Origin: Candidatus Deferrimicrobiaceae bacterium
Lineage (GTDB): Bacteria; Desulfobacterota; Deferrimicrobia; Deferrimicrobiales; Deferrimicrobiaceae
Assembly: GCA_963725055.1 (NCBI GenBank)
Contig: CAVRXE010000004.1
Location: 7,808-71,807 of the forward strand
Reading direction: 5' to 3'
DNA length: 64,000 nt
The notes under the pieces are model-generated. The model was not told the origin of the DNA and searched no databases. It was given only the letters and a program-made list of their open reading frames with translations. Positions 1 through 64,000 of this stretch are shown here, piece after piece; within the stretch, counting starts at the first letter, position 1, and every line of letters starts with the position of its first letter. Made by a program: the position numbers and the translations under genes.

Positions 1-70
1 GGCCGGACTTTCGGGATCGGGGCGCCTTCACGACCTGATCGTAAACGTCTACGCCGTCACCCCGGGGGAA

Positions 71-616
71 TTGAAAGAGGAGGGAGCGGGCCTTACGATC
101 CGTTACGGAGTCCACCGGGGCCCCTTCGGAGACTTCCTGCTCGCGATCACCGGCAAGGGAATCTGCGCGTTGTCGTTCCTGGGGCAGGGCGGCGCCCGGG
201 GAGCGGTGGAAGCGCTCCGGAAGGAGTGGGCGGGATCGAGGCTCGTCGAAGACCCGGATACCACGAAAACCGTGGCGGACCGCATCTTCGCCCCCCCGCG
301 GAAAGCGGGCACCCCGCCGCTGAACGTGGTCGTCAAGGGAACCAACTTCCAGATCAAGGTTTGGGAAGCCCTCCTCCGGATCCCGGCGGGAAGCGTCGCC
401 GCCTACGAGGACGTCGCCGCCCGGATCGGCACGCCGAAAGCGGTGCGCGCCGTCGGGAACGCCGTGGGACGGAACCCCGTCGCGTTCCTCATCCCGTGCC
501 ACCGGGTCCTCCGGAAAACGGGGGCCTTCGGGGGATACGGCGGGGGTGTGGCACGGAAGAAGGCGATCCTCGCCTGGGAGTGGGCCAGGATCCGGGGGCC
601 GGGGAAGGAACGCTGA
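71..616 (+). CDS. ogt: methylated-DNA--protein-cysteine S-methyltransferase (Ogt/Ada C-terminal type)
   Basis: 181-aa ORF with a TTG start. The C-terminal block GTPKAVRAVGNAVGRNPVAFLIPCHRVL carries the PCHR acceptor-cysteine motif. Its stop abuts the convergent uvrA stop (TGA/TCA at 614-619). Confidence 0.9.
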   Translation: MKEEGAGLTIRYGVHRGPFGDFLLAITGKGICALSFLGQGGARGAVEALRKEWAGSRLVEDPDTTKTVADRIFAPPRKAGTPPLNVVVKGTNFQIKVWEALLRIPAGSVAAYEDVAARIGTPKAVRAVGNAVGRNPVAFLIPCHRVLRKTGAFGGYGGGVARKKAILAWEWARIRGPGKER

Positions 617-3459
617 TCAGCTTGCGGCGGCGGGGAGGTGGAGAACCCGCCGGAGGAAGTGCCCGGTGAAGGAGCGCGGGTTCCCCGCCACTTCTTCGGG
701 GGTGCCGCACGCGACGATCTCTCCGCCGGCGTCGCCCCCTTCCGGCCCCAGATCGATGATGTGGTCCGCCGATTTGATCACGTCCAGGTTGTGCTCGATG
801 ATGATCACCGTGTTCCCCGCGTCCGCGAACAGGTGGAGGACGGAGAGAAGCTTCGAGATGTCGTCGAAGTGGAGCCCGGTCGTCGGCTCGTCGAGAAGGT
901 AGACCGTCTTCCCCGTCGCCCGGCGCGACAGCTCCCGCGCGAGCTTCACCCGCTGCGCCTCCCCGCCCGACAGCGTGGTGGCCGACTGCCCCAGCCGGAT
1001 GTACCCCAGCCCGACGCGCGACAGCGTCTCCAGCTTGTGCCGGATCGGCGGGATGGGGAAGAGGAAACGCCAGCGCCTGGTCGACCGTCATCTCGAGGAC
1101 GTCGGCGACGCTCTTCCCCTTGTAGGCGACCTCGAGCGTCTCCCGGTTGTACCGCCGCCCCCGGCACTCCTCGCACGTGACGTAGACGTCCGGCATGAAG
1201 TGCATCTCGATCTTGATGATCCCGTCCCCCTCGCACGCCTCGCACCGCCCCCCCTTCACGTTGAAGGAGTAGCGCCCGGGCGGTACCCGCGGGATTTGCT
1301 CTCGGGGAGCATCGCGAACAGGTCCCGGATCGGCGTGAAGACGCCGGAGTAGGTCGCCGGGTTCGATCGCGGCGTGCTCCCGATGGGGGACTGGTCGATG
1401 TGGATCACCTTGTCCACGTGTTCCAGCCCCGACAGCGACCGGTGCTCCCCGGGCCGCTCCCGTCCGCCGGCGAGCTTCTGGGCGAGCGCCTTGTAGAGGG
1501 TGTCGAGGATCAGCGTCGACTTCCCGGAGCCCGAGACCCCGGTGACGCACGTGATGACCCCGAGCGGGATCGTCACGTCGATCCCCTTCAGGTTGTTCGC
1601 CCGGCATCCCTCGAGCCGCAGCGCGTGCCCGTCGGATACGCCGCCGTTCCCGCGGGACGGGAATCTCCTTCTTCCCGGCGAGGTACTGCCCGGTCAGGGA
1701 CGCCTCGCACCGGAGGATCTCCTCCGGGGTCCCCGCCGCCACTACGTGCCCGCCGTGCTCCCCCGCGCCCGGCCCCATGTCGATCACGTGATCCGCGGTC
1801 CGGATCGTCTCCTCGTCGTGCTCGACGACCAGCACCGTGTTCCCGAGGTCGCGCAGCCGGGTCAGGGTGGACAGGAGCCGCCGGTTGTCCCGCTGGTGCA
1901 GCCCGATCGACGGCTCGTCGAGGATGTAGAGTACGCCCATCAGCGACGCGCCGATCTGCGTGGCCAGCCGGATCCGCTGCCCCTCGCCGCCGGAAAGGGT
2001 CGCGGATGCCCGGGACAGCGTGAGGTAGGAGAGCCCCACGTTCGCGAGGAAGGTGAGGCGCGACCGGATCTCCTTCAGGATCCGGGAGGCGATCTCCTCC
2101 TCGCGCGGCCGACAGCGGCAGGTCGCGAAAGAAGGCGAGCGACTCCTCCACCGGCAGGGCGGTCACGCCGTCGATCCCCTTCCCCGCGACGGTGACGCAC
2201 AGCGCCTCCTTCTTCAGCCGCGCTCCCCCGCACGCCCGGCACGGCCGGTTGTTCATGTACCGGGAGAGCTCTTCCCGCACATCCTCTGAGTCGGTCTCCC
2301 GGAAGCGCCGTTCCAGGTTGTTCACCACCCCCTCGAACGGCTTCGTGAAGGAGAATTGCCGGTCCCCTTCCTCGAGGGCGAACCGGACCGGCTCCCCGGC
2401 CGATCCGGAGAGGACGAGCCGTCGAACCCGCTCGGGCAGCTTTCCGAACGGCACGTCGAGGGAGAACCGGTAGTGGGACGCGAGGGAGGAGAGCGTCTGC
2501 CGGTAGAAGATCTGCGTGCGGCGGCTCCACGGGTCGATCGCCCCCTGCCGGATCGTCTTCCCGGGGTCGGGGACCACCAGGTCCGGGTCGAAGTAGATCG
2601 TCGACCCGAGCCCGTCGCACTCCGGGCACGCCCCGTGGGGACTGTTGAAGGAGAACAGGCGCGGGGTGACCTCGGGGAGGCTAACGCCGCAGTCGGGGCA
2701 GGCGAACTTCTCGCTGCAGATCGTGCCGTTCCCCTGCCCGTCCACCACGCGCACCAGCCCCTCGGACAGCTTGAGACACAACGCCACGGAGTCGGCCAGC
2801 CGGCCGCGCGACCCTTCCGAGACCTTCAACCGGTCCACGACGACGTCGATGTCGTGCTTGCGCTGCTTGTCGAGGACGATCGGCTCCGCGGGGTCCCTCG
2901 TCTCCCCGTCCACCACCACGCGGGAAAAACCGTCGCGGGACAGCTTCGCGAGCTCCTTGCGATACTCCCCCTTGCGTCCCCGGACGATCGGCGCCCACAG
3001 CTGGACCCGCGCGCCGTCCCCCATCGCCATCACGGCGTCGACGATCTGCGTCACCGTCTGCCGGCGGATCTCTTTTCCGCAGGAGGGGCAATGGACCCGT
3101 CCGATGGAGGCGAACAGCAGCCGCAGGTAGTCGTAGACCTCGGTGACCGTTCCCACGGTGGAGCGGGGATTCTTCCCGACCGACTTCTGCTCGATCGAGA
3201 TTGCGGGGGAGAGCCCCTCGATCACGTCGACGTCGGGCTTCTCCATCTGCTCGAGGAACTGGCGGGCGTAGGCGGAGAGCGACTCCACGTACCGCCGCTG
3301 CCCCTCGGCGTAGATCGTGTCGAAGGCGAGCGACGATTTCCCGGAGCCCGAGACCCCGGTGATCACGACGAGCCGGTCGCGGGGGATCTCCACGTCGATG
3401 TTTTTCAGGTTGTGCGCGCGGGCACCGCGCACGACGATCCGGTCCAGGGCCACCGTCAC
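617..3459 (-). pseudogene. uvrA: excinuclease ABC subunit UvrA, reading frame interrupted about four times as assembled
   Basis: N-terminus is [57 protein letters not shown]. Also present are a second Walker A ([12 protein letters not shown]), LSGGEGQR, the zinc-finger text GGRCEACEGDG and the C-terminus [16 protein letters not shown]...[11 protein letters not shown]. The homologous text hops between minus-strand ORFs 1588-3459, 489-2039, 1256-1576 and 617-949. Confidence 0.9.
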
Positions 3460-3691
3460 TTCTCCTCAGTCGTTACAATCATAATCACGGCAAGGTATCC
3501 AAACCGATCCCGGAAGCCGCTCCTTCGACGGGACTACCCCTTCGGCGGAGTCGCCGCAGGAGGGGGGCGAAGTGAGGTAAAGCGCAGCCGTGCGGGTTCA
3601 TCGCACGGCGAGCCACGAACGGAGCCCCCGCTCCGAGGCGGCGCAGCCGGACCCTCTCGCCGTGGGGCGTCCTACAGCTACGTTACCTGAT

Positions 3692-4675
3692 TCATGAGAC
3701 CTTCCCCGCCATCCCCGCCGCCATCCGGACGGCGGCCAGCAGGCTCGCGGGATTCGCGGTCCCCTTCCCGGCGATGTCGTAGGCGGTGCCGTGGTCCACC
3801 GAGGTCCGGACGATGGGCAGTCCCATCGTCACGTTCACCCCGTCGTCGAAGTGGACGAGCTTCAGGGGGATGAGGCCGTGGTCGTGCGTCATCGCGACGA
3901 CGACGTCGAACTCCCCCCGGTACGCGCGGAAAAAGATCGTGTCGGGGGGGTGCGGACCCGTGGCGTCGATCCCCGCCGTCCGGCAAGCGGCGATCGCCGG
4001 CGCGATGAGCGTCGTCTCTTCGTCGCCGAACATCCCCCCCTCGCCCGCGTGGGGGTTCAGCGCGGCCACGGCGATCCGCGGGGAGGAGGTCCCCATGTAC
4101 CTGCGGAAGAAGGCGTCGGTGATGCGCACGGTCTTTTCGATGAGCGCGGGGGAGAGAAGTTCCAAGGCGCGGCGCAATCCGACGTGGATCGTGACCAGGG
4201 CGACGCGCAGCCGGTCGCCGGCCAGCATCATCACCACGTCGGCGCCGCCGCACAGGTGGGCGAGGAACTCGGTGTGGCCGGGGAACGGAACGCCCGCCGC
4301 CTTCAGCCCTTCCTTCGTGATCGGGCAGGTGACGATCGCCGCGACCTCCCCGGAGAGAACGTCCCGCGTTGCGGACCGGATATACCCGGCCATCGCGACG
4401 TAGCCGGGCAGGGAGGGGCGGCCGAATGGAACCTGCCCCGGGTCGAGAGAGGAGCGGGCCGCGACGGCGATCCGACCGGGTCCGGCCTCCTCCCCTTCAC
4501 CTACGACCTCGAGGGACACGCCCGTCACCTGTACCGCGCGCCGCAGGATCGCCGGGTCGCCGTACACCACCGGGCGGCACCGGGAAAAGAGCTCCTCCCG
4601 CGCGTGGGCGAGGACGGCGACCTCCGGGCCGATCCCTGCGGGGTCCCCCATCGTGATGGCGATCTTCGGCAGCAT
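3692..4675 (-). CDS. pdxA: 4-hydroxythreonine-4-phosphate dehydrogenase PdxA
   Basis: Internal ATG at 4675 gives MLPKIAITMGDPAGIGPEV... followed by ...HAGEGGMFGDEE...MTHDHGLIPLK...VRTSVDHGTAYDIAGKG, typical PdxA text. It lies directly downstream of a surA-like gene, as in the surA-pdxA arrangement. Confidence 0.9.
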   Translation of the reverse strand: MLPKIAITMGDPAGIGPEVAVLAHAREELFSRCRPVVYGDPAILRRAVQVTGVSLEVVGEGEEAGPGRIAVAARSSLDPGQVPFGRPSLPGYVAMAGYIRSATRDVLSGEVAAIVTCPITKEGLKAAGVPFPGHTEFLAHLCGGADVVMMLAGDRLRVALVTIHVGLRRALELLSPALIEKTVRITDAFFRRYMGTSSPRIAVAALNPHAGEGGMFGDEETTLIAPAIAACRTAGIDATGPHPPDTIFFRAYRGEFDVVVAMTHDHGLIPLKLVHFDDGVNVTMGLPIVRTSVDHGTAYDIAGKGTANPASLLAAVRMAAGMAGKVS

Positions 4676-4710
4676 GGCGTTTGGGTGCGGCGAAGCGGGC
4701 GCGGGACGGG

Positions 4711-5685
4711 TCAGAGACGGACGTCGATCGAGGCCGACCGCTTCAGCTCCGAGAGGATGTCGGAATACGCCTTCTCGCTGCGCCGGTCGGTGAGCTCCTC
4801 GGTCAATGCGTTCTTCACAGCGGAGAAATCCCCGGGCGCTCCCCCCCGGCGCTCGACGACCCGCAGCAGGTATGCCCCCGCCTCGGTGGAGAACGGCGAG
4901 GACGACTCCCCGGCCCGCAGGCGGCGAACTTCCCGCTGCAGCTCCGGGAGCAGATCCTCGGTCGTCACGAACTCGGCGTCGTGGAGCTGGACGTTGGGAA
5001 ACGTACCGCGAACCAGAGCCTCCGCCTCGGCGAACGTACGTCCCGCCCGGACCGCGTCGGCCGCCTGCTGTACGGCGATCCGCGCCTGCGCGGCCTCCAG
5101 GCCCGCGGACGGCGCGGAGGCGATCGGGAAGAAGAGCGTCTCGAGCCGGACCTGCGCCCCGACAAGAAACCGTTCCCCGCTCTCCCGGAAGTAGTCGCGC
5201 ACCTCGCTCTCCGTGACCATGACCTCCTTGTACTTGCGCGCCCGGACGATTGCGCCGCGCTCCATCTGCCACCGGATGCGGCGGCGGTACGCGGGAAGGG
5301 TGATCCCATCCTTCCCGAGCAGCTCCTTGAACTGCGCTTCGTTCACGCCGTTCGCCTTCCGGACGGATTCGACGGCCTTGTCGATCTCGGTCTCCGAGAT
5401 CGGCTGGCCCAGCTTCTCCAGTTCCTTCCGAACCAGGACGGAATCGACGAGGCCCTCGATCCAGCGCAGCACCACGCGGGGGTCGCGCTCCTCGCGCAGG
5501 AGGGCATCCGCGTCCCCCACGGGGATCCCCATCCCTTCCGACACCGACTCGCGCACCTCGGAAAAAGTGACCGGTTCCTCGTTCACCAGAGAGACGACGC
5601 CGTCGATCACGCGGGGAAACGCCGTCCCCGCGGAAAGAAGCAGCGCCGCGCCGGCTGCCGCGATGATCGCCCCCGTTCGCGTCAA
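4711..5685 (-). CDS. SurA-like periplasmic chaperone / peptidyl-prolyl isomerase
   Basis: TTG start at 5685 preceded by GGAGGAG, overlapping the upstream stop (ATTGA). It has a signal-like LTRTGAIIAAAGAALLLSAG, a SurA_N-like body (VDSVLVRKELEKLG...ITLPAYRRRIRWQMERGAIV) and a C-terminal parvulin-like segment. Confidence 0.75.
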   Translation of the reverse strand: MTRTGAIIAAAGAALLLSAGTAFPRVIDGVVSLVNEEPVTFSEVRESVSEGMGIPVGDADALLREERDPRVVLRWIEGLVDSVLVRKELEKLGQPISETEIDKAVESVRKANGVNEAQFKELLGKDGITLPAYRRRIRWQMERGAIVRARKYKEVMVTESEVRDYFRESGERFLVGAQVRLETLFFPIASAPSAGLEAAQARIAVQQAADAVRAGRTFAEAEALVRGTFPNVQLHDAEFVTTEDLLPELQREVRRLRAGESSSPFSTEAGAYLLRVVERRGGAPGDFSAVKNALTEELTDRRSEKAYSDILSELKRSASIDVRL

Positions 5686-6659
5686 TGTTTCTCCTCCACC
5701 AGTTTTTGCAGCAGATCCGCGTGCACCTTCACCTTCGCCTCCGTGGTCGCCTGCGCCAGCCACCGGCGGAATGCCGCCTCCCGCCGGGGCGCGAGGATCG
5801 ATTCCCGGATTCGCGCCTCTTCGCTGCCCAGCGTCTGCGCCCGCGCCGCTTCCCTCCGCGTGACCTGGAACAGGCTCGTCGCGCTTTCCCCGGCAACCGG
5901 CTCGCTGACGCCGCCCTCCGGGAGATCGAACACCCCGGCGGGAAGTTCCGGCGGGAGTTCGTCGCGGCGGAAGAAACCCAGGTCGACCCCCTCGTCGGAA
6001 GGGTCTCCGTCGTCCCCGCCGACGGGCCGCCCGGCCTGCAGCTTTTCGCGCGCGACGGCCGCGCGCTCCGCCGAATCGAAGAGATATTGTCGCACGCGGA
6101 CCCGTTCCGGCACCGTCACGGGACTCTTTTCCTTCCGGAACGCCTCCTCCACCTCCTGCTGGGTCACCGTTGCCCCGGCCGCCGCGATGGCATCGGCCGA
6201 CCGCCGGAACAGCAGGGAGCGCCGGAGCTGCTCCCTCCACGCGTCGGGTTCCATCCCCGCCTGGAGGAGCGCCTTCTCGAGCCCCCCCGGCGGGAAGTCC
6301 GCCCGGAACCGCATCACCTCTTCCTCGAGGGACCCCGCGGGAAGCGTGACCCCCCGTCGCTGCCCCTCCCTCAGGACGACGGTCCGCTCGATCGCCCGCC
6401 GGACCGCCTCGGAAACCTCTCCGCGGGAGGGCCCCCGGGCCTCGAGGGACGGCGTGTAGCCGCGCATCGAGAGAATCTCGTTCTTTACGTCCTTCAGGAC
6501 GACGGGGGCGCCGTCCACCTCGGCGACGACGACCTCGGCGTCGGGCCGGTTCGCCGGGGCGGGAGAGCATGCCCACAGAAACGCGGCGGCCAGCGCGAAC
6601 CCGACAACAGCGCGGGAAGCGGACGCTCTACCCCGCGGTGGGAGGACACTCTTTCCCAT
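5682..6659 (-). CDS. SurA/PpiD-like exported protein with degenerate parvulin domain
   Basis: Start MGKSVLPPRGRASASRAVVGFALAAAFLWACSP is signal-peptide-like with a Cys. The body resembles the PpiC/SurA family (VRVRQYLFDS...DLGFFRRDELPPELPAGVFDL...SLFQVTRRE). The upstream part of the 399-aa track ORF is repeat-derived and was not included. Confidence 0.65.
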   Translation of the reverse strand: MGKSVLPPRGRASASRAVVGFALAAAFLWACSPAPANRPDAEVVVAEVDGAPVVLKDVKNEILSMRGYTPSLEARGPSRGEVSEAVRRAIERTVVLREGQRRGVTLPAGSLEEEVMRFRADFPPGGLEKALLQAGMEPDAWREQLRRSLLFRRSADAIAAAGATVTQQEVEEAFRKEKSPVTVPERVRVRQYLFDSAERAAVAREKLQAGRPVGGDDGDPSDEGVDLGFFRRDELPPELPAGVFDLPEGGVSEPVAGESATSLFQVTRREAARAQTLGSEEARIRESILAPRREAAFRRWLAQATTEAKVKVHADLLQKLVEEKH

Positions 6660-6661
6660 GA

Positions 6662-6766
6662 GGGGGGACACTCCTGGTTTTCTCGTCGAAAGGATCAGGA
6701 GTGTCCCCCACTGCCAAGAATGTCCCCCCTGGCAGGAATGTCCCCCCCTGACCAAGAGTGTCCCCC
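6662..6766. repeat. intergenic array of the motif R-TGTCCCCC (one 14-bp inverted pair plus three further direct copies)
   Basis: GGGGGACACTCCTG (6663-6676) and CAGGAGTGTCCCCC (6696-6709) are perfect inverted arms. Direct copies begin at 6701, 6720, 6738 and 6758, a spacing of 18-20 bp. A diverged copy GGAGGACACTC sits at 6641-6651 inside the start of the downstream gene. Confidence 0.85.
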
Positions 6767-6771
6767 AAGGG

Positions 6772-7689
6772 TCACTTCTCGGGGGACTGGCCCGGGGTAC
6801 CGGCCTTCGGCGCGGCCGGCGCCGACCCCGGCTCCGGCGCCCCCGGGGAGGCCGGAAGACCATCCGGCTTGTAGAGGACACGCACCGTCGCCTGATTCCT
6901 CAGGTTCGCGATCAGCCCCTCGAAGGCGTCCCGCTGCGCCTGCTCGCGCTGCTCGGCGAGGAGTTTCGGCTTCATCTCCTCGAACGATATGGTGCCCGCG
7001 GGCGATTTCGCGTACACCTTGATCACGTGGTACCCGTACGTCGTCTTGACGGGACCCGTCACCTCGCCGGGCGCGGCGGCGAAGGCCGCCGCCTCGAACT
7101 CCTTCACGAGGTTCCCGCGCTCGATCTCCCCGAGGTCCGCGGCGACCTCGCCGTTCCCGGCCGCGACTTCCTTCATCAGCGCTTCGAACGACTCCCCCGC
7201 TTTCGCGCGACGGAGAATCTCCAGCGCGCGGGCCTTATCACGGAAAAGCATGTGGCTCACCCTCACCCGCTCCCCCACCTGATGCAAGGCGGGGTTCGCG
7301 TCGTAGATCGTCCGCAGCGCCGCGTCGGAAAGCCCGGGTGCCTTCTCGGCCACGTCGCGCAGCAGCGCCTCGAGGACGATCGACTTGCGCGCCATGGCGA
7401 CCCGGTCGGCCACCTCGGGGCGGCGGTCGATCCCGCGCCGTAGCGCCTCCCGCATCAGCAGGTCGCGCGTGATGACGCTCTCGAGAAACTGCGCCCTGCC
7501 CGCGGCGGTTTCGAGGATCGGCCGTACATAGGGGGGAAGATTTTCCGCCTCTTTCTGAAGGGTCGCCTCCGTGAGAGGTTCCCCGTCCAGCACGGCGAGA
7601 ACCTTCCCCTGCCGTCCGCTCCCGGGGGCGCTCCCGCAAGCGGATGCGACGAACGCGAAAACCACAAACAGAACCGGCATCTTCCGCAT
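6772..7689 (-). CDS. parvulin-type peptidyl-prolyl cis-trans isomerase lipoprotein (PrsA/PpiC family)
   Basis: Lipoprotein signal MRKMPVLFVVFAFVASAC. Parvulin text VRVSHMLFRDKARALEILRRAKAGESFEALMKE...DLGEIERGNLVKEFEAAAFAA.PGEVTGPVKTTYGYHVIKV. Confidence 0.85.
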   Translation of the reverse strand: MRKMPVLFVVFAFVASACGSAPGSGRQGKVLAVLDGEPLTEATLQKEAENLPPYVRPILETAAGRAQFLESVITRDLLMREALRRGIDRRPEVADRVAMARKSIVLEALLRDVAEKAPGLSDAALRTIYDANPALHQVGERVRVSHMLFRDKARALEILRRAKAGESFEALMKEVAAGNGEVAADLGEIERGNLVKEFEAAAFAAAPGEVTGPVKTTYGYHVIKVYAKSPAGTISFEEMKPKLLAEQREQAQRDAFEGLIANLRNQATVRVLYKPDGLPASPGAPEPGSAPAAPKAGTPGQSPEK

Positions 7690-7737
7690 GGAGCGGCTCT
7701 CCTTGGCGAAGAAGTGACGATGGGATGCGATCTAATG

Positions 7738-10700
7738 TTACATGGTACTGCCGGTATCGAACCGGCTCAACAGGTTTTTCGCCGCCGCCAGGATTTCCGC
7801 GGGATCGTGGCCGGGAAGGCGCATCGCGAGGATCTCACCGCGGACGAAGGAGAAACACTTCCGCTCCCGCGTCACCCAGGAGACCAGTTTCGCCCGGTCG
7901 AACGGGGAGTGGGCGGAGAGGGTGAGGAACAGGGAGCCGTCCCCGCGCTTGAGCTCCGCCACTCCCGCGGAGCGCATTGCGGCGCGCATCCGCGCCAGGT
8001 CGCACAGCACGCGGGCGGGGGCGGGAAGCCGGCCGAACCGGTCCAGCAGCGCCATCTCGATCTCGTCCGCGGCGTCCACGGTCTTCGTCGACGACAGCTT
8101 CCGGTAGAACTCCAGGCGCTCCCCGGCCTCGTCGATGTAGTCGTCCGGAAGGAACGCCGGGACGCGAAGGTCCAGTTCCGGCTCCTCCTCCTGCGAGGAG
8201 GCGATCCCCGAAATCTCCGCTACCGCCTCGGAGAGCAGCTGCGTGTACAGCTCGTACCCGACCTGGTGAATCTGTCCCGACTGGTCCTTCCCGAGAAGGT
8301 TTCCCGCTCCCCGGATCTCGAGGTCGTGGGAGGCGATCCGGAAGCCCGAGCCGAGCTCCGTGAGTTCCTCGAGCACGGCGAGCCGCCGGGTGGCGTCCCT
8401 GCCGAGAGCCACGTCTTTCGGGACGACGAAGTACGCGTACGCCCGGTGGCGGTCGCGGCCTACGCGACCCCGGAGCTGGTACAGCTGCGCCAGCCCGAAC
8501 CGGTGCGCGTGGTTCACGAGGATCGTGTTCGCGTTGGGAAGGTCCAGCCCGGCCTCGATGATCGCGGTGCACAGGAGAATGTCGGCGCGGCGCGACGCGA
8601 AGTCGTCCATGGCGACCGACAGGGTCTCCTCGTCCATCTGTCCGTGCCCCACGGCGATCCGCGCGTCGGGGAGAAGCTCGCGCAGGTACCGCTCCATCGC
8701 GGGGAGGGTCTGCACCCGGTTGTGGACGAAGAAGACCTGCCCGCCCCGGCGGATCTCCCGATCCACCGCCTCGCGGATCGTCTCGCCCGAGAAGGGGACG
8801 ACGAAGGTTCGGATCGAGAGCCGGTCCTCGGGGGGGGTGGCGATCAGGCTCACGTCCCGGATCCCGGAGAACGCCATGTGCAGCGTCCGGGGGATCGGCG
8901 TTGCCGACAGCGTCAGCACGTCGACGGCGGCGCGCATCCTCTTCAACCGTTCCTTGTGCGCCACCCCGAACCGCTGCTCCTCGTCGATCACCACGAGCCC
9001 GAGGTTCCTGAACGTCACGTCCCTCTGCAGCAGCCGGTGCGTGCCGATGACGACGTCCACCGTGCCGTTCGCCAGCCTCTTCACCACCTCCGCCTGCTCC
9101 TTCCGGGTGCCGAACCGCGACAGGTTCGCCACCCGCACGGGGTACCCCGCGAGGCGGCGGGTAAACGTCTGGTAATGCTGCTCCGCCAGGATGGTCGTCG
9201 GAACCAGCACCGCCGCCTGCTTCCCCGCCATCACCACCTGGAACGCCGCGCGGATCGCCACCTCGGTCTTGCCGTATCCCACGTCGCCGCAGACGAGCCG
9301 GTCCATCGGACGGAGGGAGGAGAGGTCGGACAGCACCTCGCGGATCACCTGCTCCTGGTCCGGCGTCTCCTCGTGGGGGAACGCCGCCTCGAATTCCCGG
9401 AAGACCGCGTCGGGCGGAGAAACGGGGGCCTTCTCGGCCAGCTGGCGCTTCGCCTGCAGGTCCACCAGCTCCTGGGCCATCGCGAGCAGGTCGTCCCGCA
9501 CCTTCCGCTTGGCGCGCTGCCACGCCGTCCCCCCCAGGCGCGACAGCTGCGCGCGCCCCTCCTCGGACGCCACGTACCGCTGCACCCTGGACATCTTCTC
9601 CACGGGGACGAACAGCCGGTCGCCCCCCGCGTACTCGAGGACGAGGTAGTCCCCCTCCGTCCCGGCGGCGGTCCGGCGCAGCAGGCCGCGGTAGATCCCG
9701 ATGCCGTGATCCACGTGGACCGCCGGGTCGTTCACCCGCAGGTCCGCGAGCGAGAACTCCTCGGGGACGGCGATCCGCTCCTTCCGCGGGCGACGCGACC
9801 GGACCTTCTCCCCGAAGATCTCGCTCTCCGTGACGACCGCCGCGCGAAGCTCCGGCGCCCGGAACCCCCGAGTGACCTCCGACCCGCACAGGAAGACACC
9901 GCGGTCCATGGCCAGCGCATCGCGCAGCGTGTCGACGCGGGAGAGCGGAACGGCGTACCGGGAGAGGAAATCCTCCATCCGGTCCACCTGTGACGGGGAG
10001 AGGGAGCTGACGATGAACCGGTCCCCCCGCTTCCACCACGCCTTCGCCTCCTCGGCCAGCGGGTAGAGGAGCCCTTCCGAGGAGGCGGTGGCGGTGCTTC
10101 GGCGGATCTCCTCGTTCCCGTCCACCCCCGCGTCCCCCCGCAGCGGCTCCTTGCGCCCGAAGGGGGGAACCTCGATCCCGTCGAAGGCGAGCATCGGGAC
10201 GCCGGAGAGCGCGGCGACCAGCCCGGCTTCCGGCACGACCAGCTCCGACGGCGCGGGGTACCCCTCTTCCTCTCCCGCGAGGGCGTACATTCTCCTCCGC
10301 CTCCCCGAAGGCGTTCCGGGCGGCGGCGGCGCACTCCACGGAGTCGACCGCCACGACGAAGGCATCCGCGGGAAGGTACGAAAAGACCGGAGCCGCGTGA
10401 CCGTAGAGGCGCGGCAGGAGCGCGTCCGCACCGTGGAACCGGATCCCATGCCGAAGGAGCCTCCGGCCAGGCGTACGGCCTTGAGGCGCGCCCGTCGCAC
10501 GCCGCCGACAGGAAGTCGTCCCGCGTGATCACCTGCGAGCACGGAAGGATCACGAGGCGCTCCCCGTCCCGCGTCCCCGTCCGCCCGCGCTCCCGCCGCC
10601 ACCGTGCGCTGCGTCGCCGGGTGGAACCAGCGCACCGACTCGACGACGTCGCCGTCCAGCAGGAGCCGCGCCGGGAGCGGATGGGCCGGGCTGTAGACGT

Positions 10701-11238
10701 CGACGATCCCCCCGCGCACCGCGAAATCCCCGGGGTCGGCCGCCGCGGGAAGGCGGGAGTAGCCGAGGGTGACGAGACGCGCCGCAGAACGCGTCGACGT
10801 CGAGCGTGTCCCCCGGGGATACCGAGGCGACCGCGTCGACGAAGACCTCGGGAGGGAGCGTCTTCTCCACCGCGGCGGCGATCGGGGAGACGACCACGGC
10901 GGGGGGGCCGGAAAGGAGCCGGTGCAGCGCGCGCATCCGGTCGTGGACCGAGGGGAGGTGCGGGGGGACCGGCTCGTACGGCGTCGCCTCGATGGAAGGG
11001 AACGGGAGGACCGCGTCGGGGCCAAGATAGGCGGTCAGTTCCCGGGTCGCCTCCTCCGCCTCTTTCTCGTCGGCGCACAGGTAAAGGAGCGTGCGGCCGA
11101 GGCGCTCGAAGAGACGGGCCGCGAGGAACGACCGCGCCCCGGGCGGGATCCGCATCCACTGGACGCAAGGGGGGGCCCCCGCTTCGCGAGGGCGAGGGCG
11201 ACGTGCTCGAAGGAGAGCCTGGGGAGCGTGTGGGGCAT
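7738..11238 (-). pseudogene. mfd: transcription-repair coupling factor Mfd, at least five frame disruptions in the N-terminal third as assembled
   Basis: The C-terminal ~800 aa are uninterrupted: LVCGDVGYGKTEVAIRAAF, VIDEEQRFGV, TLSATPIPRTL, QLYQLRGRVGR and a TRG-like region. The N-terminal text (MPHTLPRL..., then [40 protein letters not shown]..., then ...[23 protein letters not shown]...) is spread over three frames between about 10290 and 11238. Confidence 0.9.
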
Positions 11239-11273
11239 TCCGCGAATGGAGGGCCGGTGGGACCCTGCGGATT

Positions 11274-12203
11274 TACGCGGCGTCGCGGGGAACGGCGAGC
11301 ATCGCGTCGAGGGCCGCCTTCGCACGTACCCGCACCGCCTTCGGGCACCGTGATGACCGGCGAGAGGGAGACGAGCGCGTCCCGCACGTCTTCGAGCGTC
11401 GTGAGCTTCATGTTCGGGCACAGAAGAGCGCGCGACGCGATGTGGAACCGCTTCCCCGGGTTCTCCTTCCGGAGCCGGTAGAGGATCCCCATCTCCGTGC
11501 CGACGATGAACTCCTTCGCCGGGGAGCGCCGGCACCAGGCGTACATCCCCGCCGTGGAGAGGACCGCGTCCGCCATCGCCACCACCTCGGGCGGACATTC
11601 GGGGTGGACCACGAGCACGGCGTCGGGGTGGGCCTCCTTCGCCTTCACCGTGGCGTCGACGGTCAGCCGCTCGTGGGTCGGGCAGTAGCCGTCCCACCAC
11701 GTGAGCGGGCGGCCCGACACCTTCGCCACCCACTGCGCGAGGTTCCGGTCGGGGACCATGAAGATCTCCTTCCCCGCCGGGATCGACTTCACCACGTTCA
11801 CCGCGTTGCCCGAGGTGCAGCAGACGTCGGAGAGCGCCTTCACCTCCGCGGAGGAGTTGACGTACGTCACGACGGCGGCGCCGGGATGCGCTTCCCGGTA
11901 CGCCGCGAGGTCGGGCCCGGTGATCATGTCGGCCATCGGGCACCCCGCGTCCTCGCGCGGCAGCAGGACGGTCTTCGCCGGCGACAGGATCGCGGCGCTC
12001 TCGGCCATGAAATGGACGCCGCAGAAGACGATCACGTCCGCCGTCGTCTTCGCCGCCTCCTGCGAGAGCCCCAGCGAGTCGCCCGTGATGTCCGCGATCT
12101 CCTGAACCTCGTCCCGCTGGTAGTTGTGCGCCAGCAGGATCGCGTTCCGCTCGGAAAGCAACTTCCCGATCTCCGCCTTGAGGGCCGGCAGCTCCTTCCG
12201 CAT
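11274..12203 (-). pseudogene. nadA: quinolinate synthase NadA, one frameshift about 20 codons before the stop as assembled
   Basis: [47 protein letters not shown]...[11 protein letters not shown]...VVHPEC...[12 protein letters not shown]. After ...VITVPE the frame must shift by one near 11335 to read [22 protein letters not shown]-stop (TAA at 11274-11276). Confidence 0.9.
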
Positions 12204-12210
12204 CGCTTTC

Positions 12211-13228
12211 CTACTCCTTCTCCCGCTTCAGCGCCCGGGAGAAGAGGTCGTTCACCGCCTCCCGGGCGTCTTTTCCCTCGTGGAGGATGCCGTGCACCTG
12301 TTCCGAGATCGGCATCGGCACCCCCGTGCGGCGCGACAGCTCCACGGCGGAGACCGCCGTCCGGACCCCCTCGGCCACCATCGTCATCCCCGAGAGGACG
12401 TCGCCGATCCTCTCCCCCCGCCCCACGCGCATCCCGACGGTCCGGTTCCGCGAGAGGTCGCCCGTGCAGGTGAGGACCAGGTCCCCCATCCCCGCGAGCC
12501 CCGCGAACGTCTGCGGCTGCGCCCCGAGGCGGACGCCCAGCCGGGAGATCTCGGCGAGCCCCCGGGAGATGAGGAGCGCCCGCGCGTTGTGGCCGAACCC
12601 CAACCCGTCGGCCATCCCCGCGGCGATCGCCATCACGTTTTTCAGCGCCCCGCCGATCTCGATCCCCGTCACGTCGTCGTCGGCGTAGAGCCGGAAGCGG
12701 GAGCCGGACAGCGCGTGCTGCAGCCGCCGCGCGACGGAGAGGTCGCCGCGCCGCCACCGTCGCCCCCGTCGGCTTCCCTTCCGCCACCTCGCGGGCGAAG
12801 GTCGGGCCGGAAAGAGCCGCGACACGGGGGGCGAACGAAGGGGACACCTCGGCGAGCACCTCCGTCATCCGCTTCAGCGTCCCGTTCTCCACCCCCTTGA
12901 CCAGGGAAACGAGGCACGCGTCGGGGGACAAGTAAGCAGCCGCCCTCGCCGCCACCTCCCGCAGGTGATGGGACGGAACGGCGAAGATCACCGTCGTCTT
13001 TCCGGAAACCGCCTCCGCGAGGTCGTTCGTCGGCCGGATCGCCGGGGGAAGGGAGATCCCCGGCAGGAAGGCGCGGTTTTCCCTCCGATCGCGGAGGTCG
13101 GCGCACACCTCCGTCTCGTGCGCCCAGAGAGCGACCGATTCGTGCCGCCCGGCGAGCATCGCGGCGAACGCCGTCCCCCACGACCCCGCCCCGACGACGG
13201 CGATCGACTCCTTTCTTCCCCCGCTCAC
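12211..13228 (-). pseudogene. gpsA: NAD(P)H-dependent glycerol-3-phosphate dehydrogenase GpsA, one frameshift near 12740 as assembled
   Basis: GTG start at 13228 gives VSGGRKESIAVVGAGSWGTAFAAMLA... The C-terminal half in ORF 12211-12825 reads ...IEIGGALKNVMAIAAGMADGLGFGHNARALLISRGLAEI...GDLVLTCTGDLSRNR.... Confidence 0.9.
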
Positions 13229-13254
13229 CGCTTCTCCGTCCCTCCATGACCCCT

Positions 13255-14047
13255 TCACGGCTTCCGGAGACGGTCCTTCAGCCGCTCGATCTTCTCCATC
13301 ACGATCCCGTACGCCGGGTCGCCCTCGTCTCCCTGCAGCGCCTCGTACTGGGCGATCGCGCCCTGGAGGTCCCCCATCCCCTCGAGCGACTGCGCCATCC
13401 CCCAGCGCGCCTTTACCGTGGATTCGCGCTCCGTCGAAAGATACAGGAGCTTGCGGAACTCCCGGTCCGCGTCGGCGTACCGGCGCTGCCCGAGAAGCGC
13501 GTACGCCAGCATCCATCGCCCCTCCGCAGCGCGTTTCGACTTGGGAAACCGCTCGGTCAGCTCGGCGAGCGCCGCCGCCTGCCGCTCGTCCTCCCCCGCC
13601 GCGCCGTACGCCCGCGCGAGGAGGAAGAGCACCTCGTCCTCCCCCTCGAACCGCGGGAACTCCTTCCGGATCCGCTCCAGGTCCGCGGACGCCGAGGAGG
13701 GGTCGAGGTATTGCAACAGGTGGATCTCCGCGGTCCGCAGCAGCGCGCGGGGCACCTCGGACGCCTTCGGGTAGTTGTACACGAGGGATTCGTACGCCTC
13801 GAGCGCCGCGGGGAAGTTCCGGTAGTAGCCGCCGTAGAGGTCCCCCTGCCGCAGCAGGGCCGCCGGGGCGTACCGGGACTGCGGATGGTCCCGGGCGATG
13901 AACCGGTAGTCGGCGAGCGCCGCCTCCATCTTCTGCGTTAGGAGCTCCTTCTCCGCCCGCTCGAACCGTTCCCGGGCCGGGTCGGCGCACGCCGCCGAAA
14001 AGCAGCAGCCCCACGCACAGGAGCCCGACCTTCCACGCCCCCTCCAT
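13255..14047 (-). pseudogene. TPR-repeat exported protein (YbgF/BamD-like), one frameshift in the signal peptide as assembled
   Basis: [16 protein letters not shown] reads on after a 1-nt shift in a T run near 13995 as [24 protein letters not shown], joining ORF 13255-13929 (MEAALADYRFIARDHPQSRYAPAALLRQGDLY...). The body has TPR-like repeated A/L/Y helices. Confidence 0.7.
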
Positions 14048-14050
14048 CGC

Positions 14051-16484
14051 TCACTCTTCCTTCTCCGCCAGCCGCGCGATGGAGACGACCCGCTCGTTCT
14101 CGGCGAGGCCGATCAGCCGGACGCCCTGGGTGTTCCTCCCGATCACCCGCAGGTCGCCCATCCCGAGCCGGATGATCTTCCCGCCGTCGGTGACCAGCAT
14201 CACCTCGTCCGTTTCGGCGACCTGGCTGACGCCGACCACGCGACCGGTCTTCCCCGTCACCTTCAGGGCGATCACGCCCTTGCCGCCCCGCGACTGGCTG
14301 CGGTACTCCTCGACCGCCGAGCGCTTCCCGTACCCGTGCTCCGTCACGGAGAGGAGCGTCCCCTCGGGTTTGAGGATCTCCATCCCCACGACGAGGTCCC
14401 CCTCCTCGAGGTCGATGCCGCGCACGCCCACCGCCGCGCGCCCCATCGACCGGACGTCCTCCTCGTGGAACCGGATCGACATCCCCTCGCGGGTGGAGAG
14501 GGACACTTCGTCCTTCCCCGTGGTGAGGGAGGTGGCGATCAGCCGGTCTTTCTCGTTCAGCCCCATGGAGATGATCCCGCCCGCCCGCGGCCGGGAATAT
14601 TCCATCAGATCCGTCTTCTTGATGACGCCCCGCGCCGTGACCGTCATCACGAACCTCCCCTCCGTGAACTCCCGGACGGGGAGGATCGACGCGATCTCCT
14701 CGCCTGGGGAGAGGGACAGGAGGTTCACGATGGCCCGCCCCTTCGAGGCGCGCCCCGCCTCCGGCAATTCGTGGACCTTCAGCCAGTACACCTTCCCCTG
14801 GTCCGAGAAGAAGAGGACGTAGGTGTGCATCGAGGCGATGAAGAGCATCGAGACGAAATCCTCCTCCTTCGTCCCCATGCCGACCTTCCCGCGCCCCCCG
14901 CGCCGCTGCGTCCGGTAGAGGCTGATCGGGTTCCGCTTGATGTACCCCGTGTGGGAGACGGTGACCACCATCTCCTCGTCCACGATCAGGTCCTCGAGCC
15001 GCAGGTCCTTCGTCTCGCGCTGGATCTCGGAGCGGCGGGCGTCGCCGTAGGCGTCCCGGATCTCGCGGAACTCCTGCCCGATCACGCGCAGCAGCTCGGC
15101 CTCCTCGCCGAGGATCTTCTTCAGCCGGGCGATCTCCGCGCGCACCTCCTTCAGCTCCTGCAGGATCTTCTCGCGCTCCAGCCCGGTCAGCCGCTGCAGC
15201 CGCATGTCGAGGATCGCCTGGGCCTGGATCTCCGACAGTCCGAACTTCGCCACGAGGCCTTCCTTCGCCTCCTTCGGGTCCTTCGAGGCCCGGATCAGAC
15301 GGATGACCGCGTCGATGTGGTCGAGGGCGATCGAAAGCCCCAGCAGGATGTGCTCCCGGGACTCCGCCTTCCGCAAGCAGGAACAGGGTCCGCTTGGTGA
15401 CAACCTCCTTCCGGAAGGCGAGGAACTCCTCGAGGAGCTCCTTGAGGTTCATCGTCCGCGGCCGGTTCTGGACGATCGCCAGCAGCTGCACGCCGAAGGA
15501 GGTCTGCATCTGCGTCTGCTTGTACAGGTTGTTGAGGACGACCTCGGCGACCGCGTCCTTCTTCAGCTCCACGACCACGCGCATCCCGTCGCGGTCGGAC
15601 TCGTCGCGCAGGTCCGAGATCTCCTCGATCTCCTTGTTCCGCACCAGCTCCGCCATCCGCTCGATGAGGCGGGACTTGTTCACCTGGTACGGGATCTCGG
15701 TGACGACGATCGACTCCCGGTCCCCTTTCTTCGCCTTCTCGATGAAGGCCCGCGCGCGGATCTGGACGCTGCCGCGCCCCGTGCGGTACGCGTCGCGCAC
15801 CCCGTCGAGCCCGTAGAGGATCCCGCCGGTCGGGAAATCGGGCGCCGGGACGTGCTCCATCAATTCGTCGACCGTGATGTCGGGGTTGCCGATCAGGGCG
15901 ATCAGGGCGCCGATCACCTCGCCGAGGTTGTGGGGCGGAATGGAGGTCGCCATCCCGACGGCGATCCCGGCGCTCCCGTTCACCAGCAGGTTGGGAACGC
16001 GGGACGGAAGGACGCGCGGCTCCTGGAGGGAGCCGTCGTAGTTGGGGAGCGTTTCGACGGTTTCCTTGTCGAGATCCGACAGCAGCTCCCCCGCCACCTT
16101 CGCCATCCGGACCTCGGTGTACCGCATCGCCGCGGCCGAGTCGCCGTCGACCGATCCGAAGTTTCCCTGCCCGTCGATCAGGGGGTACCGCAGCGAGAAG
16201 TCCTGCACCATCCGCACGAGGGCGTCGTACACCGCGTTGTCGCCGTGCGGATGGTATTTACCGATCACGTCGCCGACGATGCGGGCGGATTTCTTGTACG
16301 GCTTGCCGTACTCGTTCCCCAGCTCATGCATGGCGAAGAGGATGCGGCGCTGGACGGGCTTGAGGCCGTCCCGCACGTCGGGGAGGGCGCGCCCGACGAT
16401 CACGCTCATCGCGTAGTCGAGATAGCTCTGGCGCATCTCGTCCTGGATGGCGCGGGGCTGTGCCTGCTTCTGGAACAGGTCCAT
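14051..16484 (-). pseudogene. gyrA: DNA gyrase subunit A, single frameshift near 15385 as assembled
   Basis: [52 protein letters not shown]...[18 protein letters not shown]...AAMRYTE (active-site Tyr region). The C-terminal beta-pinwheel repeats are in ORF 14051-15403. The join ...[10 protein letters not shown] / [13 protein letters not shown] needs a 1-nt correction. Confidence 0.95.
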
Positions 16485-16607
16485 GGGGATTCGGGTGCTC
16501 CTTCGAAGGATCTGGAACGATGCGGCGGGATCGCCGCCTGCCTATCCGTTTAAATAAGTTATTCTATCACAGTTCCCGGGGTCGCCGCGGAAAGGAAAAT
16601 ACAATAA

Positions 16608-16657
16608 TTACGAATGGTTACGAATGGTTTCGGATGGATCCGGACGGGCCCGGGGGG
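16608..16657. repeat. five tandem, progressively degenerating 10-bp units
   Basis: TTACGAATGG, TTACGAATGG, TTTCGGATGG, ATCCGGACGG, GCCCGGGGGG read directly. It lies about 125-170 bp upstream of the gyrA start codon, with one helical turn per unit. Confidence 0.8.
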
Positions 16658-16747
16658 GAGCCGGAGTCCGTTGTCTCCGGCCCCCCTCCTCGGGGGCACA
16701 ATCTTTGAGCGAATTACCGGTCGATCGCCTCCGCTTTCAACATATCC

Positions 16748-17714
16748 CTACCAGTGCGTTACGACGGCGGTCACCTCCCACGCTCCATCGCCGTTCGTAT
16801 CGATGTCCAGCAGGAATTGGGTCGGGTCGACCACCGTCAGTTGCACCTTTTTGTAGTCCTTCCCCGTCACGACGAACTGTCCGCTCGATGGGTTGGGATT
16901 TCCCGCCAGGTAGTGGAACGGGACCAGCGTTATCATGTCCACGTACCCGTAATCGTGAAGGTAAACGCGGCCGGAAAGCGTCGTATCGTAATAATCGATC
17001 CCGTTGGTTTCGACGAGGGTGACGTTCGAAAGCCAGAGAGTCTTCCGGGACACATTATTGACGAAAACGATATCGAGGATTGCGCTGCCACCGCCGGTCC
17101 CGGAGATCAGGTCCACAGTGCCGATGGCGGTGACGTCCTCCCCGCCGTCCACGATCCGGACCGACTGGAAGTTGAAGAGGATCTCGGTGATGGACTGGGC
17201 CTGGACATCGAAATAACCCGTCACGGCCACCGGCCCGTTGATGATCCCGCCGCTCTCCCCGTGGTAGTTCGTGAATGCGAATGTACCGTTGAACACCCCG
17301 GTCTGGTCGTTGACGGACAATACGAGATGGATGGTTCCTCCCGCCCCGTCCGACACGGTATTATCGACCGTGACGACAGCCCGTGGCACCGGCGCGTGGG
17401 CGGAGGATGGGACCGGGAGCGCGGCGGTCGCGGTCTCCGACAGGAGCCGCACAAGAGTAAGGGCGATCGGCCTCTCCGCCGCCGCACGCGCGTCGCCCGA
17501 CCTGGCCGGGGCAAGGGCCGTCGCATTCGCCCCGAGGTCGCCCCCCTGCAGCGTCTGCCTCGCGATGTTGTCGGCGTTAACCGCGGTGACCACCGCCGCC
17601 GTGGTGAGACCGGTGTACGGGGAAGAGGCGCTGGAGCCTCCGCCGCCCGCAGGAGGAAAGCGACAGTGCCACCAGAACCGGAAGAACCGCAACGATCCGC
17701 GCCCCACGATTCAT
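16748..17714 (-). pseudogene. hypothetical lipoprotein, one frameshift just after the lipobox as assembled
   Basis: MNRGARIVAVLPVLVALSLSSC (L-S-S-C lipobox) joins, after a 1-nt shift in a G/C run near 17650, to GGGGSSASSPYTGLTTAAVV... of ORF 16748-17707. I recognise no family; the body is beta-rich and Asn/Thr/Gly-rich. Confidence 0.55.
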
Positions 17715-18006
17715 CGGGACGTCCCCCTTTTCTTTCCCCGGCCGACAGACTGGCACGAAGATGGCGTGTTTCTCGTGCTTATCGCCGTTTTCTCTTCCTT
17801 TCTTCAGTCGGTTCCAGGGAGTCTTCCCGGTATCACCGTTCACGCTGCGGGATCAACCCCGTTTCAGGACCCCCCTGGTGCTCGAGCTGGTGGCCACCGC
17901 GGCGTATTTCCCGAGGCGGCCGGCCGGTTTTCTCCTCCGGCTGGAGCTGATATTTCGTGCACCGTTCGGTACGTTCCGCCTCGGGGACCTCCGCAGGCCT
18001 GCTATT

Positions 18007-19662
18007 TCATGCTCCGGCGGTCAGCATACCCCGGATCCAAGACCGTCGAGCTCCGCGAGCGCGGCCCTGGATCTCCTCGAGCCGGTTCCCCGCGTCGGCT
18101 TCGCCGACCAGCCCCGCGATCGTCTCCATCTCCCGCCCGAGAAACTCCGTCGCATCCAGGTAAAGAACGTCGATCGAGGCCCCCATGGCGTCGGCCCACT
18201 GCCCCGCCACGCGGGAGAGGTTCTTCTCGACCTCCCACGAGACCCTGCGCAGGAAATGCCGCCGCACCAGCGGACGGAAGACAGGCATCGGGATCAGGAA
18301 CCAGAGCAGTTCGAAATAGGTGTCGAACGTGGGGGAGAGCCGGACGTCGGGGTGGGCCGGCTCCTCGACCTGCGGATCGAACCGGGTCCCTTCGAAACGG
18401 ATTCCGAACGCCCGCTCGATCTCCTTCGCCAGACGGTTCACGAAGGCCTGCACCGACCGCTCGACGCTCGCCTGCGCTCTGAAGAGAAAACCGGCGAGAT
18501 GCCCCTCGCCGTGCAGGGAGACCGCCCCCATCTCCTCCATCATCGCGTCGGCGAGCCACCTCTCGAACTCCCGGGTCACCCGCGCGAGATTCCCTTTCCA
18601 CCCCCTCATCGCCTCCCGAAGATTTGCGGTAACGCGCTTCGTCACTTCGCCATGGTAGGCGTGGAATCGCTCGTCCGCCGCAGTGCGGACCTCGGCCTGG
18701 AGGTGGTTGCAGAGGAGCCGGAGCTCCCCCTTTACGAAGCCGAAAGCCCGCCGCTCGCGTGCCAGCGCCGCGATGAGTTCGGCCCGGGCGGCATCGGCGG
18801 CTCCCGCCGCGCGTTCCGCCAGAACCAGATATTCCCGGCACCCGGCGACCAGCGCACGGACCTTGTGACGCGCGATCTTTCCGAACGCCTCCTCCCGCCG
18901 CCCCGCGATCCGTTCCCGCAGGTACTCCGCCACTACCTCGCGCATCCCCTCGAAGCCGGGACGGTTGGAGACGGGGAGAACCCTCCACTCCTTCCCCGTC
19001 CGGGAAGTCGCCTGACTCCGGGTGAATTCGATCACCGAGGCGAGCTCCTCCCCGGACACCAGGTCGGCTTTCGTCAACAGGAGGACCGCCTCGGGAGTAT
19101 GCGAGGATACGTCGTTGAGGAGTTGCAGGTCGTCTTCGGAGAGGGGGTGGTTGACGCTGACGGCGACGATGGCCGCTCCGACACGGGGCATCCACTCTTT
19201 CGACACCCGCGTGTTGTGGGCGAAGACGGAGCCCATCCCCGGCGTGTCGACGAACCGGACTCCCTCGTACGGCGCGAGGGAGGGAAGCTCCACGTCGACC
19301 ACCGCCACCCGCTTTTCGTTCGCGGGATTTCCCCGCTCCGTGACGAACTCGGCCAGCCGGGTCCGCGGGATCTCGAACGGTTCTCCCGCAAGGCTGTGCA
19401 CGATGACCCGCTCCCTTGGCCCGTACCCGATCCGGGTGACCACGGCGGTCGACGGCAGGACGTCGACCGGGACGATGGACGCTCCGATGAGGGCGTTAAG
19501 AAACGAGCTCTTCCCCGCCTTGAACTGCCCGAGAACGGCCACGTCCACCACGCCGCCGCTCGTCAGCAATTCCCGGCACGCCGCAAGCTGCGGCGCGAGG
19601 GAGCTGATGCCGAGTTGCCCGCAGATCGCGCCGACGCGGTCGACGGTTCCGGACAGGTCCAT
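18007..19662 (-). CDS. dynamin-family GTPase (bacterial dynamin-like protein)
   Basis: G1 is GQFKAGKSSFLNALIG, G3 is VDTPGMGS and G4 is LLLTKADL. A long helical C-terminal part follows, with a hydrophobic segment FELLWFLIPMPVF. Confidence 0.8.
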   Translation of the reverse strand: MDLSGTVDRVGAICGQLGISSLAPQLAACRELLTSGGVVDVAVLGQFKAGKSSFLNALIGASIVPVDVLPSTAVVTRIGYGPRERVIVHSLAGEPFEIPRTRLAEFVTERGNPANEKRVAVVDVELPSLAPYEGVRFVDTPGMGSVFAHNTRVSKEWMPRVGAAIVAVSVNHPLSEDDLQLLNDVSSHTPEAVLLLTKADLVSGEELASVIEFTRSQATSRTGKEWRVLPVSNRPGFEGMREVVAEYLRERIAGRREEAFGKIARHKVRALVAGCREYLVLAERAAGAADAARAELIAALARERRAFGFVKGELRLLCNHLQAEVRTAADERFHAYHGEVTKRVTANLREAMRGWKGNLARVTREFERWLADAMMEEMGAVSLHGEGHLAGFLFRAQASVERSVQAFVNRLAKEIERAFGIRFEGTRFDPQVEEPAHPDVRLSPTFDTYFELLWFLIPMPVFRPLVRRHFLRRVSWEVEKNLSRVAGQWADAMGASIDVLYLDATEFLGREMETIAGLVGEADAGNRLEEIQGRARGARRSWIRGMLTAGA

Positions 19663-19699
19663 CCCCGGGAATCCTCCCTGCGAAGCTCCGATCCTCCCC

Positions 19700-20044
19700 C
19701 TACTCTGCGTGCGGATGCGTGTACCGCATCACCTTGACCTTCTCGAGGGTGATCATCCCGCCGACGATCATCTCATCGATTTGCGGCATCACCCGGTCGA
19801 CATTCTCCTGGGTGTCCACCACCTCCACGATCATAGGGAGATCGCGCGACAACCGGAGGATCTTGTCTGTGTGGTAGACGCTGTGCGCGCCGAACCCCGC
19901 CACGCCGCGCAGGACCGTGGCGCCGTGAAACTTTTCCTTCTTCAGAAGTTCCACCAACGCCTCGTGCAGGGGACGGCTGCGGAACTTGTCCCCCTCCCCG
20001 ATGAAGATCCGCATCAGGACGTTCTCCCCGACGAGCTTCGGCAT
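19700..20044 (-). CDS. DUF190 (PII-like fold) protein commonly linked to crcB
   Basis: 114 aa: LMRIFIGEGDKFRSRPLHEALVELLKKEKFHGATVLRGVAGFGAHS...PMIVEVVD. It sits 25 nt downstream of crcB on the same strand. Confidence 0.75.
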   Translation of the reverse strand: MPKLVGENVLMRIFIGEGDKFRSRPLHEALVELLKKEKFHGATVLRGVAGFGAHSVYHTDKILRLSRDLPMIVEVVDTQENVDRVMPQIDEMIVGGMITLEKVKVMRYTHPHAE

Positions 20045-20069
20045 CTTCCTCCTCCTTTCGGGTCTCTGC

Positions 20070-20444
20070 TTACAAGTGGCGCGCGGCGACGATCCCGAGA
20101 AACGTGAACGCCAGGCAGGCTGTGACGCTCAGGAGAACGTTCGCCAGCGCCTGGGGCAGCTGGGCGCCCTCGAGCAGACGGACCGTCTCGTAGCTGAAGG
20201 TCGAGAAGGTTGTGAACCCACCGAGGAAGCCGATCGTGATACCGACCCGCAATTCGGTGGATACGACGGTGCTCCGCAGGCTGAACTCCATGACGAGCCC
20301 GATCAGGAACGCGCCGATCCCGTTGACGGCAAGAGTGCCATACGGCAAGGCCGTGCCGATCAGGTCGTAGACCCAGCCGGTAAGGAAGTAGCGCGCGAGA
20401 CACCCCAGCGCGCCGAAGAGGGTGATGTACAGGACGACGGTCAT
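20070..20444 (-). CDS. crcB: fluoride ion channel CrcB/FluC
   Basis: 124-aa four-TM protein: LGCLARY...GTLAVNGIGAFLIG...GFLGGFTTFSTFSYE. It is directly preceded by a fluoride riboswitch. Confidence 0.95.
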   Translation of the reverse strand: MTVVLYITLFGALGCLARYFLTGWVYDLIGTALPYGTLAVNGIGAFLIGLVMEFSLRSTVVSTELRVGITIGFLGGFTTFSTFSYETVRLLEGAQLPQALANVLLSVTACLAFTFLGIVAARHL

Positions 20445-20483
20445 CTGAGGAGACCTCCCCTTGGGTGATCAGACACCCCGGAT

Positions 20484-20570
20484 AAAAAAAACTCCTGCCC
20501 CACGGGTGTCGGGTAGGAGTCATCAGCCTCGAATCGGGGAGGCGGTTCACGGCGAACTCCATCGCCGGGG
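20484..20570 (-). ncRNA. fluoride riboswitch (crcB RNA motif) with intrinsic-terminator expression platform
   Basis: The minus strand reads GGCGAUGGAGUUCGCC-GUGAACCGCCUCCCCGAUUCGAGGCUGAUGACUCCUAC. It has the GGCG/CGCC P1, the GCCUC/GAGGC stem and a GGAGU...ACUCC pseudoknot. Next comes CUCCUACCCGACACCCGUGGGGCAGGAG followed by U8, and the terminator 5' arm overlaps the pseudoknot strand (ON-switch logic). The crcB ATG is about 40 nt downstream. Confidence 0.9.
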
Positions 20571-20642
20571 TTCTGACCTTTACATACCACAGCCGCCCGG
20601 GGGAGGGGAAGCCGGGGGGAGAGGCGGCGCCCCGACCCCGGA

Positions 20643-21521
20643 TCAGGGCGATCGCACCTCGAGGCGGCCCGCGAGGTCGTCGATGAATTGCTTCGCCGTT
20701 CGCCCGCTTCGGGAGCCGGCGGAGAGCGCCCACCGCAGCGCCTCTTCCCGAAGCGTCGCCGGATCGACGGGGAGGCGCATCCGGTGCGCGTACGACTCGA
20801 CGACGGCGAGGTACGTCTCCTGGTCGAACCGGTAGAACCCGAGCTGGAGCCCGAACCGGTCGGAGAGAGAGAGCTTCTCAGAGACCGCCTCCTCCGGGTG
20901 GATTTCGTCCTCCGCTCCCAGCGCGACCCGCCGCTCGGGCATCAGGTGCCGCCGGTTCGAGGTGGCGTAGATCAGCACGTTCTCCGGGCGCTCCTCGACC
21001 CCGCCGTCCAGCAACGTCTTGAGCCCCCGGAAGTCCGCCTCCCCCTCGTCGAACGACAGATCGTCGCAGTAGAGGAGGAACCGGAACGGCAGGCCACGGA
21101 GCTGCCCGACGATCTTCGGGAAGGCGAACAGGTCCCACCGGGCGAGCTCCACGAGCCGGAGTCCCCGCGGGCCGAAGACGGGGAGCAGCCCCTTGACGCA
21201 GGATGACTTCCCGGTACCGCGCTCCCCCCACAGAAGGACGTGGTTCGCCCCCCGCCCGGAGACGAACTGGTCCGTGTTCCGGAGCAGCTCCTCCTTCGGC
21301 CCGTCGATACCGACGAGCGACGCGAGATCCACCCGGTGCGGGTGCGGGATCGGAACGATCCGCCCCCCCTCCCCGGCGCGCTCCCACCGGAACGCCAGGT
21401 GGGACCGGAAGATCGCCGCGTCGGTCCGCGGCGCCTCCCGCGTTCCGAGGAGCGCCTCTATCCGCGCCATGATCCCTTCGAGGCGCCGAAGCGCGCCTTC
21501 CCAGGGCGCCTCCACGGTCAT
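20643..21521 (-). CDS. DUF815-family AAA-type ATPase
   Basis: Internal ATG (MTVEAPWEGAL...) overlaps the SDR stop as ATGA. It has Walker A LLWGERGTGKSS, Walker B-like FLLYCDDLSF and a YATSNRRHL block typical of DUF815. Confidence 0.75.
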   Translation of the reverse strand: MTVEAPWEGALRRLEGIMARIEALLGTREAPRTDAAIFRSHLAFRWERAGEGGRIVPIPHPHRVDLASLVGIDGPKEELLRNTDQFVSGRGANHVLLWGERGTGKSSCVKGLLPVFGPRGLRLVELARWDLFAFPKIVGQLRGLPFRFLLYCDDLSFDEGEADFRGLKTLLDGGVEERPENVLIYATSNRRHLMPERRVALGAEDEIHPEEAVSEKLSLSDRFGLQLGFYRFDQETYLAVVESYAHRMRLPVDPATLREEALRWALSAGSRSGRTAKQFIDDLAGRLEVRSP

Positions 21522-22270
21522 GGCATCTGGATCCCGCCGGAAACCGGCAGGTACGCGCCCGTGATGAAGCGCGCCTCCTCGGAAGCGAGGAAGAGGACCG
21601 CCCCCGCCACGTCCTCGGGGAGGCCGTTCCGCCGTAGCGGCGTCATCAGCGCGGAGGCGTCCTTCTCCTTCTGCGAAAGAAACGATGTCGCATCCGTCAA
21701 GGTGAGCCCCGGGGCGACCACGTTCACGCGGACGCCGTTCGGCCCCAGCTCGAGCGCGAGCGACTTCACGAAGGCGTCCAGCCCGGACTTCGCCGTGCTG
21801 TGCGCGCAGAACCCCTCTCCCGGGTGTCGGGACAGCCCGCTGCTGATCGCGATGACCGACCCCTTGCGGCGTTCCACCATCCCCGGCACGAACGCCTTGC
21901 AACAGAAGAAGGCGGACTTGAGCTCCCCGGTCAGCTTCGCCTCGAACTCCGGCCACGGGTATTGAAGAAAGGGGACGACGGGGAAGGAGATCGACGCGTT
22001 CAGCACGAGCACGTCGACCGGCCCGAGCTTCCGCTTCACCTCGTCCGCCATCGCCTCGCACTGCGACGCCTCCCGGACGTCCGCCTGGACGGCGATCGCC
22101 GTCCCGCCGACCTCCCGGATCGCCGCGACCACCTCCCCCGCGGCCGTCTCGCTCCGGAAATAGTTCACCGCCACGGCCGCACCGTGCTGCGCGAGGCGCT
22201 TCGCCGTCGCCGCCCCGATCCCGCGGCTCGCCCCCGTGACCACGACCACCCTTCCCTTCAACTGGAGCAT
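21518..22270 (-). CDS. SDR-family oxidoreductase (FabG-like)
   Basis: MLQLKGRVVVVTGASRGIGAATA (TGxxxGxG), a NASI segment and catalytic S...AHSTAKSGL (YxxxK-like with H at the Tyr position). The C-terminus is ITGAYLPVSGG. Confidence 0.85.
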   Translation of the reverse strand: MLQLKGRVVVVTGASRGIGAATAKRLAQHGAAVAVNYFRSETAAGEVVAAIREVGGTAIAVQADVREASQCEAMADEVKRKLGPVDVLVLNASISFPVVPFLQYPWPEFEAKLTGELKSAFFCCKAFVPGMVERRKGSVIAISSGLSRHPGEGFCAHSTAKSGLDAFVKSLALELGPNGVRVNVVAPGLTLTDATSFLSQKEKDASALMTPLRRNGLPEDVAGAVLFLASEEARFITGAYLPVSGGIQMP

Positions 22271-22346
22271 GACGTCCCCCTTCCCGTCGCGATTTCCATG
22301 CCGTCCCCGATGAGGATATCTTACCCTGTCACGGACGCACCAAATG

Positions 22347-22376
22347 AAAAAGGGCAAGGTCGACGTGCCCTTGCCC
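22347..22376 (-). terminator. candidate intrinsic terminator downstream of the small HeH/Cys-rich gene
   Basis: The minus strand reads GGGCAAGG-gcacgtcga-CCTTGCCC followed by TTTTTCATTT. Confidence 0.55.
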
Positions 22377-22420
22377 TTCATTAGAAAGAGAACTGCGCCG
22401 GGTTTACATTCCGGTGAGGA

Positions 22421-22630
22421 TCAGCGGATCTCCTCCGCGACGGAGACCCTGAAACATTCTTCCCGCCAGAGGCAATCCTCCTGGCTGCACTCCTCCTCGG
22501 CCGCCGTACCGAAGCAGTCAAAGTTTCCCTCCGCCCGCTGGATGGCCCGGATGAGCTCGGCCTTCTCCATCCGGGTCGGGCGGATTCCAAGCTGCCGCGC
22601 GATGTCGCGGATCTCCTTCATGGTTGGCAT
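22421..22630 (-). CDS. small protein with an N-terminal SAP/Rho_N-like helix-extension-helix motif and a 4-Cys tail
   Basis: 69 aa: MPTMKEIRDIARQLGIRPTRMEKAELIRAIQRAEG then CFGTAAEEECSQEDCLWREEC. The region has lower G+C than its surroundings and the gene has its own terminator candidate. Confidence 0.6.
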   Translation of the reverse strand: MPTMKEIRDIARQLGIRPTRMEKAELIRAIQRAEGNFDCFGTAAEEECSQEDCLWREECFRVSVAEEIR

Positions 22631-22821
22631 AGCGCACCTCCTCCATCCCGCAGGTTTCCACTCGCGCCTCGTCCACGATTATATACAGTATATACCTTCA
22701 CCCCGGGGGGGTCGAAGCACGTCCATTTCCTCCCGCCCGCCGGGGCGAAAGGGCGCAGATCGGTGGGAACAGTCGGGAGGACGGACAGGGGGGGTACGGG
22801 ATGGACATCGTGGCGATATGA

Positions 22822-22875
22822 AAAAACCGGCACGGCGTACTCCCGTTCCCCGGAGTACGCCGTGCCGGAAAAAAC
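22822..22875 (-). terminator. intrinsic terminator (17-bp perfect stem) after the OmpA-family gene
   Basis: CCGGCACGGCGTACTCC (22828-22844) pairs with GGAGTACGCCGTGCCGG (22853-22869) across an 8-nt loop. A6 runs flank both sides, so on the minus strand the hairpin is followed by U6, and it could also act bidirectionally. Confidence 0.85.
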
Positions 22876-22899
22876 CGGACCGTTAGACCGATCCGTTAT

Positions 22900-23874
22900 T
22901 CACTTACTACCTACTATCTTCAGCACCACTCTACGGTTCTGGAACTGGCCTTCCTTCGTCTTGTTGTTCCCGATGGGTTCGGTTTCCCCTTTTCCCTCCG
23001 CGGTGATCTGATCGGGTGGGACAGCCTCGCCCACGAGATATTTCTTCACGGACTCCGCTCTCTGCTCGGACAGGTGCTGGTTGTATTTATCGCCGCCGCG
23101 GCTGTCCGTATGTCCCACCACGTGGAACTTGGCGTTCGGGTACTTCTTCGCGAAGTCGACTGCCTTCTGCAGCTCCGCGAGGTCCGCCGGCCTGATGTTC
23201 CATTTGGCCGTGTCGAAGTTGACGCGAAGGGTTACCTCGGCCCCCACTGGAGCGACGGCGGGAGGTACTCCCGGCGCGGCCATAGGAGGAGGAGCGGCCG
23301 CCACCGGGGGTTTCACCGTGACGGTTGCCGTCTCGTAGACGGTCCCGCCGGTCCCGGTCGCGGTCAACGTGTACGGGGTGGTTTCCTTGGGGCACACCTG
23401 CTTGGAGCCGCTCGCAGCGACGGCCCCCACCTCCTGATCGATCTCCGCCTTTTGCACGTTTTGCGAAGACCACGTCAAGGTCGAGCACTGTCCGGGGGAA
23501 ACCGCCTCCGGGTTCGCAGAAAATTTCACGACAGGAGGCTGACACGCCTTCGTCTTGGCAAGAAGCGTATCGGCCGCCTTATCCGCCTTGGGGATGGATG
23601 AATCCGACCATGGACCTGTTTTCATGACATCGTCCCAGGACTCGGTCGCTTGGTGGCGTACGCCGTCGAGTTCCGCCATGGCGATCGCAAGTTCCTTGGG
23701 AGCGCATTCCTTTGCGCCCTTGGGCGTCATATTCACCGCCTGGGCGATCTTCCCGGAGATGGCATTGAACTGGTCGGTTTCTCCCTTAGTCGCCTGACGG
23801 GTGCTGCCGCAGCCGGCCACCAGGAACGTCGCGAGGAGAATCGACAGGAGAAATATCAGATGCCGGTTCCTCAT
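22900..23874 (-). CDS. OmpA-family lipoprotein (DUF4398-like N-terminus, Ig-like middle, OmpA_C peptidoglycan-binding domain)
   Basis: Lipoprotein signal MRNRHLIFLLSILLATFLVAGC. The C-terminus is FDTAKWNIRPADLAELQKAVDFAKKYPNAKFHVVGHTDSRGGDKYNQHLSEQRAESVKKYL...NRRVVLKIV. Confidence 0.9.
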   Translation of the reverse strand: MRNRHLIFLLSILLATFLVAGCGSTRQATKGETDQFNAISGKIAQAVNMTPKGAKECAPKELAIAMAELDGVRHQATESWDDVMKTGPWSDSSIPKADKAADTLLAKTKACQPPVVKFSANPEAVSPGQCSTLTWSSQNVQKAEIDQEVGAVAASGSKQVCPKETTPYTLTATGTGGTVYETATVTVKPPVAAAPPPMAAPGVPPAVAPVGAEVTLRVNFDTAKWNIRPADLAELQKAVDFAKKYPNAKFHVVGHTDSRGGDKYNQHLSEQRAESVKKYLVGEAVPPDQITAEGKGETEPIGNNKTKEGQFQNRRVVLKIVGSK

Positions 23875-24158
23875 TTCGCACCTCCCTTGGCGATCCCCAG
23901 CGCCTTGGCGGAATAATCACTCGATTGCTTCGTTAAGATGTTGGCCTGCTTGGTGTCCCCTATTCCCGCGGAAAAATCCGCTTTCTTGATGTACTCTTCC
24001 GCCGCGTAGTATTCGAACGGCGCAGACCATTGGGCTCCCGCGGCTTTTGCTTTCTGCAGCTGCTCCTTGGCGTCCCGCATCGCGTTGGACGTCGCGCAAC
24101 CGGCTGCGAGCCCGGCGATCAGGATCACCGCGCATAAGACAATCGATGCTCGTTTCAT
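23871..24158 (-). CDS. DUF4398-like small lipoprotein
   Basis: MKRASIVLCAVILIAGLAAGC, then a helical AMRDAKEQLQKAKAAGAQWSAPFEYYAAEEYIKKA. Its stop overlaps the start of the OmpA-family gene by 4 nt. Confidence 0.7.
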   Translation of the reverse strand: MKRASIVLCAVILIAGLAAGCATSNAMRDAKEQLQKAKAAGAQWSAPFEYYAAEEYIKKADFSAGIGDTKQANILTKQSSDYSAKALGIAKGGAK

Positions 24159-24647
24159 CTAATGCCTCCTTTCGAAGTGTTTTTGCTGCCGAAGACCGTA
24201 TTCATTCACTCCAACCAGACGTTCCGACACCCCCCCTCCTGGTATCGCCTCCGCCTTTCCGGCGGTCGACTGCACGTCTCTCTGGTTTGATGATTAATAA
24301 TATTAAATATTCCGGCGGAAATGCAAGCCGTTGTTTGTCTGATTCCACGACCGGTGTTTGTCTTATGGTTTGAACGGCTTCCGAAGAGGGAATGACCGGT
24401 ATATCCATGTTCGTCTGCGCCGACGATAATGGGTTTACGTTATCTCCCGCCAAGTGCGGAAATCGTCGGAGCGGTTTTCACCGTGCATGGACAAGACCAG
24501 GGTGCTTCAGTCGTTCGCGGAGGCGATCCCGGGGGGCTTGAGCCGGCGAGGGCCGGGATTCGGCGGGGGCGAGAATTTTTCTTGAAGGTACGCCGTGGTC
24601 TGGTAGACTATCAAACACCTTTTTAATTCCAGACAGGAAGGAACTTC

Positions 24648-26342
24648 ATGGCGAACGTCACCACCGAGGTATTCGCCCCACCCGATCCCGCGTGGCGGGA
24701 TTACATCCAGCGGGGATGCGAGCGGGGGGTCCAGGGCAGGATCATCGAGTCGTGGCAGCGGTGCGGCCGGGTGGGCCTGAATCCGTTCGAACGGAACATC
24801 CCCGTCCCGGTCGCCTCCTCCCAGTTCAAGAAACGGTTGCAGGAGAACCTCGAGATCGTCGAGTTGTACCAGTTCTACATACGCCGCTTTTCCGGATTGC
24901 TGGAACAACTGGGCGCCTGTTCCTTCGTCTGCGATACCGACGGATTCATCCTCTCCCGGGCGGGGTACGGCAAGGTGCTGAACTTCTTCGACGATTTCTC
25001 GCTCTCCGAAGGCAGTTCCTGCTGCGAGAAAGTGATCGGGACGAACGCCCCGAGCCTGGCCCTCATCACCCGCGAACCGGTGGTGGTCACGGCCGACGAG
25101 CATTACACGAAGACCTACCACCCGGCGTTCTGCGCCGCTTCGCCGATTCTCGACGAGAACCGGAATCTCCTCGGGTGCGTGGACATCACCAAGTTCTTCG
25201 ACCCCAACATCTCCGAGGAGCTACGGAAGCACCTCCTGAACCTGGCCATCTCCCTCTCCGACATGATCCGCAACGAAGTCTTTCTCGCGCGGCTCACGAA
25301 GTCGTCCCCGGCGTATCACCCCGCGTGGGGCGCCGCCCCCCGGGACCCCCGCGATCCATCGATCGGGGAGATCCCGGATGGAACGCCGCGCCCTTCTTTC
25401 GCCCGCATCGTCGGCTCGGCCCCGCCGCTCGCCAAAGCGATGCAGACGGCGAGGACGTACGGCCGCAAGGAGGGGAACATCCTCATCCTCGGAGAGACCG
25501 GGACCGGGAAGGAACTCTTCGCCCAGGCGATCCATGACGAGGGCGGGCGGGCGAACGGCCCCTTCGTGACGGTCAACTGCGCCGCGATCCCGCTGGAGCT
25601 GGCGGAGAGCGAGCTGTTCGGCTACGAGCGGGGGGCGTTCACGGGGGCCAGGACGGAGGGGCACCCGGGAAAGTTCGAGATGGCCCACCAGGGGACCATC
25701 TTCCTCGACGAGATCAACTCGATGCCGCTGCCGGTCCAGGCGAAGATCCTGCGCGTCGTGGAGACGAAGCGGGTCACTCGGATCAACGGGAAGCGGGAGA
25801 TCCCGGTCGACGTCCGGATCATCGCGGCAAGCAACCGCGTGCTGGCCGACGAGGTGGCCGCCGGGACGTTCCGCAAGGACCTCTTCTACCGGCTGAACGT
25901 CCTTCCGTTGCGCGTTCCCGCGCTGAGGGACATGAAGGAGGACATCCCCGCCCTTCTCGACGCCTTCTTCCAGACGAGCGGGGAGGAGCACGGCATCTGC
26001 AGGAAGCGGTTATCCCCGGAAGCGTTGCGCCACCTGGTCTCGTACGACTGGCCCGGCAACGTTCGGGAGCTGAAGAATTGCGCGGAGTACCTCTGCTTCA
26101 CCGTGGAAACGGACGAGGTCGCGGAGCACCACCTCCCCCCCGAGATCCTCGACCGCAGGGTCGAGGCGACCGGGCCGCCGCCGGCGCAGGAGGAGCCGAA
26201 GAACCTCGGGTCGCTCGAGCGGATGTTCCTCATCGAGACGATGCGCAGGTTCCACGGGAACGCGGTCGAGGCCGCGAAGGCGCTCGGGATCTCCCGGAGC
26301 ACCCTATACCGCAAGCTCAAGAAACACGGGATCACCCCGTAG
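24648..26342 (+). CDS. sigma-54-dependent transcriptional activator, AcoR-like (GAF sensor, AAA+ domain, Fis-type HTH)
   Basis: The N-terminal GAF-like domain is about 220 aa. It is followed by [34 protein letters not shown] (GAFTGA loop), [10 protein letters not shown] and the C-terminal [24 protein letters not shown]. Confidence 0.9.
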
Positions 26343-26817
26343 GGGGTTTCCTCCGGTACGCCCCGCTTCTGCCGCCCTCCTTGGAGAGGAGGGAAACGTC
26401 CCCGATCGAGATCCCCCGGTCCGCACCTTTGCACATGTCGTAGACCGTGAGCGCGGCGACCGACGCCGAGACCATCGCCTCCATCTCCACGCCGGTCCGG
26501 TCGAACGCCTTCACCGTACTCGTGACGACGACCGTACCCCGTTCCCCGTCCACCTCGAAATCGATCGCCGCGGAGGAGAGTGCGATCGGGTGTGCCAGCG
26601 GGATCAGGTCGCACGTCCTCTTCGCCGCGGCGATTCCCGCGATCCGGGCGATCCCGAGCACGTCGCCCTTCTTCATTCCGCCGGCCCCGATCGCGGCGGC
26701 CGTCTCCTTCTTCATGAAGACCGTGGCGCACGCCACCGCCGTTCGACGGGTCGGCTCCTTCGCCCCCACGTCCACCATCACGGCCCGCCCGCCGTCGTCG
26801 AAATGGTTGAACGGCAT
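26332..26817 (-). CDS. moaC: cyclic pyranopterin monophosphate synthase MoaC
   Basis: [17 protein letters not shown]...[29 protein letters not shown]...[23 protein letters not shown]. The 3' end overlaps the convergent activator gene by 11 nt. Confidence 0.95.
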
Positions 26818-26894
26818 CCTGCTCTTCCCTCCGGTTGGTACTTAGACTCCAGGCTCGCGGGGGCTTCCACTCCGCTTATTTATGAATTGAAACT

Positions 26895-27356
26895 TTACGG
26901 GATGCGCTCGATGGCGTCGCCGGGAGACACCTTGCCGGGCTTGACGACCCGGGCGAAGATCCCCTCCCTCGGCATCACGCAGTCGCCCGCCTGGTGGTAG
27001 ATGGCGCACCGGGTATGGCACTCCTTCCCGATCTGCGTCACCTCGAGCACCGCCTCCCCGATACGGAAACGCGCCCCCACCGGAAGCTCCGGAAGCAGGA
27101 TCCCCTCGGTGGTGACGTTCTCGGCGAAGTCGCCGGCCGACACGGAGAGCCCCTTCTGCCGCATCTTCTCGATGCTCTCGGCCGCCAGGAGGCTCACCTG
27201 GCGATGGCCGTCCCCGGCATGGGCATCTCCCAGCACCCCGTGGTCCGCGACGAGCGCGACCGACGGGACCGGCTTCTTCCGCTCCCCCTTCCGCTCGCTG
27301 ACGCAGACCGCGGCGACCCGCGCGCCCGACCCTCTCTCGTTCGACCGATCCCCCAC
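26895..27356 (-). CDS. MOSC domain protein
   Basis: GTG start at 27356. The text reads ...VAAVCVSERKGERKKPV...GVLGDAHAG.GHRQVSLLAAESIE...RFRIGEAVLEVTQIGKECHTRCAIYHQAGDCVMPREGIFARV. The start is chosen by homology extent, since the longer 256-aa ORF has an Arg/Gly-rich junk N-terminus. Confidence 0.8.
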   Translation of the reverse strand: MGDRSNERGSGARVAAVCVSERKGERKKPVPSVALVADHGVLGDAHAGDGHRQVSLLAAESIEKMRQKGLSVSAGDFAENVTTEGILLPELPVGARFRIGEAVLEVTQIGKECHTRCAIYHQAGDCVMPREGIFARVVKPGKVSPGDAIERIP

Positions 27357-27391
27357 CGCCACACCTCCGACCACCCCTGCCCTTCTGCGGG

Positions 27392-28402
27392 TCAGGGGAC
27401 CAGGACCGCGCGGAAGACGACCTTCCCCGCGCGCAGCCTCGAAACCACTTCGTTCACGCTCCCCAGGGGGTGCCGCTCGACCACCGGGGCGATCCCGTGC
27501 TTTGCGGCGAATCCCAACATCCTGTCCATGTCGTCCCGGGTGCCGGTCACCGAGCCGCGGATCGTCTTCTGCCCCTGGAGGAGGGCCGCGGGGACGAGCG
27601 ACGCGCTCTCCGCGACGGTAGCAAGCACCACGAGCGTCCCGTTCACGCCGAGACCCGGGACGCACTGCTCGAAAAGGCGGGCGGAAGCCGCCGTCAGCAG
27701 GATCAGGTCGGCGCCTCCCATCGAGGAGAGCCGCTTCCCGACTTTCTCCGTCCGCGAGAAGATTATCTCACGTGCGCCCAAACGCCGCACGAGATCGCCC
27801 CTCTCCTCCTCCTCGAGGACCGCCACGACCCGGGCCCCCATCGCGGACGCGAACCGGACCGCCAGGTGGCCGAGACCCCCGATTCCGGCCACTGCCACGG
27901 TCTTCCCTTCGAGGTCCCCCGCCCTGCGCAGCGGCGAGAAGACCGTGACACCTGCGCACAGGAGCGGGGCGGAGTCGACGAGGTCGAGCGGATCAGGGAT
28001 CTTGTGGACGAACGCCGCGGGCGCCTTCACGAACTCCGCGTAGCCGCCGTCCACGGTGACCCCGGTTCCCCGCTGCGCCGCGCAAAGCATCTCCGCCCCT
28101 TTTCGGCACGGCGCGCACTCCCCGCAGGCGAACTGCATCCACGGAACGCCCACCCGGTTCCCGGGCGCGAACCCGATCGCTTCGGGGCCGGCCTCCTCGA
28201 CGATCCCGGTCACCTCGTGCCCCGGGATGAACGGGGGGGTGGTTCCCCACTGCCGCCACTCCCCGTCGATCAGGTGGAGGTCGCTGTGGCAGACCCCGCA
28301 CGCGCTCACACGGATCAGAAGTTCGGCGCCGCCTGGGGAAGGCGCGGAAACCTCCGAGAGGACGAGCGGCTTCCCGAACGCCTCGCAGACGGCGGCTTTC
28401 AT
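27392..28402 (-). CDS. zinc-dependent alcohol dehydrogenase (MDR family)
   Basis: MKAAVCEAFGKPLVLSEV...ACGVCHSDLHLIDGEW...PGHEVTGIVEE...CGECAPCRKGAEMLC...VAVAGIGGLGHLAVRFA. Confidence 0.9.
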   Translation of the reverse strand: MKAAVCEAFGKPLVLSEVSAPSPGGAELLIRVSACGVCHSDLHLIDGEWRQWGTTPPFIPGHEVTGIVEEAGPEAIGFAPGNRVGVPWMQFACGECAPCRKGAEMLCAAQRGTGVTVDGGYAEFVKAPAAFVHKIPDPLDLVDSAPLLCAGVTVFSPLRRAGDLEGKTVAVAGIGGLGHLAVRFASAMGARVVAVLEEEERGDLVRRLGAREIIFSRTEKVGKRLSSMGGADLILLTAASARLFEQCVPGLGVNGTLVVLATVAESASLVPAALLQGQKTIRGSVTGTRDDMDRMLGFAAKHGIAPVVERHPLGSVNEVVSRLRAGKVVFRAVLVP

Positions 28403-28560
28403 CGAACGATTTCTCCCTTTGATTGCCTCATGCCTTGAAGTCCATAATGAATCGACATCCGGAGAATGTTCTTCTTTCATACTGGCACGCCGCACTGTTT
28501 GCTACAAGAATCGCATCCCATCATTGGAAATTCCGTTCAATTCCTGCAAGGAGGAATCCC

Positions 28561-30036
28561 ATGGGGGCTGCCGTACAGAAAGAATACGATCATTTCATCG
28601 GTGGAACGTGGCGAAAATCCGGTTCGGGGAAAACCATCGACGTCCTGAACCCGGCAACGGGAGAACTCCTGACCCGCGTGCCGGCAGGGGATTCCCGGGA
28701 CGTCGACGCGGCGGTCGCGGCCGCCAAGGAGGCGTTCGTCTCCTGGGGGAAGACCTCCGCCATCGAGCGCCAGGGGTTCCTGCTGGAAATCGCCAGCCGG
28801 ATCCATAAGCGGGCACGGGACTACGCGGAGCTGGAAACCATGGACGTCGGGAAGCCGATCCGTGAATCGATGAACATCGACATCCCGGTGGCGATCGACC
28901 ATTACCGGTATTTCGCCGGCGTGTTGCGGAATATCCACGGTCTTACCCAATCGATCGACCAGAACATGCTGCACCTCACCTTGCGCGAGCCCCTGGGGGT
29001 GGTAGGGCATATCCTTCCGTGGAACTTCCCGTTCCTGCTGGCGGCGTGGAAACTCGCACCGTCGCTGGCGGCCGGGAACACTGTGGTGATGAAGCCGGCG
29101 GAGCAGACCCCCCTCACCCTCCTCGAGCTCGCCAACGATCTGCGGGACGTCCTCCCGCCGGGGGTCCTGAACGTCGTCACCGGGTACGGGCCCGACGCGG
29201 GCGCTCCCCTGGCCAGCCATCCCGGTATCCGGAAGGTCTCCTTCACGGGCGAGACGACAACAGGGCGTCTCATCCTGCAGTACGCATCGGAGAACATCGT
29301 CCCCGCCACCATGGAGCTGGGCGGGAAGAGCCCGCACATTATCTTCCCCGATGCGAACGTCGAGAGGGCCATCGAAGGGGTGCTGATCGGAGTGTTCATC
29401 AGCCAGGGGGAGATCTGTACCGCCGGATCCCGCCTGTTCGTGCACGACGCAATCTACGACGCCTTCGTCGGAAAACTGGTCGCCAAGGTGAAGGGGATCA
29501 AGGTCGGTGACCCGATGAAACAGGGCACCCAGCTGGGAGCGATCGTCTCCAGGGAGCAGATGGAAAAGATCCTCTCGTACGTGGAGATCGGAAAGAAGGA
29601 GGGTGCGACCCTCCTTTGCGGCGGAACGCGGCCGTCCGACCCTGCCCTCTCCAATGGGTTCTTCGTCAACCCGACGATCTTCGGAGACGTCCGCAACAAG
29701 ATGCGAATCGCGCAGGAGGAGATCTTCGGCCCCGTGGTTTCCGTGATCCGGTGGAACGATTACGACGCCATGATCGCCGAGGCCAACGACACCCCCTACG
29801 GCCTCGCCTCGGGGCTTTGGACGGAGAATCTCTCCCTGGCCGTCAAGACCGCCAAGGCGTTGCAGGCGGGGACCGTCTGGATCAACAATTACAACAGTTT
29901 CTACGCCGGGGCGCCGTTCGGCGGGTACAAGAAAAGCGGTTTCGGAAGAGAGTGCGCCTTCGAAACGCTGCAATACTATACCCAGACAAAGAGCATCTTC
30001 GTCTCGACGGCGGAGAAGCCGGTCGGCCTTTATTAG
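28561..30036 (+). CDS. NAD(P)-dependent aldehyde dehydrogenase (acetaldehyde dehydrogenase AcoD-like)
   Basis: ATG at 28561 follows AAGGAGGAA. The text reads ...FIGGTWRKSGSGKTIDVLNPATGELL..., PWNFPFLLAAWKLAPSLAAGNTVVMKPAEQTP, MELGGKSP (catalytic Glu) and SQGEICTAGSR (catalytic Cys). Confidence 0.9.
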   Translation: MGAAVQKEYDHFIGGTWRKSGSGKTIDVLNPATGELLTRVPAGDSRDVDAAVAAAKEAFVSWGKTSAIERQGFLLEIASRIHKRARDYAELETMDVGKPIRESMNIDIPVAIDHYRYFAGVLRNIHGLTQSIDQNMLHLTLREPLGVVGHILPWNFPFLLAAWKLAPSLAAGNTVVMKPAEQTPLTLLELANDLRDVLPPGVLNVVTGYGPDAGAPLASHPGIRKVSFTGETTTGRLILQYASENIVPATMELGGKSPHIIFPDANVERAIEGVLIGVFISQGEICTAGSRLFVHDAIYDAFVGKLVAKVKGIKVGDPMKQGTQLGAIVSREQMEKILSYVEIGKKEGATLLCGGTRPSDPALSNGFFVNPTIFGDVRNKMRIAQEEIFGPVVSVIRWNDYDAMIAEANDTPYGLASGLWTENLSLAVKTAKALQAGTVWINNYNSFYAGAPFGGYKKSGFGRECAFETLQYYTQTKSIFVSTAEKPVGLY

Positions 30037-30053
30037 GAGGGGGGGATTCGACC

Positions 30054-30377
30054 GTGGAGCTTCGCTTCTCGGAAAGAGCGCGAAAACTTCTGGCGGAGAT
30101 CCACGGCGAACACCCGTCGGACACCCTCGTGATCCTCGTCGGGGGCGGCTGTTGCGAGAACACCGCCCCCATCCTGATGAAGAACTTTCGCGTGGGACAA
30201 AGCGACCGGCTTCTCGGGGAGGCGGACGGGGTCAAGGTATACGCCGCGGCGGATATGTACCCGCTCGTCTCCGCCACGCCGTCGATTATCGACGTGACGG
30301 ACGGACGGGGAGCGGGCAGCTTCTCGCTGGAGATCCCCCGCGGCGTCCGGCTTACGCTACGGTCCCTTCCGGGATAG
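30054..30377 (+). CDS. DUF779 protein (typical partner of acetaldehyde dehydrogenase genes)
   Basis: GTG start 18 nt after the aldh stop. The text reads VELRFSERARKLLAEIHGEHPSDTLVILVGGGCCENTAPILM...DVTDGRGAGSFSLE. Confidence 0.75.
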   Translation: MELRFSERARKLLAEIHGEHPSDTLVILVGGGCCENTAPILMKNFRVGQSDRLLGEADGVKVYAAADMYPLVSATPSIIDVTDGRGAGSFSLEIPRGVRLTLRSLPG

Positions 30378-30382
30378 AGGGT

Positions 30383-31573
30383 CTACCCCAGGAGAAGCAC
30401 GTCCACTTTCTCGCCTGCGGCGAAGGAGGTTCTGTCGGCCGGGAGAACCGCGAGGGCATCGGCGAGAACCATCGTCCGGAGGATCCCGGTGTTCTGGTCC
30501 CCGGCGGATGAGGCGAAGTATTCCCCGTCCCGGATCTCGATCCCGACCCGAAGGAAGTTCACCTTCCCCGGTTTTTTTCGCACCTCTCCGGTGAGGGTCG
30601 CCTTGACCAGCGGGCGCACCACCCCTTTTCGGCCCATCATCCGGAGAAGCGCGGGCCGGACGAACGCCTCGAACGTGACCAGCGCGGACACCGGGTTCCC
30701 CGGAAGGGAGAAGACCGGCTTCCCGTCCTTCACCCCGAAGGCGGTCGGGCCGCCCGGCTTGATGTCGACCCTCCAGAAGCGGGACACGACGCCCGTCTGC
30801 GCCAGCACCTCCCGAACCAGGTCCCGGTCGCCCGCCGACACCCCTGCTGTGGTGATCAGGGCGTCCGCCTTCAACCCTTCCGAGATTTTTCCCGCGTGGC
30901 TTTCCGGATCGTCGCGCGCGATGCCGAGAAGCACGGCTTCCGCGCCCGCTTCCCGGACGGCGGCGGCGATCGCCACGCTGTTGCTGTTGATGATCATGCC
31001 GGGGGACGGCGCCTCTCCGAGTTCGATCAGTTCATCGCCGGTGGACAGCACCGCGACCCGGACCTTCCGGTAGACCGGGACGAACGTCTTCCCGAGGGAG
31101 GCCAGCATGCTGATCTCCGGCGGACGGAGAAGCGTCCCTCCCCGAAGGACCACGTCGCCCTCCCTCACGTCCTCCGCGCGGAACCGGATGTGCTGACGGA
31201 CCGTCACTCTTCCCGTCACGATGACGTGGTCGTCTTCGACCGAAGTCTCCTCGAACGGGATCACCGCGTCGCAGCCGACGGGGATCGGAGCACCGGTCAT
31301 GATCTTGACGGCGCATCCGGGAGTGACGGCTGCCGACCCGGTCCCCCCGGCCGGGAGATAACCGGTGATCTTCAGTCGCGCCGCCCCGCGGCAATCGTTC
31401 GCCCGGACGGCGTACCCGTCCATCGCGGAGTTGTCGCTGAACGGGAGGGGCCACGGCGCGGCGACGTCCTCCGCGAGGGTCCTGCCCAGCGACCGGCCGG
31501 TCTCGACCCGCTCGGTGCCCACCGGCGTGACGCTCTCCAGTACGATGCTCCTCGCTTCCTCATAGGTCGGCAT
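30383..31573 (-). CDS. moeA: molybdopterin molybdenum/tungsten-transferase MoeA
   Basis: MPTYEEARSIVLESVTPVG...PWPLPFSDNSAMDGYAVRA...ALITTAGVSAGDRDLV...FGVKDGKPVFSLPGNPVSALVTFE. Confidence 0.9.
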   Translation of the reverse strand: MPTYEEARSIVLESVTPVGTERVETGRSLGRTLAEDVAAPWPLPFSDNSAMDGYAVRANDCRGAARLKITGYLPAGGTGSAAVTPGCAVKIMTGAPIPVGCDAVIPFEETSVEDDHVIVTGRVTVRQHIRFRAEDVREGDVVLRGGTLLRPPEISMLASLGKTFVPVYRKVRVAVLSTGDELIELGEAPSPGMIINSNSVAIAAAVREAGAEAVLLGIARDDPESHAGKISEGLKADALITTAGVSAGDRDLVREVLAQTGVVSRFWRVDIKPGGPTAFGVKDGKPVFSLPGNPVSALVTFEAFVRPALLRMMGRKGVVRPLVKATLTGEVRKKPGKVNFLRVGIEIRDGEYFASSAGDQNTGILRTMVLADALAVLPADRTSFAAGEKVDVLLLG

Positions 31574-31596
31574 CTGCGTCTCAGTTCGGGAACGCG

Positions 31597-32364
31597 TCAG
31601 GCATCGAGGCCCAGGATCACGCTGGACGCCTTGACGAGAGCGCAGATGGGATCGCCGGTGGCCAGGAGGAGGCGGTTCGCGCTTTCCTCGGTGACGATGG
31701 CCGTCACGACGCTTCCCCCCGGAAGATCCACCGTCACCTCGGCGTTCACGGGCCCGTGCACGATCCGGCTTACCGTACCGCGCAACAGGTTCCGCGCGCT
31801 GATCTTCGCGTTGTTAATATCCTTCCCCAGGATCACGGAGCTCGCCTTGAAGAAGGCGTACGCCTCCAACCCGGGCTTCAGCCCCAGGACCCGGGCGCTC
31901 TCGTTCGTGATGACCGAGCAGAGGGTCTCCCCTCCCTTCAAGCCGATGGTGACCTCCGTGCTGACGGCCCCCTTCCGGACCTCTTTCACCTTGCCCAGAA
32001 ACACGTTCCGCGCGCTGATTCGCATGGCGACCCTCCGAAGCAAAGAGTAGAGGCGACCCACGTCCCCGAGGCGCGCCTCGAGGCGCCCGATGAACCTTTG
32101 ATGCTCGCCCTGCAGGACGCGGTACAGCCGGACCGTATCCTTCCCCTCTTCCGTAAGAATTGTACCACCGCCCCCGACGCCCCCGACCGCCCGCCGGACG
32201 AGCGGCTTTTCCGCGGCGTTGTTCATCGCGTCGACGGCGTCCCACGCCGTCTTGTAGCTGATCCCGACCTCGCGGGCCGCCCCGCTGATCGACCCGCACC
32301 GGTCGATCGCCTCCAGCAGACCGATCCGGTCCCCCCCGACGAACGTCCGGTCCGAGCGCAGCAT
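31597..32364 (-). CDS. modE: ModE-family molybdate-responsive regulator (HTH plus two TOBE/Mop domains)
   Basis: MLRSDRTFVGGDRIGLLEAIDRCGSISGAAREVGISYKTAWDAVDAMNN, then two repeats beginning ISARNVFLGKVKEV... and ISARNLLRGTVSRI.... An upstream GTG start is also possible. Confidence 0.85.
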   Translation of the reverse strand: MLRSDRTFVGGDRIGLLEAIDRCGSISGAAREVGISYKTAWDAVDAMNNAAEKPLVRRAVGGVGGGGTILTEEGKDTVRLYRVLQGEHQRFIGRLEARLGDVGRLYSLLRRVAMRISARNVFLGKVKEVRKGAVSTEVTIGLKGGETLCSVITNESARVLGLKPGLEAYAFFKASSVILGKDINNAKISARNLLRGTVSRIVHGPVNAEVTVDLPGGSVVTAIVTEESANRLLLATGDPICALVKASSVILGLDA

Positions 32365-32456
32365 GGAGAGTGTCGCCGCAATCGATACGACCCCACCCCC
32401 CCGGCGCGGCGCCGGACGCCGGGCGTCGGATAGCGAATTTTCCGCCGGGCTTCCCC

Positions 32457-33293
32457 TTAATTTTTCTCCCCCTCCTCGAACTCCATGTTCAGGAACTCCA
32501 TGTCCAGCAGGTTGAGAAACAGGATCCTTCCGTTCAGGCATCTCCCCTGCCCGAGAAGGATCTTGCAGACCTCGGCCACCTGCAGGCTGGCGACCACGGC
32601 CGGCGTGAAGGCCGGGTTCCCGAGCCGGGTCTCCACGCCCCGTTGCTCCCTGCCCGACGGATAGATGTGCCCGGAGATGTCTTCGCCGGGCATCTGGGTG
32701 GCCATCTGTCCGTACCAGCCGGCGATGGCCCCGTGCACCATCGGAATCCCCAGGTCCCGGCAGGCGTGGGCCAGGTCCATCCGGGCGGTCACGGTGTCCA
32801 GGGCGTCGACCACCGCATCGGCTCCCGAAAGCAGATCCCCGCCGTTCTCCCGGGAAAAGGAGGACCTCACCGGGATCACCCGCACCGCGGGGTTGATGAT
32901 CCCGACGCGCTCCGCCGCCGCGTCGACCTTCGGGACCCCCAGGTTCGACGGAGATGCCAGGAGCTGGCGGTTCAGGTTGTGCTCCTCGAACGTGTCGGGG
33001 TCCACCACCACGAGGGTCCCGGTACCGAGCCGGGCGAGCTCTTCGACGAGGTACCCCCCGAGGCCGCCTGCCCCGACGATCACCACCCGGGAGCGGCACA
33101 GCTTGAGCTGGTCGGCGACCGAGAGGGTCTGCCGGTTCCTCTGGTAGCGCGCCGGCATCAGCCCCAGCTCGAGCGCCGCCTCCTCGATCTGTCCGGAGCG
33201 AAGTCGAAACCGCTCCGCCGCGCCCACCTGGGCCGGCCAGGGGAGCAGGTCGCCCTGGGCGTGGGTCAGCAGGTACACGCGAAGGTCTTCCAA
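32457..33293 (-). CDS. ThiF/MoeB/HesA-family E1-like adenylyltransferase
   Basis: RVVIVGAGGLGGYLVEELARLGTGTLVVVDPDTFEEHNLNRQ... It lies directly downstream of a GG-terminated MoaD/ThiS-like gene. Confidence 0.85.
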   Translation of the reverse strand: MEDLRVYLLTHAQGDLLPWPAQVGAAERFRLRSGQIEEAALELGLMPARYQRNRQTLSVADQLKLCRSRVVIVGAGGLGGYLVEELARLGTGTLVVVDPDTFEEHNLNRQLLASPSNLGVPKVDAAAERVGIINPAVRVIPVRSSFSRENGGDLLSGADAVVDALDTVTARMDLAHACRDLGIPMVHGAIAGWYGQMATQMPGEDISGHIYPSGREQRGVETRLGNPAFTPAVVASLQVAEVCKILLGQGRCLNGRILFLNLLDMEFLNMEFEEGEKN

Positions 33294-33294
33294 C

Positions 33295-33519
33295 TTACCC
33301 CCCGCCCACCAGGGGGAAGATGGCGACGGTGTCGCCGTCCGCCAGTTCCCGCTCCCGGTCCGAGTGGCGGCCGTTGACCAGAAGGATTCCGATCTCGCTT
33401 TCGGGCAACCGCGCGTCTTCGACGAGCTTCGACACCGTCGATCCCGGGGGGACGATCCGGACCTCGATGTCGAACCGCCCCTTGCGGAATGTCGCGAACA
33501 GCTTCACCGTGATCCGCAT
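33295..33519 (-). CDS. MoaD/ThiS-family sulfur-carrier protein
   Basis: 74 aa, MRITVKLFATFRK...VNGRHSDRERELADGDTVAIFPLVGGG, ending in Gly-Gly. Its stop is 1 nt before the thiF-like start. Confidence 0.85.
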   Translation of the reverse strand: MRITVKLFATFRKGRFDIEVRIVPPGSTVSKLVEDARLPESEIGILLVNGRHSDRERELADGDTVAIFPLVGGG

Positions 33520-33566
33520 CGCGCCTCCACCGTCGCGTTATGAAGCCGCTTGATTCCCCTCCCTTT

Positions 33567-35303
33567 CTACCAGTTGAACACCTTGTCCAGGTCGTCGTCC
33601 GTCACCTGGAAGGTGACGTTGTGGGGCGGGATCGGCTCCGTGAGGAAGAAACGCGGCAGCCGGTCGTGGTGCTTCGTGAACCCGGCGCGGGTGTTGAAGT
33701 CCCGTTCCATCTTGAGGATGCTCTTCCCGAGCGCCGTAACGTCGTCCCCCGTCGTGGTGATGCCGTGGAAGGCGCCGATCATGTCCAGGAGGGCCTGGAA
33801 CGTTTCGGGCTGGTCCAGCAGGGGGAAGGCGATGAAGAGGCACATCCCGGTGGAATCGACCGCCGCCGTCGCGATCTGGAGGTTCCGGGACATCTCGACC
33901 TGTCCTTCCGGCTTGTGAGGGTCCAGGTCCCCGCCGGATTTGAGGATGTTCGGGCCCACCGAGTACCCCGCCGTGTGGTCGGCGCCCTGGGTGGTCGTCG
34001 CGTACGTCACCCCGATCCCCATGACCGACCGCGGGTCGTACGCCGCCATCGCCTGCCCCTTGACCACGGGAACCCGCTCGACCCCGAAGACCTTCCCCGT
34101 GACCTCGGCGCCGCAGCCGAGGATCCTCCCCAGCGGCGTCCCCTTCCCGATCTCCTCCACGAGCCGGATCGCCCCCGCCCCGTCGCCGAAGGGGAGCAAC
34201 CCCGCCTCCATGGCGACGCCGATGGCCGCGCCCGTATCCATGGTGTCGACGCCGAAGTTGTCGTCGAGGAAGTCGAGCCGGGCGATCACGTCGAGGTCGT
34301 CGATGCCGCAATTCCCGCCGTGCGCCCAGACCGTCTCGTACTCCGGCTGCTTCGTCACGTACTTTCCGTCCTTGTCGACATAGACCCCGGAGCACTGGAT
34401 CACGCAGCCGCGATGGCAGCCGTGGGTGGCGAGTCCTCCCCGCTTCACCTCGAGCTCCGCCTGCGCCTCCCCGCTGATCTTCGCCGCGTTCTCGAATCGC
34501 CCTGTCCGGAAGTTGTTCGTGGGGTAGCCGCCCGCCTCGTTGAGGACGTTGGTCAGGACGTTGGTGCCGTAGGCCGGGAGCCCCTCCCCGGTGATCGGGT
34601 GCTTCCGAAGCCCCTCGACGAACCGGCGGTTCGCATCCTTGAACTTCTCCGGGTCTTTGGGGGGCCGCATCTTCAACCCGGTGTCGTCCAGGATGATCGC
34701 CTTGACCCGCTTCGCCCCCATGACGGCGCCGGTCCCGCCGCGCCCGCAGTGCCGGGTCGGCCGCTTCTCCGGGTCGGTGCAGGCGATGGAGGCGGCCAGC
34801 AGCTTCATCTCCCCCGCGGTGCCGATGGTCATGTACGCCGCGCGGTCGCCGTATTGGCCCTTCAGCTTCTCGATGAGGGGGTAGTTCGGGAGATTCTTCA
34901 GGCTGTTGTCGACCGAGACCTGGACGCCGTCCTTGTTGATGAAGATCTTGTAGAGGTCGTCGCCCTCCGGCTTCCCCTCCAGCACGATCGCGGCGTACCC
35001 CAGCCTCGCCAGCACCTGCGCCGCCTGGCCGCCGGCGTTCGACTCCTTGATCCCTCCCGTGAGGGGGCTCTTGCACCCCACGGAGATCCGTCCGCTCATG
35101 GCCGCCGCCGTGCCGCTGAGGGATCCCGGGGCGATGACGAGCTTGTTCTCCGCGCCGAGCGGATGGCAGAGAGGGTGGACCTCCTTGGAGATGATCGCCG
35201 TGGTCATCGCGCGACCGCCGAGGCCGGCGAACCCGCCGACCGGTTCGGTCCGGAACTTCGGCCCGCCCTTCGCCCCCATGTCGACCCTCAGAATCTTGTC
35301 CAT
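33567..35303 (-). CDS. aor: tungsten-containing aldehyde:ferredoxin oxidoreductase (AOR family)
   Basis: MDKILRVDMGAKGGPKFRTEPV...GGRAMTTAII...SPLTGGIKESNAGG...PEYETVWAHGGNCGIDD...TYATTTQGADHTAGY...DSTGMCLF. The ATG at 35303 was chosen over the track start at 35342. Confidence 0.9.
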   Translation of the reverse strand: MDKILRVDMGAKGGPKFRTEPVGGFAGLGGRAMTTAIISKEVHPLCHPLGAENKLVIAPGSLSGTAAAMSGRISVGCKSPLTGGIKESNAGGQAAQVLARLGYAAIVLEGKPEGDDLYKIFINKDGVQVSVDNSLKNLPNYPLIEKLKGQYGDRAAYMTIGTAGEMKLLAASIACTDPEKRPTRHCGRGGTGAVMGAKRVKAIILDDTGLKMRPPKDPEKFKDANRRFVEGLRKHPITGEGLPAYGTNVLTNVLNEAGGYPTNNFRTGRFENAAKISGEAQAELEVKRGGLATHGCHRGCVIQCSGVYVDKDGKYVTKQPEYETVWAHGGNCGIDDLDVIARLDFLDDNFGVDTMDTGAAIGVAMEAGLLPFGDGAGAIRLVEEIGKGTPLGRILGCGAEVTGKVFGVERVPVVKGQAMAAYDPRSVMGIGVTYATTTQGADHTAGYSVGPNILKSGGDLDPHKPEGQVEMSRNLQIATAAVDSTGMCLFIAFPLLDQPETFQALLDMIGAFHGITTTGDDVTALGKSILKMERDFNTRAGFTKHHDRLPRFFLTEPIPPHNVTFQVTDDDLDKVFNW

Positions 35304-35367
35304 GCGCGCTCTCCTTTTCTGCCGGTTATGAAATCGGAGCATCTGTACGTGGTTGACCGCGGAAAAA

Positions 35368-35385
35368 GCAGCAATACCTGTGCCG
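35368..35385 (-). promoter_or_regulatory. sigma-54 (-24/-12) promoter of the aor operon
   Basis: The minus strand reads CGGCACAGGTATTGCTGC. The GG and GC have exactly the TGGCAC-N5-TTGC spacing, with the first T replaced by C. The -12 GC lies about 68 nt upstream of the aor ATG. Confidence 0.75.
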
Positions 35386-35872
35386 TCACCGGGCGCGGAT
35401 CGGTCCCATTTCGTGCCCCGGGCGCCGCTTCGGTCCCCGAGAGGGGGCGGCCGGTCGCATCCATTGTTTTATTTAATGCAGTGTCTCTGATAATACTCGT
35501 TATTACAAGCAATCGCCGCATCCGTGGAGATCCGCCATCCCCGCCAGGCAGGAACCCGGCGGCCCCGCTCCCGAGCAGGGGATGGGCCGCGAGGGTAAAA
35601 TTCCATGATTTACAACTCTTCACCGGGGCCGGCGCCGTCCCGACCGGATGCGGCGGAGCGCCCTCTCGTCCCATTATTGCACACGGGCGAGACGGTTCCG
35701 GCCGGCTCAGACCCGAATCCGGGAAAACATGAAACCGCGTTCTGTTTTACTTTTATCGTCACCTGTATCGTCCCCTGGAGAACGGTGCGGAATCACGGAG
35801 CCGCCGCAACACACGTTTCTTCCTCCCGAACAGGAAATCTCCGGTACGGATGGTGCATAATGATAAGTTAAT

Positions 35873-36007
35873 ATGATGATCGATACCTACGGCAGGAAGA
35901 TCAACTACCTGCGGCTCTCCGTCACCGACCGGTGCAAGGGCAAACATCGGCTCTGCGAGGAACCGTCCGGACCGTCGCCACTGGACATGTCCAGGGTCGG
36001 TGGTTGA
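35873..36007 (+). pseudogene. remnant of a moaA-like (GTP 3',8-cyclase) N-terminus
   Basis: A 44-codon ORF not in the track: MMIDTYGRKINYLRLSVTDRCKGKHRLCEEPSGPSPLDMSRVGG-stop. The GRxIxYLRLSVTDRC text is the MoaA N-terminus, but the CX3CX2C cluster reads CX3HX2C and the frame stops about 20 codons later. Confidence 0.6.
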
Positions 36008-36013
36008 GCCGCC

Positions 36014-37315
36014 GTGCCTCTTCCACCCGCACAGCGGGAACACCCGTCCAAGCTGTTCGTCGAGGTGACCACCCGCTGCAACATGAGTTGCTCCATGTGC
36101 GTAAAGCAGACCTACGGCGGCGGTTCCCCCGAGGGGGACCTTTCGCTGCCGTTGTTCGAAGCCCTCTCCCCCGCGTTCCGGGGGCTTGAAGCGCTGATCC
36201 TGAACGGCGTCGGTGAGCCGCTTCTCCACCCGCGGCTTGAGGAGATGGTCCGCACGGCCCGGGAGCGGATGCCAAGAGAGGGGTGGGTCGGCTTCCAGTC
36301 CAATGGGCTCCTTCTCACCGACAAGCGTGCCGTATCCCTTGCATCCGCGGGCCTGGACCGGATCTGCTTCTCCATCGACGGCGTGGCGCCGGAAACGTTC
36401 CGCAAGGTCCGAGGGGGGGGCGAGATCGAAGGCGTCGAGCGGGCGCTTGCGGCTACGGCCGCCGCGAAGAACCGGTGCGGGCGCCCGGATCTGCAGGTCG
36501 GAGTGGAGTTCGTGGTCATGCGCGGCAACGCGCGCGAACTCCCCGACGCGCTGCGGTGGTCGGCCGCCCGTGGCGCGACGTTCGCCATCGTTACGCACGT
36601 CCTCCCCTACGACCCGTACCACGGCAAGGAAGCCGTCTTCGAGAGGAACACCGACGAGGCGATCGCGATCTTCCGGGAGTGGGAGAAGAAGGGACGAACG
36701 GAAGGGTCGGACATCCACCGGTACTTCGACATCCTCTGGAAATACTCCAAAACGCCCGAAGAGATCAGGGTCCTCCGGTTCGTCGAGGCCATGAAGGCGG
36801 ACGCGATTGCCCGGGGCGTCTTCCTCGACATGAAGAAGCTCCTGTCGGTCGATAGGGGGCACGTCGATGAAATCGCCGGCATCTTCGCCGAGGCGGCGGA
36901 AGTGGCCAGGACAGAGGGGCTCGACCTCCGCCTTCCGGGCGTCTTCCTGAAGGAGAAGAGAAGCTGCAGCTTCGTCGAGGAGGGAGGGGCGTTCGTCTCG
37001 TGGCAAGGGGCGGTCTCCCCGTGCTACTTCCTCTGGCACCGGTACTCCTGCTTCGCGCACGGGTGGAAGCAGCCGGTGCGACCGAAGGTGTTCGGGAAGC
37101 TGGAGGAGAGGGGGATCCTGGAGATATGGAACGACCGCGAATTCCGGGAGTTCCGCGAAAACGTGATCAGATACGACTACCCGTACTGCTCCAGCTGCAG
37201 CCTCGCCCCGTGCGACTACGTCCAGACCGAGGGGTTCGAGCAGGATTGCCATATACGGAACGTCCAGTGCGGCAGCTGCATGTGGTGCATGGGCGTGTTC
37301 CAATGCATGCGCTAG
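36014..37315 (+). CDS. radical SAM/SPASM protein of the kind found next to AOR genes (tungsten-cofactor oxidoreductase maturase-like)
   Basis: SKLFVEVTTRCNMSCSMC (CX3CX2C), GEPLLHP, and a Cys-rich C-terminus CYFLWHRYSC...YPYCSSCSLAPCDYV...CHIRNVQCGSCMWCMGVFQC. It is divergent from aor. Confidence 0.75.
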   Translation: MPLPPAQREHPSKLFVEVTTRCNMSCSMCVKQTYGGGSPEGDLSLPLFEALSPAFRGLEALILNGVGEPLLHPRLEEMVRTARERMPREGWVGFQSNGLLLTDKRAVSLASAGLDRICFSIDGVAPETFRKVRGGGEIEGVERALAATAAAKNRCGRPDLQVGVEFVVMRGNARELPDALRWSAARGATFAIVTHVLPYDPYHGKEAVFERNTDEAIAIFREWEKKGRTEGSDIHRYFDILWKYSKTPEEIRVLRFVEAMKADAIARGVFLDMKKLLSVDRGHVDEIAGIFAEAAEVARTEGLDLRLPGVFLKEKRSCSFVEEGGAFVSWQGAVSPCYFLWHRYSCFAHGWKQPVRPKVFGKLEERGILEIWNDREFREFRENVIRYDYPYCSSCSLAPCDYVQTEGFEQDCHIRNVQCGSCMWCMGVFQCMR

Positions 37316-37344
37316 GACGGGGGATATCCCCCGACAGACACGGC

Positions 37345-38712
37345 TCAGACGATGCCGTTTTCCATTAACTTCTTCAGCTGTCGCCCGTCCAGCCCGAGGT
37401 GCTTCCGGTAAACGGACGCGTTGTCCGCCCCGATGGGCCGGCACACCCACTTGATCCTCCCCGGGGTCCTGGACATCGACTTGAACGTCGAATTCTGGAC
37501 CAGCACCTCTCCGTAGTTCGGGTCGTCCACCCGGACGAACGTCTTCCGGACGGCCCAATGTTCCCGTTGCAGGACGTCCCCGGAGGTTTCGAGTCTCCCC
37601 GTGACCACCGTCCCCTTCTTGTCGGGCTTTTTGCTGTACGCGGTGATCATCTGCTGGATCTCGTCCGACGTGTAGCGCACCGTGAACTGTTCGATCTCGT
37701 GCTGGATGGTGGGCTGATTCTCCGGGGTAAGCCGCTCGCGGATGGACGGAAACCGTTCCCGAAGATCGGGACGGTTCATGATATCGCACAACGCGGACCA
37801 GTTCGGGTCCGAGAAACCGGAGATGAAGGTGAAGCCGTCCCTGCACTTCACGTACGTATAAGGGAAAACGGCATAGTCGTAATTCCCGGCCCGGGGCATC
37901 TGCCGCCCCGACATGTGGAAATATTGCATGACGTAATTGGAGATCGCCATCAGCCCTTCCGGCGGCGACGCGTCGATGAACTGCCCCACCCCCGTTTTCC
38001 GCCGGTGGAACATCGCCGTCTGGATCCCGAACGCAGCCCAGGCGCCGCCGGCGTACCACCCCATCCAGTTCCCCTGCTTCAACGGCTTCTTGCACGCATC
38101 CGGCACGGCGGGGTCGAGGTCCGGCTCGCCGGTAACCGACATGATGACGCCCCTCGCCTGGTCGACGATGTCGTAGTCCGGCTGGTTGGAACACGCTTCC
38201 GAATCGGCCCCGAACTGACCGTACGTGTGGATGGCGGTGAAGATCAGCCCGGGGTTGCTTTCACGAAGGTCGCCGTACCCCAGCCCGAGAGCCTCCAGGT
38301 ACCCCGGCTTGAAGGTGTGGATCAGCACGTCGGCTTTCCTCGCAAGGCCCAGAAAAAGCTTCTTCCCCTCCTCTTTGGCGATATCGAGGGTAACGTGGTG
38401 TTTGTTCCGTCCTTCCACGATGTATCCCAGTCCCGCGTCCCCGATCATGATCCCGTAGGGGGTCATCTTCCTGGCAAGGTCTCCCCCGGGCGGTTCGACC
38501 CGGATCACCTCCGCTCCCATTTCGGCGAGCAGCGAAGAGGCGAGGAGCCCGGCGAAGCTCCCGTAGCTCAGGTCCAGGACGAGCGTGTCGTCGAGGGCTT
38601 CCGGTTTTCGGGAGGCCTCCCCGGGGTCCGTTTCCCGATGCGCCCACTTCGCGTATTCCCGGTTCGCCGACAGGCCGACGATGTTCGAATCGTCCATTTT
38701 CCCACCCTCCAT
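37345..38712 (-). CDS. family III (CaiB/BaiF) CoA-transferase, subunit/paralogue 2
   Basis: 455 aa: [35 protein letters not shown]...[23 protein letters not shown]...[14 protein letters not shown]. Confidence 0.85.
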
Positions 38713-38740
38713 CCGTCGTCTCCGGAATCTTCCGGCCGGG

Positions 38741-40075
38741 TCAGGGAACCTTTACTCCGGATTTCCCGTCCCAGCCCGGAGGCGGACATTGCGAGGGGAC
38801 GTCCGGATTCCACCGGAAAACGACACCCTCGTCCTCGAGCATTTTTATTTCTTCCTCCGGCAGTCCCAACATTTTCCCGAGTACGTACCGGTTATCGAAC
38901 CCCAACGGCCGGCAACTCCACTTCACCCTGCCGGGGGTCTCGCTCATCACGGGGGGGTAGCACTGCTGCACCATGTTTCCGTAGAGGGGGTCCTCGTATT
39001 CCTGGATGGCGCCGCGCTCCCGGGAGTGGTCGCTGCGATAGACATCCTTCGCTTCCAGTACCCGGGACGCGGCGAACCCGTGCTTGCAGGCAAGCGACTC
39101 CACTTCCTCCACGCGACGGCATACGGCCCAGACGGCGATCCGATCGAGCAGTTCCCTGGCGTTCCCGTCCCGCAACCGCTCCAGGGGATCACGATACTTT
39201 TCATACAGGTCCATCTGCGCCATCGCCTCGCAAAGACCGCGAAACTCCGCCTCGCTGAACGCCGCGAGCGCCACCCTCCCGTCGAGACAGTCGAACAGGT
39301 CCGACGGGCAGATCGCCAGGTCCCGGTTCCCCGACCGCTTCCTGTCTTCACCCGTCTTGAACGAGTAGAGCCAGGTCCAGTCGAGCAGCCGGATGACGTT
39401 CTCCACCTGGAGATAGTCGATGAACTGTCCCTCGCCTGTCCTTTCCCTGTAGTTCAACGCGGACAGGATCGCGTTGGCGCACATGAGGCCGGTGATCCAG
39501 TCGGCGATCCAGACCCCCGACTTGATCGGGCCGCGGTCCTCGAAGCCCGTGATCGATGCCAGGGCGCCCATGCTCTGGGCCACGGCGTCGTAGGATGTTC
39601 TCCCCGTCCACGGCCCCCAGCTCCCGTAACCGGAGACGTGCAGCTGGATGATCTTCGGATTCACTTCCCGCAGGGCCCTGTAGTCCAGACCCCACTCCGC
39701 CATTCTCCCGGGGGTCAGGTTGTCGACGACCACGTCCGATTTCTTCACGAGCTCCAGGAACAACGCCCTGGCCTTGGGGTTCCCCACGTGCATCCCCACC
39801 CAGTATTTATTATGATTCTCGATTTCCAGTCCCGGGGACATCCCCTTCCAGAAATAGGCATAGGGGGTCACGTACCGCATCTGGTCCCCCTTCCGCCCCT
39901 CGAACTTGATCACCTCCGCGCCGAATTCCGCCAGGTAGTCGCACGTGGCGGGCCCCAGAACCACGGAGCAGACCTCCAGAACCCGCACGCCTTTCAGCGG
40001 CTCCGGCTTGTCGAAGAGTTTTTCCTTGTCGAACAGCTCGCCAATGATATCCGTTCGCGACGCTTCCTTGGCCAT
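38741..40075 (-). CDS. family III (CaiB/BaiF) CoA-transferase, subunit/paralogue 1
   Basis: 444 aa: [30 protein letters not shown]...[23 protein letters not shown]...[13 protein letters not shown]. The start codon lies 4 nt from the polypurine tract (minus-strand sense). Confidence 0.85.
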
Positions 40076-40079
40076 TCGG

Positions 40080-40330
40080 CCTTCCCTCCTCCCTTGTCCC
40101 TCTTCCCCTTCCTCTCCCCCTCCTCCCTCCTCTCTCCTCCCCCCCCCCCCCCCCCCCTCCTTCTCCCCCCTCCCTCCTTCCCCTACTCACCCCCTCCCTC
40201 CCCCCCCTCCTCCCCCCTCCCCCCCCCTCCCCCCCCCTCTCTCCCCCCCCCCCCCCCCCCCCTCCCCCCCCTTCTTCCCCCCCCCCCCCTCCCCCTTCCC
40301 TCCCTCCCCCCTCCTCCCTCCCCCCCCCCC
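40080..40330. repeat. 251-nt polypyrimidine (plus strand) / polypurine (minus strand) low-complexity tract
   Basis: Only three purines in 251 nt (g40096, a40185, a40189). C runs of 19 nt (40139-40157) and 20 nt (40243-40262) are interspersed with CT/CCT/CCCT units. Confidence 0.95.
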
Positions 40331-40386
40331 ATCGGGGACGTTCCACTGGAAGTTCTTCCGGATCTCCTTGTAATGGTCGATGCCGT

Positions 40387-41465
40387 TCAAGCCAACCCTC
40401 CCCCTCGTGAATTGCGGAAACGACGCGGTACTGCAGGAATGCCCTCACTTCGACGGTTCCTTCGGCGGATCGTCACCACTCCCTGCTTCGAGAACTTCAC
40501 GAGCTTTCCGACGCTGTTCACGGTAATCGCCGTGAAGGGAAGACGGTCCTCGCGCTGGCTTCCCTTGAAGGTGGCTCCGTCGTCATCGCTCTCGAGAAAA
40601 ACGCCGTCCAGCGCCGCCGCGTACACCTTTCCCCCGGCCTCCGCGAAATCGGTGATCGACGATCTTCAACCCCGACTTCGCCTCCCGCCACGACCGCCCG
40701 TCGTCGGTGCTCCGGTAGATCGTCCCCGGAGACCACCCACCAGGAGGGTCCCGTTGTTCAGGGCGATCCCGGTCCAGAAGGATCCCTTGTACCCCGTGTC
40801 GACGTAGGACCAGTTCTCGCCGTCGTACGATTCAGAATCGTCCCCTGCTCCGCCGCCACGAAAAGGGTCCCCTTGCTGTTCGCGAAGATCTTGAGCAGGT
40901 TGCGGTCCGCTTTTCCCGCCCGGGCGGGGTCGGCAGATTGATCTCGGTCCAGGTCTTCCCCCCGTCCGGTTGAGATCAGCAGGGACCAGAGCCCGACCGC
41001 ATAGCCGCGCTCCTGTCCTTGAAGCAGACCGAGAAGAGCGGCTGGTCCACCGCTGTGTCGGTGCGCTGGAGCGTCCAGTTCTCGCCCGCGTCGTCGGTCC
41101 GCAGAACCACGCCCCAATGCCCCACCGCCCACCCGTTTTGTCGTCGACGAAGCAGACCGCCGTCAGCGTGGAGCGCACCGGCACCGACTTCGCCTGCCGG
41201 AAATCGGCGCCGTCGTTGTCGGAGAGCAGCACGATGCCGTGATCCCCGACGGCGACGATCCGTTTCCCGCCCGGGCCGAGGCGAGCATCATCGCCTTGGT
41301 CGCCGCCGTGGTGGCCTCCGCCGGCTGAAACTTCAGGGAGACGGGTGCGGCACCCGTGCCCGGGCGGGGGAGGGCACCCTCCGGGCACCGGCCGAGCAGG
41401 CGAGGCCCGGAGAGCGCCAGGCTGTAAGAACCCCTGGATGCCTGCCCGGTAGACGTTTTTCCTCA
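40387..41465 (-). pseudogene. BNR/Ycf48-like beta-propeller protein, multiple frame disruptions
   Basis: MRKNVYRAG... then RIVAVGDHGIVLLSDNDGADFRQAKSVPVRSTLTAVCFVDDKTG, GYAVGLWSLLISTGRGEDL, NWSYVDTGYKGSFWTGIALNNGTLLVGGLRG and AAALDGVFLESDDDGATFKG, scattered over all three minus-strand frames. The 3' end is approximate. Confidence 0.65.
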
Positions 41466-41491
41466 TTCGGTCCTCTCCGTTGTCTCTTTCG

Positions 41492-43871
41492 TCATTCTGG
41501 GTGGGGTGGCTCAGGAGCTCGGAAACATACACGGGGCTCTTCCGCGGGAAGAGCCTTTCCAAAACCACGGCCAGCGCCGGCAGAGCGGTCATCGCCATGA
41601 TCAGGTTCACGATGAACATGAACGCCAGGAGCTTCGCCCATGTCCGCCTGGAACTTGAGCGGCGAGAACGACCAGGTGACCACACCGACTGCCAGGGTGA
41701 TCGCCGTGAAGATGGTCGCCATCGCCTCGAAGGGAGCGCATGCTCCATCGCCTGTGAAGATCGGATAACCCCTGGCCAGGTGAAGCTGCAGTCGGTTATA
41801 GATGTAAAAGGCATAATCCACGCCGATCCCACGGCCAGCACCATCACGGGGAGGGTGGCGACCGTGAGCCCAATCTTCAGCTCCTTCATGAACCAGTAGC
41901 CGATGAACGTGCCGACGGTCAGCGGCAGACAGCAGGCGATCATGGCCCGCAAATCCCGGTAGGCGAGGAAGACCAGGAGGAGGATGGCGGCATATACGGA
42001 GAGCATCATCGGGAAACTCGCTCTTCTCCACCTCGTCGTCGATCGCCGCCAGCACCCCCGCGTTGCCCGCCGCCAGCCGTATCTTGACCCCTTCCAGATC
42101 GTGCGTCTTCGAAACTCCTTGACGGCCTTGATCACGCCGTTGATCGTCGTTGCCTTGTGGTCGGTCAGGTAGAAATGGGCGGCCACCATGGTGCAGTCCT
42201 TGTTCATGTACCCGCGAAGCCGGCCGATTTCCGTGTTGAGCGCCCCGTAGTTCCCGGGATCGATCGGCACGACCGACATCTTCGGGTTCCCTTCGTTATA
42301 ACCTTCGTTATAGATGCGAAGCTGGTTGGAGTAGGAGTCGATGGACATCACGCCCGGCACGTGTCGCCATGTGCCAGGTGAAATCATCCACGAAAGCGCC
42401 GAGCGCCGACATTGCCGGTCCGAGTCGGGGGGCGATTCGAAGACCACCGTCAGCCAGTCGAGGCCCATGTCGTAGTTCTGGCGATGGCGACCGCGTCGCG
42501 GTTGAAGCGGGCTTCGGGCCGCAACTCGGGGGCCCCCGGCTGCAGGGTGCCGATCACCCGGTCGCGGCTCTGCCACACCGCCACCGCGAAGATCGCCGCG
42601 GTGATCGATCAGCACGATGAGCGGAGTTCCTCGGCTCGGCCACCGCGGCCAAGCGCGCGCAGCCAGCGGGAGCGGTGCTCCCGCTTGAGCATCGCCTTGT
42701 CCGCATATTCTTTCGTGAATTGAAAGCAGGAAGCCGCCACAGGGAGCATGACCAGGTTGGTGAAGATCTTGTAGCCGACCCCGATGGAGGCCGTTACCGC
42801 CAGTTCGCGCACCATGGGGATGGGGATCCGGACCAGGGTGATGAACGAGACAAAAGCGGTGATGAGCGCGAGCGTGCCGGGGATCGAGGAGCCCGGTGAA
42901 GCTGTGCCGCGCCGCCTCCTCGTGCTCTTCCCGTGGGAGAGCTCGCGGACGATGAAATTGATCTGCTGGACCCCATGGGAGACGCCGATGGCAAAGACCA
43001 GGAAGGGGACCAGCACCCCCAGCGGGTCGAGCCCGTAACCGAGCAGGCGCAGGGTGCCGAACTGCCAGACCAGCGAGGTCAGGGAGCAGACGATGGGCAG
43101 AATCGTGAAGCGCACGGAGTGGCAGTACCAGTAAACGGCCAGCGCCGTGAGCAAGGAGCGCGATGGCGCAGAAGCCGAGCACGCCTCGAGGCGCCGTCGG
43201 CGATGTCGCCGATCTGTTTGGCAAAGCCGATGATCTGGATCTCGAACTTCGCGTCTTCGAACTTCTTCCGGAGTTCCTCCAGCAGCCGGTTGTAGGCGAC
43301 GTAGTCGAGCTTCTTGCCGTCGCGGTCGAACTCGCTCAGTTCCGCCGTGATCATGGCGCTGGTCTGGTCGCGCGACACGAGGGTGCCGACGAAGCCGCCC
43401 TGGCTCGTGGCGCGCTCGATATTGGCAATAATCTCCGGAGTCAGCTGCTCGGGGGTGATCGTGCCGGAATCGATGACGGATCGGCCCGGAACCCCTCCTC
43501 GGTGATTTCATTCACATAGCTGTTGGGGGTCCAGAGGGACTGAACCCCCAGCCGGTCGACATTGGGCAGGAAATGCACGGCCTGGGTGACATCGTAGAGC
43601 CGGGTGAGCGCCTCTTTGTTCCAGATTGTCCCCTTCCTGCGCCTTGACGACGACGTTCAGCCGGTTGGCGCCGAACAGATCGTCGCGATATTTCTGAAAG
43701 GTCTGGACGTACTCATGGCCGATCGGCAACTGCTTCTCGAAGCCGGCGGACATCCGCAGCTGGAGCGCGAATACGGCCATGATCGCAGTGAAGACCCCGA
43801 TCGCGCCCAAGGTCAGCCAGCGATTGCCGAAGAAGAATTCCTCCAGATTGTGCTACGAGATTGTTCAACAC
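41492..43871 (-). pseudogene. RND/MMPL-superfamily transporter, many frame disruptions
   Basis: NLEEFFFGNRWLTLGAIGVFTAIMAVFALQLRMSAGFEKQLPIGHEYVQTFQKYRDDLFGANRLNVVVKA, ...TAELSEFDRDGKKLDYVAYNRLLEELRKKFEDAKFEIQIIGFAKQIGDIADG, TM-rich stretches (LVPFLVFAIGVSHGVQQINF...) and LLAFMFIVNLIMAMTALPALAVVLERLFP in different frames. The ends are approximate. Confidence 0.7.
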
Positions 43872-43981
43872 GCAATTCTTTTCCTCTACCCGGGAGTTCG
43901 GGCCAAGTCCGCACTCCGGTGTAGCTCTAGTGGTTATTGTCGCGGTCCGGCGCCTCGATTGAGGCGCGACCCGTGCCGGTG

Positions 43982-45709
43982 TCAGAAGTTGCGGGTCACG
44001 AACCCGCCGATGAAATCACGGTCGCCCAGCGGCTGGCGGAGCTGTTTCCGCCGAAGTAGTTCGCGTAGTTGATCCCCGCCTGCCATTTGGCCGGGTTCAT
44101 GTTGAAAAGGATATAGGTGTTGACCGATTTGGCGCCTTCCAGGTAGTTGGCAACGAGAGTCGGCGTATTCCCGCCACGGAATGGAAGAATGTCACGCCGG
44201 GGATGACCTGCCAGCCGGGGATGATCTTGCCGTCGTATACCGAGTTGAAATCGACGGTATAGCCGAGCGAGTTCGTGTCCCCGTCCCGGCGGTGCCGAGG
44301 ATAAGACCCGCGGTAGCCCGAGGTCTGCCGCTGAAGAGCTCGTTCTTCCAGAACCAATAGCCGGCCGCGGGAGCCTGCGTTACGTTTTGCCCGCCGATCG
44401 TCCGGTCGTAGCGCTGCTGCAGGTAAGGGTAGCAGATGTCCACGGCTTCAGCGGTCACGTGGCGGCATTCGCACCCAGGAGGTCGAGAAACCAGCCATGA
44501 TCGCCGGGGGTAAGGGTGAGAATTCCCGTCAGGTGAAACTGGAACTTCTGCTGGTCGATCCACCCGGGCAATCGACCCCGACGGCGGTCGTTGGAGATGC
44601 AATCCAGCGGTCCCCCCTGGCCGAAGCAGCCGGTCAGGGCGACCGCGTCCTTGGGACGGTAGGACAGCTCCCAGCCGACGGCCCAGTTACCCACCGGGAA
44701 ATTCGCGCTGACGCCGTAGAGCTGGCGATTCTCCAGAAACGTCCACTGGGCCTGGCCGACTGGCCAGCAAATTCAGCACCGGCAACTTGTCATGGTAGTT
44801 CATGAAGAAGAGCCCGAGATCCAGCGGCGATTCCTTCCGGCTTGTAGTGCAGGGCAACGCCGAACTGCCCGCTGTTTTTCGGCTCTTGTCGTTCGAGAAA
44901 GGGCATCGGGATGGAGTTGGCCGTGGAGGATCGGGATATTGGATCCAGTACCGCCGAAGATCACGAAGTTCGTTGGGGTTGGGATGCCAGTGTAAGGAAC
45001 AGAGGAATCCTCCCCTTGTCAAAATGTCCGCCGACGGAAAAGTAGGTGCCGACCGGCGGCACACGGCTCCTGTTCCACATCGACCTGGTAGTAGGCCTCG
45101 ATGTTGAAGCCCTTGCCCAGCCCGCTCGGGACGCTGACATCGGCGCGGGTATCACGGCCTCTTTGAGTTGCGTGCCGGGGACGAGGAGCTTCTGGATATC
45201 GAGCGCGTTGGTGAGTTGATGCCGCCGATGCGCGAAGATGCTCTCGCCCCAGCTGATCACCTGATTCCCCACCCGGACCCGGGCGCTCTGGTCGCCGATG
45301 GTGAACTCCTTGCTACCCAGAGATCCAGCAGCGGTAGATCCCGGGCAGCCTGGCCTTTGGCTCCTTCGCGAGTGGTGTCCGCGGCCGTCTCCGTTGCCAT
45401 GAAGTCGTAGAGAAGGTGCCGCGCGCCATGAACTTGTACGATGAGGGGAACTGCAACAGCAGTTCGGGGGTGAGCTTCAGGTAGGTGGCGTAGGCTCGCC
45501 CTTCCGGTAGTTCAGGTTGCCATCGTCGCCATTTGACCATTGGGCGGTATTCGCGTTGGGGTGTAAAATTCGGGTCGCCCACCAGGCTTGCGGCTCGGAT
45601 TGACGACGCGGATTCCATAGCCGACGGTCGCCTGCGTATCGAGCGATCCCTTGATCGAATCGGTTACATTAAACTGGAACGCATGGGCGGCGTCGCACCG
45701 CGCCGCCAT
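43982..45709 (-). pseudogene. DUF1302-family outer-membrane protein, many frame disruptions
   Basis: AHAFQFNVTDSIKGSLDTQATVGYGIRV, GNQVISWGESIFA...NALDIQKLLVPGTQLKEAVIPAPM, GNWAVGWELSYRPKD, and the C-terminus PLGDRDFIGGFVTRNF-stop (TGA at 43982-43984). No clean signal peptide is recoverable. Confidence 0.65.
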
Positions 45710-45797
45710 GACCGCACATCATGAATACCTCTGAAATCTCATCGGATTACCCCTCTTTGATTAACAAGCGGCTGCTCACGTCGCAGCGGCTCCCCTG

Positions 45798-47176
45798 TCA
45801 CCGCTCGCTGATTACCGCAAGGTCTATTCCGCCGTGTAGTAATCCGTCCTTGAAGCGCGATCGTTCGCTCCTCGGGATACCACCTGAATCCTTGCCCGAG
45901 GCCAACGGCGACTGGTCCGGACATAGCGGCCGCTGATCAGGTCGTATTGCACGAATGGTTAGAGGTCGAAAGTCCCGCCCAGTTCCCAGACGGGATGGGG
46001 AATCCTTCCGCGACCTTCCAGAGCTTCCCTTGGCGTCGTAGTCATCCGCCACCAGCGCCAAGCCAGCTGTCCTCGTCGATATAGAAGATCCTCTTCGGCG
46101 AGAGTGCCGCATCCCCTTCTTCACGGTCGCCTCCACCACCCAGACGCGGTGCAGCTCGTAGCGGCGGTAATCGGGCTCAGGAATTTCGGCAGGAGCACGT
46201 CGTGCAGCTTGGCATTGAAGTTATACATCCCGAAGGAGTTGTACGGGACGTACATTTCCTTCTTCCCGACGAGCTTCCAGTCGAACCGGTCCAGATTGCC
46301 GTTGAATATCCAGGGCTGATCGAGGGTGTACTGGTTTTCAAAGCCGATCTGCGGTGAATCGTAGGCATAGGAAGGCATCCGCCGGACCCGGCGCTGGCCG
46401 GGGAAGTAATAGCTGGTTTCGTTCGGCCCTTGCCGAAGTAGTAGGTCTGAACAATCGCCTGCCCGGCGAGAGCGGGCGGTGACTCATAGGCAAAGTAGAT
46501 GCTGTAGATGGGTCATTCACCTGGGCGGGAGTGGTTGCCCCCTTTTTCCCCCAGGGAAGAAGACGGTCTGGGGGCCGTGGGTTTCTATCCATTCCGTGCT
46601 CCCCGGTCGCGGCGAGGCGACCGTGTGGGTATCCGGCCATTCGACACCCATGCCCCGGTAGCGGGTCATGGAAATTCCACATGGCTTCCGACCCGTTTTT
46701 CGGGATGGGAAACGGAATGCCGGGGAGAAAGGCCGTCTTTCAGCGACCAGCCATCCGCGCCGAGTTTGGCGCTTGTCGCATTCTTTCTGGTGTTCGCCTC
46801 GATCGAAATCCGGGAAGCCGGCGTTGCGGTGGGTGGGGTACACGTCCATCTTGTACCCTTTGGTCTGCTTGATGAACTGCACCTGACCCGGACTCAACTT
46901 GTCCTGGTACTTGTCGACATTGGAGGCGTCGATGGAGAACAGCGGCTTTTCGGCCTTGTATTTCGAGTAATCGCCGCGGTACTTGCCATAGGACCACCCC
47001 GCCACGGGACGTCCTTCCCTTCCCAGGCGGGGATCGTTCCTTCCTTGTTCCCCCCCTTTTCCGCCCCCGCGTAGTTCAGCTCTTTCCCCAACCGGGCCAC
47101 ATCCTGGGGCGAAGCACCCCATGCCGTTCCTGCTGCTGCCACGATGAGCGTGATCACAACCAAATCCTCTCATCAT
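45798..47176 (-). pseudogene. DUF1329-family (LolA-like) periplasmic/lipoprotein, many frame disruptions
   Basis: GGAGGAG then ATGATG at 47171-47176. The text includes VVITLIVAAAGTAWGASPQDVARLGKELNYAGAEKGGNKEGTIPAWEGK, KYRGDYSKYKAEKPLFSIDASNVDKYQDKLSPGQVQFIKQTKGYKMDVYPTHRNAGFPDF, and FENQYTLDQPWIFNGNLDRFDWKLVGKKEMYVPYNSF. The 3' end is uncertain (45739-45826). Confidence 0.65.
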
Positions 47177-47482
47177 CTCCTCCCCTCCACCGTAAGGATT
47201 GCTTTCCGATGCATAGAAACCAACGGCACACCGACCAAATTCTGAATGCTTGTCATCAGGCAAAACGGCATCATGAACAAAATCAGCAAACTTCGTTCCA
47301 ATGTTGTACCATGATCACAACTAAACGCAAAATATATCAATAAGTCACTGTTTTATAATATAAATACTGTTTATAAAACGATAAGTCATGCTATTTTCCG
47401 GCTCTATCCTTCCTGCTAATTCCCTAAATTGAGACGAAGTTCTGTAACGCTGTCTCAAATTCGATCAGTCCCATCCCGCTTA

Positions 47483-48220
47483 TCACCCGTACTGCTCCCT
47501 CAATATTTCCCTCAGGGTGTCCAGATCAGCGTCGGGGAACTCTTTGAGCAGGCATGCGATCGCGCCCGAGACCCGCGCGGCGGCAAAACTGTTTCCGCGG
47601 AAATTCCTCTCCCGTGGGAGACCCGGCAGGGAGCGGGGAAACGGGGAAGCAAGACACTCGCACGGATTGTCCGGGCGGTACAGCAACTGATCCTCCCTGA
47701 GCCGGCCGTCTCCCTTCACGCCGATGACCGAATCGTAGGAGGCCGGAACGCTTGCCCCCTTCGACCCGTTCCGCGCGGCCGCCACCAGGATGATCCCTGC
47801 CCTCGCCGCATCGCGGCACAGGGCGCGCAGGGTAGGGGCGTTCGGCGCCGCCGCCATCCCCAGGCTGAGATTCACCACCCGCGCCCCCGCCTGCAGAGCA
47901 TAGGACAACGCCCCCTCCAGAACGTCCGGTGTCGTGGCGAGGGCGCCGTTGAAGACCTTGAGGGCGAAGAGATCGGTTTCCGGCGCCACGTGACGGATCA
48001 CCGCGGCGATGGCCGTTCCGTGACCGGACGTGTCCTGATAGTCCGGCCCCCGATGGACCGCGCCGTCCTCGCCGCGATAGATCCTGGCCCCGTCGATCCT
48101 CCCTCCGACGTGGGAGTGCCGCGGGTTGACGCCCGAGTCGACGACGACGACGCGGACTCCTTTCCCTGCGGGAGTCCCGGAAGGGCGGGCGCCCCAGGGG
48201 ATCGCGCGCCTTCTACGCAT
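47483..48220 (-). CDS. qhpE: subtilisin-like (S8) serine protease, QhpE-type leader peptidase
   Basis: Uninterrupted frame. The triad context is VVVVDSGVN (Asp), SGHGTAIAAVI (His) and GNSFAAARVSG (Ser). It is small, has no signal peptide, and its ATG at 48220 overlaps the qhpF stop by 8 nt. Confidence 0.8.
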   Translation of the reverse strand: MRRRRAIPWGARPSGTPAGKGVRVVVVDSGVNPRHSHVGGRIDGARIYRGEDGAVHRGPDYQDTSGHGTAIAAVIRHVAPETDLFALKVFNGALATTPDVLEGALSYALQAGARVVNLSLGMAAAPNAPTLRALCRDAARAGIILVAAARNGSKGASVPASYDSVIGVKGDGRLREDQLLYRPDNPCECLASPFPRSLPGLPRERNFRGNSFAAARVSGAIACLLKEFPDADLDTLREILREQYG

Positions 48221-49955
48221 GGCTTCCCTCCGGATCCCGCGCGCCGTCGGCGCAGACGCGAAGGAACGATTTGTACGCACCCCGCTGTTGCATCAGTTCC
48301 TCATGGGTTCCCAGGTGACTGACCCGCCCGTCCGAAAGGACCACGATCCGATCCGCATCCCGGACAGCGTGGATCCGGTGGGTCACGATCAGGGTCGTCT
48401 TCCCCTCCATCGTCTCCTTGATCGCGCACCGGATGCGATCTTCCGAGAGGAGGTCGAGGAAGGAGGTCGCCTCGTCGAGAATGAGAATCTCCTGGTTCGT
48501 GCAGGAACGCCCGGGCAAGTGCCACCCGCTGCCGCTGCCCCGCGGAAAGGGACAAGCCCCGCTCGCCGGCGACGGTCGAAAGACCGCGCGGCAGGGAGCG
48601 GACGAACTCCGTCAAGTTGGCCTTGGCGATGGCATCCGCGATCCGCGCGGGGTCGGCTTCGGGCGTTCCGTACCGGATGTTCTCCTCGAGGGTGCCATGG
48701 AAGAGGTACGGTTCGGTGGAGACCAGTGCGATCCGCCGCCGGAGCGTCGCGCGGCGAGCGCGTCCCAGGGGGACCCCGTCGAGCCGGATCTCCCCGCCTT
48801 GCGGCTCGTAGTAGCGGAGGAGCAGGTCCACGAGGGTCGATTTCCCGACGCCGCTCTCCCCGACGAGCGCCACCGTCCTGCCCGCGGGGAGGGTCAGCGA
48901 CATGCCGTCGAGGACACGGGCCTCGCCGCCGTAGGCGAAGACCACGCCGTCAAAGACGATCCCTTCCTTCAGGGAGACGAACTCTTCCGCTCCTTCAGGG
49001 TCGTCCTCCGCGGGGACGTCGAAAAACTCGAATACGCGCGTAAGCGATGCCCTTCCTTTCCGCAACGCCGCGTACTGGCCGAGGAGGTTCTGGATCGGCG
49101 CGATCACTTGCATCTGGAAGGCGGCGAACGCCACAAGCGTCCCCACGGAGATCGCGCCGTCCCGGACCAACCGTGCCGCCGTAGAGGAAGGCGAGCGTGG
49201 CGGAGCACCCCAGCACGAACGAGGGGATCCCGCGGGACAGGGAGAAGATCGTCTGGAATCGGAGGACGGAGCGCACCAGCGACTGGTTCTCTTCCCTCGA
49301 ACCTCCGCAGTCGGTGGCATTCCGTGGCGCTGGACCGCACCAGTCGGATTCCCGTGAAGGTGTCGATGATGCGGGTCCCCACCGCCGCGTTCTTTTCCCG
49401 GATCTCGCGGCTCATACCCGTGATCACGTTGCGGGTCAACCAGAGGCCAAGCACGCCCAACGGGGACGAGGACATTGCTCACGAGAAAGAGAGACCAGGA
49501 CATGGCGACGAGGATGGCGGAGGCGACGACGAGCCGGACGGAACTGGTGACGAACGCCATCGGGACGTCCACGAGAATCCCCGGACCTCCACCATGTCGT
49601 TGTTGAGCCGCGCGACGATCTCCCCCACCCGCGTCCTCCCGAAGAAGCGCATCTCGGCGCGCTCCAGATGATCGAAGAGGGCGACGCGCATGGCGACGAG
49701 GATCTTCGACGCCCCACGCGTGTAGAGATAGCTGCTGACGCCGCCGAGGACCATCCCCGCGGCGGCGTAAAGAACCATGGTGAGGAGAAGGGGGCAGAGC
49801 GCCGCCCAGTTCCCGCGGAGGATGACGTCGTCCACCAGCCTCTTCGACAGGAACGGGGCGTACAGGGAAGCCGCCGTCGCGAGAAGGGAAAGGGCAAACG
49901 TCGCGGCGAGAATCCCCCTGTGCCGGGTACGACTAATCTCCACAAAGTATGCCAT
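48213..49955 (-). pseudogene. qhpF: ABC exporter (fused permease-ATPase), QhpF-type, about 4-5 frame disruptions
   Basis: N-terminal TM region MAYFVEISRTRHRGILAATFALSLLATAASLYAPFLSKRLVDD.... The NBD has VALVGESGVGKSTL, LSAGQRQRVALARAF, ILILDEATSFLD and TLIVTHR. Confidence 0.8.
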
Positions 49956-49963
49956 CCGCCTTG

Positions 49964-51002
49964 TCACGACGCCGCTTCCCGGTAGTAGCAAATGTAGCGC
50001 GCCTCGCAGAATTTCGGCGTGTTCCGGAGCGCTACGGCCTTGGGGGGTGCCCGCTTCCTCCCGGGGGGGCTCCCCGCTCCACCAGGTCGAGGACCCCGCG
50101 AACCACCTGGAGGCTCACGAGCTTCCGGTAGCAGGAAGTACCGCGCCCGGAGATCTTGAGGGAGGTCACCCCCGTGCGGGCGAGGTCGAAGAGCGCGCAG
50201 AGCCCGCAGGGACCGTTCGGGATCCCGCCGGGATTCATCGAGTTGCCGCAGCCGTTCTGGAACCAGACCCAATCCTTGAACGCGCCCATCAGCTCCCGCG
50301 CCCGCTCCCCTTCCGGGCGGGACATGGATCCGCTGGCTCTCCCCCCAGCGAAAGGACACGGTATGGGACCTCCGGCAGCCCGCACGCAAAGGGCCCCGAC
50401 GCTCCGGTGCGTGGTCATGCAATACCCTTCCTCGAAGACGCACCCTTCGTTCAGGACGAACACCTCGGTCTCCAGCCGGCCCGCTGCCGTATCGCAAAGG
50501 GCCGCGATGTCCGCCACACCGAGGCTGCGGGGGAAGATCACCCGCCGGACCCCCAGCTCCGCCAGGAAATCGACCATGCCGGGGTTGAGCGTCGCCATCA
50601 CCGAGGCCGGCGTGGACGGAGAGCCCCGGGAAGGCGCACCGCAGCGCCACCAGGAATCCCACGTCGGAGACGATGACGCCGTCGATCCCGGACTCCCGCA
50701 CGAGCCGGCCGATCACGGGAAGGAGGAACTCCTGCTGTTCCGGCGTGTAGTAGGGGGTGTTGAACGTCACGTGGGACAGGGATGCCGAAGGCATGGGAAC
50801 GCTCCGCCAGGAGGGAGACGTCGTCCCGCTGAACCAGGTTCCCCACCACCGGCCCCCTTCGATTGAGCCAGAAGGCGCCACCGTACCGATCGAGCCATTC
50901 TCGGGGAACGTAGCCGCAGAAGAACTCGCCCGCCCCGTTCTCGGCGAGCATCTCCACCTCTTCGGGGTTGCTGACCGGTACGGTGAGCTTCATCTTCGCC
51001 AC
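49964..51002 (-). pseudogene. U32-family protein, UbiU/RlhA/TrhP-like, about 3 frame disruptions
   Basis: MAKMKLTVPVSNPEEVEMLAENGAGEFFCGY..., ...GIDGVIVSDVGFLVAL..., ATLNPGMVDFLAELGVRRVIFPRSL, EVFVLNEGCVFEEGYCMTTH (C-X6-C) and GVTSLKISGRGTS. It ends 8 nt before the qhpF start. Confidence 0.65.
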
Positions 51003-51959
51003 CCATGACCGTCGCCCGGTACGGTGACGACGGTACCGTCGACCTGCCGGGAGGATGAAATCCGTCCAAGGATTCTCCCGGTGATGGAGGGCGGCACGTT
51101 GTGGTAATACGCGTTCCCGAGATTCAGGAGATTTTTCTCCTTCCCGTTCCCCCCGGGAACGGGAAGGAGGAACTCAACGGCGTACTTCCGGCACTCCGAC
51201 CGGCAAGGAGCGCCCGGGATGAATTTTTCTCCGGGTTCCCGGTGCATCGCCCCCAGCAGGCAGGCGCGACCCATGGTGACGAAGAGGTACGGAAAGTGAA
51301 CCGATACTTTTTCGGACCGGTCCCCCTCGACTCGTCCGCCTCGAGAGGCTGGAGGAACGGGTCGACTTCCCTGCGTCCGATACCGTACCGCGCCATCAAG
51401 GCCCGGAAACCCGGGGCGAGTTCTCCCGATCGGCAGAGCGCCGCCCGGGCGGCCGATCCGCGCCTGCCGGGAATCGAAATAGTCCCGCGAGCCGGGGATC
51501 GCGGAGCATCTTGTGCGTCAGGCGGCCCAGGACGATCGTGAGCCCCGGGTGGAGGGATCTCAGGCCGTGAACCGTCCCCCAGTCGTTCGCGACGACTTCG
51601 GACTCTTCCACGCCATCCAGCGCCCGGACCGCATCCTCCGCCTTCGCGAGGCCGTCCCACGAGAGCGGCGGCAGGACGAGGGACAAGGCGAGTCGCCCCT
51701 CCCGCGTCGACACGACCCAGGAGGCGATCGCCCTGGGCGTCGGGAGGAGCCGTTCACACGTCTCGTTGCCGACGTACACCCGCGACGGTACCGCTCCGGG
51801 AAGGTGCCGAAGGAGCGCCTCGGCGAGCGCGTCGTGCGCATCGCCTGATGCGGGGCCGTGCAACGCTTCCCTCGAGGGAAGCCTCCCCGCGAAGGACCGC
51901 GGGCGGCGGGGCGGCGAGGAAGGGGAAGGAGAGTCCCACCTCCACGCAGTGCCCCGCAC
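50990..51959 (-). pseudogene. U32-family protein, UbiV-like, about 3-4 frame disruptions
   Basis: ...SRVYVGNETCERLLP..., SEVVANDWGTVHGLRSLHPGLTIVLGRLTHKML, and FPYLFVTMGRACLLGAMHREPGEKFIPGAPCRSEC (C-X17-C-X3-C). The start is uncertain (51939-51959), and the stop overlaps the next U32 gene by 13 nt. Confidence 0.55.
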
Positions 51960-52016
51960 CCTCCCGCGGGGACGCCTCCCGGTGCTGCCGGCTCAGGAGC
52001 AAACGGCCGCGCCCCC

Positions 52017-53100
52017 CTACCGTTTCTGGACGCGGAAGTGCGTGAGGACCGCGTCTCCCGGGGTGTCGATTCTCTTCAACAGCTTCATCGTTTCCGAGTC
52101 GTAGATCAAGATCGTGTCGCCGCCGCCGCCAAGGTACAACTTCTTCCCGTCGGAACTGATCTGGATCGTGTAGTAGCTCTTGTCCAGGTCGGCGGCGGTT
52201 TTCAGCACCCGGTTCGTCGCGAAATCCCTCTTCTCCACCGTGTTGAGGACGGTGTAGTAATACTTGCGGTCGGGGGAGATGACTCCCGAAAACTGGATGT
52301 AGAAGGGCCCGATGTCGGTCACGAGCCTCATCGACCCCTCCGTGCTCTTCTTCCGGAGATCGACCGGACACCCTGGTAGATTAGGTTGTTGTTGCTGTTC
52401 TGACTGCCGACCAGGATCATCGCCATCCCGGACTGGTCGTGGAGCCGCCAGATGTTCAGGGAGATCTGCGGGTCGACGCCGGTTGTCGTCGGGTGGCCGA
52501 TCCCGAGGAAGTTCACCTGGCTTCCCGGTCATGGGGTCGTAGAGGCGGCGAACACATCGCGACCGGTGACGTAGAATTCGCTTCCGTCGTACCCGAAGAA
52601 GATGTTCGTGCAGCCGCGCGGGATCTCGATCTCCTTCACGACCTTGCCGGTCGTGAGGTCCAGCACCAGCACCGCGGGCGTCATGTCGACGATCTCGTCG
52701 GAGAGCCACCGCTGCCGCAGGGAGAGGGCGTACAGCAGGTTCGGGTTCGCCGGGTTGAGTCGATGTCGAGAGTCCGGACCTTGACGTCCCCCGATCCCAT
52801 GCGGAACGTGCGGACGACCTTCTTCCCCGCCAGGTCGAGTCGTTCGATCTGCTGCCCCCAGTCGGTGATGGTGTAGACCTTGTCCAGGTCCCTTGGGTCC
52901 CAGGTGAAGTTGGTGACCTTCTTCCCCTTGGTTTCAATCGTCGCGCAGATGATCTCGTCCTTGTCGCCGTCAATGACGTTAAACTTGTTGTGGAGCATCC
53001 CCTGAAGGAGGATGTCCTTGCCGAGTGCCGGGGCGTTGCCCGAGGCGAGCAGCAGGGCCGTCCCGAGCAGCACCATCGCGAAAAAGACCGTTCTCTTCAT
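52017..53100 (-). pseudogene. qhpB: quinohemoprotein amine dehydrogenase beta subunit (beta-propeller), about 4 frame disruptions
   Basis: Signal peptide MKRTVFFAMVLLGTALLLASG. Also present are ...VTNFTWDPRDLDKVYTITDWGQQIERLDLAGKKVVRTF... and the C-terminus YYTIQISSDGKKLYLGGGGDTILIYDSETMKLLKRIDTPGD. The position directly after qhpC matches the qhpADCB order. Confidence 0.7.
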
Positions 53101-53120
53101 CGATCGTTCCCTCCGTGGGG

Positions 53121-53477
53121 TTATTCCCTAGTCGTTGATCGCGCCGCCGCGACCCACCACTCCGGCTTGACGACCTTGAGCTTCACCCAGTTCTTCATCG
53201 CCCGGGTGCAGTCGGCGTTCCAGTCAGGGTTGTTGTAGGTATCCGGCGCCTGCCCCGGCCACCAGCAGTACATGTCGGTGGTGCCGAACAGGTCCGTCTC
53301 GATCGGCGTGCACAGTCGCTTTGTGGAGCCGGTCCAGTCGTTCTCGTAGCCGGGGTTGAACACGGAAGTGCAGGTGTGCATGAAGGGGACGATCCCCTGC
53401 GCCTCCACGACCGGAGCGCCCGGGTCGGTCTTCTCGATCTTCCTGCCCTTGCGGTTGACCCCTTTCAGGTGCTTCAT
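53121..53477 (-). CDS. qhpC: quinohemoprotein amine dehydrogenase gamma subunit precursor (crosslinked, quinone-bearing small subunit)
   Basis: Uninterrupted 118 codons: a leader of about 29 aa (MKHLKGVNRKGRKIEKTDPGAPVVEAQGI) followed by VPFMHTCTSVFNPGYENDWTGSTKRLCTPIETDLFGTTDMYCWWPGQAPDTYNNPDWNADC.... The ATG overlaps the qhpD stop (ATGA). Confidence 0.85.
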   Translation of the reverse strand: MKHLKGVNRKGRKIEKTDPGAPVVEAQGIVPFMHTCTSVFNPGYENDWTGSTKRLCTPIETDLFGTTDMYCWWPGQAPDTYNNPDWNADCTRAMKNWVKLKVVKPEWWVAAARSTTRE

Positions 53478-54902
53478 GCGATCCCCCTTTCGCCGAGCAT
53501 CACGTCCAGAAACGTCGGCGTTTCGTTTTGTATGCGGACATAGGCTTGAAGACCCAGCAGGAACAGCTCCCTCTGATCCAACGGCAGTAGTGGACGGAAG
53601 GGGCGAAGAGGTCTCCGTGTCGGAGGTACGCGTCGTGGTAGCACCCCCCCGAGCAGAAGTTTTTCGCCCAGCAGGCGTCTCATGCGCGGATTCGCGGCGC
53701 CGCCTCGCCCCGTCGAGGAACCGGGCCCGGGCCTCTTCCCAGAATCCGGCTTCCGGGCCGCCGAACGAGTCCCCGATGCCGACGAGACGGTGGCACGGGT
53801 AGAAGGCCCCCGATGGGTCCACGGCCAGCATCCCGATCCCCGCCCCGCACGGATACGGCATCGGGTCCCCGCGGTGGATCAGCGCGAGGATCTGCGACAT
53901 GTTCGAGAATGCCGGGACCCGCCGTTCGCGGACGTCGTCCACATACCCGTCTGCAAGGTCCCGGAACCGATCGATCACCGCGCAGACCTCTTTCCTCGGT
54001 CAGCGCGACTGGACTCCCTTCCGCAGCGCTCGCCGGCGCGAAACCGACCTCGTCGAAACCGAGGCCGCGAAGGCGGTTGAACGTCTTCCGCACGTCGACG
54101 GCGCCGCGCCCGAGGGTCACGCGCGCGCCGCGACGGGGAACCCGTTTCTGTTTTCCATCAGGAGTTCGATCCCCCGCGTCACGTCCTCATAGGACCCTCT
54201 CCCCGACGCGTACGGACGGTTCCGATCTTGGATCTCCCGGGGCCCGTCGATGCTAAGACACACGGTGACTCCGTTCTCCTTCAGGAAACCAGCGATCTCC
54301 CGGGTGAGGAGGGTGCCGTTGGTGGTGATGGAGAAGGAGATCTCTTTTCCCCGTTCCCTCGCCATCCTGCGGGCCTCCCCGACGGCCGTTCCAATGAGGG
54401 GGGAAGCGCAGCAGCGGTTCCCCCCCAAAAAAGGTCACGGACACCTTCCGGTCCGCCCCGGCGCGTTCCAGCAGATACGCAACACCGCGGCGGAGCGACT
54501 TCCGGGGACATCTCCCGCGGCGCTCCTCCCCCATCCGCCGGTAGGGTGCACCCTTCCTCCCGGTCCTCGTAGCAGTAGCGGCACGCGAGGTTGCAGGAGT
54601 AGGTGAGCATCAGTACGAGTGTCCCGAGCCGCAGCGGAGGGTGGGCAACACGGTTGGCTCGCCTCCTCCCCAAACCCCTCTGCTTGAAGCAGGCCCGCCC
54701 TCCGGAGGTCCGAGAGGATCTCCGAAGGAAGGGCCGAATCTTCGGCAGAAGCAAGGGGAGACAAGGCCTCCCTCATCCCGTCGTCCATACGGAACAGCCC
54801 GCCGGTTTCGGCGGCGTATACGTACGCCTCCCCATCCGCCGTGAAGCGTCGGTGCGGGAGGAGAGAGGCGCCCGCGCCGCACGTACGCGCGATGTTTGCC
54901 AT
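53474..54902 (-). pseudogene. qhpD: radical SAM/SPASM thioether-forming enzyme QhpD, about 6 frame disruptions
   Basis: MANIARTCG...GEAYVYAAETGGLFRMD, LGTLVLMLTYSCNLACRYCYE (CX3CX2C), VSVTFFGGEPLL, ISFSITTNGTLLT. The SPASM part reads PYPCGAGIGMLAVDPSGAFYPCHRLVG and CWAKNFCSGGCYHDAYL...HYCRW. Confidence 0.85.
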
Positions 54903-54918
54903 GGCGTCCGTGCGCCCC

Positions 54919-56518
54919 TTACTGCACCGGTCTCTGGACGTACAGAGGAATGGTCGCGAGCAGGTATCCGCGGGCGAACAGCGTGCCGCCCCCGGGCGCT
55001 GCGTAGGAAGCGGTCACCCAGACGTCCCCCAGGTTGTTTTCCTGCATGAAACGCTTCGGGTTGGGGCCTTCGTCCCCGGGGGTGAAGAGCCCGTTCCGGT
55101 CGATCTTCCCGACGAAATCCACATCGTGATCATCGTTGGTGGCGGCGATCTCCACGACATTCCACGTGGCCGGTACGTGTCCGATCTCGATGTCGTCCCC
55201 GGTCCCCGCCGCGCCGTCGGCGCCCTTGCTGTACGACATGGCGTCGAACTGGACGAGCTGCTTCACGGCGTACCCCAGCCCGCCGGTGCGCGACATCGCG
55301 GGGGACGGCACGACCTTGATATAGTCGACGGCCGTGTAGACCGCGAAGACATTGTCGGCCGAGGCGCCTCCGGCGTTCGCGTTCCGGTGCCCGGTGGTCG
55401 CCTTGTCAGCGACATCCACGGCGACCACCACCTTCGTCGGCGATGCGGAAACGACGTTCTTCACGGTCACGCCTTCGCCCAGACTCACCTCTTTCGAGAG
55501 ACCGGTCCCGACGACCGTCACGGTCGCTCCCTTCGTCCCGGCCTTGAGCGCCTTCGGCATCACGGAGAGGATCCGCGGGCAGCTCCCGGCGAAGGCGCGG
55601 GTTTCAACACCGCGAAGCTCGAAGTGCGGGTCGTCAAACCGGACCCCCCTGAAGGTCGAACCATCCATCGAGATGTGGAAGACTTCACGGATCGGCTTTC
55701 CGGCCAGGGAACCGGACGCCCGCCACGCGTAGCCGCCATAGAGGGTCGCCTTCCCCGAGATCGGCAGCTTCTCCCGTTCTCAAACTCCACCGTTCCGGCG
55801 TATGTATAGAAGGCGTCTCCCGTCTTCTTCAAGTTGATCTCGCCTCCGTACGCCCCTTTCCCGGCCTGGTACCCGGCGACGGCCCACTTCCCCTCGCCCG
55901 CCTTCGGGCGCGACGCGCTCCACTGCTTCCATTCCGGAGTCTCCAGCGGGAACCGCTTCTGCAACTCCTTCACGCAGGCGGCCAACGTCTCGTCCCAGTC
56001 AAGGACGTCCTGGAGTTGGTAGGGCCACATCGGGAGGACGCCCGAGTGCATGTTGGCGAGTTTCGGCCAGTCTTCCGGGGAGCGGCGCTGGAGGGCGGTC
56101 TTCTCTGCGGTAGCCCTGTGGCACCGTACGCAGATGTCGACGATCACCTGGCTGTCCACCTTCTCCTTCGTGTCCCGCTTCTCGAGAGTGTAGGCATACC
56201 CCACCACCTCGGCGGGGGCCAACCCCTGCTTGTCGGAGAAGTAGAGGAGGAGTGCCTCCTTCTCCTCCTTGGTGATGGAGAGACCGTGGATCCGCTTGTG
56301 GCGCCACAACGTCTCCTCCCAAGCTTCCGGCACCTGCCGGAGGTAGGAGATCCGGGAGACCAGCCCCCCGTTGTTCTTGTGGCAGTCGGCGCACTTTTTC
56401 ACGACCAGGTCGCTTGAGACCGGAATCCCCTGGTCTTGCCGAGTGCAGTCCCGGCCCACGCCGTCGCCAGCAAGAATGCCAAGGCAACGATAAAACACAA
56501 TCCCATCTTCCTTCGCAT
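54919..56518 (-). pseudogene. qhpA: quinohemoprotein amine dehydrogenase alpha subunit (di-haem cytochrome c), about 3 frame disruptions
   Basis: AGGAGGAGAGTG then ATG, giving the signal MRRKMGLCFIVALAFLLATAWA. It has two CXXCH sites (KKCADCH, ICVRCH), RRSPEDWPKLANMHSG, and C-terminal Ig-like domains in ORF 54919-55668. Confidence 0.85.
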
Positions 56519-56791
56519 CACTCTCCTCCTCGTACAGTGGGATGATCGGGGGGAACACATCTCGTCTCGGGGCATGGCAGCAAATCCCGTTCCATCGGTT
56601 ATACGTTAATTTTTATTGCATGGAGAAGGCGTGCAATTCCTTAATTTTCAACATTAATATCCTGTTGGGATTAATTTTACAGTAAGAACTCGCAGTAGGG
56701 ATACTTCGAGGTTTCGATAACTCCGGGGGATCACAATTAAGAAACGATGTGTCAAAAACGGGAATTACGGCGGAAATCCGATGCGAAAATA

Positions 56792-57810
56792 TCATCCCCC
56801 GCCGAAGAGCATTCTACCGAGGAACCCGCCCGCCAGTCCCCCCATCATGCTGCGCATGAATCCGCCTGCTCCGTAAAGGGGAAGATCCCCGCGATCCGGC
56901 ATCAGAAGGTTCACGGGGCAGACCGGCAGATCCCCTGAATGCGCTTCGCGAAGGACGGAAGGAGCGTGTCGGCCTGACCGCGGGAAATTTTCCCCGCCAC
57001 GGCGATGACGAATCTCGCCTTCCTGGGTCATCCACAAAGACCCGGAAGGGATCGTTGCGTTGGAACAAGCCCGCAGTCACCTCCCGGTACGCCGGCAGTT
57101 CCTGCGCGATGCGCGCCTTTCGTCCGGAGGCCGCCATGCGCCGCGGGCGGCAGGAGCAGATAGTGGCCGGAGGCGGTTGCCGTGGAGAACTTCACCTCGA
57201 ATCCCGGGGCCAGGCACTCGTAGCCCAGCATCGCCCGTTTCTGGTAGAGGATCGATCCCTAGATCCTCCCCGGCAGGCCGTCCAGCGCCCTCGCCTCCTC
57301 CGGCGGAGCGCCGCTCCCGGGGAGAAGCGCGACGACCTCCGAGGCGATCCCGACGACGTCGTTCCGGGAGCCGTCTCCGGGCTTTGAACGGATGCGCACG
57401 GCATCCCTCCGCCACGGAAGAAGTCGGCCGACGTATCCGAGACGATCGCCTCCGAGGGAGGAATCCGGAGAATCTCCTGGTCCGGATACCGGTACTGAGA
57501 CCAGATCCCTGTAGGCGTCCCTGGGAGACGCCACCGGAAACAGCTCCAGTCGCACCTCGGACCCGGGTCTCGCGGTCCTGCCGAGGACGGCGACCGCCAG
57601 GCGTTCCATCCCGTACGGGAGAACCAGGCCGGCTTCCCCGTCGATCTCCTCGTAGAGGTTGTCGGAACTGAAGGTCCGCACGGGCTCGAGAAGTTTCCAC
57701 GCCCCTTTTGCCGCGAGGGGACCGAGGACGGGATCCCCGGTATCCGCCGCCCCGCCCGGTGGGACGGCGAACGCGAGGAACAGCAGCGCCGCGAGTGCAG
57801 CGTCTCGCAA
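56792..57810 (-). pseudogene. hypothetical exported protein, several frame disruptions, boundaries uncertain
   Basis: A possible TTG start gives the signal-like RDAALAALLFLAFAVPPGGAA, then AKGAWKLLEPVRTFSSDNLYEEIDGEAGLVLPYGMERLAVAVLG and later GYECLAPGFEVKFSTATASGHYLLL. I recognise no family. Confidence 0.3.
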
Positions 57811-57971
57811 ATAGCCTGAAGCATCGAGAGCGTCGATGCGCCGCGCCAGCAAGGCGCGCAAGTGAAGGCGTACCGGGAGAGTACGGCGAACTTGCGCAAC
57901 GAAGCTGGAGCGGATGCAGCGGCGCTCGAATGCCAGGATATTTGCGAGACGCTGCACTGGGAGGGCCGTCT

Positions 57972-59175
57972 TCATCCGGCAAGCCGTGCGTGGGCCCTTC
58001 GCGCGAGCCGCCCCACCGGAAGCCGCAGACGGCACGCCACGAGACACGCTTCGGCACGCCCCGCAGGCGGCAGCGTTCCGACCCGGGGGAAGGGATTCGT
58101 AGGCGGAGCGCGCGAGACCTTTCCTCCCGGTACCCCTCGAGGTACGTCAGCGCCCGGAGCACGTTCGGGACCTCGACGCCGCTCGGGCAGACCCCGCCGC
58201 ATGCCCCGCACAGACCGCAATGACGACCCCGATCTCAAGCGCATACCGGCCGAGGGCGACCCGGTCGGCGAGCGTGAACCGCTTGCCGCACGCCCCGAGG
58301 TTCTCCTCGACCTGGGCGTAGCTCGTCATGCTCGGAATCGTCGTGGTGGCAACGCCCGGGTTGGCGAGGACCCAGGCGAGCGCCGCCTGGTGGGGGGCTG
58401 AAACCCCCGGGGGCGACGCGTATCCCCCGGCCTGGGTTTTCATCGCGATGACGCCGATCCCCGGATGCGGCGACCGCCCGGATCGTATTCGAGAGCCCCT
58501 GGCTCATCCCGAGCGCAACCCTTCACCGTCGCCGCGACGCCCGTGTCGGAGCGGAAGTTGTACGCTACCAGCACCGTCTTGTAGAACCCGTGTTTCGGCC
58601 ACGGCCCGCAGGACGGTTTCCTGCCCGCTGTGGGTCGTAACCCCCGCCGCGCGGACTTTCCCCTGGTCGATCAGCTTATGAAGCGCCTCGAGGGCCCGCT
58701 CGTCGGTCACCTCGCCTTCGGTATGGATCCCGTGGATCTGGAGGATGTCGATCACGTCCACCTTCAGGGAACGGAGGCTGTTCTCCGTCTTGGACCGGAT
58801 CATCTGGTCCACCGGGGCATTGTGGACTTTCGTGGCAAGAACTACCTTGTCCCGGATCCCGGAGAGCGCATTCCCGACGATCCGCTGTTTGTCGCCCCCA
58901 TGTAGCAGTCCGCCGTGTCGACGTAATCCACCCCCCGCTCGACGGCGAACCGGATCACTTCCGGATCGCGAGTGGTCATCGCGCCGAACCCGATAGTTCC
59001 GACCTGGAACCCGGTCTTCCCCAGCGGCCGCTTGTTCTGTTGCGTGCCGGGCGAAGAGTCGGTCGCTCTCCGAAGCGCTCCTGCGGGATCCCGGGCAGCG
59101 TCGTCCCCCACCGCTGACACCTGCCGCCGCCCCCATCATCCGAAGGAAATCCCTGCGGGTCGTCCTGGATCGCAC
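57972..59175 (-). pseudogene. Tat-signal aldo/keto reductase with a C-terminal 4Fe-4S ferredoxin-type motif, several frame disruptions
   Basis: GGAAGGAGGG then GTG, giving RSRTTRRDFLRMMGAAAG (twin-arginine). AKR text is KRPLGKTGFQVGTIGFGAMT, GVDYVDTADCY and LKVDVIDILQIHG. The C-terminal HCGLCGACGGVCPSGV is CX2CX2CX3CP. Confidence 0.7.
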
Positions 59176-59505
59176 CCTATGTCCCTCCTTCCAGTACCGG
59201 AGGAAGAGCCGCCGGCCGAGGCGCGGCACCTCCCGATGGGTGAATCCGTTCAAGGGGGATTATACCCCGGACGCCGTCCCCGAAAGAGATCGCTTGCGGA
59301 TCGGGAACCAAGGTGGTATGGTTGCGTCAGTTCAAATATCCCAATACGCAATCCTCTCCCCCAAGGGTCCTTTCGAAGGAGCAGCCCGGCACCCGGCCTG
59401 GGCCATCCAGCTTCTCCCGAGATTTCACCATGCGGAAGATCGGACGGGCACACTGCCCCGCCCACCGGTTGTGCTTGGTGAAAAAAACGTCAGGAGAAGA
59501 GAGAA

Positions 59506-60889
<1,384 letters not shown>

Positions 60890-60904
60890 AATAAAAAGCA
60901 CGTT

Positions 60905-62536
60905 TTGCGTCGATCGACGGCAACGAGGAGGCTCGCCTTGCGTGGACATTCGAACGGGAACCGGGCAGACGATCTCTCCTTCCACGGAATCCGGAAGGCC
61001 GAGGCCGTCTGGTGGAACCTCTCGCGTTCGGCGCTGCTCGAGCAGTCGCTGCGGCGTCGCGAAGGGCACCTGGCGGCTTCCGGTCCCCTCGTTGTGCGGA
61101 CCGGCGAGTACACCGGCAGGTCCCCCAATGACCGATTCTTCGTGAGGGAACCCGGAAGCGAACGGTCGATCCAATGGGGAACGACGAACCGCCCCTTCGA
61201 CGCCGGTATGTACGAGGCGCTCCGGGCCCGGCTGTTCGCCTACCTCGAAGGGAGGGAACTTTTCGTCCAGGATTGCTGGGCCGCTGACAAGGAGCTGCGC
61301 TCCCATCCGGGTCATCACGCAGCACGCGTTCCATTCGCTGTTTTCGCGCAACATGTTCATCCCGGTGACGGATCCGGCCGAGCCGCAGATGCACGCGCCG
61401 AAGTTCACCATCATCAATGCGCCGGGCTTCCATCCCGCCCCATCGACGGCACGAAGAGCGAAGCGTTCATTGATCCATTTCGCCGCAAGGTAGTGCTGAT
61501 CGGCGGCACCCGTACGCGGGCGAGATCAAGAAGTCGATCTTCACCGTGATGAACTACCTGCTGCCCGGCGCGGCGTGCTGCCGATGCACTGCACGGCCAA
61601 CGTACGGACGCGACGACGGGGACACGGCGGTGTTCTTCGGTCTGTCGGGAACGGGGAAGACGACGCTCTCCGCGGATCCCGAGCGGACGCTGATCGGCGA
61701 CGACGAGCACGGCTGGAGCGAGCGCGGGTCTTCAACTTCGAGGGCGGGTGCTACGCCAAGGTGATCAGGCTCTCCCCGGAGGCGAGCCGGAGATCCACGC
61801 GACGACGGGGATGTTCGGGACGATCCTCGAGAACGTGGTAATGGACATCGAGACGCGGCAGATCGACCTGAACGACGCGACGCCTCACGGAGAACACCCG
61901 CGCGTCCTACCCGCTCTCCTCCATCCCGAATCGCCCCCCGAGGGCGCGGTCGGCCATCCGAAGAACATCGTGATGCTGACGGCGGATGCCTTCGGGGTGC
62001 TTCCGCCGATCTCGTCGATGACGCCGGAACAGGCGATGTACCACTTCCTCTCCGGCTATACGGCCAAGGTGGCCGGGACCGAGCGGGGGGTCGATGGAGC
62101 CGCAGGCCACGTTCAGCACCTGTTTCGGCGCGCCGTTTATGGCGCTCGACCCTTCCGTCTACGCGAAGCTCCTCGGGGAGAAGATCGCCGCGCACGACGT
62201 CAAGGTCTGGCTGGTCAATACGGGGTGGACCGGCGGTCCGTATGGCACGGGGCACCGGATAGAGATCGGTCACACAAAGGCGATGCTCCGCGCTGCGCTT
62301 TCCGGAAAGCTGGACGGTGTCGAGATGCGGGTGGATCCGGTCTTCGGATGCGCGTACCGGGGAACTGCCCGGGGGTGCCGACCGAGGTCCTGGATCCGAG
62401 GTCGACGTGGAAGGACCGTGCGGCGTACGACCGGACAGCGCGGAAGCTGGCCGGGATGTTTTACGAGAACTTTGCCCAGTATGCCGATCAGGTGACGTCC
62501 GAGGTCCTGGCCGCGGGTTTCCGAAACCCGGGCTGA
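60905..62536 (+). pseudogene. pckA: phosphoenolpyruvate carboxykinase (ATP), about 7-8 frame disruptions
   Basis: [123 protein letters not shown], and the end ...[24 protein letters not shown]. Confidence 0.85.
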
Positions 62537-62567
62537 CCCGTTCCTCTCCTTCGTCCGGCGGCGGGAA

Positions 62568-63490
62568 TCATTTCCTGAACAACACCGCGATCTCGCCCAC
62601 GATGCCGCGGCGGAACGCCAACACGCAGATGACGAAAATCGTGCCGGTGATCACGATCACCCATTCGCCGATGTTCGCGCCGTAATTCTGTATGCCGACC
62701 ACGACGATCGCGCCGATGACGGGCCCGAATACCGTCCCCATCCCGCCCAGCAGGGTCATCAGCACCACTTCCCCCGACGTGTGCCAGTGCACATCGGTGA
62801 GAGACGCCAGCTGGAACACCAGGCTCTTGGTCGCCCCCGCCAGGCCCGAAAGGGCCGCCGATAGCACAAACGCGGTCAATTTGTATTTCTCCACGTCGTA
62901 ACCGAGGGAAATCGCCCTCGGCTCGTTCTCCCGAATCGCCTTGAGCACCTGGCCGAACGGGGAGTGGATCGTCCGGAAGATGATCCAGAACCCCGCCAGG
63001 AAGACCGCGAACACGAAGTAGTACATGCACAGGGGCTGCATCAGGTCGATCATGCCGAAAAGCCTCCCGCGGGCACTCCCTGCAGCCCGTCCTCTCCCCC
63101 CGTGAAAGGCATCTGCAGACACATGAAGAAAACCATCTGCGCCAGGGCCAAAGTGATCATCGCGAAGTAGATCCCCGAGCGCCGGATCGCCAGGCTGCCG
63201 AAAACGTACCCGAGCGCCGCGGCCGTCGCGGTTCCAGCGAGGATGCCGATCTCCGGCTGGAACCCGAGGACTTTGACGGTATGGCCCGTGACGTACCCGG
63301 CGGTGCCGAGGAACGCAGCGTGCCCGAAGGAGAGGAGGCCGGAGTAGCCGAGGAGCAGGTTGAACGCGCACGCGAACAGCGCGAAACACAGGATCTTCAT
63401 CGCGAACACCGGGTACACCAGGAAGGGAGCCGCGATACCGAAAACGACGAGCAGTCCCCAGGCAACGGTATTCATTTTGACCGGGGGCAT
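62568..63490 (-). pseudogene. livM: branched-chain amino acid ABC transporter permease LivM-type, one frameshift near 63060
   Basis: MPPVKMNTVAWGLLVVFGIAAPFLV...LLGYSGLLSFGHAAFLGTAGY. The C-terminal half, ...SPFGQVLKAIRENEPRAISLGYDVEKYKLTAFVLSAALSGLAGA..., is in a second frame. Confidence 0.85.
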
Positions 63491-63493
63491 GCC

Positions 63494-64000
63494 TTACCGC
63501 TCCCTGCCGAACAGCCCCGCCGGCCGCACCAGCAGAACGATGGCCATGATCACGAAGATGGTCACCGCCGACGCCTCGGGGGAAAGGAGCAGCTTGATCG
63601 GATAGACGATGGACCCCGCCACGGGAACAGAATCGAACACATTGCTGAGCAGGTTGGCGATCATCCCGGACTTGACGATCCCCTCCATCAGGCCGAGCCC
63701 GAGGCCGGTCACGATGGAGCCCATGATCGACCCCATGCCGCCGACCACCACGACCGCGAACACGACGATGATGAGGTTCGACCCCATCACCGGGTTCACG
63801 TTGAAGATCGGCGCGGCAAGGACGCCGGCGAAGGCGGCCAGCGCCACGCCGTACCCGTAGGTCAGCGTGATCATCAGCGGCACGTTGACCCCGAACGCCT
63901 GCAGCAGCTGCGGATTCTCCGTCCCGGCCCGCAGATAGGACCCGAGCTTGGTGCGCTCGATGACGTACCACGTGACGAAGCATACGACCAGCGAAGCCGC
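63494..64000 (-). CDS. livH: branched-chain amino acid ABC transporter permease LivH-type (5' end outside the window)
   Basis: ...LGSYLRAGTENPQLLQAFGVNVPLMITLTYGYGVALAAFAGVLAAPIF...VVVVGGMGSIMGSIVTGLGLGLMEG.... The frame stays open to the window edge, and the stop lies 4 nt before livM. Confidence 0.8.
   Translation of the reverse strand, partial: AASLVVCFVTWYVIERTKLGSYLRAGTENPQLLQAFGVNVPLMITLTYGYGVALAAFAGVLAAPIFNVNPVMGSNLIIVVFAVVVVGGMGSIMGSIVTGLGLGLMEGIVKSGMIANLLSNVFDSVPVAGSIVYPIKLLLSPEASAVTIFVIMAIVLLVRPAGLFGRER

Follow-up and report, generated by a model that had tools for sequence, protein, structure and literature searches.

Quinohemoprotein amine dehydrogenase (QHNDH) has been characterized in Paracoccus denitrificans and Pseudomonas putida, where it is encoded with its maturation machinery by the qhpADCBEFGR operon (PDB 1JJU and 1JMX; QhpG, PDB 7CTQ). 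In that system, QhpD installs three Cys-to-Asp/Glu thioethers in the gamma-subunit precursor QhpC in the cytoplasm, QhpE removes the leader peptide, QhpF exports the peptide, and QhpG, an essential flavoprotein that uses O2 as its oxygen source, dihydroxylates the tryptophan that becomes part of cysteine tryptophylquinone (CTQ) (PMC7876137). Other tryptophylquinone enzymes, namely the CTQ oxidases LodA/LodB and GoxA/GoxB and the TTQ system MADH/MauG, likewise build their cofactors by hydroxylating a peptidyl Trp. LodB and GoxB are QhpG relatives, these systems are O2- or H2O2-dependent, none involves U32 proteins, and both TTQ and CTQ carry a cross-link at the Trp. In contrast, U32 proteins are prephenate-dependent, O2-independent hydroxylases (PMC10990095). 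The adjacent pair UbiU-UbiV (E. coli YhbU/YhbV) substitutes for O2-dependent flavin monooxygenases acting on an aromatic ring in ubiquinone synthesis, whereas TrhP and RlhA are single U32 domain proteins with a Fe-S motif, needed for O2-independent hydroxylation of tRNA U34 and 23S rRNA C2501, respectively.

Organization of the qhp locus

In the current study, we examined a qhp locus in a 64,000-nt stretch of DNA (hereafter, the window) from a Candidatus Deferrimicrobiaceae (MBNT15) bacterium, an iron-reducing sediment organism (GCA_963725055.1, CAVRXE010000004.1:7808-71807). The initial annotation described a minus-strand, operon-like block with the order qhpA-D-C-B-U32-U32-F-E, and this observation was confirmed for every gene listed (Table 1). 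Profile searches with NCBIfam on the raw frame pieces already returned QH_alpha, quino_hemo_SAM, QH_gamma, QH_beta, an ABC exporter and QhpE, and most scores in Table 1 were obtained after frame correction against relatives. QhpA and QhpC scored above their equivalog cutoffs, whereas QhpD, QhpB and QhpE fell below theirs, although each profile was the best or only hit. The enzyme may therefore differ in substrate or chemistry from classical QHNDH. The two gene overlaps noted initially (qhpD/qhpC and qhpF/qhpE) are correct, and we add two more, U32X/U32Y and U32Y/qhpF. The label "U32-U32" needs qualification, since only the second gene is a genuine PF01136 member, while the first has no Pfam or NCBIfam hit and is only a remote paralogue of the second.

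Table 1. Features of the qhp locus and of two distant genes, in window coordinates.
Coordinates	Strand	Feature	Sequence details	Supporting evidence
56730..56762	-	Conserved 32-nt upstream box, candidate activator-binding site	CCCGTTTTTGACACATCGTTTCTTAATTGTGAT	Conserved across 11 loci in an otherwise variable spacer
56579..56594	-	Sigma-54-type promoter upstream of qhpA	TGGAAC-N5-TTGCT	Core bases GGAA and TTGC invariant in all 11 aligned loci
54919..56518	-	qhpA, di-haem alpha subunit	N-terminal signal peptide; CADCH and CVRCH; 4 frameshifting indels, near 56432, 56116, 56109 and 55774	TIGR03908 QH_alpha (four-domain architecture), 460 bits (cutoff 274), profile positions 4-509
53474..54902	-	qhpD, radical SAM/SPASM maturase forming the Cys-Asp/Glu thioethers	CNLACRYC (CX3CX2C motif) and (C)DACWAKNFCSGGC; 7 frameshifting indels; TGA at the first SPASM Cys codon (53682-53680); ATGA overlap with qhpC (53477-53474)	TIGR03906 best hit, 373 bits (cutoff 453)
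53154..53477	-	qhpC, gamma-subunit precursor	107 aa in relatives; stop TAG reads TGG, so the frame runs on to 53121; CTQ cysteine absent	NF037958 QH_gamma, 85 bits (cutoff 50); aligns to PDB 1JJU_C and 1JMX_G
52017..53100	-	qhpB, beta-propeller subunit (QH_beta)	Signal peptide; 5 frameshifting indels	TIGR03907 only hit, 123 bits (cutoff 223), profile positions 8-336 of 338; 82-87% identical to intact genes of relatives
50990..52002	-	U32X, UbiV-like partner protein of an unannotated family	Likely true start GTG 51945; four invariant Cys, C-Xn-C-X18-C-X3-C; 4 frameshifting indels; ATGA overlap with U32Y (50993-50990)	hhalign against U32Y, 93.4%, E 2.5e-7
49964..50993	-	U32Y, UbiU-like U32 protein	C-X6-C-X10-C-X~44-C plus 5 further invariant Cys; 6 frameshifting indels; GTGA overlap with qhpF (49967-49964)	PF01136, 67 bits on a fragment; hhalign against E. 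coli UbiU, 99.1%, E 1e-18 over 284 columns
48213..49967	-	qhpF, ABC exporter (fused permease/ATPase)	GTG start overlapping the U32Y stop; 7 frameshifting indels; 8-nt overlap with qhpE (ATG 48220, stop 48215-48213)	Full-length matches to MsbA/HlyB-type exporters, 388 bits; 73-93% identical to relatives
47483..48220	-	qhpE, small subtilisin-like (S8) leader peptidase	Intact reading frame	NF049966 QhpE, 160 bits (cutoff 165, borderline)
33567..35342		AOR	Intact	
28423..30036		Aldehyde dehydrogenase	Intact	

The whole 9-kb block is shared, at 73-85% nucleotide identity, with 10 other Candidatus Deferrimicrobiaceae genomes, and all eight genes were read intact in one of these relatives (locus L006). 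The order of qhpF and qhpE is also conserved in relatives. Within the window, however, every gene except qhpC and qhpE is interrupted, which raises the possibility, considered in the initial annotation, that the locus is dead. The roughly 35 frameshifts, the TGA in qhpD and the lost qhpC stop would then be real mutations of a decaying pseudogene array. In agreement with this view, the indels are not restricted to homopolymers (27 of 55 single-base insertions copy a neighbouring base), and another long-read contig from a related species (L081, 89% identical) is also frameshifted. Nevertheless, the disruptions are not specific to this locus. We counted 35 window-unique frameshifting indels in the core, against 42 in 3.5 kb of the left flank and 12 in 1.6 kb of the right flank (43-47 kb and 57-62 kb), whereas relatives have 0-4; the same kind of indel is as dense or denser in unrelated flanking genes over about 43-62.5 kb. 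Insertions outnumber deletions 74 to 52. Codon positions 1 and 2 differ far less than position 3, as between intact relatives, which is typical of purifying selection, and after removal of the indels every protein aligns end to end with intact orthologues. A 250-nt C/T-only tract elsewhere in the window shows that the assembly contains artefacts. Although the technical origin of the frameshifts is inferred, without read data, rather than proven, assembly noise is more likely than a dead locus, and the pseudogene reading is unlikely. We read the block as a functional-type operon for a periplasmic QHNDH, seen through a noisy stretch of assembly.

The initial interpretation was partly supported. 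The identification as QHNDH/qhp, the A-D-C-B order and the tight coupling of the genes hold, as does the absence of an AraC regulator, for which our evidence is a crude motif scan of six-frame translations, a weak test, that found none. In contrast, "complete-looking" and "matches the known qhp gene set" are not accurate, since qhpG is absent from the window and QhpC lacks the CTQ-forming cysteine. The two U32 genes, which are the part of interest, had been noticed but not interpreted.

A U32 pair as a proposed substitute for QhpG

No QhpG was detected anywhere in the 64 kb by tblastn with three QhpG references validated by NF049967 and PDB 7CTQ (best E 0.08), and it is also absent from the 10 related loci. 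To place this in context, we surveyed 80 qhpC loci. QhpG was found in 31 and the U32 pair in 20; with the window added, the pair occurs in 21, both occur in 1, and neither occurs in 30. A Fisher test (table [[1,30],[20,30]], which omits the window's own locus) gave an odds ratio of 0.05 and p 1.6e-4, and at least 4 independent switches were inferred on a QhpD tree. Since the 30 loci with neither QhpG nor the pair were scored within 10 kb, either can lie elsewhere, and a qhpG outside this window cannot be excluded.

U32Y retains the UbiU-type Cys ligands (C187-X6-C194-X10-C205 and a fourth Cys near position 250), but scores far below the equivalog cutoffs of its two best NCBIfam hits, UbiU (NF047963, 61 bits, cutoff 440) and TrhP (51 bits, cutoff 534). 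U32X has the UbiV-style pattern, with a first Cys far upstream of the others (C82...C246-X18-C265-X3-C269). These residues are invariant across lineages and match motifs that bind [4Fe-4S] in UbiU/UbiV (PMC6747719), so that cluster binding is predicted here from the motifs alone. U32X is linked to the U32 fold only through its partner. None of 20 family members has a Pfam hit, the L006 protein has no NCBIfam hit, no significant match was found to E. coli UbiV or to PDB sequences, and a mediocre AF2 model (pLDDT 67) returned only generic TIM barrels. The family has at least 427 homologues, all annotated "hypothetical", and has so far been found only in qhp loci; 5 of 5 homologues chosen only by the length of the contigs carrying them lie in such loci. 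U32X and U32Y are adjacent, coupled by ATGA, and strictly co-occur.

A further comparison is provided by denitrifying Rhodocyclales. Aromatoleum and Thauera carry the same U32X-U32Y pair, in Aromatoleum next to qhpADCB, with no QhpG within 21 kb, and QHNDHs are reported to initiate anaerobic amine degradation in A. aromaticum EbN1 (Schmitt et al. 2019, cited in PMC11231019). These loci differ from ours in that an AraC regulator is present, the pair follows an aldehyde dehydrogenase and precedes a cytochrome c assembly gene, and QhpC keeps the CTQ cysteine, as shown for the Rhodocyclaceae locus L076. No qhpE or qhpF lies within the 21 kb examined for the Aromatoleum locus.

These results lead us to hypothesize, with moderate confidence, that the pair is an O2-independent peptidyl-tryptophan dihydroxylase. 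What the analysis itself establishes is the qhp operon, its gene order and coupling, and the near mutual exclusion of QhpG and the pair among the loci surveyed. The roles of QhpD, QhpE and QhpF, and the assembly of the exported gamma subunit with QhpA (two haems c) and QhpB, both exported by their signal peptides, are inferred from homology to the Paracoccus/Pseudomonas system. The remaining step is inferred from comparative genomics and remote homology, without biochemical or genetic evidence: 6,7-dihydroxylation of the cofactor tryptophan (Trp73 here, Trp43 in P. denitrificans) would be performed by U32X/U32Y as a UbiV/UbiU-like couple of [4Fe-4S] proteins, probably with prephenate as oxygen donor, as UbiU-UbiV does for ubiquinone. 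Heterodimer formation and prephenate-dependent hydroxylation are part of this inference. In this view, a facultative anaerobe or iron reducer could make the quinone cofactor under anoxia. The proposed substrate, a tryptophan in a 12-kDa cross-linked peptide, differs from the polyprenyl phenol of UbiU-UbiV and the RNAs of TrhP and RlhA, with which the pair would share hydroxylation of a macromolecule. Moreover, no known U32 enzyme acts on a protein, and some hosts of U32-type loci (Blastocatellia) are usually considered aerobes. We found no paper linking U32 proteins to tryptophylquinone.

Other roles for the pair are conceivable but less well supported. Public annotations name U32Y a "U32 family peptidase" or "collagenase-like PrtC", and the pair could be peptidases or serve another accessory step, such as processing of QhpC, QhpA or QhpB, with hydroxylation done by a QhpG encoded elsewhere. 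The 30 loci with neither element nearby show that maturation genes can be unlinked, and the cytochrome c assembly gene beside the pair in Rhodocyclales is compatible with such a role. However, the leader peptidase QhpE is already present, the pair and QhpG are nearly mutually exclusive, both proteins keep the four-cysteine motifs, and characterized U32 members with known roles are hydroxylases (PMC10990095), so we consider this possibility doubtful. It is very unlikely that the pair is a true UbiU/UbiV for anaerobic ubiquinone synthesis that merely neighbours the qhp genes. Although UbiU is the best NCBIfam hit of U32Y, its score is far below the cutoff, there is no UbiT, U32X does not match UbiV, the genes overlap their qhp neighbours by 4 nt, and U32X homologues were found only in qhp loci. 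In addition, ubiquinone is not known outside the Alpha-, Beta- and Gammaproteobacteria, whereas many hosts here are Acidobacteriota or Deferrimicrobiota.

The cofactor-bearing subunit

QhpC retains the cofactor Trp and all three thioether pairs, with C36/E45, C56/D62 and C71/D79 aligning with Cys7/Glu16, Cys27/Asp33 and Cys41/Asp49 of 1JJU_C. In contrast, the position of Cys37, which forms the Cys-Trp link of CTQ, is occupied by Thr in a loop one residue longer (LFGTTDMYCWWP). This holds in all 11 members of the clade, whereas 70 of 70 other loci keep the Cys, suggesting that the mature cofactor is probably not canonical CTQ. Since the enzymes for the late steps of CTQ formation are not established (PMC7876137), the pair might instead catalyze the Cys-Trp cross-link or the final oxidation to the quinone. 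We regard this as highly improbable, because the Deferrimicrobiaceae keep the pair although their QhpC has no CTQ cysteine, the pair alternates with QhpG, which is the dihydroxylase, and the late steps are thought to be periplasmic, whereas no signal peptides were seen in U32X and U32Y on inspection by eye. A bolder reading, which we advance only tentatively, is that U32X/U32Y is the first U32-family hydroxylase acting on a protein, an O2-independent, prephenate-dependent peptidyl-tryptophan 6,7-dihydroxylase that has repeatedly replaced QhpG, and that the Deferrimicrobiaceae enzyme carries a new form of tryptophylquinone, either not cross-linked to Cys37 or cross-linked to a different residue such as Cys90.

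Upstream region and genomic context

The initial annotation also proposed that the aldehyde product could feed an AOR and an aldehyde dehydrogenase elsewhere in the window. Both genes exist and are intact, but they lie beyond the C/T-only tract and in a part of the window of visibly different sequence quality, so the linkage is uncertain, as was cautioned at the time. The region upstream of qhpA is A+T-rich, as described initially (GC 0.48 against about 0.65). Transcription would start there from the sigma-54-type promoter rather than under an AraC-type QhpR; the promoter pattern has 2 matches in the window against 0.03 expected by chance. The upstream box is near-identical in 7 of the 11 loci and more diverged in the other four (L002, L004, L008 and L009). 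It is unique in the window and has no Rfam match.

Gene content and sequence quality of the qhp locus

The qhp locus comprises eight genes on the minus strand. NCBIfam scans of the raw, uncorrected reading-frame pieces already identified six of them, namely QH_alpha (in two pieces), quino_hemo_SAM or QhpD (in at least five pieces), QH_gamma, QH_beta, an MsbA/HlyB-type ABC exporter and the subtilisin-like QhpE. The initial annotation had reported a qhp locus here, and this observation is correct and in itself ordinary; the haem motifs CADCH and CVRCH, the QhpD motifs CNLACRYC and CWAKNFCSGGC, the qhpD/qhpC ATGA and the 8-nt qhpF/qhpE overlap on which it drew are all present, and we add two further overlaps, one between the two U32-like genes and one between the second of them and qhpF. 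Its interpretation of the locus as complete is supported only in part, since that label concealed a recurrent replacement of the O2-dependent cofactor hydroxylase by a UbiU/UbiV-like pair, one member of which belongs to an unannotated family, as well as a gamma subunit that lacks the CTQ cysteine.

A degenerate-pattern scan of one genome per GTDB species, built on a QhpC alignment, returned 80 loci. Ten of these (L001-L010; QhpC 85-93% identical) are MAGs of Candidatus Deferrimicrobium/Deferrimicrobiaceae and share the whole 9-kb block at 73-85% nucleotide identity, and all eight genes are intact in one of them, L006. In another, L005, the 3' end of qhpB and the 5' part of U32X appear deleted or fused, such that only 150 aa of U32X match and about 650 nt of the window have no counterpart. 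Alignment of the window to five or six of these relatives showed about 35 frameshifting indels unique to the window within the locus, and their removal yielded full-length proteins. Following this correction, QhpA scored 460 bits against a cutoff of 274, whereas QhpD scored 373 (cutoff 453) and QhpB 123 (cutoff 223), each being the best hit but below the equivalog cutoff. Two point anomalies remained, in the first SPASM cysteine codon of qhpD and in the qhpC stop codon, and either could be a substitution error or a real change.

The disruptions raise the possibility that the locus is a true pseudogene array. However, the window-unique frameshifting indels are not concentrated in the locus, as they number 6-17 per kb at 43-47 kb, 1-6 within the qhp genes and 5-12 at 57-62 kb, while each relative shows 0-4 over the same alignments. 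These numbers come from counts of window-unique indels against relatives, since a GC3-phase HMM proved too coarse for counting frameshifts in the densest regions. Insertions outnumber deletions 74 to 52, and differences from relatives fall mainly on third codon positions, just as they do between intact relatives. The locus L081 was considered as a second assembly of the same organism, but it is a different species (89% identity) and is itself frameshifted, and so could not settle whether the indels are real. A window-wide loss of quality was ruled out because genes at 17-43 kb are full length, including those for an aldehyde dehydrogenase (ALDH), a tungsten-type aldehyde:ferredoxin oxidoreductase (AOR) and a sigma-54 activator. 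The indels (1-17 per kb) are instead confined to the right-hand third of the window, which could reflect a coverage drop, a strain mixture or a chimeric join. A tract made only of C and T, with long C runs, looks like an assembly artefact and separates the AOR/ALDH region from the qhp side. We therefore conclude with fairly high confidence, although by inference and in the absence of reads, that the disruptions are technical and regional rather than decay of this operon, and we regard a real pseudogene array as unlikely. This also means that the physical linkage to the AOR and ALDH genes, which the initial annotation had proposed as a possible route for the aldehyde product, should not be relied on.

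Coordinates of features in the window and in the loci used for comparison
Feature	Sequence	Coordinates	Strand	Details
qhp locus, eight genes	window	47483-56518	-	
U32X	window	50990-52002	-	More likely start GTG 51945
U32Y	window	49964-50993	-	
qhpD/qhpC overlap	window	53477-53474		ATGA
U32X/U32Y overlap	window	50993-50990		ATGA
U32Y/qhpF overlap	window	49967-49964		GTGA
First SPASM Cys codon of qhpD	window	53682-53680		TGA instead of TGC
qhpC stop codon and extension	window	53121-53156		TAG, present in all relatives, reads TGG; adds 11 codons
Sigma-54-type promoter upstream of qhpA	window	56594-56579		TGGAAC-N5-TTGCT
Conserved 32-nt box	window	56762-56730		About 150 nt further upstream
Inverted repeat	window	56615-56637		Not conserved in relatives
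Second sigma-54-type promoter	window	47300-47285	-	TGGAACGAAGTTTGCT; just downstream of qhpE
MMPL stretch	window	41.5-43.8 kb		
Region with frameshifting indels	window	about 43-62.5 kb		
C/T-only tract	window	40080-40330		250 nt
Two family-III CoA-transferases	window	37345-40075		Intact
Tungsten-type AOR	window	33567-35342		Intact
ModE-like regulator	window	31597-33099		HTH_1 and TOBE domains; intact
Aldehyde dehydrogenase	window	28423-30036		Intact
Sigma-54 enhancer-binding protein	window	24648-26342	+	GAF sensor domain, GAFTGA motif; intact
QhpG and U32X	L064 (Motiliproteus)	6782-8050 and 19433-20312		
Toxin-antitoxin, zinc-ribbon and Uma2 genes in the qhp locus	L084 (acidobacterial type)	4415-5880, 9489-9983, 10963-11595		PemK and PIN; zinc-ribbon; Uma2
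qhpB/U32X deletion or fusion	L005	10357-11946		
Cytochrom_C_asm gene after the U32 pair	L090; L091 (Thauera and Aromatoleum)	3490-5688; 11040-13214		724-732 aa
P0187, QhpC-like	L092	164-532		1.2-kb contig

A U32-like pair as a proposed substitute for QhpG

The canonical system is qhpABCDEFGR, in which QhpG is the FAD monooxygenase that inserts two O2-derived oxygens into Trp43 of cross-linked QhpC (PMC7876137). We identified QhpG in other loci (NF049967 at 550 bits and PDB 7CTQ at 418 bits), but a search with three references found none in the 64-kb window (best E 0.08) and none in the ten related loci. Of the two U32-like genes, U32Y is a clear U32 protein that hits PF01136. Its NCBIfam scores for UbiU (61 bits) and TrhP (51 bits) are far below the respective cutoffs, and a true UbiU/UbiV for ubiquinone is accordingly the most remote of the alternatives considered, although hhalign against E. 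coli UbiU gave 99.1% with E 1e-18 over 284 columns. U32Y keeps a C-X6-C-X10-C...C motif equivalent to the UbiU cluster ligands C169, C176, C193 and C232 (PMC6747719). Five more invariant cysteines (C29, C265, C268, C330 and C336 in L006 numbering), in GPCxLC and C-x5-C-YY motifs, suggest a second metal site specific to this subfamily.

U32X is less readily placed. Pfam and NCBIfam searches with U32X fragments, the intact L006 protein and 20 family members gave nothing, with no Pfam hit in any of the 20 members and no NCBIfam hit for the L006 protein. A profile search against PDB sequences gave only chance hits, and hhalign against a single E. coli UbiV or UbiU sequence was not significant (E about 0.09). 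The AF2 model of a U32X homologue (pLDDT 67, pTM 0.76) returned only generic TIM barrels at TM about 0.3 by Foldseek against PDB, and the fold evidence is therefore weak. Nevertheless, a profile-profile comparison does link U32X to U32Y (93.4%, E 2.5e-7, 139 columns), and its four invariant cysteines are arranged like the C-Xn-C-X12-C-X3-C of UbiV, here as C-Xn-C-X18-C-X3-C. The U32X family has at least 427 members, all annotated as hypothetical and without a Pfam model, and the U32Y family at least 335, annotated as peptidases. A protease or accessory role for the pair, with QhpG encoded elsewhere, is the leading alternative, but we consider it unlikely.

Over the 80 loci plus the window, QhpG is present in 31, the U32 pair in 21, both in one and neither in 30, the last being mostly truncated or holding only qhpADCB. 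A Fisher test on a table that omits the window's own locus gave an odds ratio of 0.05 and p 1.6e-4. Since related loci are not independent, a QhpD tree of 49 loci was built, and it requires at least four switches between the two types, in Deferrimicrobiaceae, an alphaproteobacterial pair, a Rhodocyclaceae locus and an acidobacterial clade. The single locus with both, on a complete Motiliproteus chromosome (L064), has QhpG upstream of qhpA and a genuine U32X right after qhpE, within which the sequence examined ends, so that U32X alone of the pair is in view; this is the pattern expected of a facultative organism keeping both routes, as E. coli does for ubiquinone. In the reverse direction, five U32X homologues selected only for lying on long contigs were all found in qhp loci, and four of the five are directly followed by a PF01136 gene. 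In the fifth, the acidobacterial-type L084, a Uma2 gene lies between U32X and the U32Y match, which is on a gene cut off at the contig end and outside the Pfam scan; in this locus a zinc-ribbon gene also precedes U32X, and toxin-antitoxin genes (PemK, PIN) lie between qhpA and qhpD. QhpC sequences around the cofactor Trp are the same in U32-type and QhpG-type relatives, for example L012 against L049, and the substrate therefore looks unchanged.

Deferrimicrobium (phylum MBNT15/Deferrimicrobiota) is inferred to be a facultatively anaerobic iron reducer of anoxic sediments and peat (PMC9386147), and the U32Y family includes cultured denitrifiers. In an Aromatoleum contig the order is AraC regulator, qhpA-D-C-B, porin, aldehyde dehydrogenase, U32X, U32Y, with no QhpG in 21 kb, and Thauera linaloolentis has the same pair. 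In Thauera and Aromatoleum the pair is preceded by an aldehyde dehydrogenase and followed by a Cytochrom_C_asm (CcsA/CcmF-like) gene. QHNDHs are reported to work in anaerobically grown denitrifiers (Schmitt et al. 2019, cited in PMC11231019 and PMC10413684), and an active quinone enzyme made under anoxia requires an O2-independent hydroxylation. U32 proteins are the known O2-independent, prephenate-dependent hydroxylases (PMC6747719, PMC10990095).

Taken together, our analysis establishes the gene content, order, coupling, homology, conserved cysteines and alternation with QhpG, whereas the roles of QhpD, QhpE, QhpF, QhpA and QhpB are inferred from the characterised system. It is from comparison alone that we infer U32X and U32Y to form a [4Fe-4S] heterodimer that dihydroxylates Trp73 of cross-linked QhpC in the cytoplasm without O2, a reading that we favour with moderate confidence. 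How tryptophylquinone cofactors are made without O2 is unexplained, the only known dihydroxylase being QhpG, which takes both oxygens from O2 (PMC7876137), and a U32 pair that alternates with it provides a concrete candidate. U32 hydroxylases still lack an in vitro assay, partly because the UbiU/V substrates are lipids (PMC10990095), and the QhpC-QhpD complex, as a soluble protein substrate amenable to mass spectrometry, could supply one and allow prephenate to be tested directly as oxygen donor. The proposed role would also give the U32X family a name and a function, and since cultured, genetically tractable hosts (Aromatoleum, Thauera) carry the pair, these ideas are testable. No paper in the library searched contains U32 together with QhpG, tryptophylquinone or quinohemoprotein, and none of the listed results of a search combining tryptophylquinone with prephenate, UbiU or O2-independent contained the word tryptophylquinone, although it cannot be excluded that Schmitt et al. 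(J Bacteriol 201:e00281-19) already comments on these genes, which is the main caveat on novelty. The QhpG paper does not discuss an anaerobic alternative.

The cofactor cysteine of QhpC and the upstream region

Alignment of QhpC with the solved gamma subunits (1JJU_C, 1JMX_G) showed that Cys7/Glu16, Cys27/Asp33, Cys41/Asp49 and Trp43 are conserved, as C36/E45, C56/D62, C71/D79 and W73. In contrast, Cys37, which bonds to Trp43 to make CTQ, is replaced, and the loop reads LFGTTDMYCWWP, one residue longer than LYGCADP-CWWP. This holds for the window and all ten relatives, while all 70 other loci keep the cysteine. In an exhaustive HMMER search of 1.84 billion representatives, the only other apparently genuine exception was one fragment, P0187, a second and unrelated QhpC-like sequence (NLWGGGKACWWPNQVPD) on a contig with no usable context; two more (P0199, P0201) look like broken sequences, and P0149, a 2071-aa match to the QhpC profile, is a low-complexity repeat protein and spurious. 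A further cysteine (C90, in NADC) is present and is shared with acidobacterial QhpCs that also keep Cys37. The cysteine-less QhpC suggests an undescribed cofactor variant. It also argues against the U32 pair serving Cys-Trp cross-linking, and such a late role is very unlikely.

The 275-bp A+T-rich spacer upstream of qhpA contains a sigma-54-type promoter whose core bases (GGAA and TTGC) are invariant in all 11 aligned loci. The 32-nt box is conserved across the loci, being near-identical in 7 of them and more diverged in L002, L004, L008 and L009, whereas the inverted repeat was discounted for want of conservation. A sigma-70 promoter scan found nothing above chance, and no Rfam family matches the leader. 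The sigma-54 pattern has two matches in the window against 0.03 expected, and the operon is therefore probably sigma-54 dependent rather than QhpR dependent. The GAF-domain enhancer-binding protein, 30 kb away, is a possible but unproven activator of the two promoters. The second match precedes a downstream DUF1329-DUF1302-MMPL/RND operon that is syntenic in all relatives, and the MMPL stretch of this operon also matches DNA upstream of qhpA in two alphaproteobacterial loci (L012, L026).

Follow-up and report, generated by a model that had tools for sequence, protein, structure and literature searches.

The window (the whole 64-kb stretch of DNA analysed here) carries the qhp locus on its minus strand, with the gene order qhpA-qhpD-qhpC-qhpB-gene A-gene B-qhpF-qhpE and with starts and stops that overlap or nearly abut (Table 1). 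The coordinates of the genes were set by tblastn with the intact proteins of another locus, L001, whose gene order is identical, and these coordinates together with the NCBIfam matches in the window (QH_alpha, quino_hemo_SAM, QH_gamma, QH_beta, QhpE and the ABC exporter) establish that all six genes from qhpA to qhpF are present and contiguous. The window also contains the aldehyde:ferredoxin oxidoreductase (AOR) that a first-pass annotation had reported, now confirmed by its two AFOR domains, and this enzyme is the likely consumer of the aldehyde produced by the quinohemoprotein amine dehydrogenase (QHNDH) of the operon.

Table 1. Genes of the qhp locus and the AOR gene, in window coordinates
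Feature	Coordinates	Strand	Evidence
qhpA, QHNDH alpha (dihaem) subunit, frameshifted	54919..56518	minus	TIGR03908 on two fragments; three tblastn HSPs in three frames, 78-89% identity to L001 QhpA
qhpD, radical SAM/SPASM thioether maturase, heavily frameshifted	53477..54911	minus	TIGR03906 on fragments; tblastn vs L001 QhpD
qhpC, gamma subunit and cofactor precursor	53157..53477	minus	NF037958, E 2e-24; 93% identity to L001 QhpC; alignment to PDB 1JJU_C and 1JMX_G
qhpB, beta subunit, frameshifted	52017..53100; stop codon 52017-52019	minus	TIGR03907; tblastn in three frames
Gene A, putative UbiV-like partner subunit, ~335 aa, unnamed family	50990..52002; stop 50990-50992	minus	81-82% identity to intact 335-aa homologues
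Gene B, U32-family subunit, ~340 aa	49964..50993; ATG 50993, stop 49964-49966	minus	PF01136; 83% identity to intact 340-aa homologues
qhpF, ABC exporter, frameshifted	48213..49967	minus	ABC transporter models; tblastn vs L001 QhpF; N-terminus VTRR matches L001
qhpE, subtilisin-like leader protease	47483..48280	minus	NF049966 QH_SP, 160 bits (just under the cutoff of 165), E 4e-47; 86% identity to L001 QhpE
Tungsten-type AOR	33570..35342	minus	Pfam AFOR_N and AFOR_C

The first-pass annotation was right in placing two genes between the stop codon of qhpB and qhpF, while the junctions that it proposed had to be redrawn. The start of gene A had been put at 51959; a TTG at 52002, 14 nt past the qhpB stop, is the most likely start because the N-terminal extension that it adds is kept at the protein level in homologues. 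The starts supported by homologues also reduce the proposed 13-nt overlap of genes A and B, which counted gene B from a GTG at 51002 instead of the ATG, to 4 nt (ATGA), and gene B does not end 8 nt before qhpF but shares 4 nt (GTGA) between its stop and the GTG of qhpF, as is also the case in L001. The junctions from qhpB through genes A and B to qhpF are those of translationally coupled genes.

As had been pointed out before, both genes are disrupted in the assembly. The frame map requires at least four frame switches in gene A (near 51873, 51480, 51445 and 51328) and at least five in gene B (near 50774 and 50608, a compensating pair at ~50390-50330, and another at ~50070), a number that speaks for decayed pseudogenes in the source genome and hence for a locus without a functional enzyme. 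However, comparison with L001 by tblastn shows that the neighbouring qhp genes are as broken as genes A and B and that 61-93% amino acid identity is nevertheless kept across the frames. At least one of the shifts is an extra base in a run of C, which is what consensus errors of long reads are expected to produce, and orthologous loci with the same gene order and ~75-83% identity are intact. We therefore consider it highly improbable that the two genes have decayed.

Gene B is a member of the U32 family. Its product, stitched across the frames, matches PF01136 (Peptidase_U32) with 89.8 bits against a cutoff of 22.4 (E 2e-25), and the same model matches all intact homologues, with 129 bits for the L074 orthologue. 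The best NCBIfam matches are UbiU and TrhP, but gene B is not a UbiU orthologue: the UbiU model NF047963 gives 55 bits for the window protein, 66 for the homologue P0014 and 87 for that of L074 against a cutoff of 440, which the E. coli UbiU control passes with 560 bits, and the TrhP model gives 47-73 bits against a cutoff of 534. Identity to UbiU is ~20%. The motifs NEGCVFEEGYC (C-X6-C) and LKISGRG, noticed at the outset, are present, and three cysteines, C186, C193 and C204, are invariant and align with the UbiU ligands C169, C176 and C193. A candidate for the fourth ligand, C250, is kept in 18 of 19 qhp-linked proteins and is absent from the relatives in Heliomicrobium and gut bacteria; C264 and C267 are the alternatives. 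The gene B family (U32B) has four further invariant cysteines (CxxC...Cx5C), and its qhp-linked members group in one clade.

The initial assignment of both genes to U32 thus stands for gene B, whereas the link of gene A to this family is remote. No Pfam or NCBIfam model matches the gene A product of the window, ten homologues likewise lack a match to PF01136, and among 63 members of the family four match this model weakly (best E 0.0045). Gene A is not a UbiV equivalog, as it does not match NF047965 (cutoff 275 bits), a model that gives 363 bits for UbiV of E. coli, run as a control. The family of gene A, which is large and unnamed, has 1365 representatives. When this family was aligned by hhalign with profiles of many U32 proteins, a probability of 94-95% (E 5e-8) was obtained over the N-terminal ~110 columns only; with E. 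coli UbiV alone the probability was 0.7-1.9%, though the cysteines fell in register. The motifs VYVGNETCERL and GRACLL...PCRSEC are both there, the spacing of the latter being C-X18-C-X3-C and not, as first read, C-X17-C-X3-C. The four cysteines (in GNETC, GRAC, PC and SEC; pattern CXnCX18CX3C) are invariant in 63 sequences with a mean identity of 27%, and C63, C227, C246 and C250 (numbering of the homologue P0194) are in register with C39, C180, C193 and C197 of UbiV, which are its Fe-S ligands (PMC6747719). Natural fusions of gene A with a U32 domain exist (P0410 and P0414). An AF2 model of P0194 reached a pLDDT of 91 with an alignment of 63 sequences (13 sequences gave a poor model with a pLDDT of 61), and fold searches of the PDB with both models returned weak generic TIM-barrel matches only, while profile searches against PDB sequences returned noise. 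Since 5D88 is essentially the only U32 fragment in the PDB, structure does not settle the membership of gene A. Its sequence points to a remotely U32-like, UbiV-type partner of gene B, and after correction of the frames the UbiU/UbiV-like cysteines are found in both subunits.

U32 is named as a peptidase family, and the pair adjoins the leader protease gene qhpE and the exporter gene qhpF, which would suit true peptidases that process or proofread the QhpC leader or a misfolded precursor. We find such a role very hard to reconcile with the conserved four-cysteine motifs, which indicate Fe-S chemistry, and with the presence of qhpE in all pair-type loci, where the leader protease is thus already supplied; the negative association with QhpG described below would also be unexpected for a protease.

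In the operon, the pair apparently takes the place of qhpG. The absence of a flavin-monooxygenase-like QhpG from the window, claimed from inspection of the open reading frames, was upheld: tblastn with 38 QhpG queries produced no match at E<=0.01 in the 64 kb, and phmmer produced none either, the reference QhpG having been validated by NF049967 (432 bits) and PDB 7CTQ. QhpG was likewise not found in 15 related pair-type loci. Loci were viewed within 10 kb on either side of the anchor, and a qhpG may lie farther away, in the source genome of the window too. Because a homologue search with QhpD gave only close relatives of the Deferrimicrobia type, a QhpC alignment that includes PDB sequences was used for diversity. 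Among 56 well-flanked genomic loci anchored on qhpC, 34 have QhpG only, nine the pair only, one (Aromatoleum) both and nine neither; QhpG is thus present in 1 of 10 loci with the pair and in 34-37 of 46 without it (Fisher p = 5e-5 to 3e-4, phylogeny being ignored). Strict mutual exclusivity has to be rejected, since the two occur together in Aromatoleum (L074) and in four of 21 long metagenome loci (L106, L144 and L149 among them); what remains is the negative association.

Homologues that have diverged to 35-43% identity still show the linkage of the pair to qhp, which spans about seven lineages and at least six gene orders, with pair-type loci in Deferrimicrobiota, Desulfobacterales (L091 and L008), Acidobacteria and Alpha-, Beta- and Gammaproteobacteria. 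With A'B' standing for the pair, the order is ADCB-A'B'-FE in Deferrimicrobiota and in a delta MAG, L005 (the U32B of which is 38% identical to that of the window), ADCBFE-A'B' in Alphaproteobacteria, A'B'-ADCBFE in Ectothiorhodospiraceae, DC-A'B'-FE in Acidobacteria and FEG / ADCB / porin / aldehyde dehydrogenase / A'B' in Aromatoleum. In L005, an AOR gene directly follows qhpF. Wherever the pair was seen, genes A and B adjoin or overlap.

It is conceivable that the pair is a UbiU/V-like anaerobic hydroxylase whose substrate is a respiratory quinone or a small amine-pathway molecule and that it is merely co-regulated with qhp. This would agree with the best NCBIfam matches of gene B, with the position of the pair in L074, where it comes after genes for a porin and an aldehyde dehydrogenase and not after a maturation gene, and with the existence of related pairs without qhp nearby in Heliomicrobium, Desulfocucumaceae and gut bacteria. 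We nevertheless regard this explanation as quite unlikely. Gene B scores far below the UbiU cutoff and gene A gives no UbiV match, though both E. coli proteins clear their cutoffs; Deferrimicrobiota, L005 and Acidobacteria have the pair inserted, with overlapping codons, after qhpB or qhpC and before qhpF; 21 of 25 well-flanked metagenome loci anchored on the pair (84%) carry qhpA/B/C/D; and the qhp-linked proteins form a clade of their own.

The reading that we favor, to which we give a probability of roughly 60%, is that the pair dihydroxylates peptidyl tryptophan without O2 in CTQ biogenesis, in place of QhpG or as its backup. Genes A and B would each supply one subunit of an iron-sulfur enzyme of the UbiU/UbiV type, presumably a heterodimer, that works in the cytoplasm and is dedicated to the maturation of QhpC. 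QhpD would first install three Cys-Asp/Glu thioethers in QhpC, and the A-B complex would then hydroxylate the indole ring of the CWWP Trp twice without O2, with prephenate as the probable oxygen donor by analogy with UbiU/V. This would be the step that in Paracoccus is performed with O2 by the FAD monooxygenase QhpG. The modified QhpC would be exported by QhpF, its leader removed by QhpE and the cofactor finished in the periplasm. The pair would replace QhpG in Deferrimicrobiota and several Alpha- and Gammaproteobacteria and would back it up under anoxia in Aromatoleum-type loci. UbiU/V, RlhA and TrhP are all linked to the hydroxylation of aromatic rings without O2, prephenate being the oxygen donor, and hydroxylase activity has been reconstituted in vitro for no U32 member (PMC10990095), while QhpG strictly uses O2 (PMC7876137).

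Alternatively, the pair may be a qhp maturation factor that serves another step, such as formation of the Cys-Trp cross-link, oxidation of dihydroxy-Trp to the quinone or exchange of electrons with QhpD in the absence of O2, with the Trp hydroxylated by an enzyme not seen here. The linkage data place the pair with qhp without naming the step, and several observations could be read this way: the pair and QhpG occur together in the loci named above, the Fe-S clusters of UbiU/V are proposed to form a chain for electron transfer (PMC10990095), and the four extra invariant cysteines of U32B could make a second redox site. We consider this alternative unlikely, because pair-only loci lack a candidate hydroxylase although the rest of the known qhp maturation genes are all there, because the characterized U32 relatives are all tied to ring hydroxylation, and because the negative association with QhpG is what substitution predicts and a separate step does not.

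QhpC of the window has the quinone-forming Trp in CWWP, and the equivalent of the canonical Cys37 is a Thr, as in all Deferrimicrobia-type loci, so that the CTQ pair (equivalents of Cys37 and Trp43) is incomplete. Proteobacterial pair-type QhpC has LYGC(A/S)DPCWWPAQVPD, identical to QhpG-type QhpC and with the Cys37 equivalent kept, which favors one and the same substrate for the pair and QhpG. Since only the Deferrimicrobia type deviates, the idea that such differences mark pair-type loci was rejected; the missing cross-linking Cys means that the Deferrimicrobia-type enzyme may produce a variant quinone.

QHNDHs start anaerobic amine degradation in Aromatoleum aromaticum, according to Schmitt 2019 as cited in PMC11231019. 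Deferrimicrobium is a predicted facultative anaerobe, with aa3, cbb3 and bd oxidases encoded in its genomes (PMC9386147). A lack of oxygen is therefore not obvious in its case, and a strictly anaerobic life style was dropped as supporting context.

To our knowledge, all routes to tryptophan-derived quinones described so far (QhpG, LodB/GoxB and MauG) need O2 or H2O2, and we know of no protein substrate for the U32 family. The suggestion made from the sequence that a U32 pair provides an anaerobic route to tryptophylquinone gained support from the qhp linkage, the negative association with QhpG and the retained cysteine motifs, and the literature searched contained no link between U32 proteins and qhp. 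Because the pair, apparently in the place of QhpG, is linked to the qhp operon in many unrelated bacteria, its distribution points to an undescribed oxygen-free route to CTQ. We think the odds slightly favor the pair being an O2-independent Fe-S hydroxylase of the prephenate type, and the first with a protein side chain as its target. The pair offers a testable answer to how QHNDHs can work in anaerobically grown denitrifiers and beside the tungsten AOR, an O2-sensitive enzyme. If confirmed, it would add proteins to the lipids and RNA that O2-independent hydroxylation of the prephenate type is known to serve, give a role to a large family without a Pfam or NCBIfam model and make anaerobic heterologous production of QHNDH possible. 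The gene A family, with ~1400 representative clusters that include the pairs without qhp, may point to a broader class of anaerobic hydroxylases that act on other substrates. Confirmation of the role of the pair would also supply candidate enzymes for other unexplained anaerobic hydroxylations of Trp, such as those leading to 6- and 7-hydroxy-Trp in methyl-CoM reductases (PMC11951088).

Among the known systems close to the pair is UbiU-UbiV (E. coli YhbU/YhbV), the ubiquinone hydroxylase that works without O2. Both consist of two adjacent genes, one for a clear U32 protein and one for a more divergent partner; the partner has the motif CXnCX(12/18)CX3C with the first Cys far upstream (X12 in UbiV, X18 in gene A), and the U32 subunit has CX6C...C aligned to the UbiU ligands, the UbiU pattern being CX6CX16CX38C. 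Both pairs also occur beside or instead of an O2-using flavin monooxygenase that acts on an aromatic ring, and the coexistence of the pair with qhpG in Aromatoleum and several metagenome loci resembles that of UbiI/H/F with UbiU/V. However, genes A and B are not orthologues of UbiU and UbiV: gene A has no detectable PF01136 domain, U32B has the four extra invariant cysteines, no UbiT-like gene was noticed near the pair, and the presumed substrate is a Trp in a cross-linked 9-kDa protein rather than a prenylated phenol.

With QhpG, the peptidyl tryptophan dihydroxylase (PDB 7CTQ), the pair shares the operon and, presumably, the target residue of QhpC and the site of action in the cytoplasm before export, whereas the fold of QhpG is unrelated, its cofactor is FAD and its need for O2 is obligatory. 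RlhA and TrhP have the U32 domain and are needed for prephenate-linked O2-independent (hetero)aromatic hydroxylation within a macromolecule, but they are single-protein systems of different U32 subfamilies and act on RNA (ho5C2501 in 23S rRNA and ho5U34 in tRNA). LodB/GoxB and MauG likewise make CTQ or TTQ from peptidyl Trp, but they do so as a flavoprotein and a dihaem enzyme, respectively, using O2 or H2O2, and have no sequence kinship to the pair.

The qhp locus in the window, which encodes a quinohemoprotein amine dehydrogenase (QHNDH) and its maturation factors, is complete by NCBIfam models and contains genes A and B (the A-B pair) between qhpB and qhpF. As assembled, every gene of the 47400-56600 stretch requires frame switches (1-3 or more in each qhp gene), and frameshifts are pervasive elsewhere in the window too. 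Because 61-93% amino-acid identity to the related contig L001 and to the closest intact homologues persists across the frames, and because at least one frameshift results from an additional C in a run of Cs near 50774, the disruptions look like consensus errors of an unpolished long-read assembly rather than gene decay or pseudogenisation. In L001 (74 kb), the eight genes are intact, have the same order and are followed, as in the window, by DUF1329, DUF1302, MMPL and BNR genes. The qhpB stop is separated by 14 nt from the TTG start of gene A, genes A and B overlap by ATGA, and gene B and qhpF overlap by GTGA, as they do in L001; the 13-nt A/B overlap and the 8-nt gap before qhpF reported in the first-pass annotation arose from a choice of other start codons. 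Downstream on the same strand (27395-40075) are genes for a Zn alcohol dehydrogenase, MoeA, a ModE-like TOBE/HTH regulator, a tungsten-type AOR (33570-35342) and two family III CoA-transferases, and an anaerobic route from amine through aldehyde and acid to CoA ester is plausible for this stretch.

Genes of the qhp locus in the window (qhp genes assigned with NCBIfam models and placed by tblastn with intact L001 proteins)
Gene	Position	Strand	Assignment
qhpA	54919-56518	minus	QH_alpha
qhpD	about 53477-54911	minus	QHNDH radical-SAM maturase
qhpC	53157-53477	minus	QH_gamma
qhpB	52017-53100	minus	QH_beta
gene A	50990-52002	minus	
gene B	49964-50993	minus	
qhpF	48213-49967	minus	ABC exporter
qhpE	47483-48280	minus	subtilisin-like QhpE

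Stitched gene B matches Pfam Peptidase_U32 (PF01136; E 2e-25, 89.8 bits against a cutoff of 22.4), which bears out its earlier placement in the U32 family, and all its intact homologues (340 aa, up to 83% identity) carry this domain. It is neither UbiU nor TrhP, since the respective NCBIfam models give 47-87 bits against cutoffs of 440 and 534; as controls, E. coli UbiU and UbiV each pass their own models. C186, C193 and C204 of gene B align with the UbiU ligands C169, C176 and C193, while the fourth cluster ligand is ambiguous. These three residues, together with C26, C264, C267, C331 and C337, are invariant in 19 qhp-linked orthologues, and C250 is present in 18 of them. Unlike UbiU, the gene B subfamily has an extra CxxC...Cx5C set (C264, C267, C331, C337), which is kept even in relatives not linked to qhp and in fusions with gene A, and which suggests a second metal site, Fe-S or Zn, in this subfamily.

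Gene A gave no match to the Pfam and NCBIfam models searched, and its intact homologues (315-335 aa, about 81% identity) are annotated as hypothetical proteins. Searching 1.84 billion representative proteins with a profile brought up 1365 relatives (E<=0.001). When 63 of these were aligned (27% mean identity), just 11 columns proved invariant, and four of the 11 are Cys, arranged as CXnCX18CX3C (X18, not the X17 spacing given earlier). The 4Fe-4S ligands of UbiV are C39, C180, C193 and C197, with the motif CXnCX12CX3C (PMC6747719), and hhalign places the four Cys of gene A in register with those of E. coli UbiV, albeit with very low single-sequence probability. When the family is compared with multi-protein U32 profiles, its N-terminal 80-110 columns match at 94-95% probability (E 1e-7 to 5e-8), and PF01136 is the sole family recurring among weak Pfam matches (4/63 members). 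Two natural fusions, P0410 (705 aa) and P0414 (677 aa), join a gene A domain (about residues 34-290) to Peptidase_U32 (about residues 417-649) and group in the tree with proteobacterial qhp-linked U32B (gene B) proteins. The AF2 model of gene A from a deep alignment (pLDDT 91) has alternating beta and alpha elements; it gave only weak TIM-barrel matches in a PDB fold search because the PDB contains no usable U32 reference. From the Cys pattern, the profile matches, the weak Pfam recurrence and the fusions, with no direct family match, we regard gene A as a remote UbiV-like relative of U32 rather than a recognised member, so that its earlier assignment to U32 stands as remote likeness but not at the level of Pfam or NCBIfam.

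The absence of QhpG from the window, noted previously, was upheld: tblastn with 38 QhpG proteins (E<=0.01) found no match in the 64 kb or in 15 pair-type loci. Since the view was limited to ±10 kb per locus, qhpG may be located elsewhere in pair-only genomes. We surveyed qhpC loci using a QhpC alignment as query and one genome per species, annotated the 80 loci kept with phmmer and HMMs (the QhpG reference was checked: NCBIfam 432 bits, PDB 7CTQ), and restricted counts to the 56 flanked on each side by 6 kb or more. QhpG only was found in 34 (plus three with a weak QhpG-like match), the A-B pair only in nine, both in one and neither in nine. The negative association has a Fisher p of 5e-5, or 3e-4 with strong QhpG matches alone, values that ignore phylogeny. 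Sources of the pair-only loci are Deferrimicrobiota-type MAGs, an Acidobacteria MAG, Terasakiella, Magnetospirillaceae, Acetobacteraceae and other alphaproteobacterial MAGs; a further such locus is on an Ectothiorhodospiraceae contig whose flanks are shorter. When metagenomes were scanned with proteobacterial gene A sequences, 21 of the 25 well-flanked loci contained qhpA/B/C/D (four of them also QhpG), one had F/E-like genes only and three had no qhp genes. The mutual exclusivity of qhpG and the U32 pair anticipated earlier holds as a tendency but not strictly, given these four loci and the Aromatoleum MAG (L074), where qhpFEG, qhpADCB, a porin, an aldehyde dehydrogenase and the pair lie on a single strand. 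In Candidatus Binatia (L056, L080, L084), a complete set is accompanied by an adjoining second qhpA-qhpC-qhpB set that lacks a qhpD of its own, and neither QhpG nor the pair was found within 10 kb.

The position of the pair relative to other qhp genes varies among at least six arrangements. A deltaproteobacterial MAG (L005) has qhpA-D-C-B-A'-B'-qhpF directly followed by a tungsten-type AOR, its U32B being 38% identical to that of the window, and two more homologues (39-43% identity) adjoin qhpF/qhpE-like genes. Acidobacteria-type cassettes read qhpD-qhpC-A-B-qhpF-qhpE (L023, 8481-14834; also L168, L169 and L171), with no alpha or beta subunit gene detected in the locus; L023 also encodes, 4.7 kb upstream (3756-5438), a DAHP synthase-prephenate dehydratase fusion, whose presence is possibly coincidental, given the proposed role of prephenate. 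In a neighbour-joining tree, qhp-linked U32B proteins form one clade, outside which fall pairs with no qhp gene nearby from Heliomicrobium undosum (L003, 9110-11008) and a widespread gut-type contig (L006, 6644-8966; a 447-aa A-like protein and U32, with LysR and a PLP decarboxylase alongside). A pair from a Desulfocucumaceae MAG, also without qhp (L089, 6155-8045) and adjoining POR/IOR-like and FrhB genes, was left out of the tree.

Proteobacterial pair-type QhpC has the canonical LYGC(A/S)DPCWWPAQVPD motif, exactly as in QhpG-type loci, and therefore the substrate is presumed to be the same. Deferrimicrobia-type QhpC (the window; L001, 7525-7848; L009-L012) has Thr at the equivalent of Cys37, the residue bonded to Trp by a thioether in CTQ (GTTDMYCWWP versus GC(A/S)DP-CWWP). 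It retains the three QhpD cross-link pairs and has gained, some 19 residues past CWWP, a Cys (NADC); both Cys are present in QhpC of Binatia, Acidobacteria and L005. Because the thioether-forming Cys is missing, the Deferrimicrobia-type cofactor may differ from canonical CTQ, its quinone being cross-linked otherwise or not at all.

QhpG uses O2 to dihydroxylate the CTQ-precursor Trp in cross-linked QhpC (PMC7876137). UbiU and UbiV form a heterodimer in which each subunit carries one 4Fe-4S cluster; ring hydroxylations that proceed without O2 require it, and prephenate donates the oxygen. RlhA and TrhP are also tied to O2-independent hydroxylation, and no U32 protein has so far been reconstituted in vitro (PMC6747719, PMC10990095). 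By analogy, A and B would form a cytoplasmic Fe-S complex that carries out both Trp hydroxylations without O2. Neither N-terminus has an obvious signal peptide, which fits action ahead of export by QhpF. The pair might instead serve a different maturation step or have a small molecule as its substrate. A full-text literature search found no paper linking U32 proteins with qhp, QhpD, QHNDH or tryptophylquinone, and a 2025 review names only QhpG/QhpA, LodB and GoxB in connection with CTQ (PMC11951088). NCBIfam models exist for QhpG, QhpR and QhpE, but none names either pair protein. While U32-type O2-independent hydroxylation is of a known kind, the gene A partner family is new, and, if the Trp dihydroxylase reading is correct, so would be a protein as the substrate class and a protein-derived quinone cofactor as the pathway. 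Deferrimicrobium, whose genomes encode aa3, cbb3 and bd oxidases, is predicted to be facultatively anaerobic (PMC9386147). The pair would substitute for QhpG in some lineages and, in facultative ones, complement it in the same way as UbiU/V complements UbiI/H/F.

Follow-up and report, generated by a model that had tools for sequence, protein, structure and literature searches.

In the model systems of quinohemoprotein amine dehydrogenase (QHNDH), the precursor of the gamma subunit, QhpC, carries a leader peptide that is bound by QhpD and cleaved off by QhpE, and in the reference proteins Cys7 follows a 28-aa leader (PMC7876137). QhpD makes three thioethers on the leader-bound QhpC, QhpG puts both oxygens on Trp43 before any bond to Cys37, and the Cys37-Trp43 bond, together with the final oxidation, is thought to come later; Asp33 has been proposed as the catalytic base (PMC7876137). 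To oxidize amines, the TTQ and CTQ enzymes likewise rely on a peptidyl Trp converted into a 6,7-quinone, close to which lies a conserved Asp (PMC7876137). Those with the TTQ of methylamine dehydrogenase (MauG-dependent) or the CTQ of LodA and GoxA (LodB- and GoxB-dependent) are unrelated proteins and, unlike what is proposed for the lineage described here, carry a Trp or an upstream Cys on C4 and are matured by O2- or H2O2-dependent enzymes. A further system that bears on the locus is UbiU-UbiV, which belongs to the U32 family together with RlhA and TrhP. UbiU and UbiV are O2-independent, prephenate-dependent hydroxylases (PMC10990095), and the [4Fe-4S] motif of UbiV reads C-xn-C-x12-C-x3-C (PMC6747719).

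The window, by which we mean the whole 64-kb stretch of DNA analyzed, holds a minus-strand open reading frame (ORF) that runs from 53477 to 53121 and gives an unbroken translation of 118 aa. This ORF scored above the curated cut-offs of both relevant profiles, with 70.1 bits against PF08992 of Pfam (QH-AmDH gamma; cut-off 25) and 88.7 bits against NF037958 of NCBIfam (QH_gamma; cut-off 50). Among all PDB chain sequences, its only real matches were the two solved gamma subunits, from Paracoccus denitrificans (1JJU chain C; phmmer, E=1e-16) and Pseudomonas putida (1JMX chain G; E=1.6e-14). Judged by these profile and sequence matches, the ORF is a true qhpC, encoding the gamma-subunit precursor of QHNDH. 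Its extent was as follows.

53121..53477, minus strand: qhpC ORF in the window, 118 codons plus TAA
53157..53477, minus strand: homology-supported qhpC coding sequence, 107 codons
53154..53156, minus strand: codon 108 of qhpC, TGG in the window and TAG in all relatives

The gene is linked to qhpA (di-heme), qhpB (propeller), qhpD (radical SAM), qhpE (subtilase) and qhpF (ABC), the operon partners known from P. denitrificans and P. putida, and intact relatives have the gene order qhpA-D-C-B-X-U32-F-E. Unlike the model qhp operons, those of the clade formed by the window and its close relatives lack qhpG and have a U32-family gene paired with the unannotated gene X in its place. The TGA stop of qhpD overlaps the ATG of qhpC (ATGA). 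TIGR03906 was the best match of the intact qhpD orthologue from one relative (L004), and both CxxCH heme motifs are kept in the clade qhpA. The neighbors of qhpC in the window were the following.

54922..56638, minus strand: qhpA, di-heme alpha subunit with CADCH and CVRCH motifs; two frameshifts in the window
53474..54902, minus strand: qhpD, radical SAM/SPASM thioether maturase; spread over at least three reading frames in the window
52017..53100, minus strand: qhpB, beta-propeller subunit, best match TIGR03907; two frameshifts in the window
51002..52002, minus strand: gene X, unannotated, ~330 aa; frameshifted in the window
49967..50993, minus strand: U32-family protein, located where qhpG would be expected; carries frameshifts in the window
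48222..49990, minus strand: ABC exporter resembling QhpF; carries frameshifts in the window
47483..48280, minus strand: qhpE-like subtilisin-type protease (leader peptidase)

When aligned by phmmer, the solved gamma subunits read C7-x8-E16, C27-x5-D33 and DLYGC37(A/S)DP-C41WW43PAQVxD49, and the window protein reads C-TSVFNPGY-E, C-TPIET-D and DLFG-T-TDMY-CWWPGQAPD. The two sides thus share, at an identity of only ~40-47%, the same curated family, a leader, the three Cys-to-Glu/Asp pairs (7-16, 27-33, 41-49) at identical spacing, the catalytic Asp33, the C-W-W-P-x-Q stretch with the quinone Trp43, and the P-D-W and D-W motifs. Specifically, the MKHLKxVNRK leader of the window clade aligned with the leaders of all other QhpC types, and the first Cys of the window protein is residue 36 of the precursor. 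On this alignment, the three thioethers would be expected to form in the clade QhpC. The differences are concentrated elsewhere: the Cys37 column holds Thr, leaving no Cys between Cys27 and Cys41/42; one extra residue precedes Cys41; one residue is deleted between Asp49 and Trp57; and Cys replaces Ala61. The residues concerned lie at the following positions.

53391..53477, minus strand: leader peptide, about residues 1-29 (MKHLKGVNRK...), placed by alignment to other QhpC leaders
53343..53372, minus strand: first thioether pair, Cys at mature position 7 (53370..53372) to Glu at mature position 16 (53343..53345); residues from the alignment, bond predicted
53292..53312, minus strand: second thioether pair, Cys27 (53310..53312) to Asp33 (53292..53294), from the alignment
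53277..53282, minus strand: Thr-Thr (ACC ACC) at the Cys37-Ala38 positions of 1JJU_C, where the CTQ cysteine is missing
53241..53267, minus strand: third thioether pair, Cys (53265..53267, equivalent to Cys41) to Asp (53241..53243, equivalent to Asp49), enclosing Trp-Trp
53259..53261, minus strand: quinone Trp, the second Trp of C-W-W, equivalent to Trp43 of 1JJU_C
53208..53210, minus strand: late Cys at mature position 61 (NADC), aligned with Ala61 of 1JJU_C and 17 residues past the quinone Trp
53190..53192, minus strand: Asn (AAC), six residues past Cys61, private to the window

A sequence-only reading of the window had already described an intact-frame, QhpC-like precursor with a ~29-aa leader, the three spacings from Cys to an acidic residue, the C-W-W context and a Thr in place of the CTQ cysteine. 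The profile and structure-sequence matches, the position of the first Cys and the alignment to 1JJU_C and 1JMX_G agree with it on each of these points, and the Thr recurs in all intact clade members. That reading had given the reference motif as DLYGC, with Cys37 six residues before Trp43, and would have been overturned had the reference proteins lacked this Cys as well; the PDB sequences bear the motif out, with Cys37 present in both.

The Thr at position 37 is not peculiar to this assembly. A word-indexed search of 5.8e9 proteins returned seven intact close relatives (107-118 aa, 72-93% identity), all with DLFGTTDM[YF]CWW and N[AV][DE]C. The clade was then sampled through four species-level genomes (L002-L005), from a scan that used one genome per GTDB species, and extended by a metagenome scan that contributed 52 more loci. 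Thr37, the one-residue insertion and Cys61 occurred together in 57/57 intact clade sequences from independent assemblies, as did the motifs GTTDM[YF]CWW and N[AK][DE]C. The window and the four clade genomes share the codons ACC ACC, while their synonymous sites differ freely; dS across the clade qhpC was 0.24-0.42 and dN/dS 0.04-0.24. Most amino-acid changes among the aligned clade sequences fell in the leader, and the mature peptide is nearly invariant. Because the low dN/dS, the invariant codons and the 57/57 conservation coincide, Thr37 is a selected state and not an error, and we consider it highly probable that the clade represents a real, functional QhpC lineage without Cys37. It is a deep-branching and strongly conserved lineage, in which Cys37 has become Thr and the loop from 37 to 41 is one residue longer. 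In a neighbor-joining tree of QhpD, the window clade formed a separate long branch, and the canonical, five-cysteine and third (L056, L065, L066) types each formed coherent groups. The clade constitutes a natural experiment, with the canonical Cys removed and everything else kept, that bears on whether the C4 crosslink serves catalysis, redox tuning or biogenesis alone.

To place this state among QhpC proteins at large, we ran phmmer exhaustively over 1.84e9 cluster representatives and combined the 59 clusters that it returned with the PDB sequences and 76 other genome loci. Three combinations of residues 37 and 61 were found.

Cys37 without Cys61: 46 sequences, the canonical proteobacterial type, both solved structures included
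Cys37 with Cys61: 52 sequences from Acidobacteriota, Nitrospirota, Verrucomicrobia-type and others, with five Cys in all
Thr37 with Cys61: 57 sequences, the window clade only

Outside the clade, Cys37 is present in each of the 98 intact sequences, and neither the 59 database clusters nor the 76 other genomes contained another QhpC lineage that has lost it. Cys61 is common to all QhpC of non-proteobacterial type, and Cys37 has been lost solely on a Cys61 background. Since Cys61 stands alongside Cys37 in 52 sequences, it is older than the Cys37 loss and serves, or once served, some separate purpose; the earlier suggestion that the late Cys is a displaced fourth cysteine was therefore not borne out. 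An Asp or Glu follows Cys61 by six residues in 116/117 Cys61-bearing QhpC, the same spacing as in Cys27-Asp33. Asp67 is equally conserved in QhpC without Cys61, so that the acid at +6 does not point specifically to a bond.

The five-cysteine QhpC (Acidobacteriota, Nitrospirota and others; e.g., type B of L012-L081) have the motif DLFDC-H-x-G-C-[FY]-W ... T-[AS]-K-C. They resemble the window clade in having Cys61 with an Asp at +6, and some of their loci (L015, L016, L017, L021) also have X and the U32 gene instead of qhpG. Unlike the clade, they keep Cys37 and have Phe or Tyr, not Trp, as residue 42. No experimental study of a five-cysteine QhpC was found in the literature searched. A Cys61-Asp67 staple made by QhpD may occur in these gamma subunits too.

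QhpG gave no tblastn match in the 64-kb window or in the 57 clade loci (513 kb in all), and the U32 gene and X were found in the clade wherever the flank was long enough. Clustering all ORFs within 10 kb of qhpC at 80 genome loci gave the following counts.

QhpG (NF049967): 35/80 loci, absent from the window clade
U32 and X pair: 15/80 loci, comprising 4/4 of the window clade, 7 of the canonical type and 4 of the five-cysteine type
QhpG and the U32 and X pair together: 0/80 loci

Across the QHNDH operons at these 80 loci, qhpG and the UbiU/UbiV-like pair are mutually exclusive and never co-occur (hypergeometric 5e-5, uncorrected for phylogeny). The expectation that U32 neighbors would co-vary with the Thr37 variant held in one direction: the pair is present at all Thr37 loci whose flank is long enough, but also at 11 loci with a Cys37 QhpC, and we therefore rejected U32 as a marker specific to the variant.

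The U32 protein matched PF01136 (E=1.6e-30) and has a C-x6-C motif; its best NCBIfam matches were UbiU and TrhP, at 57-87 bits against a UbiU equivalog cut-off of 440. Gene X, which matched no Pfam or NCBIfam profile and is labeled 'hypothetical' everywhere, has four invariant Cys (C-x163-C-x18-C-x3-C) and aligned to the U32 family in hhalign (93.9%, E=1.6e-7). Its AlphaFold2 model was poor (pLDDT 47), with residues 70-160 alone modeled, as beta/alpha repeats; a Foldseek search of this model against the PDB gave no match below E=0.02, and the weak matches were mostly (beta/alpha)8 barrels. The hhalign match and the four invariant Cys suggest that X is distantly homologous to the U32 family and make it a UbiV-like candidate partner of the U32 protein. 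As with UbiU-UbiV, the two genes are adjacent, and the Cys pattern of X, C-xn-C-x18-C-x3-C, resembles the C-xn-C-x12-C-x3-C of UbiV. Unlike UbiU-UbiV, the pair would act on a peptidyl Trp and not on a prenylphenol or an RNA base; no ubiT-like gene was seen with the pair. Because UbiU-UbiV are O2-independent and prephenate-dependent, the U32 and X pair is a credible candidate for an O2-independent Trp hydroxylase that replaces QhpG, in line with the non-canonical hydroxylase proposed from the window alone, where a UbiU-like U32 gene stands where qhpG is expected. Full-text literature searches found no paper linking U32 or UbiU to QHNDH or tryptophylquinone. The mutual exclusivity of QhpG and the pair thus offers a concrete candidate for O2-independent hydroxylation of peptidyl tryptophan.

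The clade keeps the residues for every maturation step except the Cys37 bond; its protein works like a QHNDH gamma subunit yet cannot make the canonical cofactor. Given that Cys37 is absent, the quinone would be crosslinked differently or not at all, which supports the view, first reached in the sequence-only reading, of a divergent gamma subunit. In the route that we propose, the leader would dock QhpC on QhpD, which would make the three Cys-to-Glu/Asp thioethers (7-16, 27-33, 41/42-49/50), and the UbiU/UbiV-like pair (U32 and X), replacing the flavoprotein QhpG and presumably serving as the hydroxylase, would dihydroxylate the second Trp of C-W-W without O2. QhpE would cut off the leader and QhpF would export the peptide, with assembly alongside the di-heme QhpA and the propeller QhpB. 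Cys61, the sole spare thiol, would capture C4 of the tryptophylquinone, and the resulting cysteine tryptophylquinone would have its crosslink 18 residues downstream of the Trp, not 6 upstream.

We tentatively favor Cys61 as the sulfur donor to C4, ahead of a quinone that has no crosslink. With Cys61 the protein still has the four cysteines of its canonical counterpart, three for the thioethers and one more, Cys37 has gone only where Cys61 was present, and the one-residue insertion before Cys41 and the one-residue deletion between Asp49 and Trp57 are consistent with a changed partner. To our knowledge, every characterized tryptophylquinone is substituted at C4 (TTQ in MADH and AADH; CTQ in QHNDH, LodA and GoxA). 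Neither QhpA nor QhpB has an invariant Cys that would be available for a disulfide or a crosslink, which makes an inter-subunit bond unlikely, and we rejected such a partner; across lineages, no Cys in either subunit co-varies with Cys61. Residues 61-72 (CTRAMKDWMKLK; CAAAQKDWRKI in the five-cysteine type) look helical by composition, and this argues against a Cys61-Asp67 thioether that would consume Cys61, as residues i and i+6 of a helix would probably be too far apart for a one-sulfur bridge. Against Cys61 as donor, its presence beside Cys37 in 52 sequences from other lineages points to a role other than a Trp crosslink, and the Asp or Glu at +6 in 116/117 sequences would fit a fourth QhpD thioether that leaves no thiol for the Trp. 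Moreover, the hydroxylations precede the Cys37 bond and do not need it, so that a quinone without a crosslink is biosynthetically possible (PMC7876137). Residue 61 goes unmentioned in the supplements of that paper (PMC7876137), and an AlphaFold2 model of the window QhpC, built on a 19-sequence alignment, was unusable (pLDDT 43.9, pTM 0.16).

The next alternative, which we regard as possible but doubtful, is an uncrosslinked tryptophylquinone, in which the Trp is dihydroxylated and oxidized to the 6,7-quinone, C4 stays free, and Cys61 forms a fourth QhpD thioether to Asp67 or remains a free thiol. The absence of any Cys between Cys27 and Cys41/42 and of an inter-subunit Cys candidate would both fit such a cofactor, as would the greater age of Cys61, with its own conserved context and its acid at +6. 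QhpG-type dihydroxylation, which comes before and is independent of the Cys37 bond, is compatible with it as well (PMC7876137). Set against this are the helical appearance of residues 61-72, which disfavors an i to i+6 staple, and the conservation of Asp67, which is as strong where Cys61 is missing. All characterized tryptophylquinones that we know of are substituted at C4. If the C4 of an o-quinone is left free, the amine substrate can attack it. An uncrosslinked quinone, if real, would be a new and simpler protein-derived quinone.

A quinone whose crosslink goes to something other than a Cys of the gamma subunit, be it through an ether from the hydroxyl of Thr37 or Thr38 or through a residue of QhpB or QhpA, appears improbable. 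Thr-Thr is invariant at exactly positions 37 (the site of Cys37) and 38 in 57 sequences, but the whole mature peptide is nearly invariant within the clade and this invariance consequently has little weight; we know of no Thr-O-quinone crosslink. Two cysteines specific to the clade could be considered in the other subunits, Cys165 of QhpB (95%) and Cys220 of QhpA (86%). However, Cys165, which aligns with Ile137 of 1JJU_B and a Val in 1JMX_B, apparently occupies a hydrophobic blade position and is Met or Ile in 2/39 sequences, and Cys220 is Ala or Ser in 4/28.

Either of these last two outcomes would make the Deferrimicrobiota cofactor chemically new, that is, a 6,7-tryptophylquinone that either lacks a C4 crosslink or is bound to a partner other than cysteine. 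Its oxygens would be introduced independently of O2 by a UbiU/UbiV-like hydroxylase of peptidyl Trp that probably depends on prephenate. We hold this to be somewhat unlikely; if true, it would mean that tryptophylquinone catalysis can do without the C4 crosslink and would add a protein substrate to those of the U32 hydroxylases. The clade enzyme would point either to a movable sulfur donor, Cys61, or to a dispensable crosslink.

Also improbable is that no quinone is left, whether because the clade enzyme is inactive, because it uses another redox center or because the genes at the window locus are decaying as a pseudogene cluster. In favor of this, the defining Cys is lacking, and all neighbors of qhpC in the window are broken by frameshifts that are absent from relatives: two to four reading frames are needed to cover each of qhpA, qhpD, qhpB, X, the U32 gene and qhpF. 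In addition, qhpC has lost its stop (TAG to TGG), so that the last 11 codons of the ORF (WVAAARSTTRE) are unique to the window, and carries three substitutions, Q54R, D96N (mature Asp67 to Asn) and M98V, seen in no relative. Against this, all eight genes are intact in independently assembled relatives, qhpC is under strong purifying selection, and Trp43, Asp33, both heme motifs and the dedicated hydroxylase pair have been retained. The window is 88-92% identical in nucleotides to its nearest relatives and shows about one gap per 100 nt against every one of them, a rate that holds across all the sequence shared with relatives (45.8-63.9 kb of the window) and is typical of an indel-error-rich assembly. 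As the gaps run throughout the shared sequence and the same genes are intact in relatives, the frameshifts are probably assembly errors, not gene decay, and the private substitutions probably are too; the Asn at Asp67, being private to the window, is possibly a sequencing error. We therefore judged a pseudogene cluster unlikely.

That the Thr codon itself is a sequencing or assembly error in a gene that truly has Cys37 has a negligible probability and was rejected, since, in spite of the demonstrable richness of the window in errors, ACC ACC is the same in four GTDB species representatives, relatives share Thr-Thr independently in every intact translation (~50 metagenome contigs and 7 database clusters), and two substitutions separate Thr (ACC) from Cys (TGC).

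Finally, the carriers of the Thr37 lineage belong, by NCBI lineage, to Candidatus Deferrimicrobiota. Near-identical proteins, named 'quinohemoprotein amine dehydrogenase subunit gamma' at NCBI, came from Candidatus Deferrimicrobiaceae and from MAGs labeled 'Desulfobacteria', and homologues of gene X came from Candidatus Deferrimicrobium. Members of Candidatus Deferrimicrobiota (formerly MBNT15) have been described as facultative anaerobes that reduce iron in peat, wetland and sediment (PMC9386147). One 90%-identity cluster of clade QhpC holds 311 member sequences, and the lineage without Cys37 is conserved and environmentally common among uncultured soil and sediment bacteria.

In some qhp operons, the place of qhpG, whose product is the flavin monooxygenase that hydroxylates the quinone Trp in the model system, was occupied by a pair of genes encoding a UbiU-like U32 protein and X, an unannotated four-Cys protein and remote U32 homologue. 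The pair was located at the following positions.

Window, 49967..52002, minus strand: U32 protein and X
Other qhp loci with U32 protein and X: L006, L015-L017, L019, L021, L027, L031, L036, L048, L078

None of 80 loci encoded qhpG together with the U32 and X pair. Hosts of the pair included isolates and MAGs sampled from low-oxygen environments (Terasakiella sp. PR1, Magnetospirillaceae, and Ectothiorhodospiraceae), and the two proteins are a candidate O2-independent peptidyl-Trp hydroxylase. Separately, L067 was the sole locus in which qhpG occurred alongside an X-like ORF, the latter (1..951, minus strand) lying at the contig edge, on the opposite strand and lacking a U32 partner.

Turning to the gamma subunit, most non-proteobacterial QhpC had five Cys, comprising the canonical four and Cys61, and in these an Asp or Glu was present at +6 from Cys61 without exception.

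Five-Cys QhpC: L012-L081 (type B, from Acidobacteriota and others), L056, L065, L066, P0022, P0024, P0027, P0030, P0041

The role of this fifth Cys, whether as a fourth thioether or a free thiol, appears to be undescribed. Clade-specific Cys, that is, those characteristic of the lineage with Thr37 and Cys61 to which the window belongs, were also found in the partner subunits, at QhpB residue 165 (95% of 39 sequences; Ile137 in 1JJU_B, the P. denitrificans beta subunit) and QhpA residue 220 (86% of 28 sequences). Because neither is invariant, both are unlikely crosslink donors.

Reference ORFs in L129, an intact clade relative: 4125..5210 (QhpB) and 468..2183 (QhpA)

Across 47483..56638, and throughout the window sequence common to relatives (45.8-63.9 kb), nearly every gene was broken into two to four reading frames, with approximately one gap per 100 nt relative to the nearest relatives, in which the same genes were unbroken. 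This pattern points to an indel-error-rich assembly of the long-read type, so that single-residue oddities of the window are not to be relied on. Four changes in the window qhpC (ORF 53121..53477, in particular its part 53121..53192) were absent from all relatives: Q54R, Asp67 to Asn, M98V, and a stop changed from TAG to TGG, which lengthens the gene by 11 codons.

In clade loci, qhpE was followed by genes for an outer-membrane-associated pair, DUF1329 and DUF1302, which were also close to qhp in a few canonical-type (proteobacterial) loci (ORF clusters 22 and 23).

Window, about 45800..47190, minus strand: DUF1329 and DUF1302
L004, 15748..18913: DUF1329 and DUF1302
L002, 12875..14269: DUF1329 and DUF1302
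Window, 20507..20575, minus strand: fluoride riboswitch RF01734 (61.2 bits, E=1.6e-14)

In L004, a clade MAG, the qhpB ORF (10378..11946) extended to 522 aa and the interval from qhpC to the ABC gene was ~500 nt below that of other clade loci. A fusion or deletion may account for this, as may a fault in the assembly; X was still found there by tblastn.
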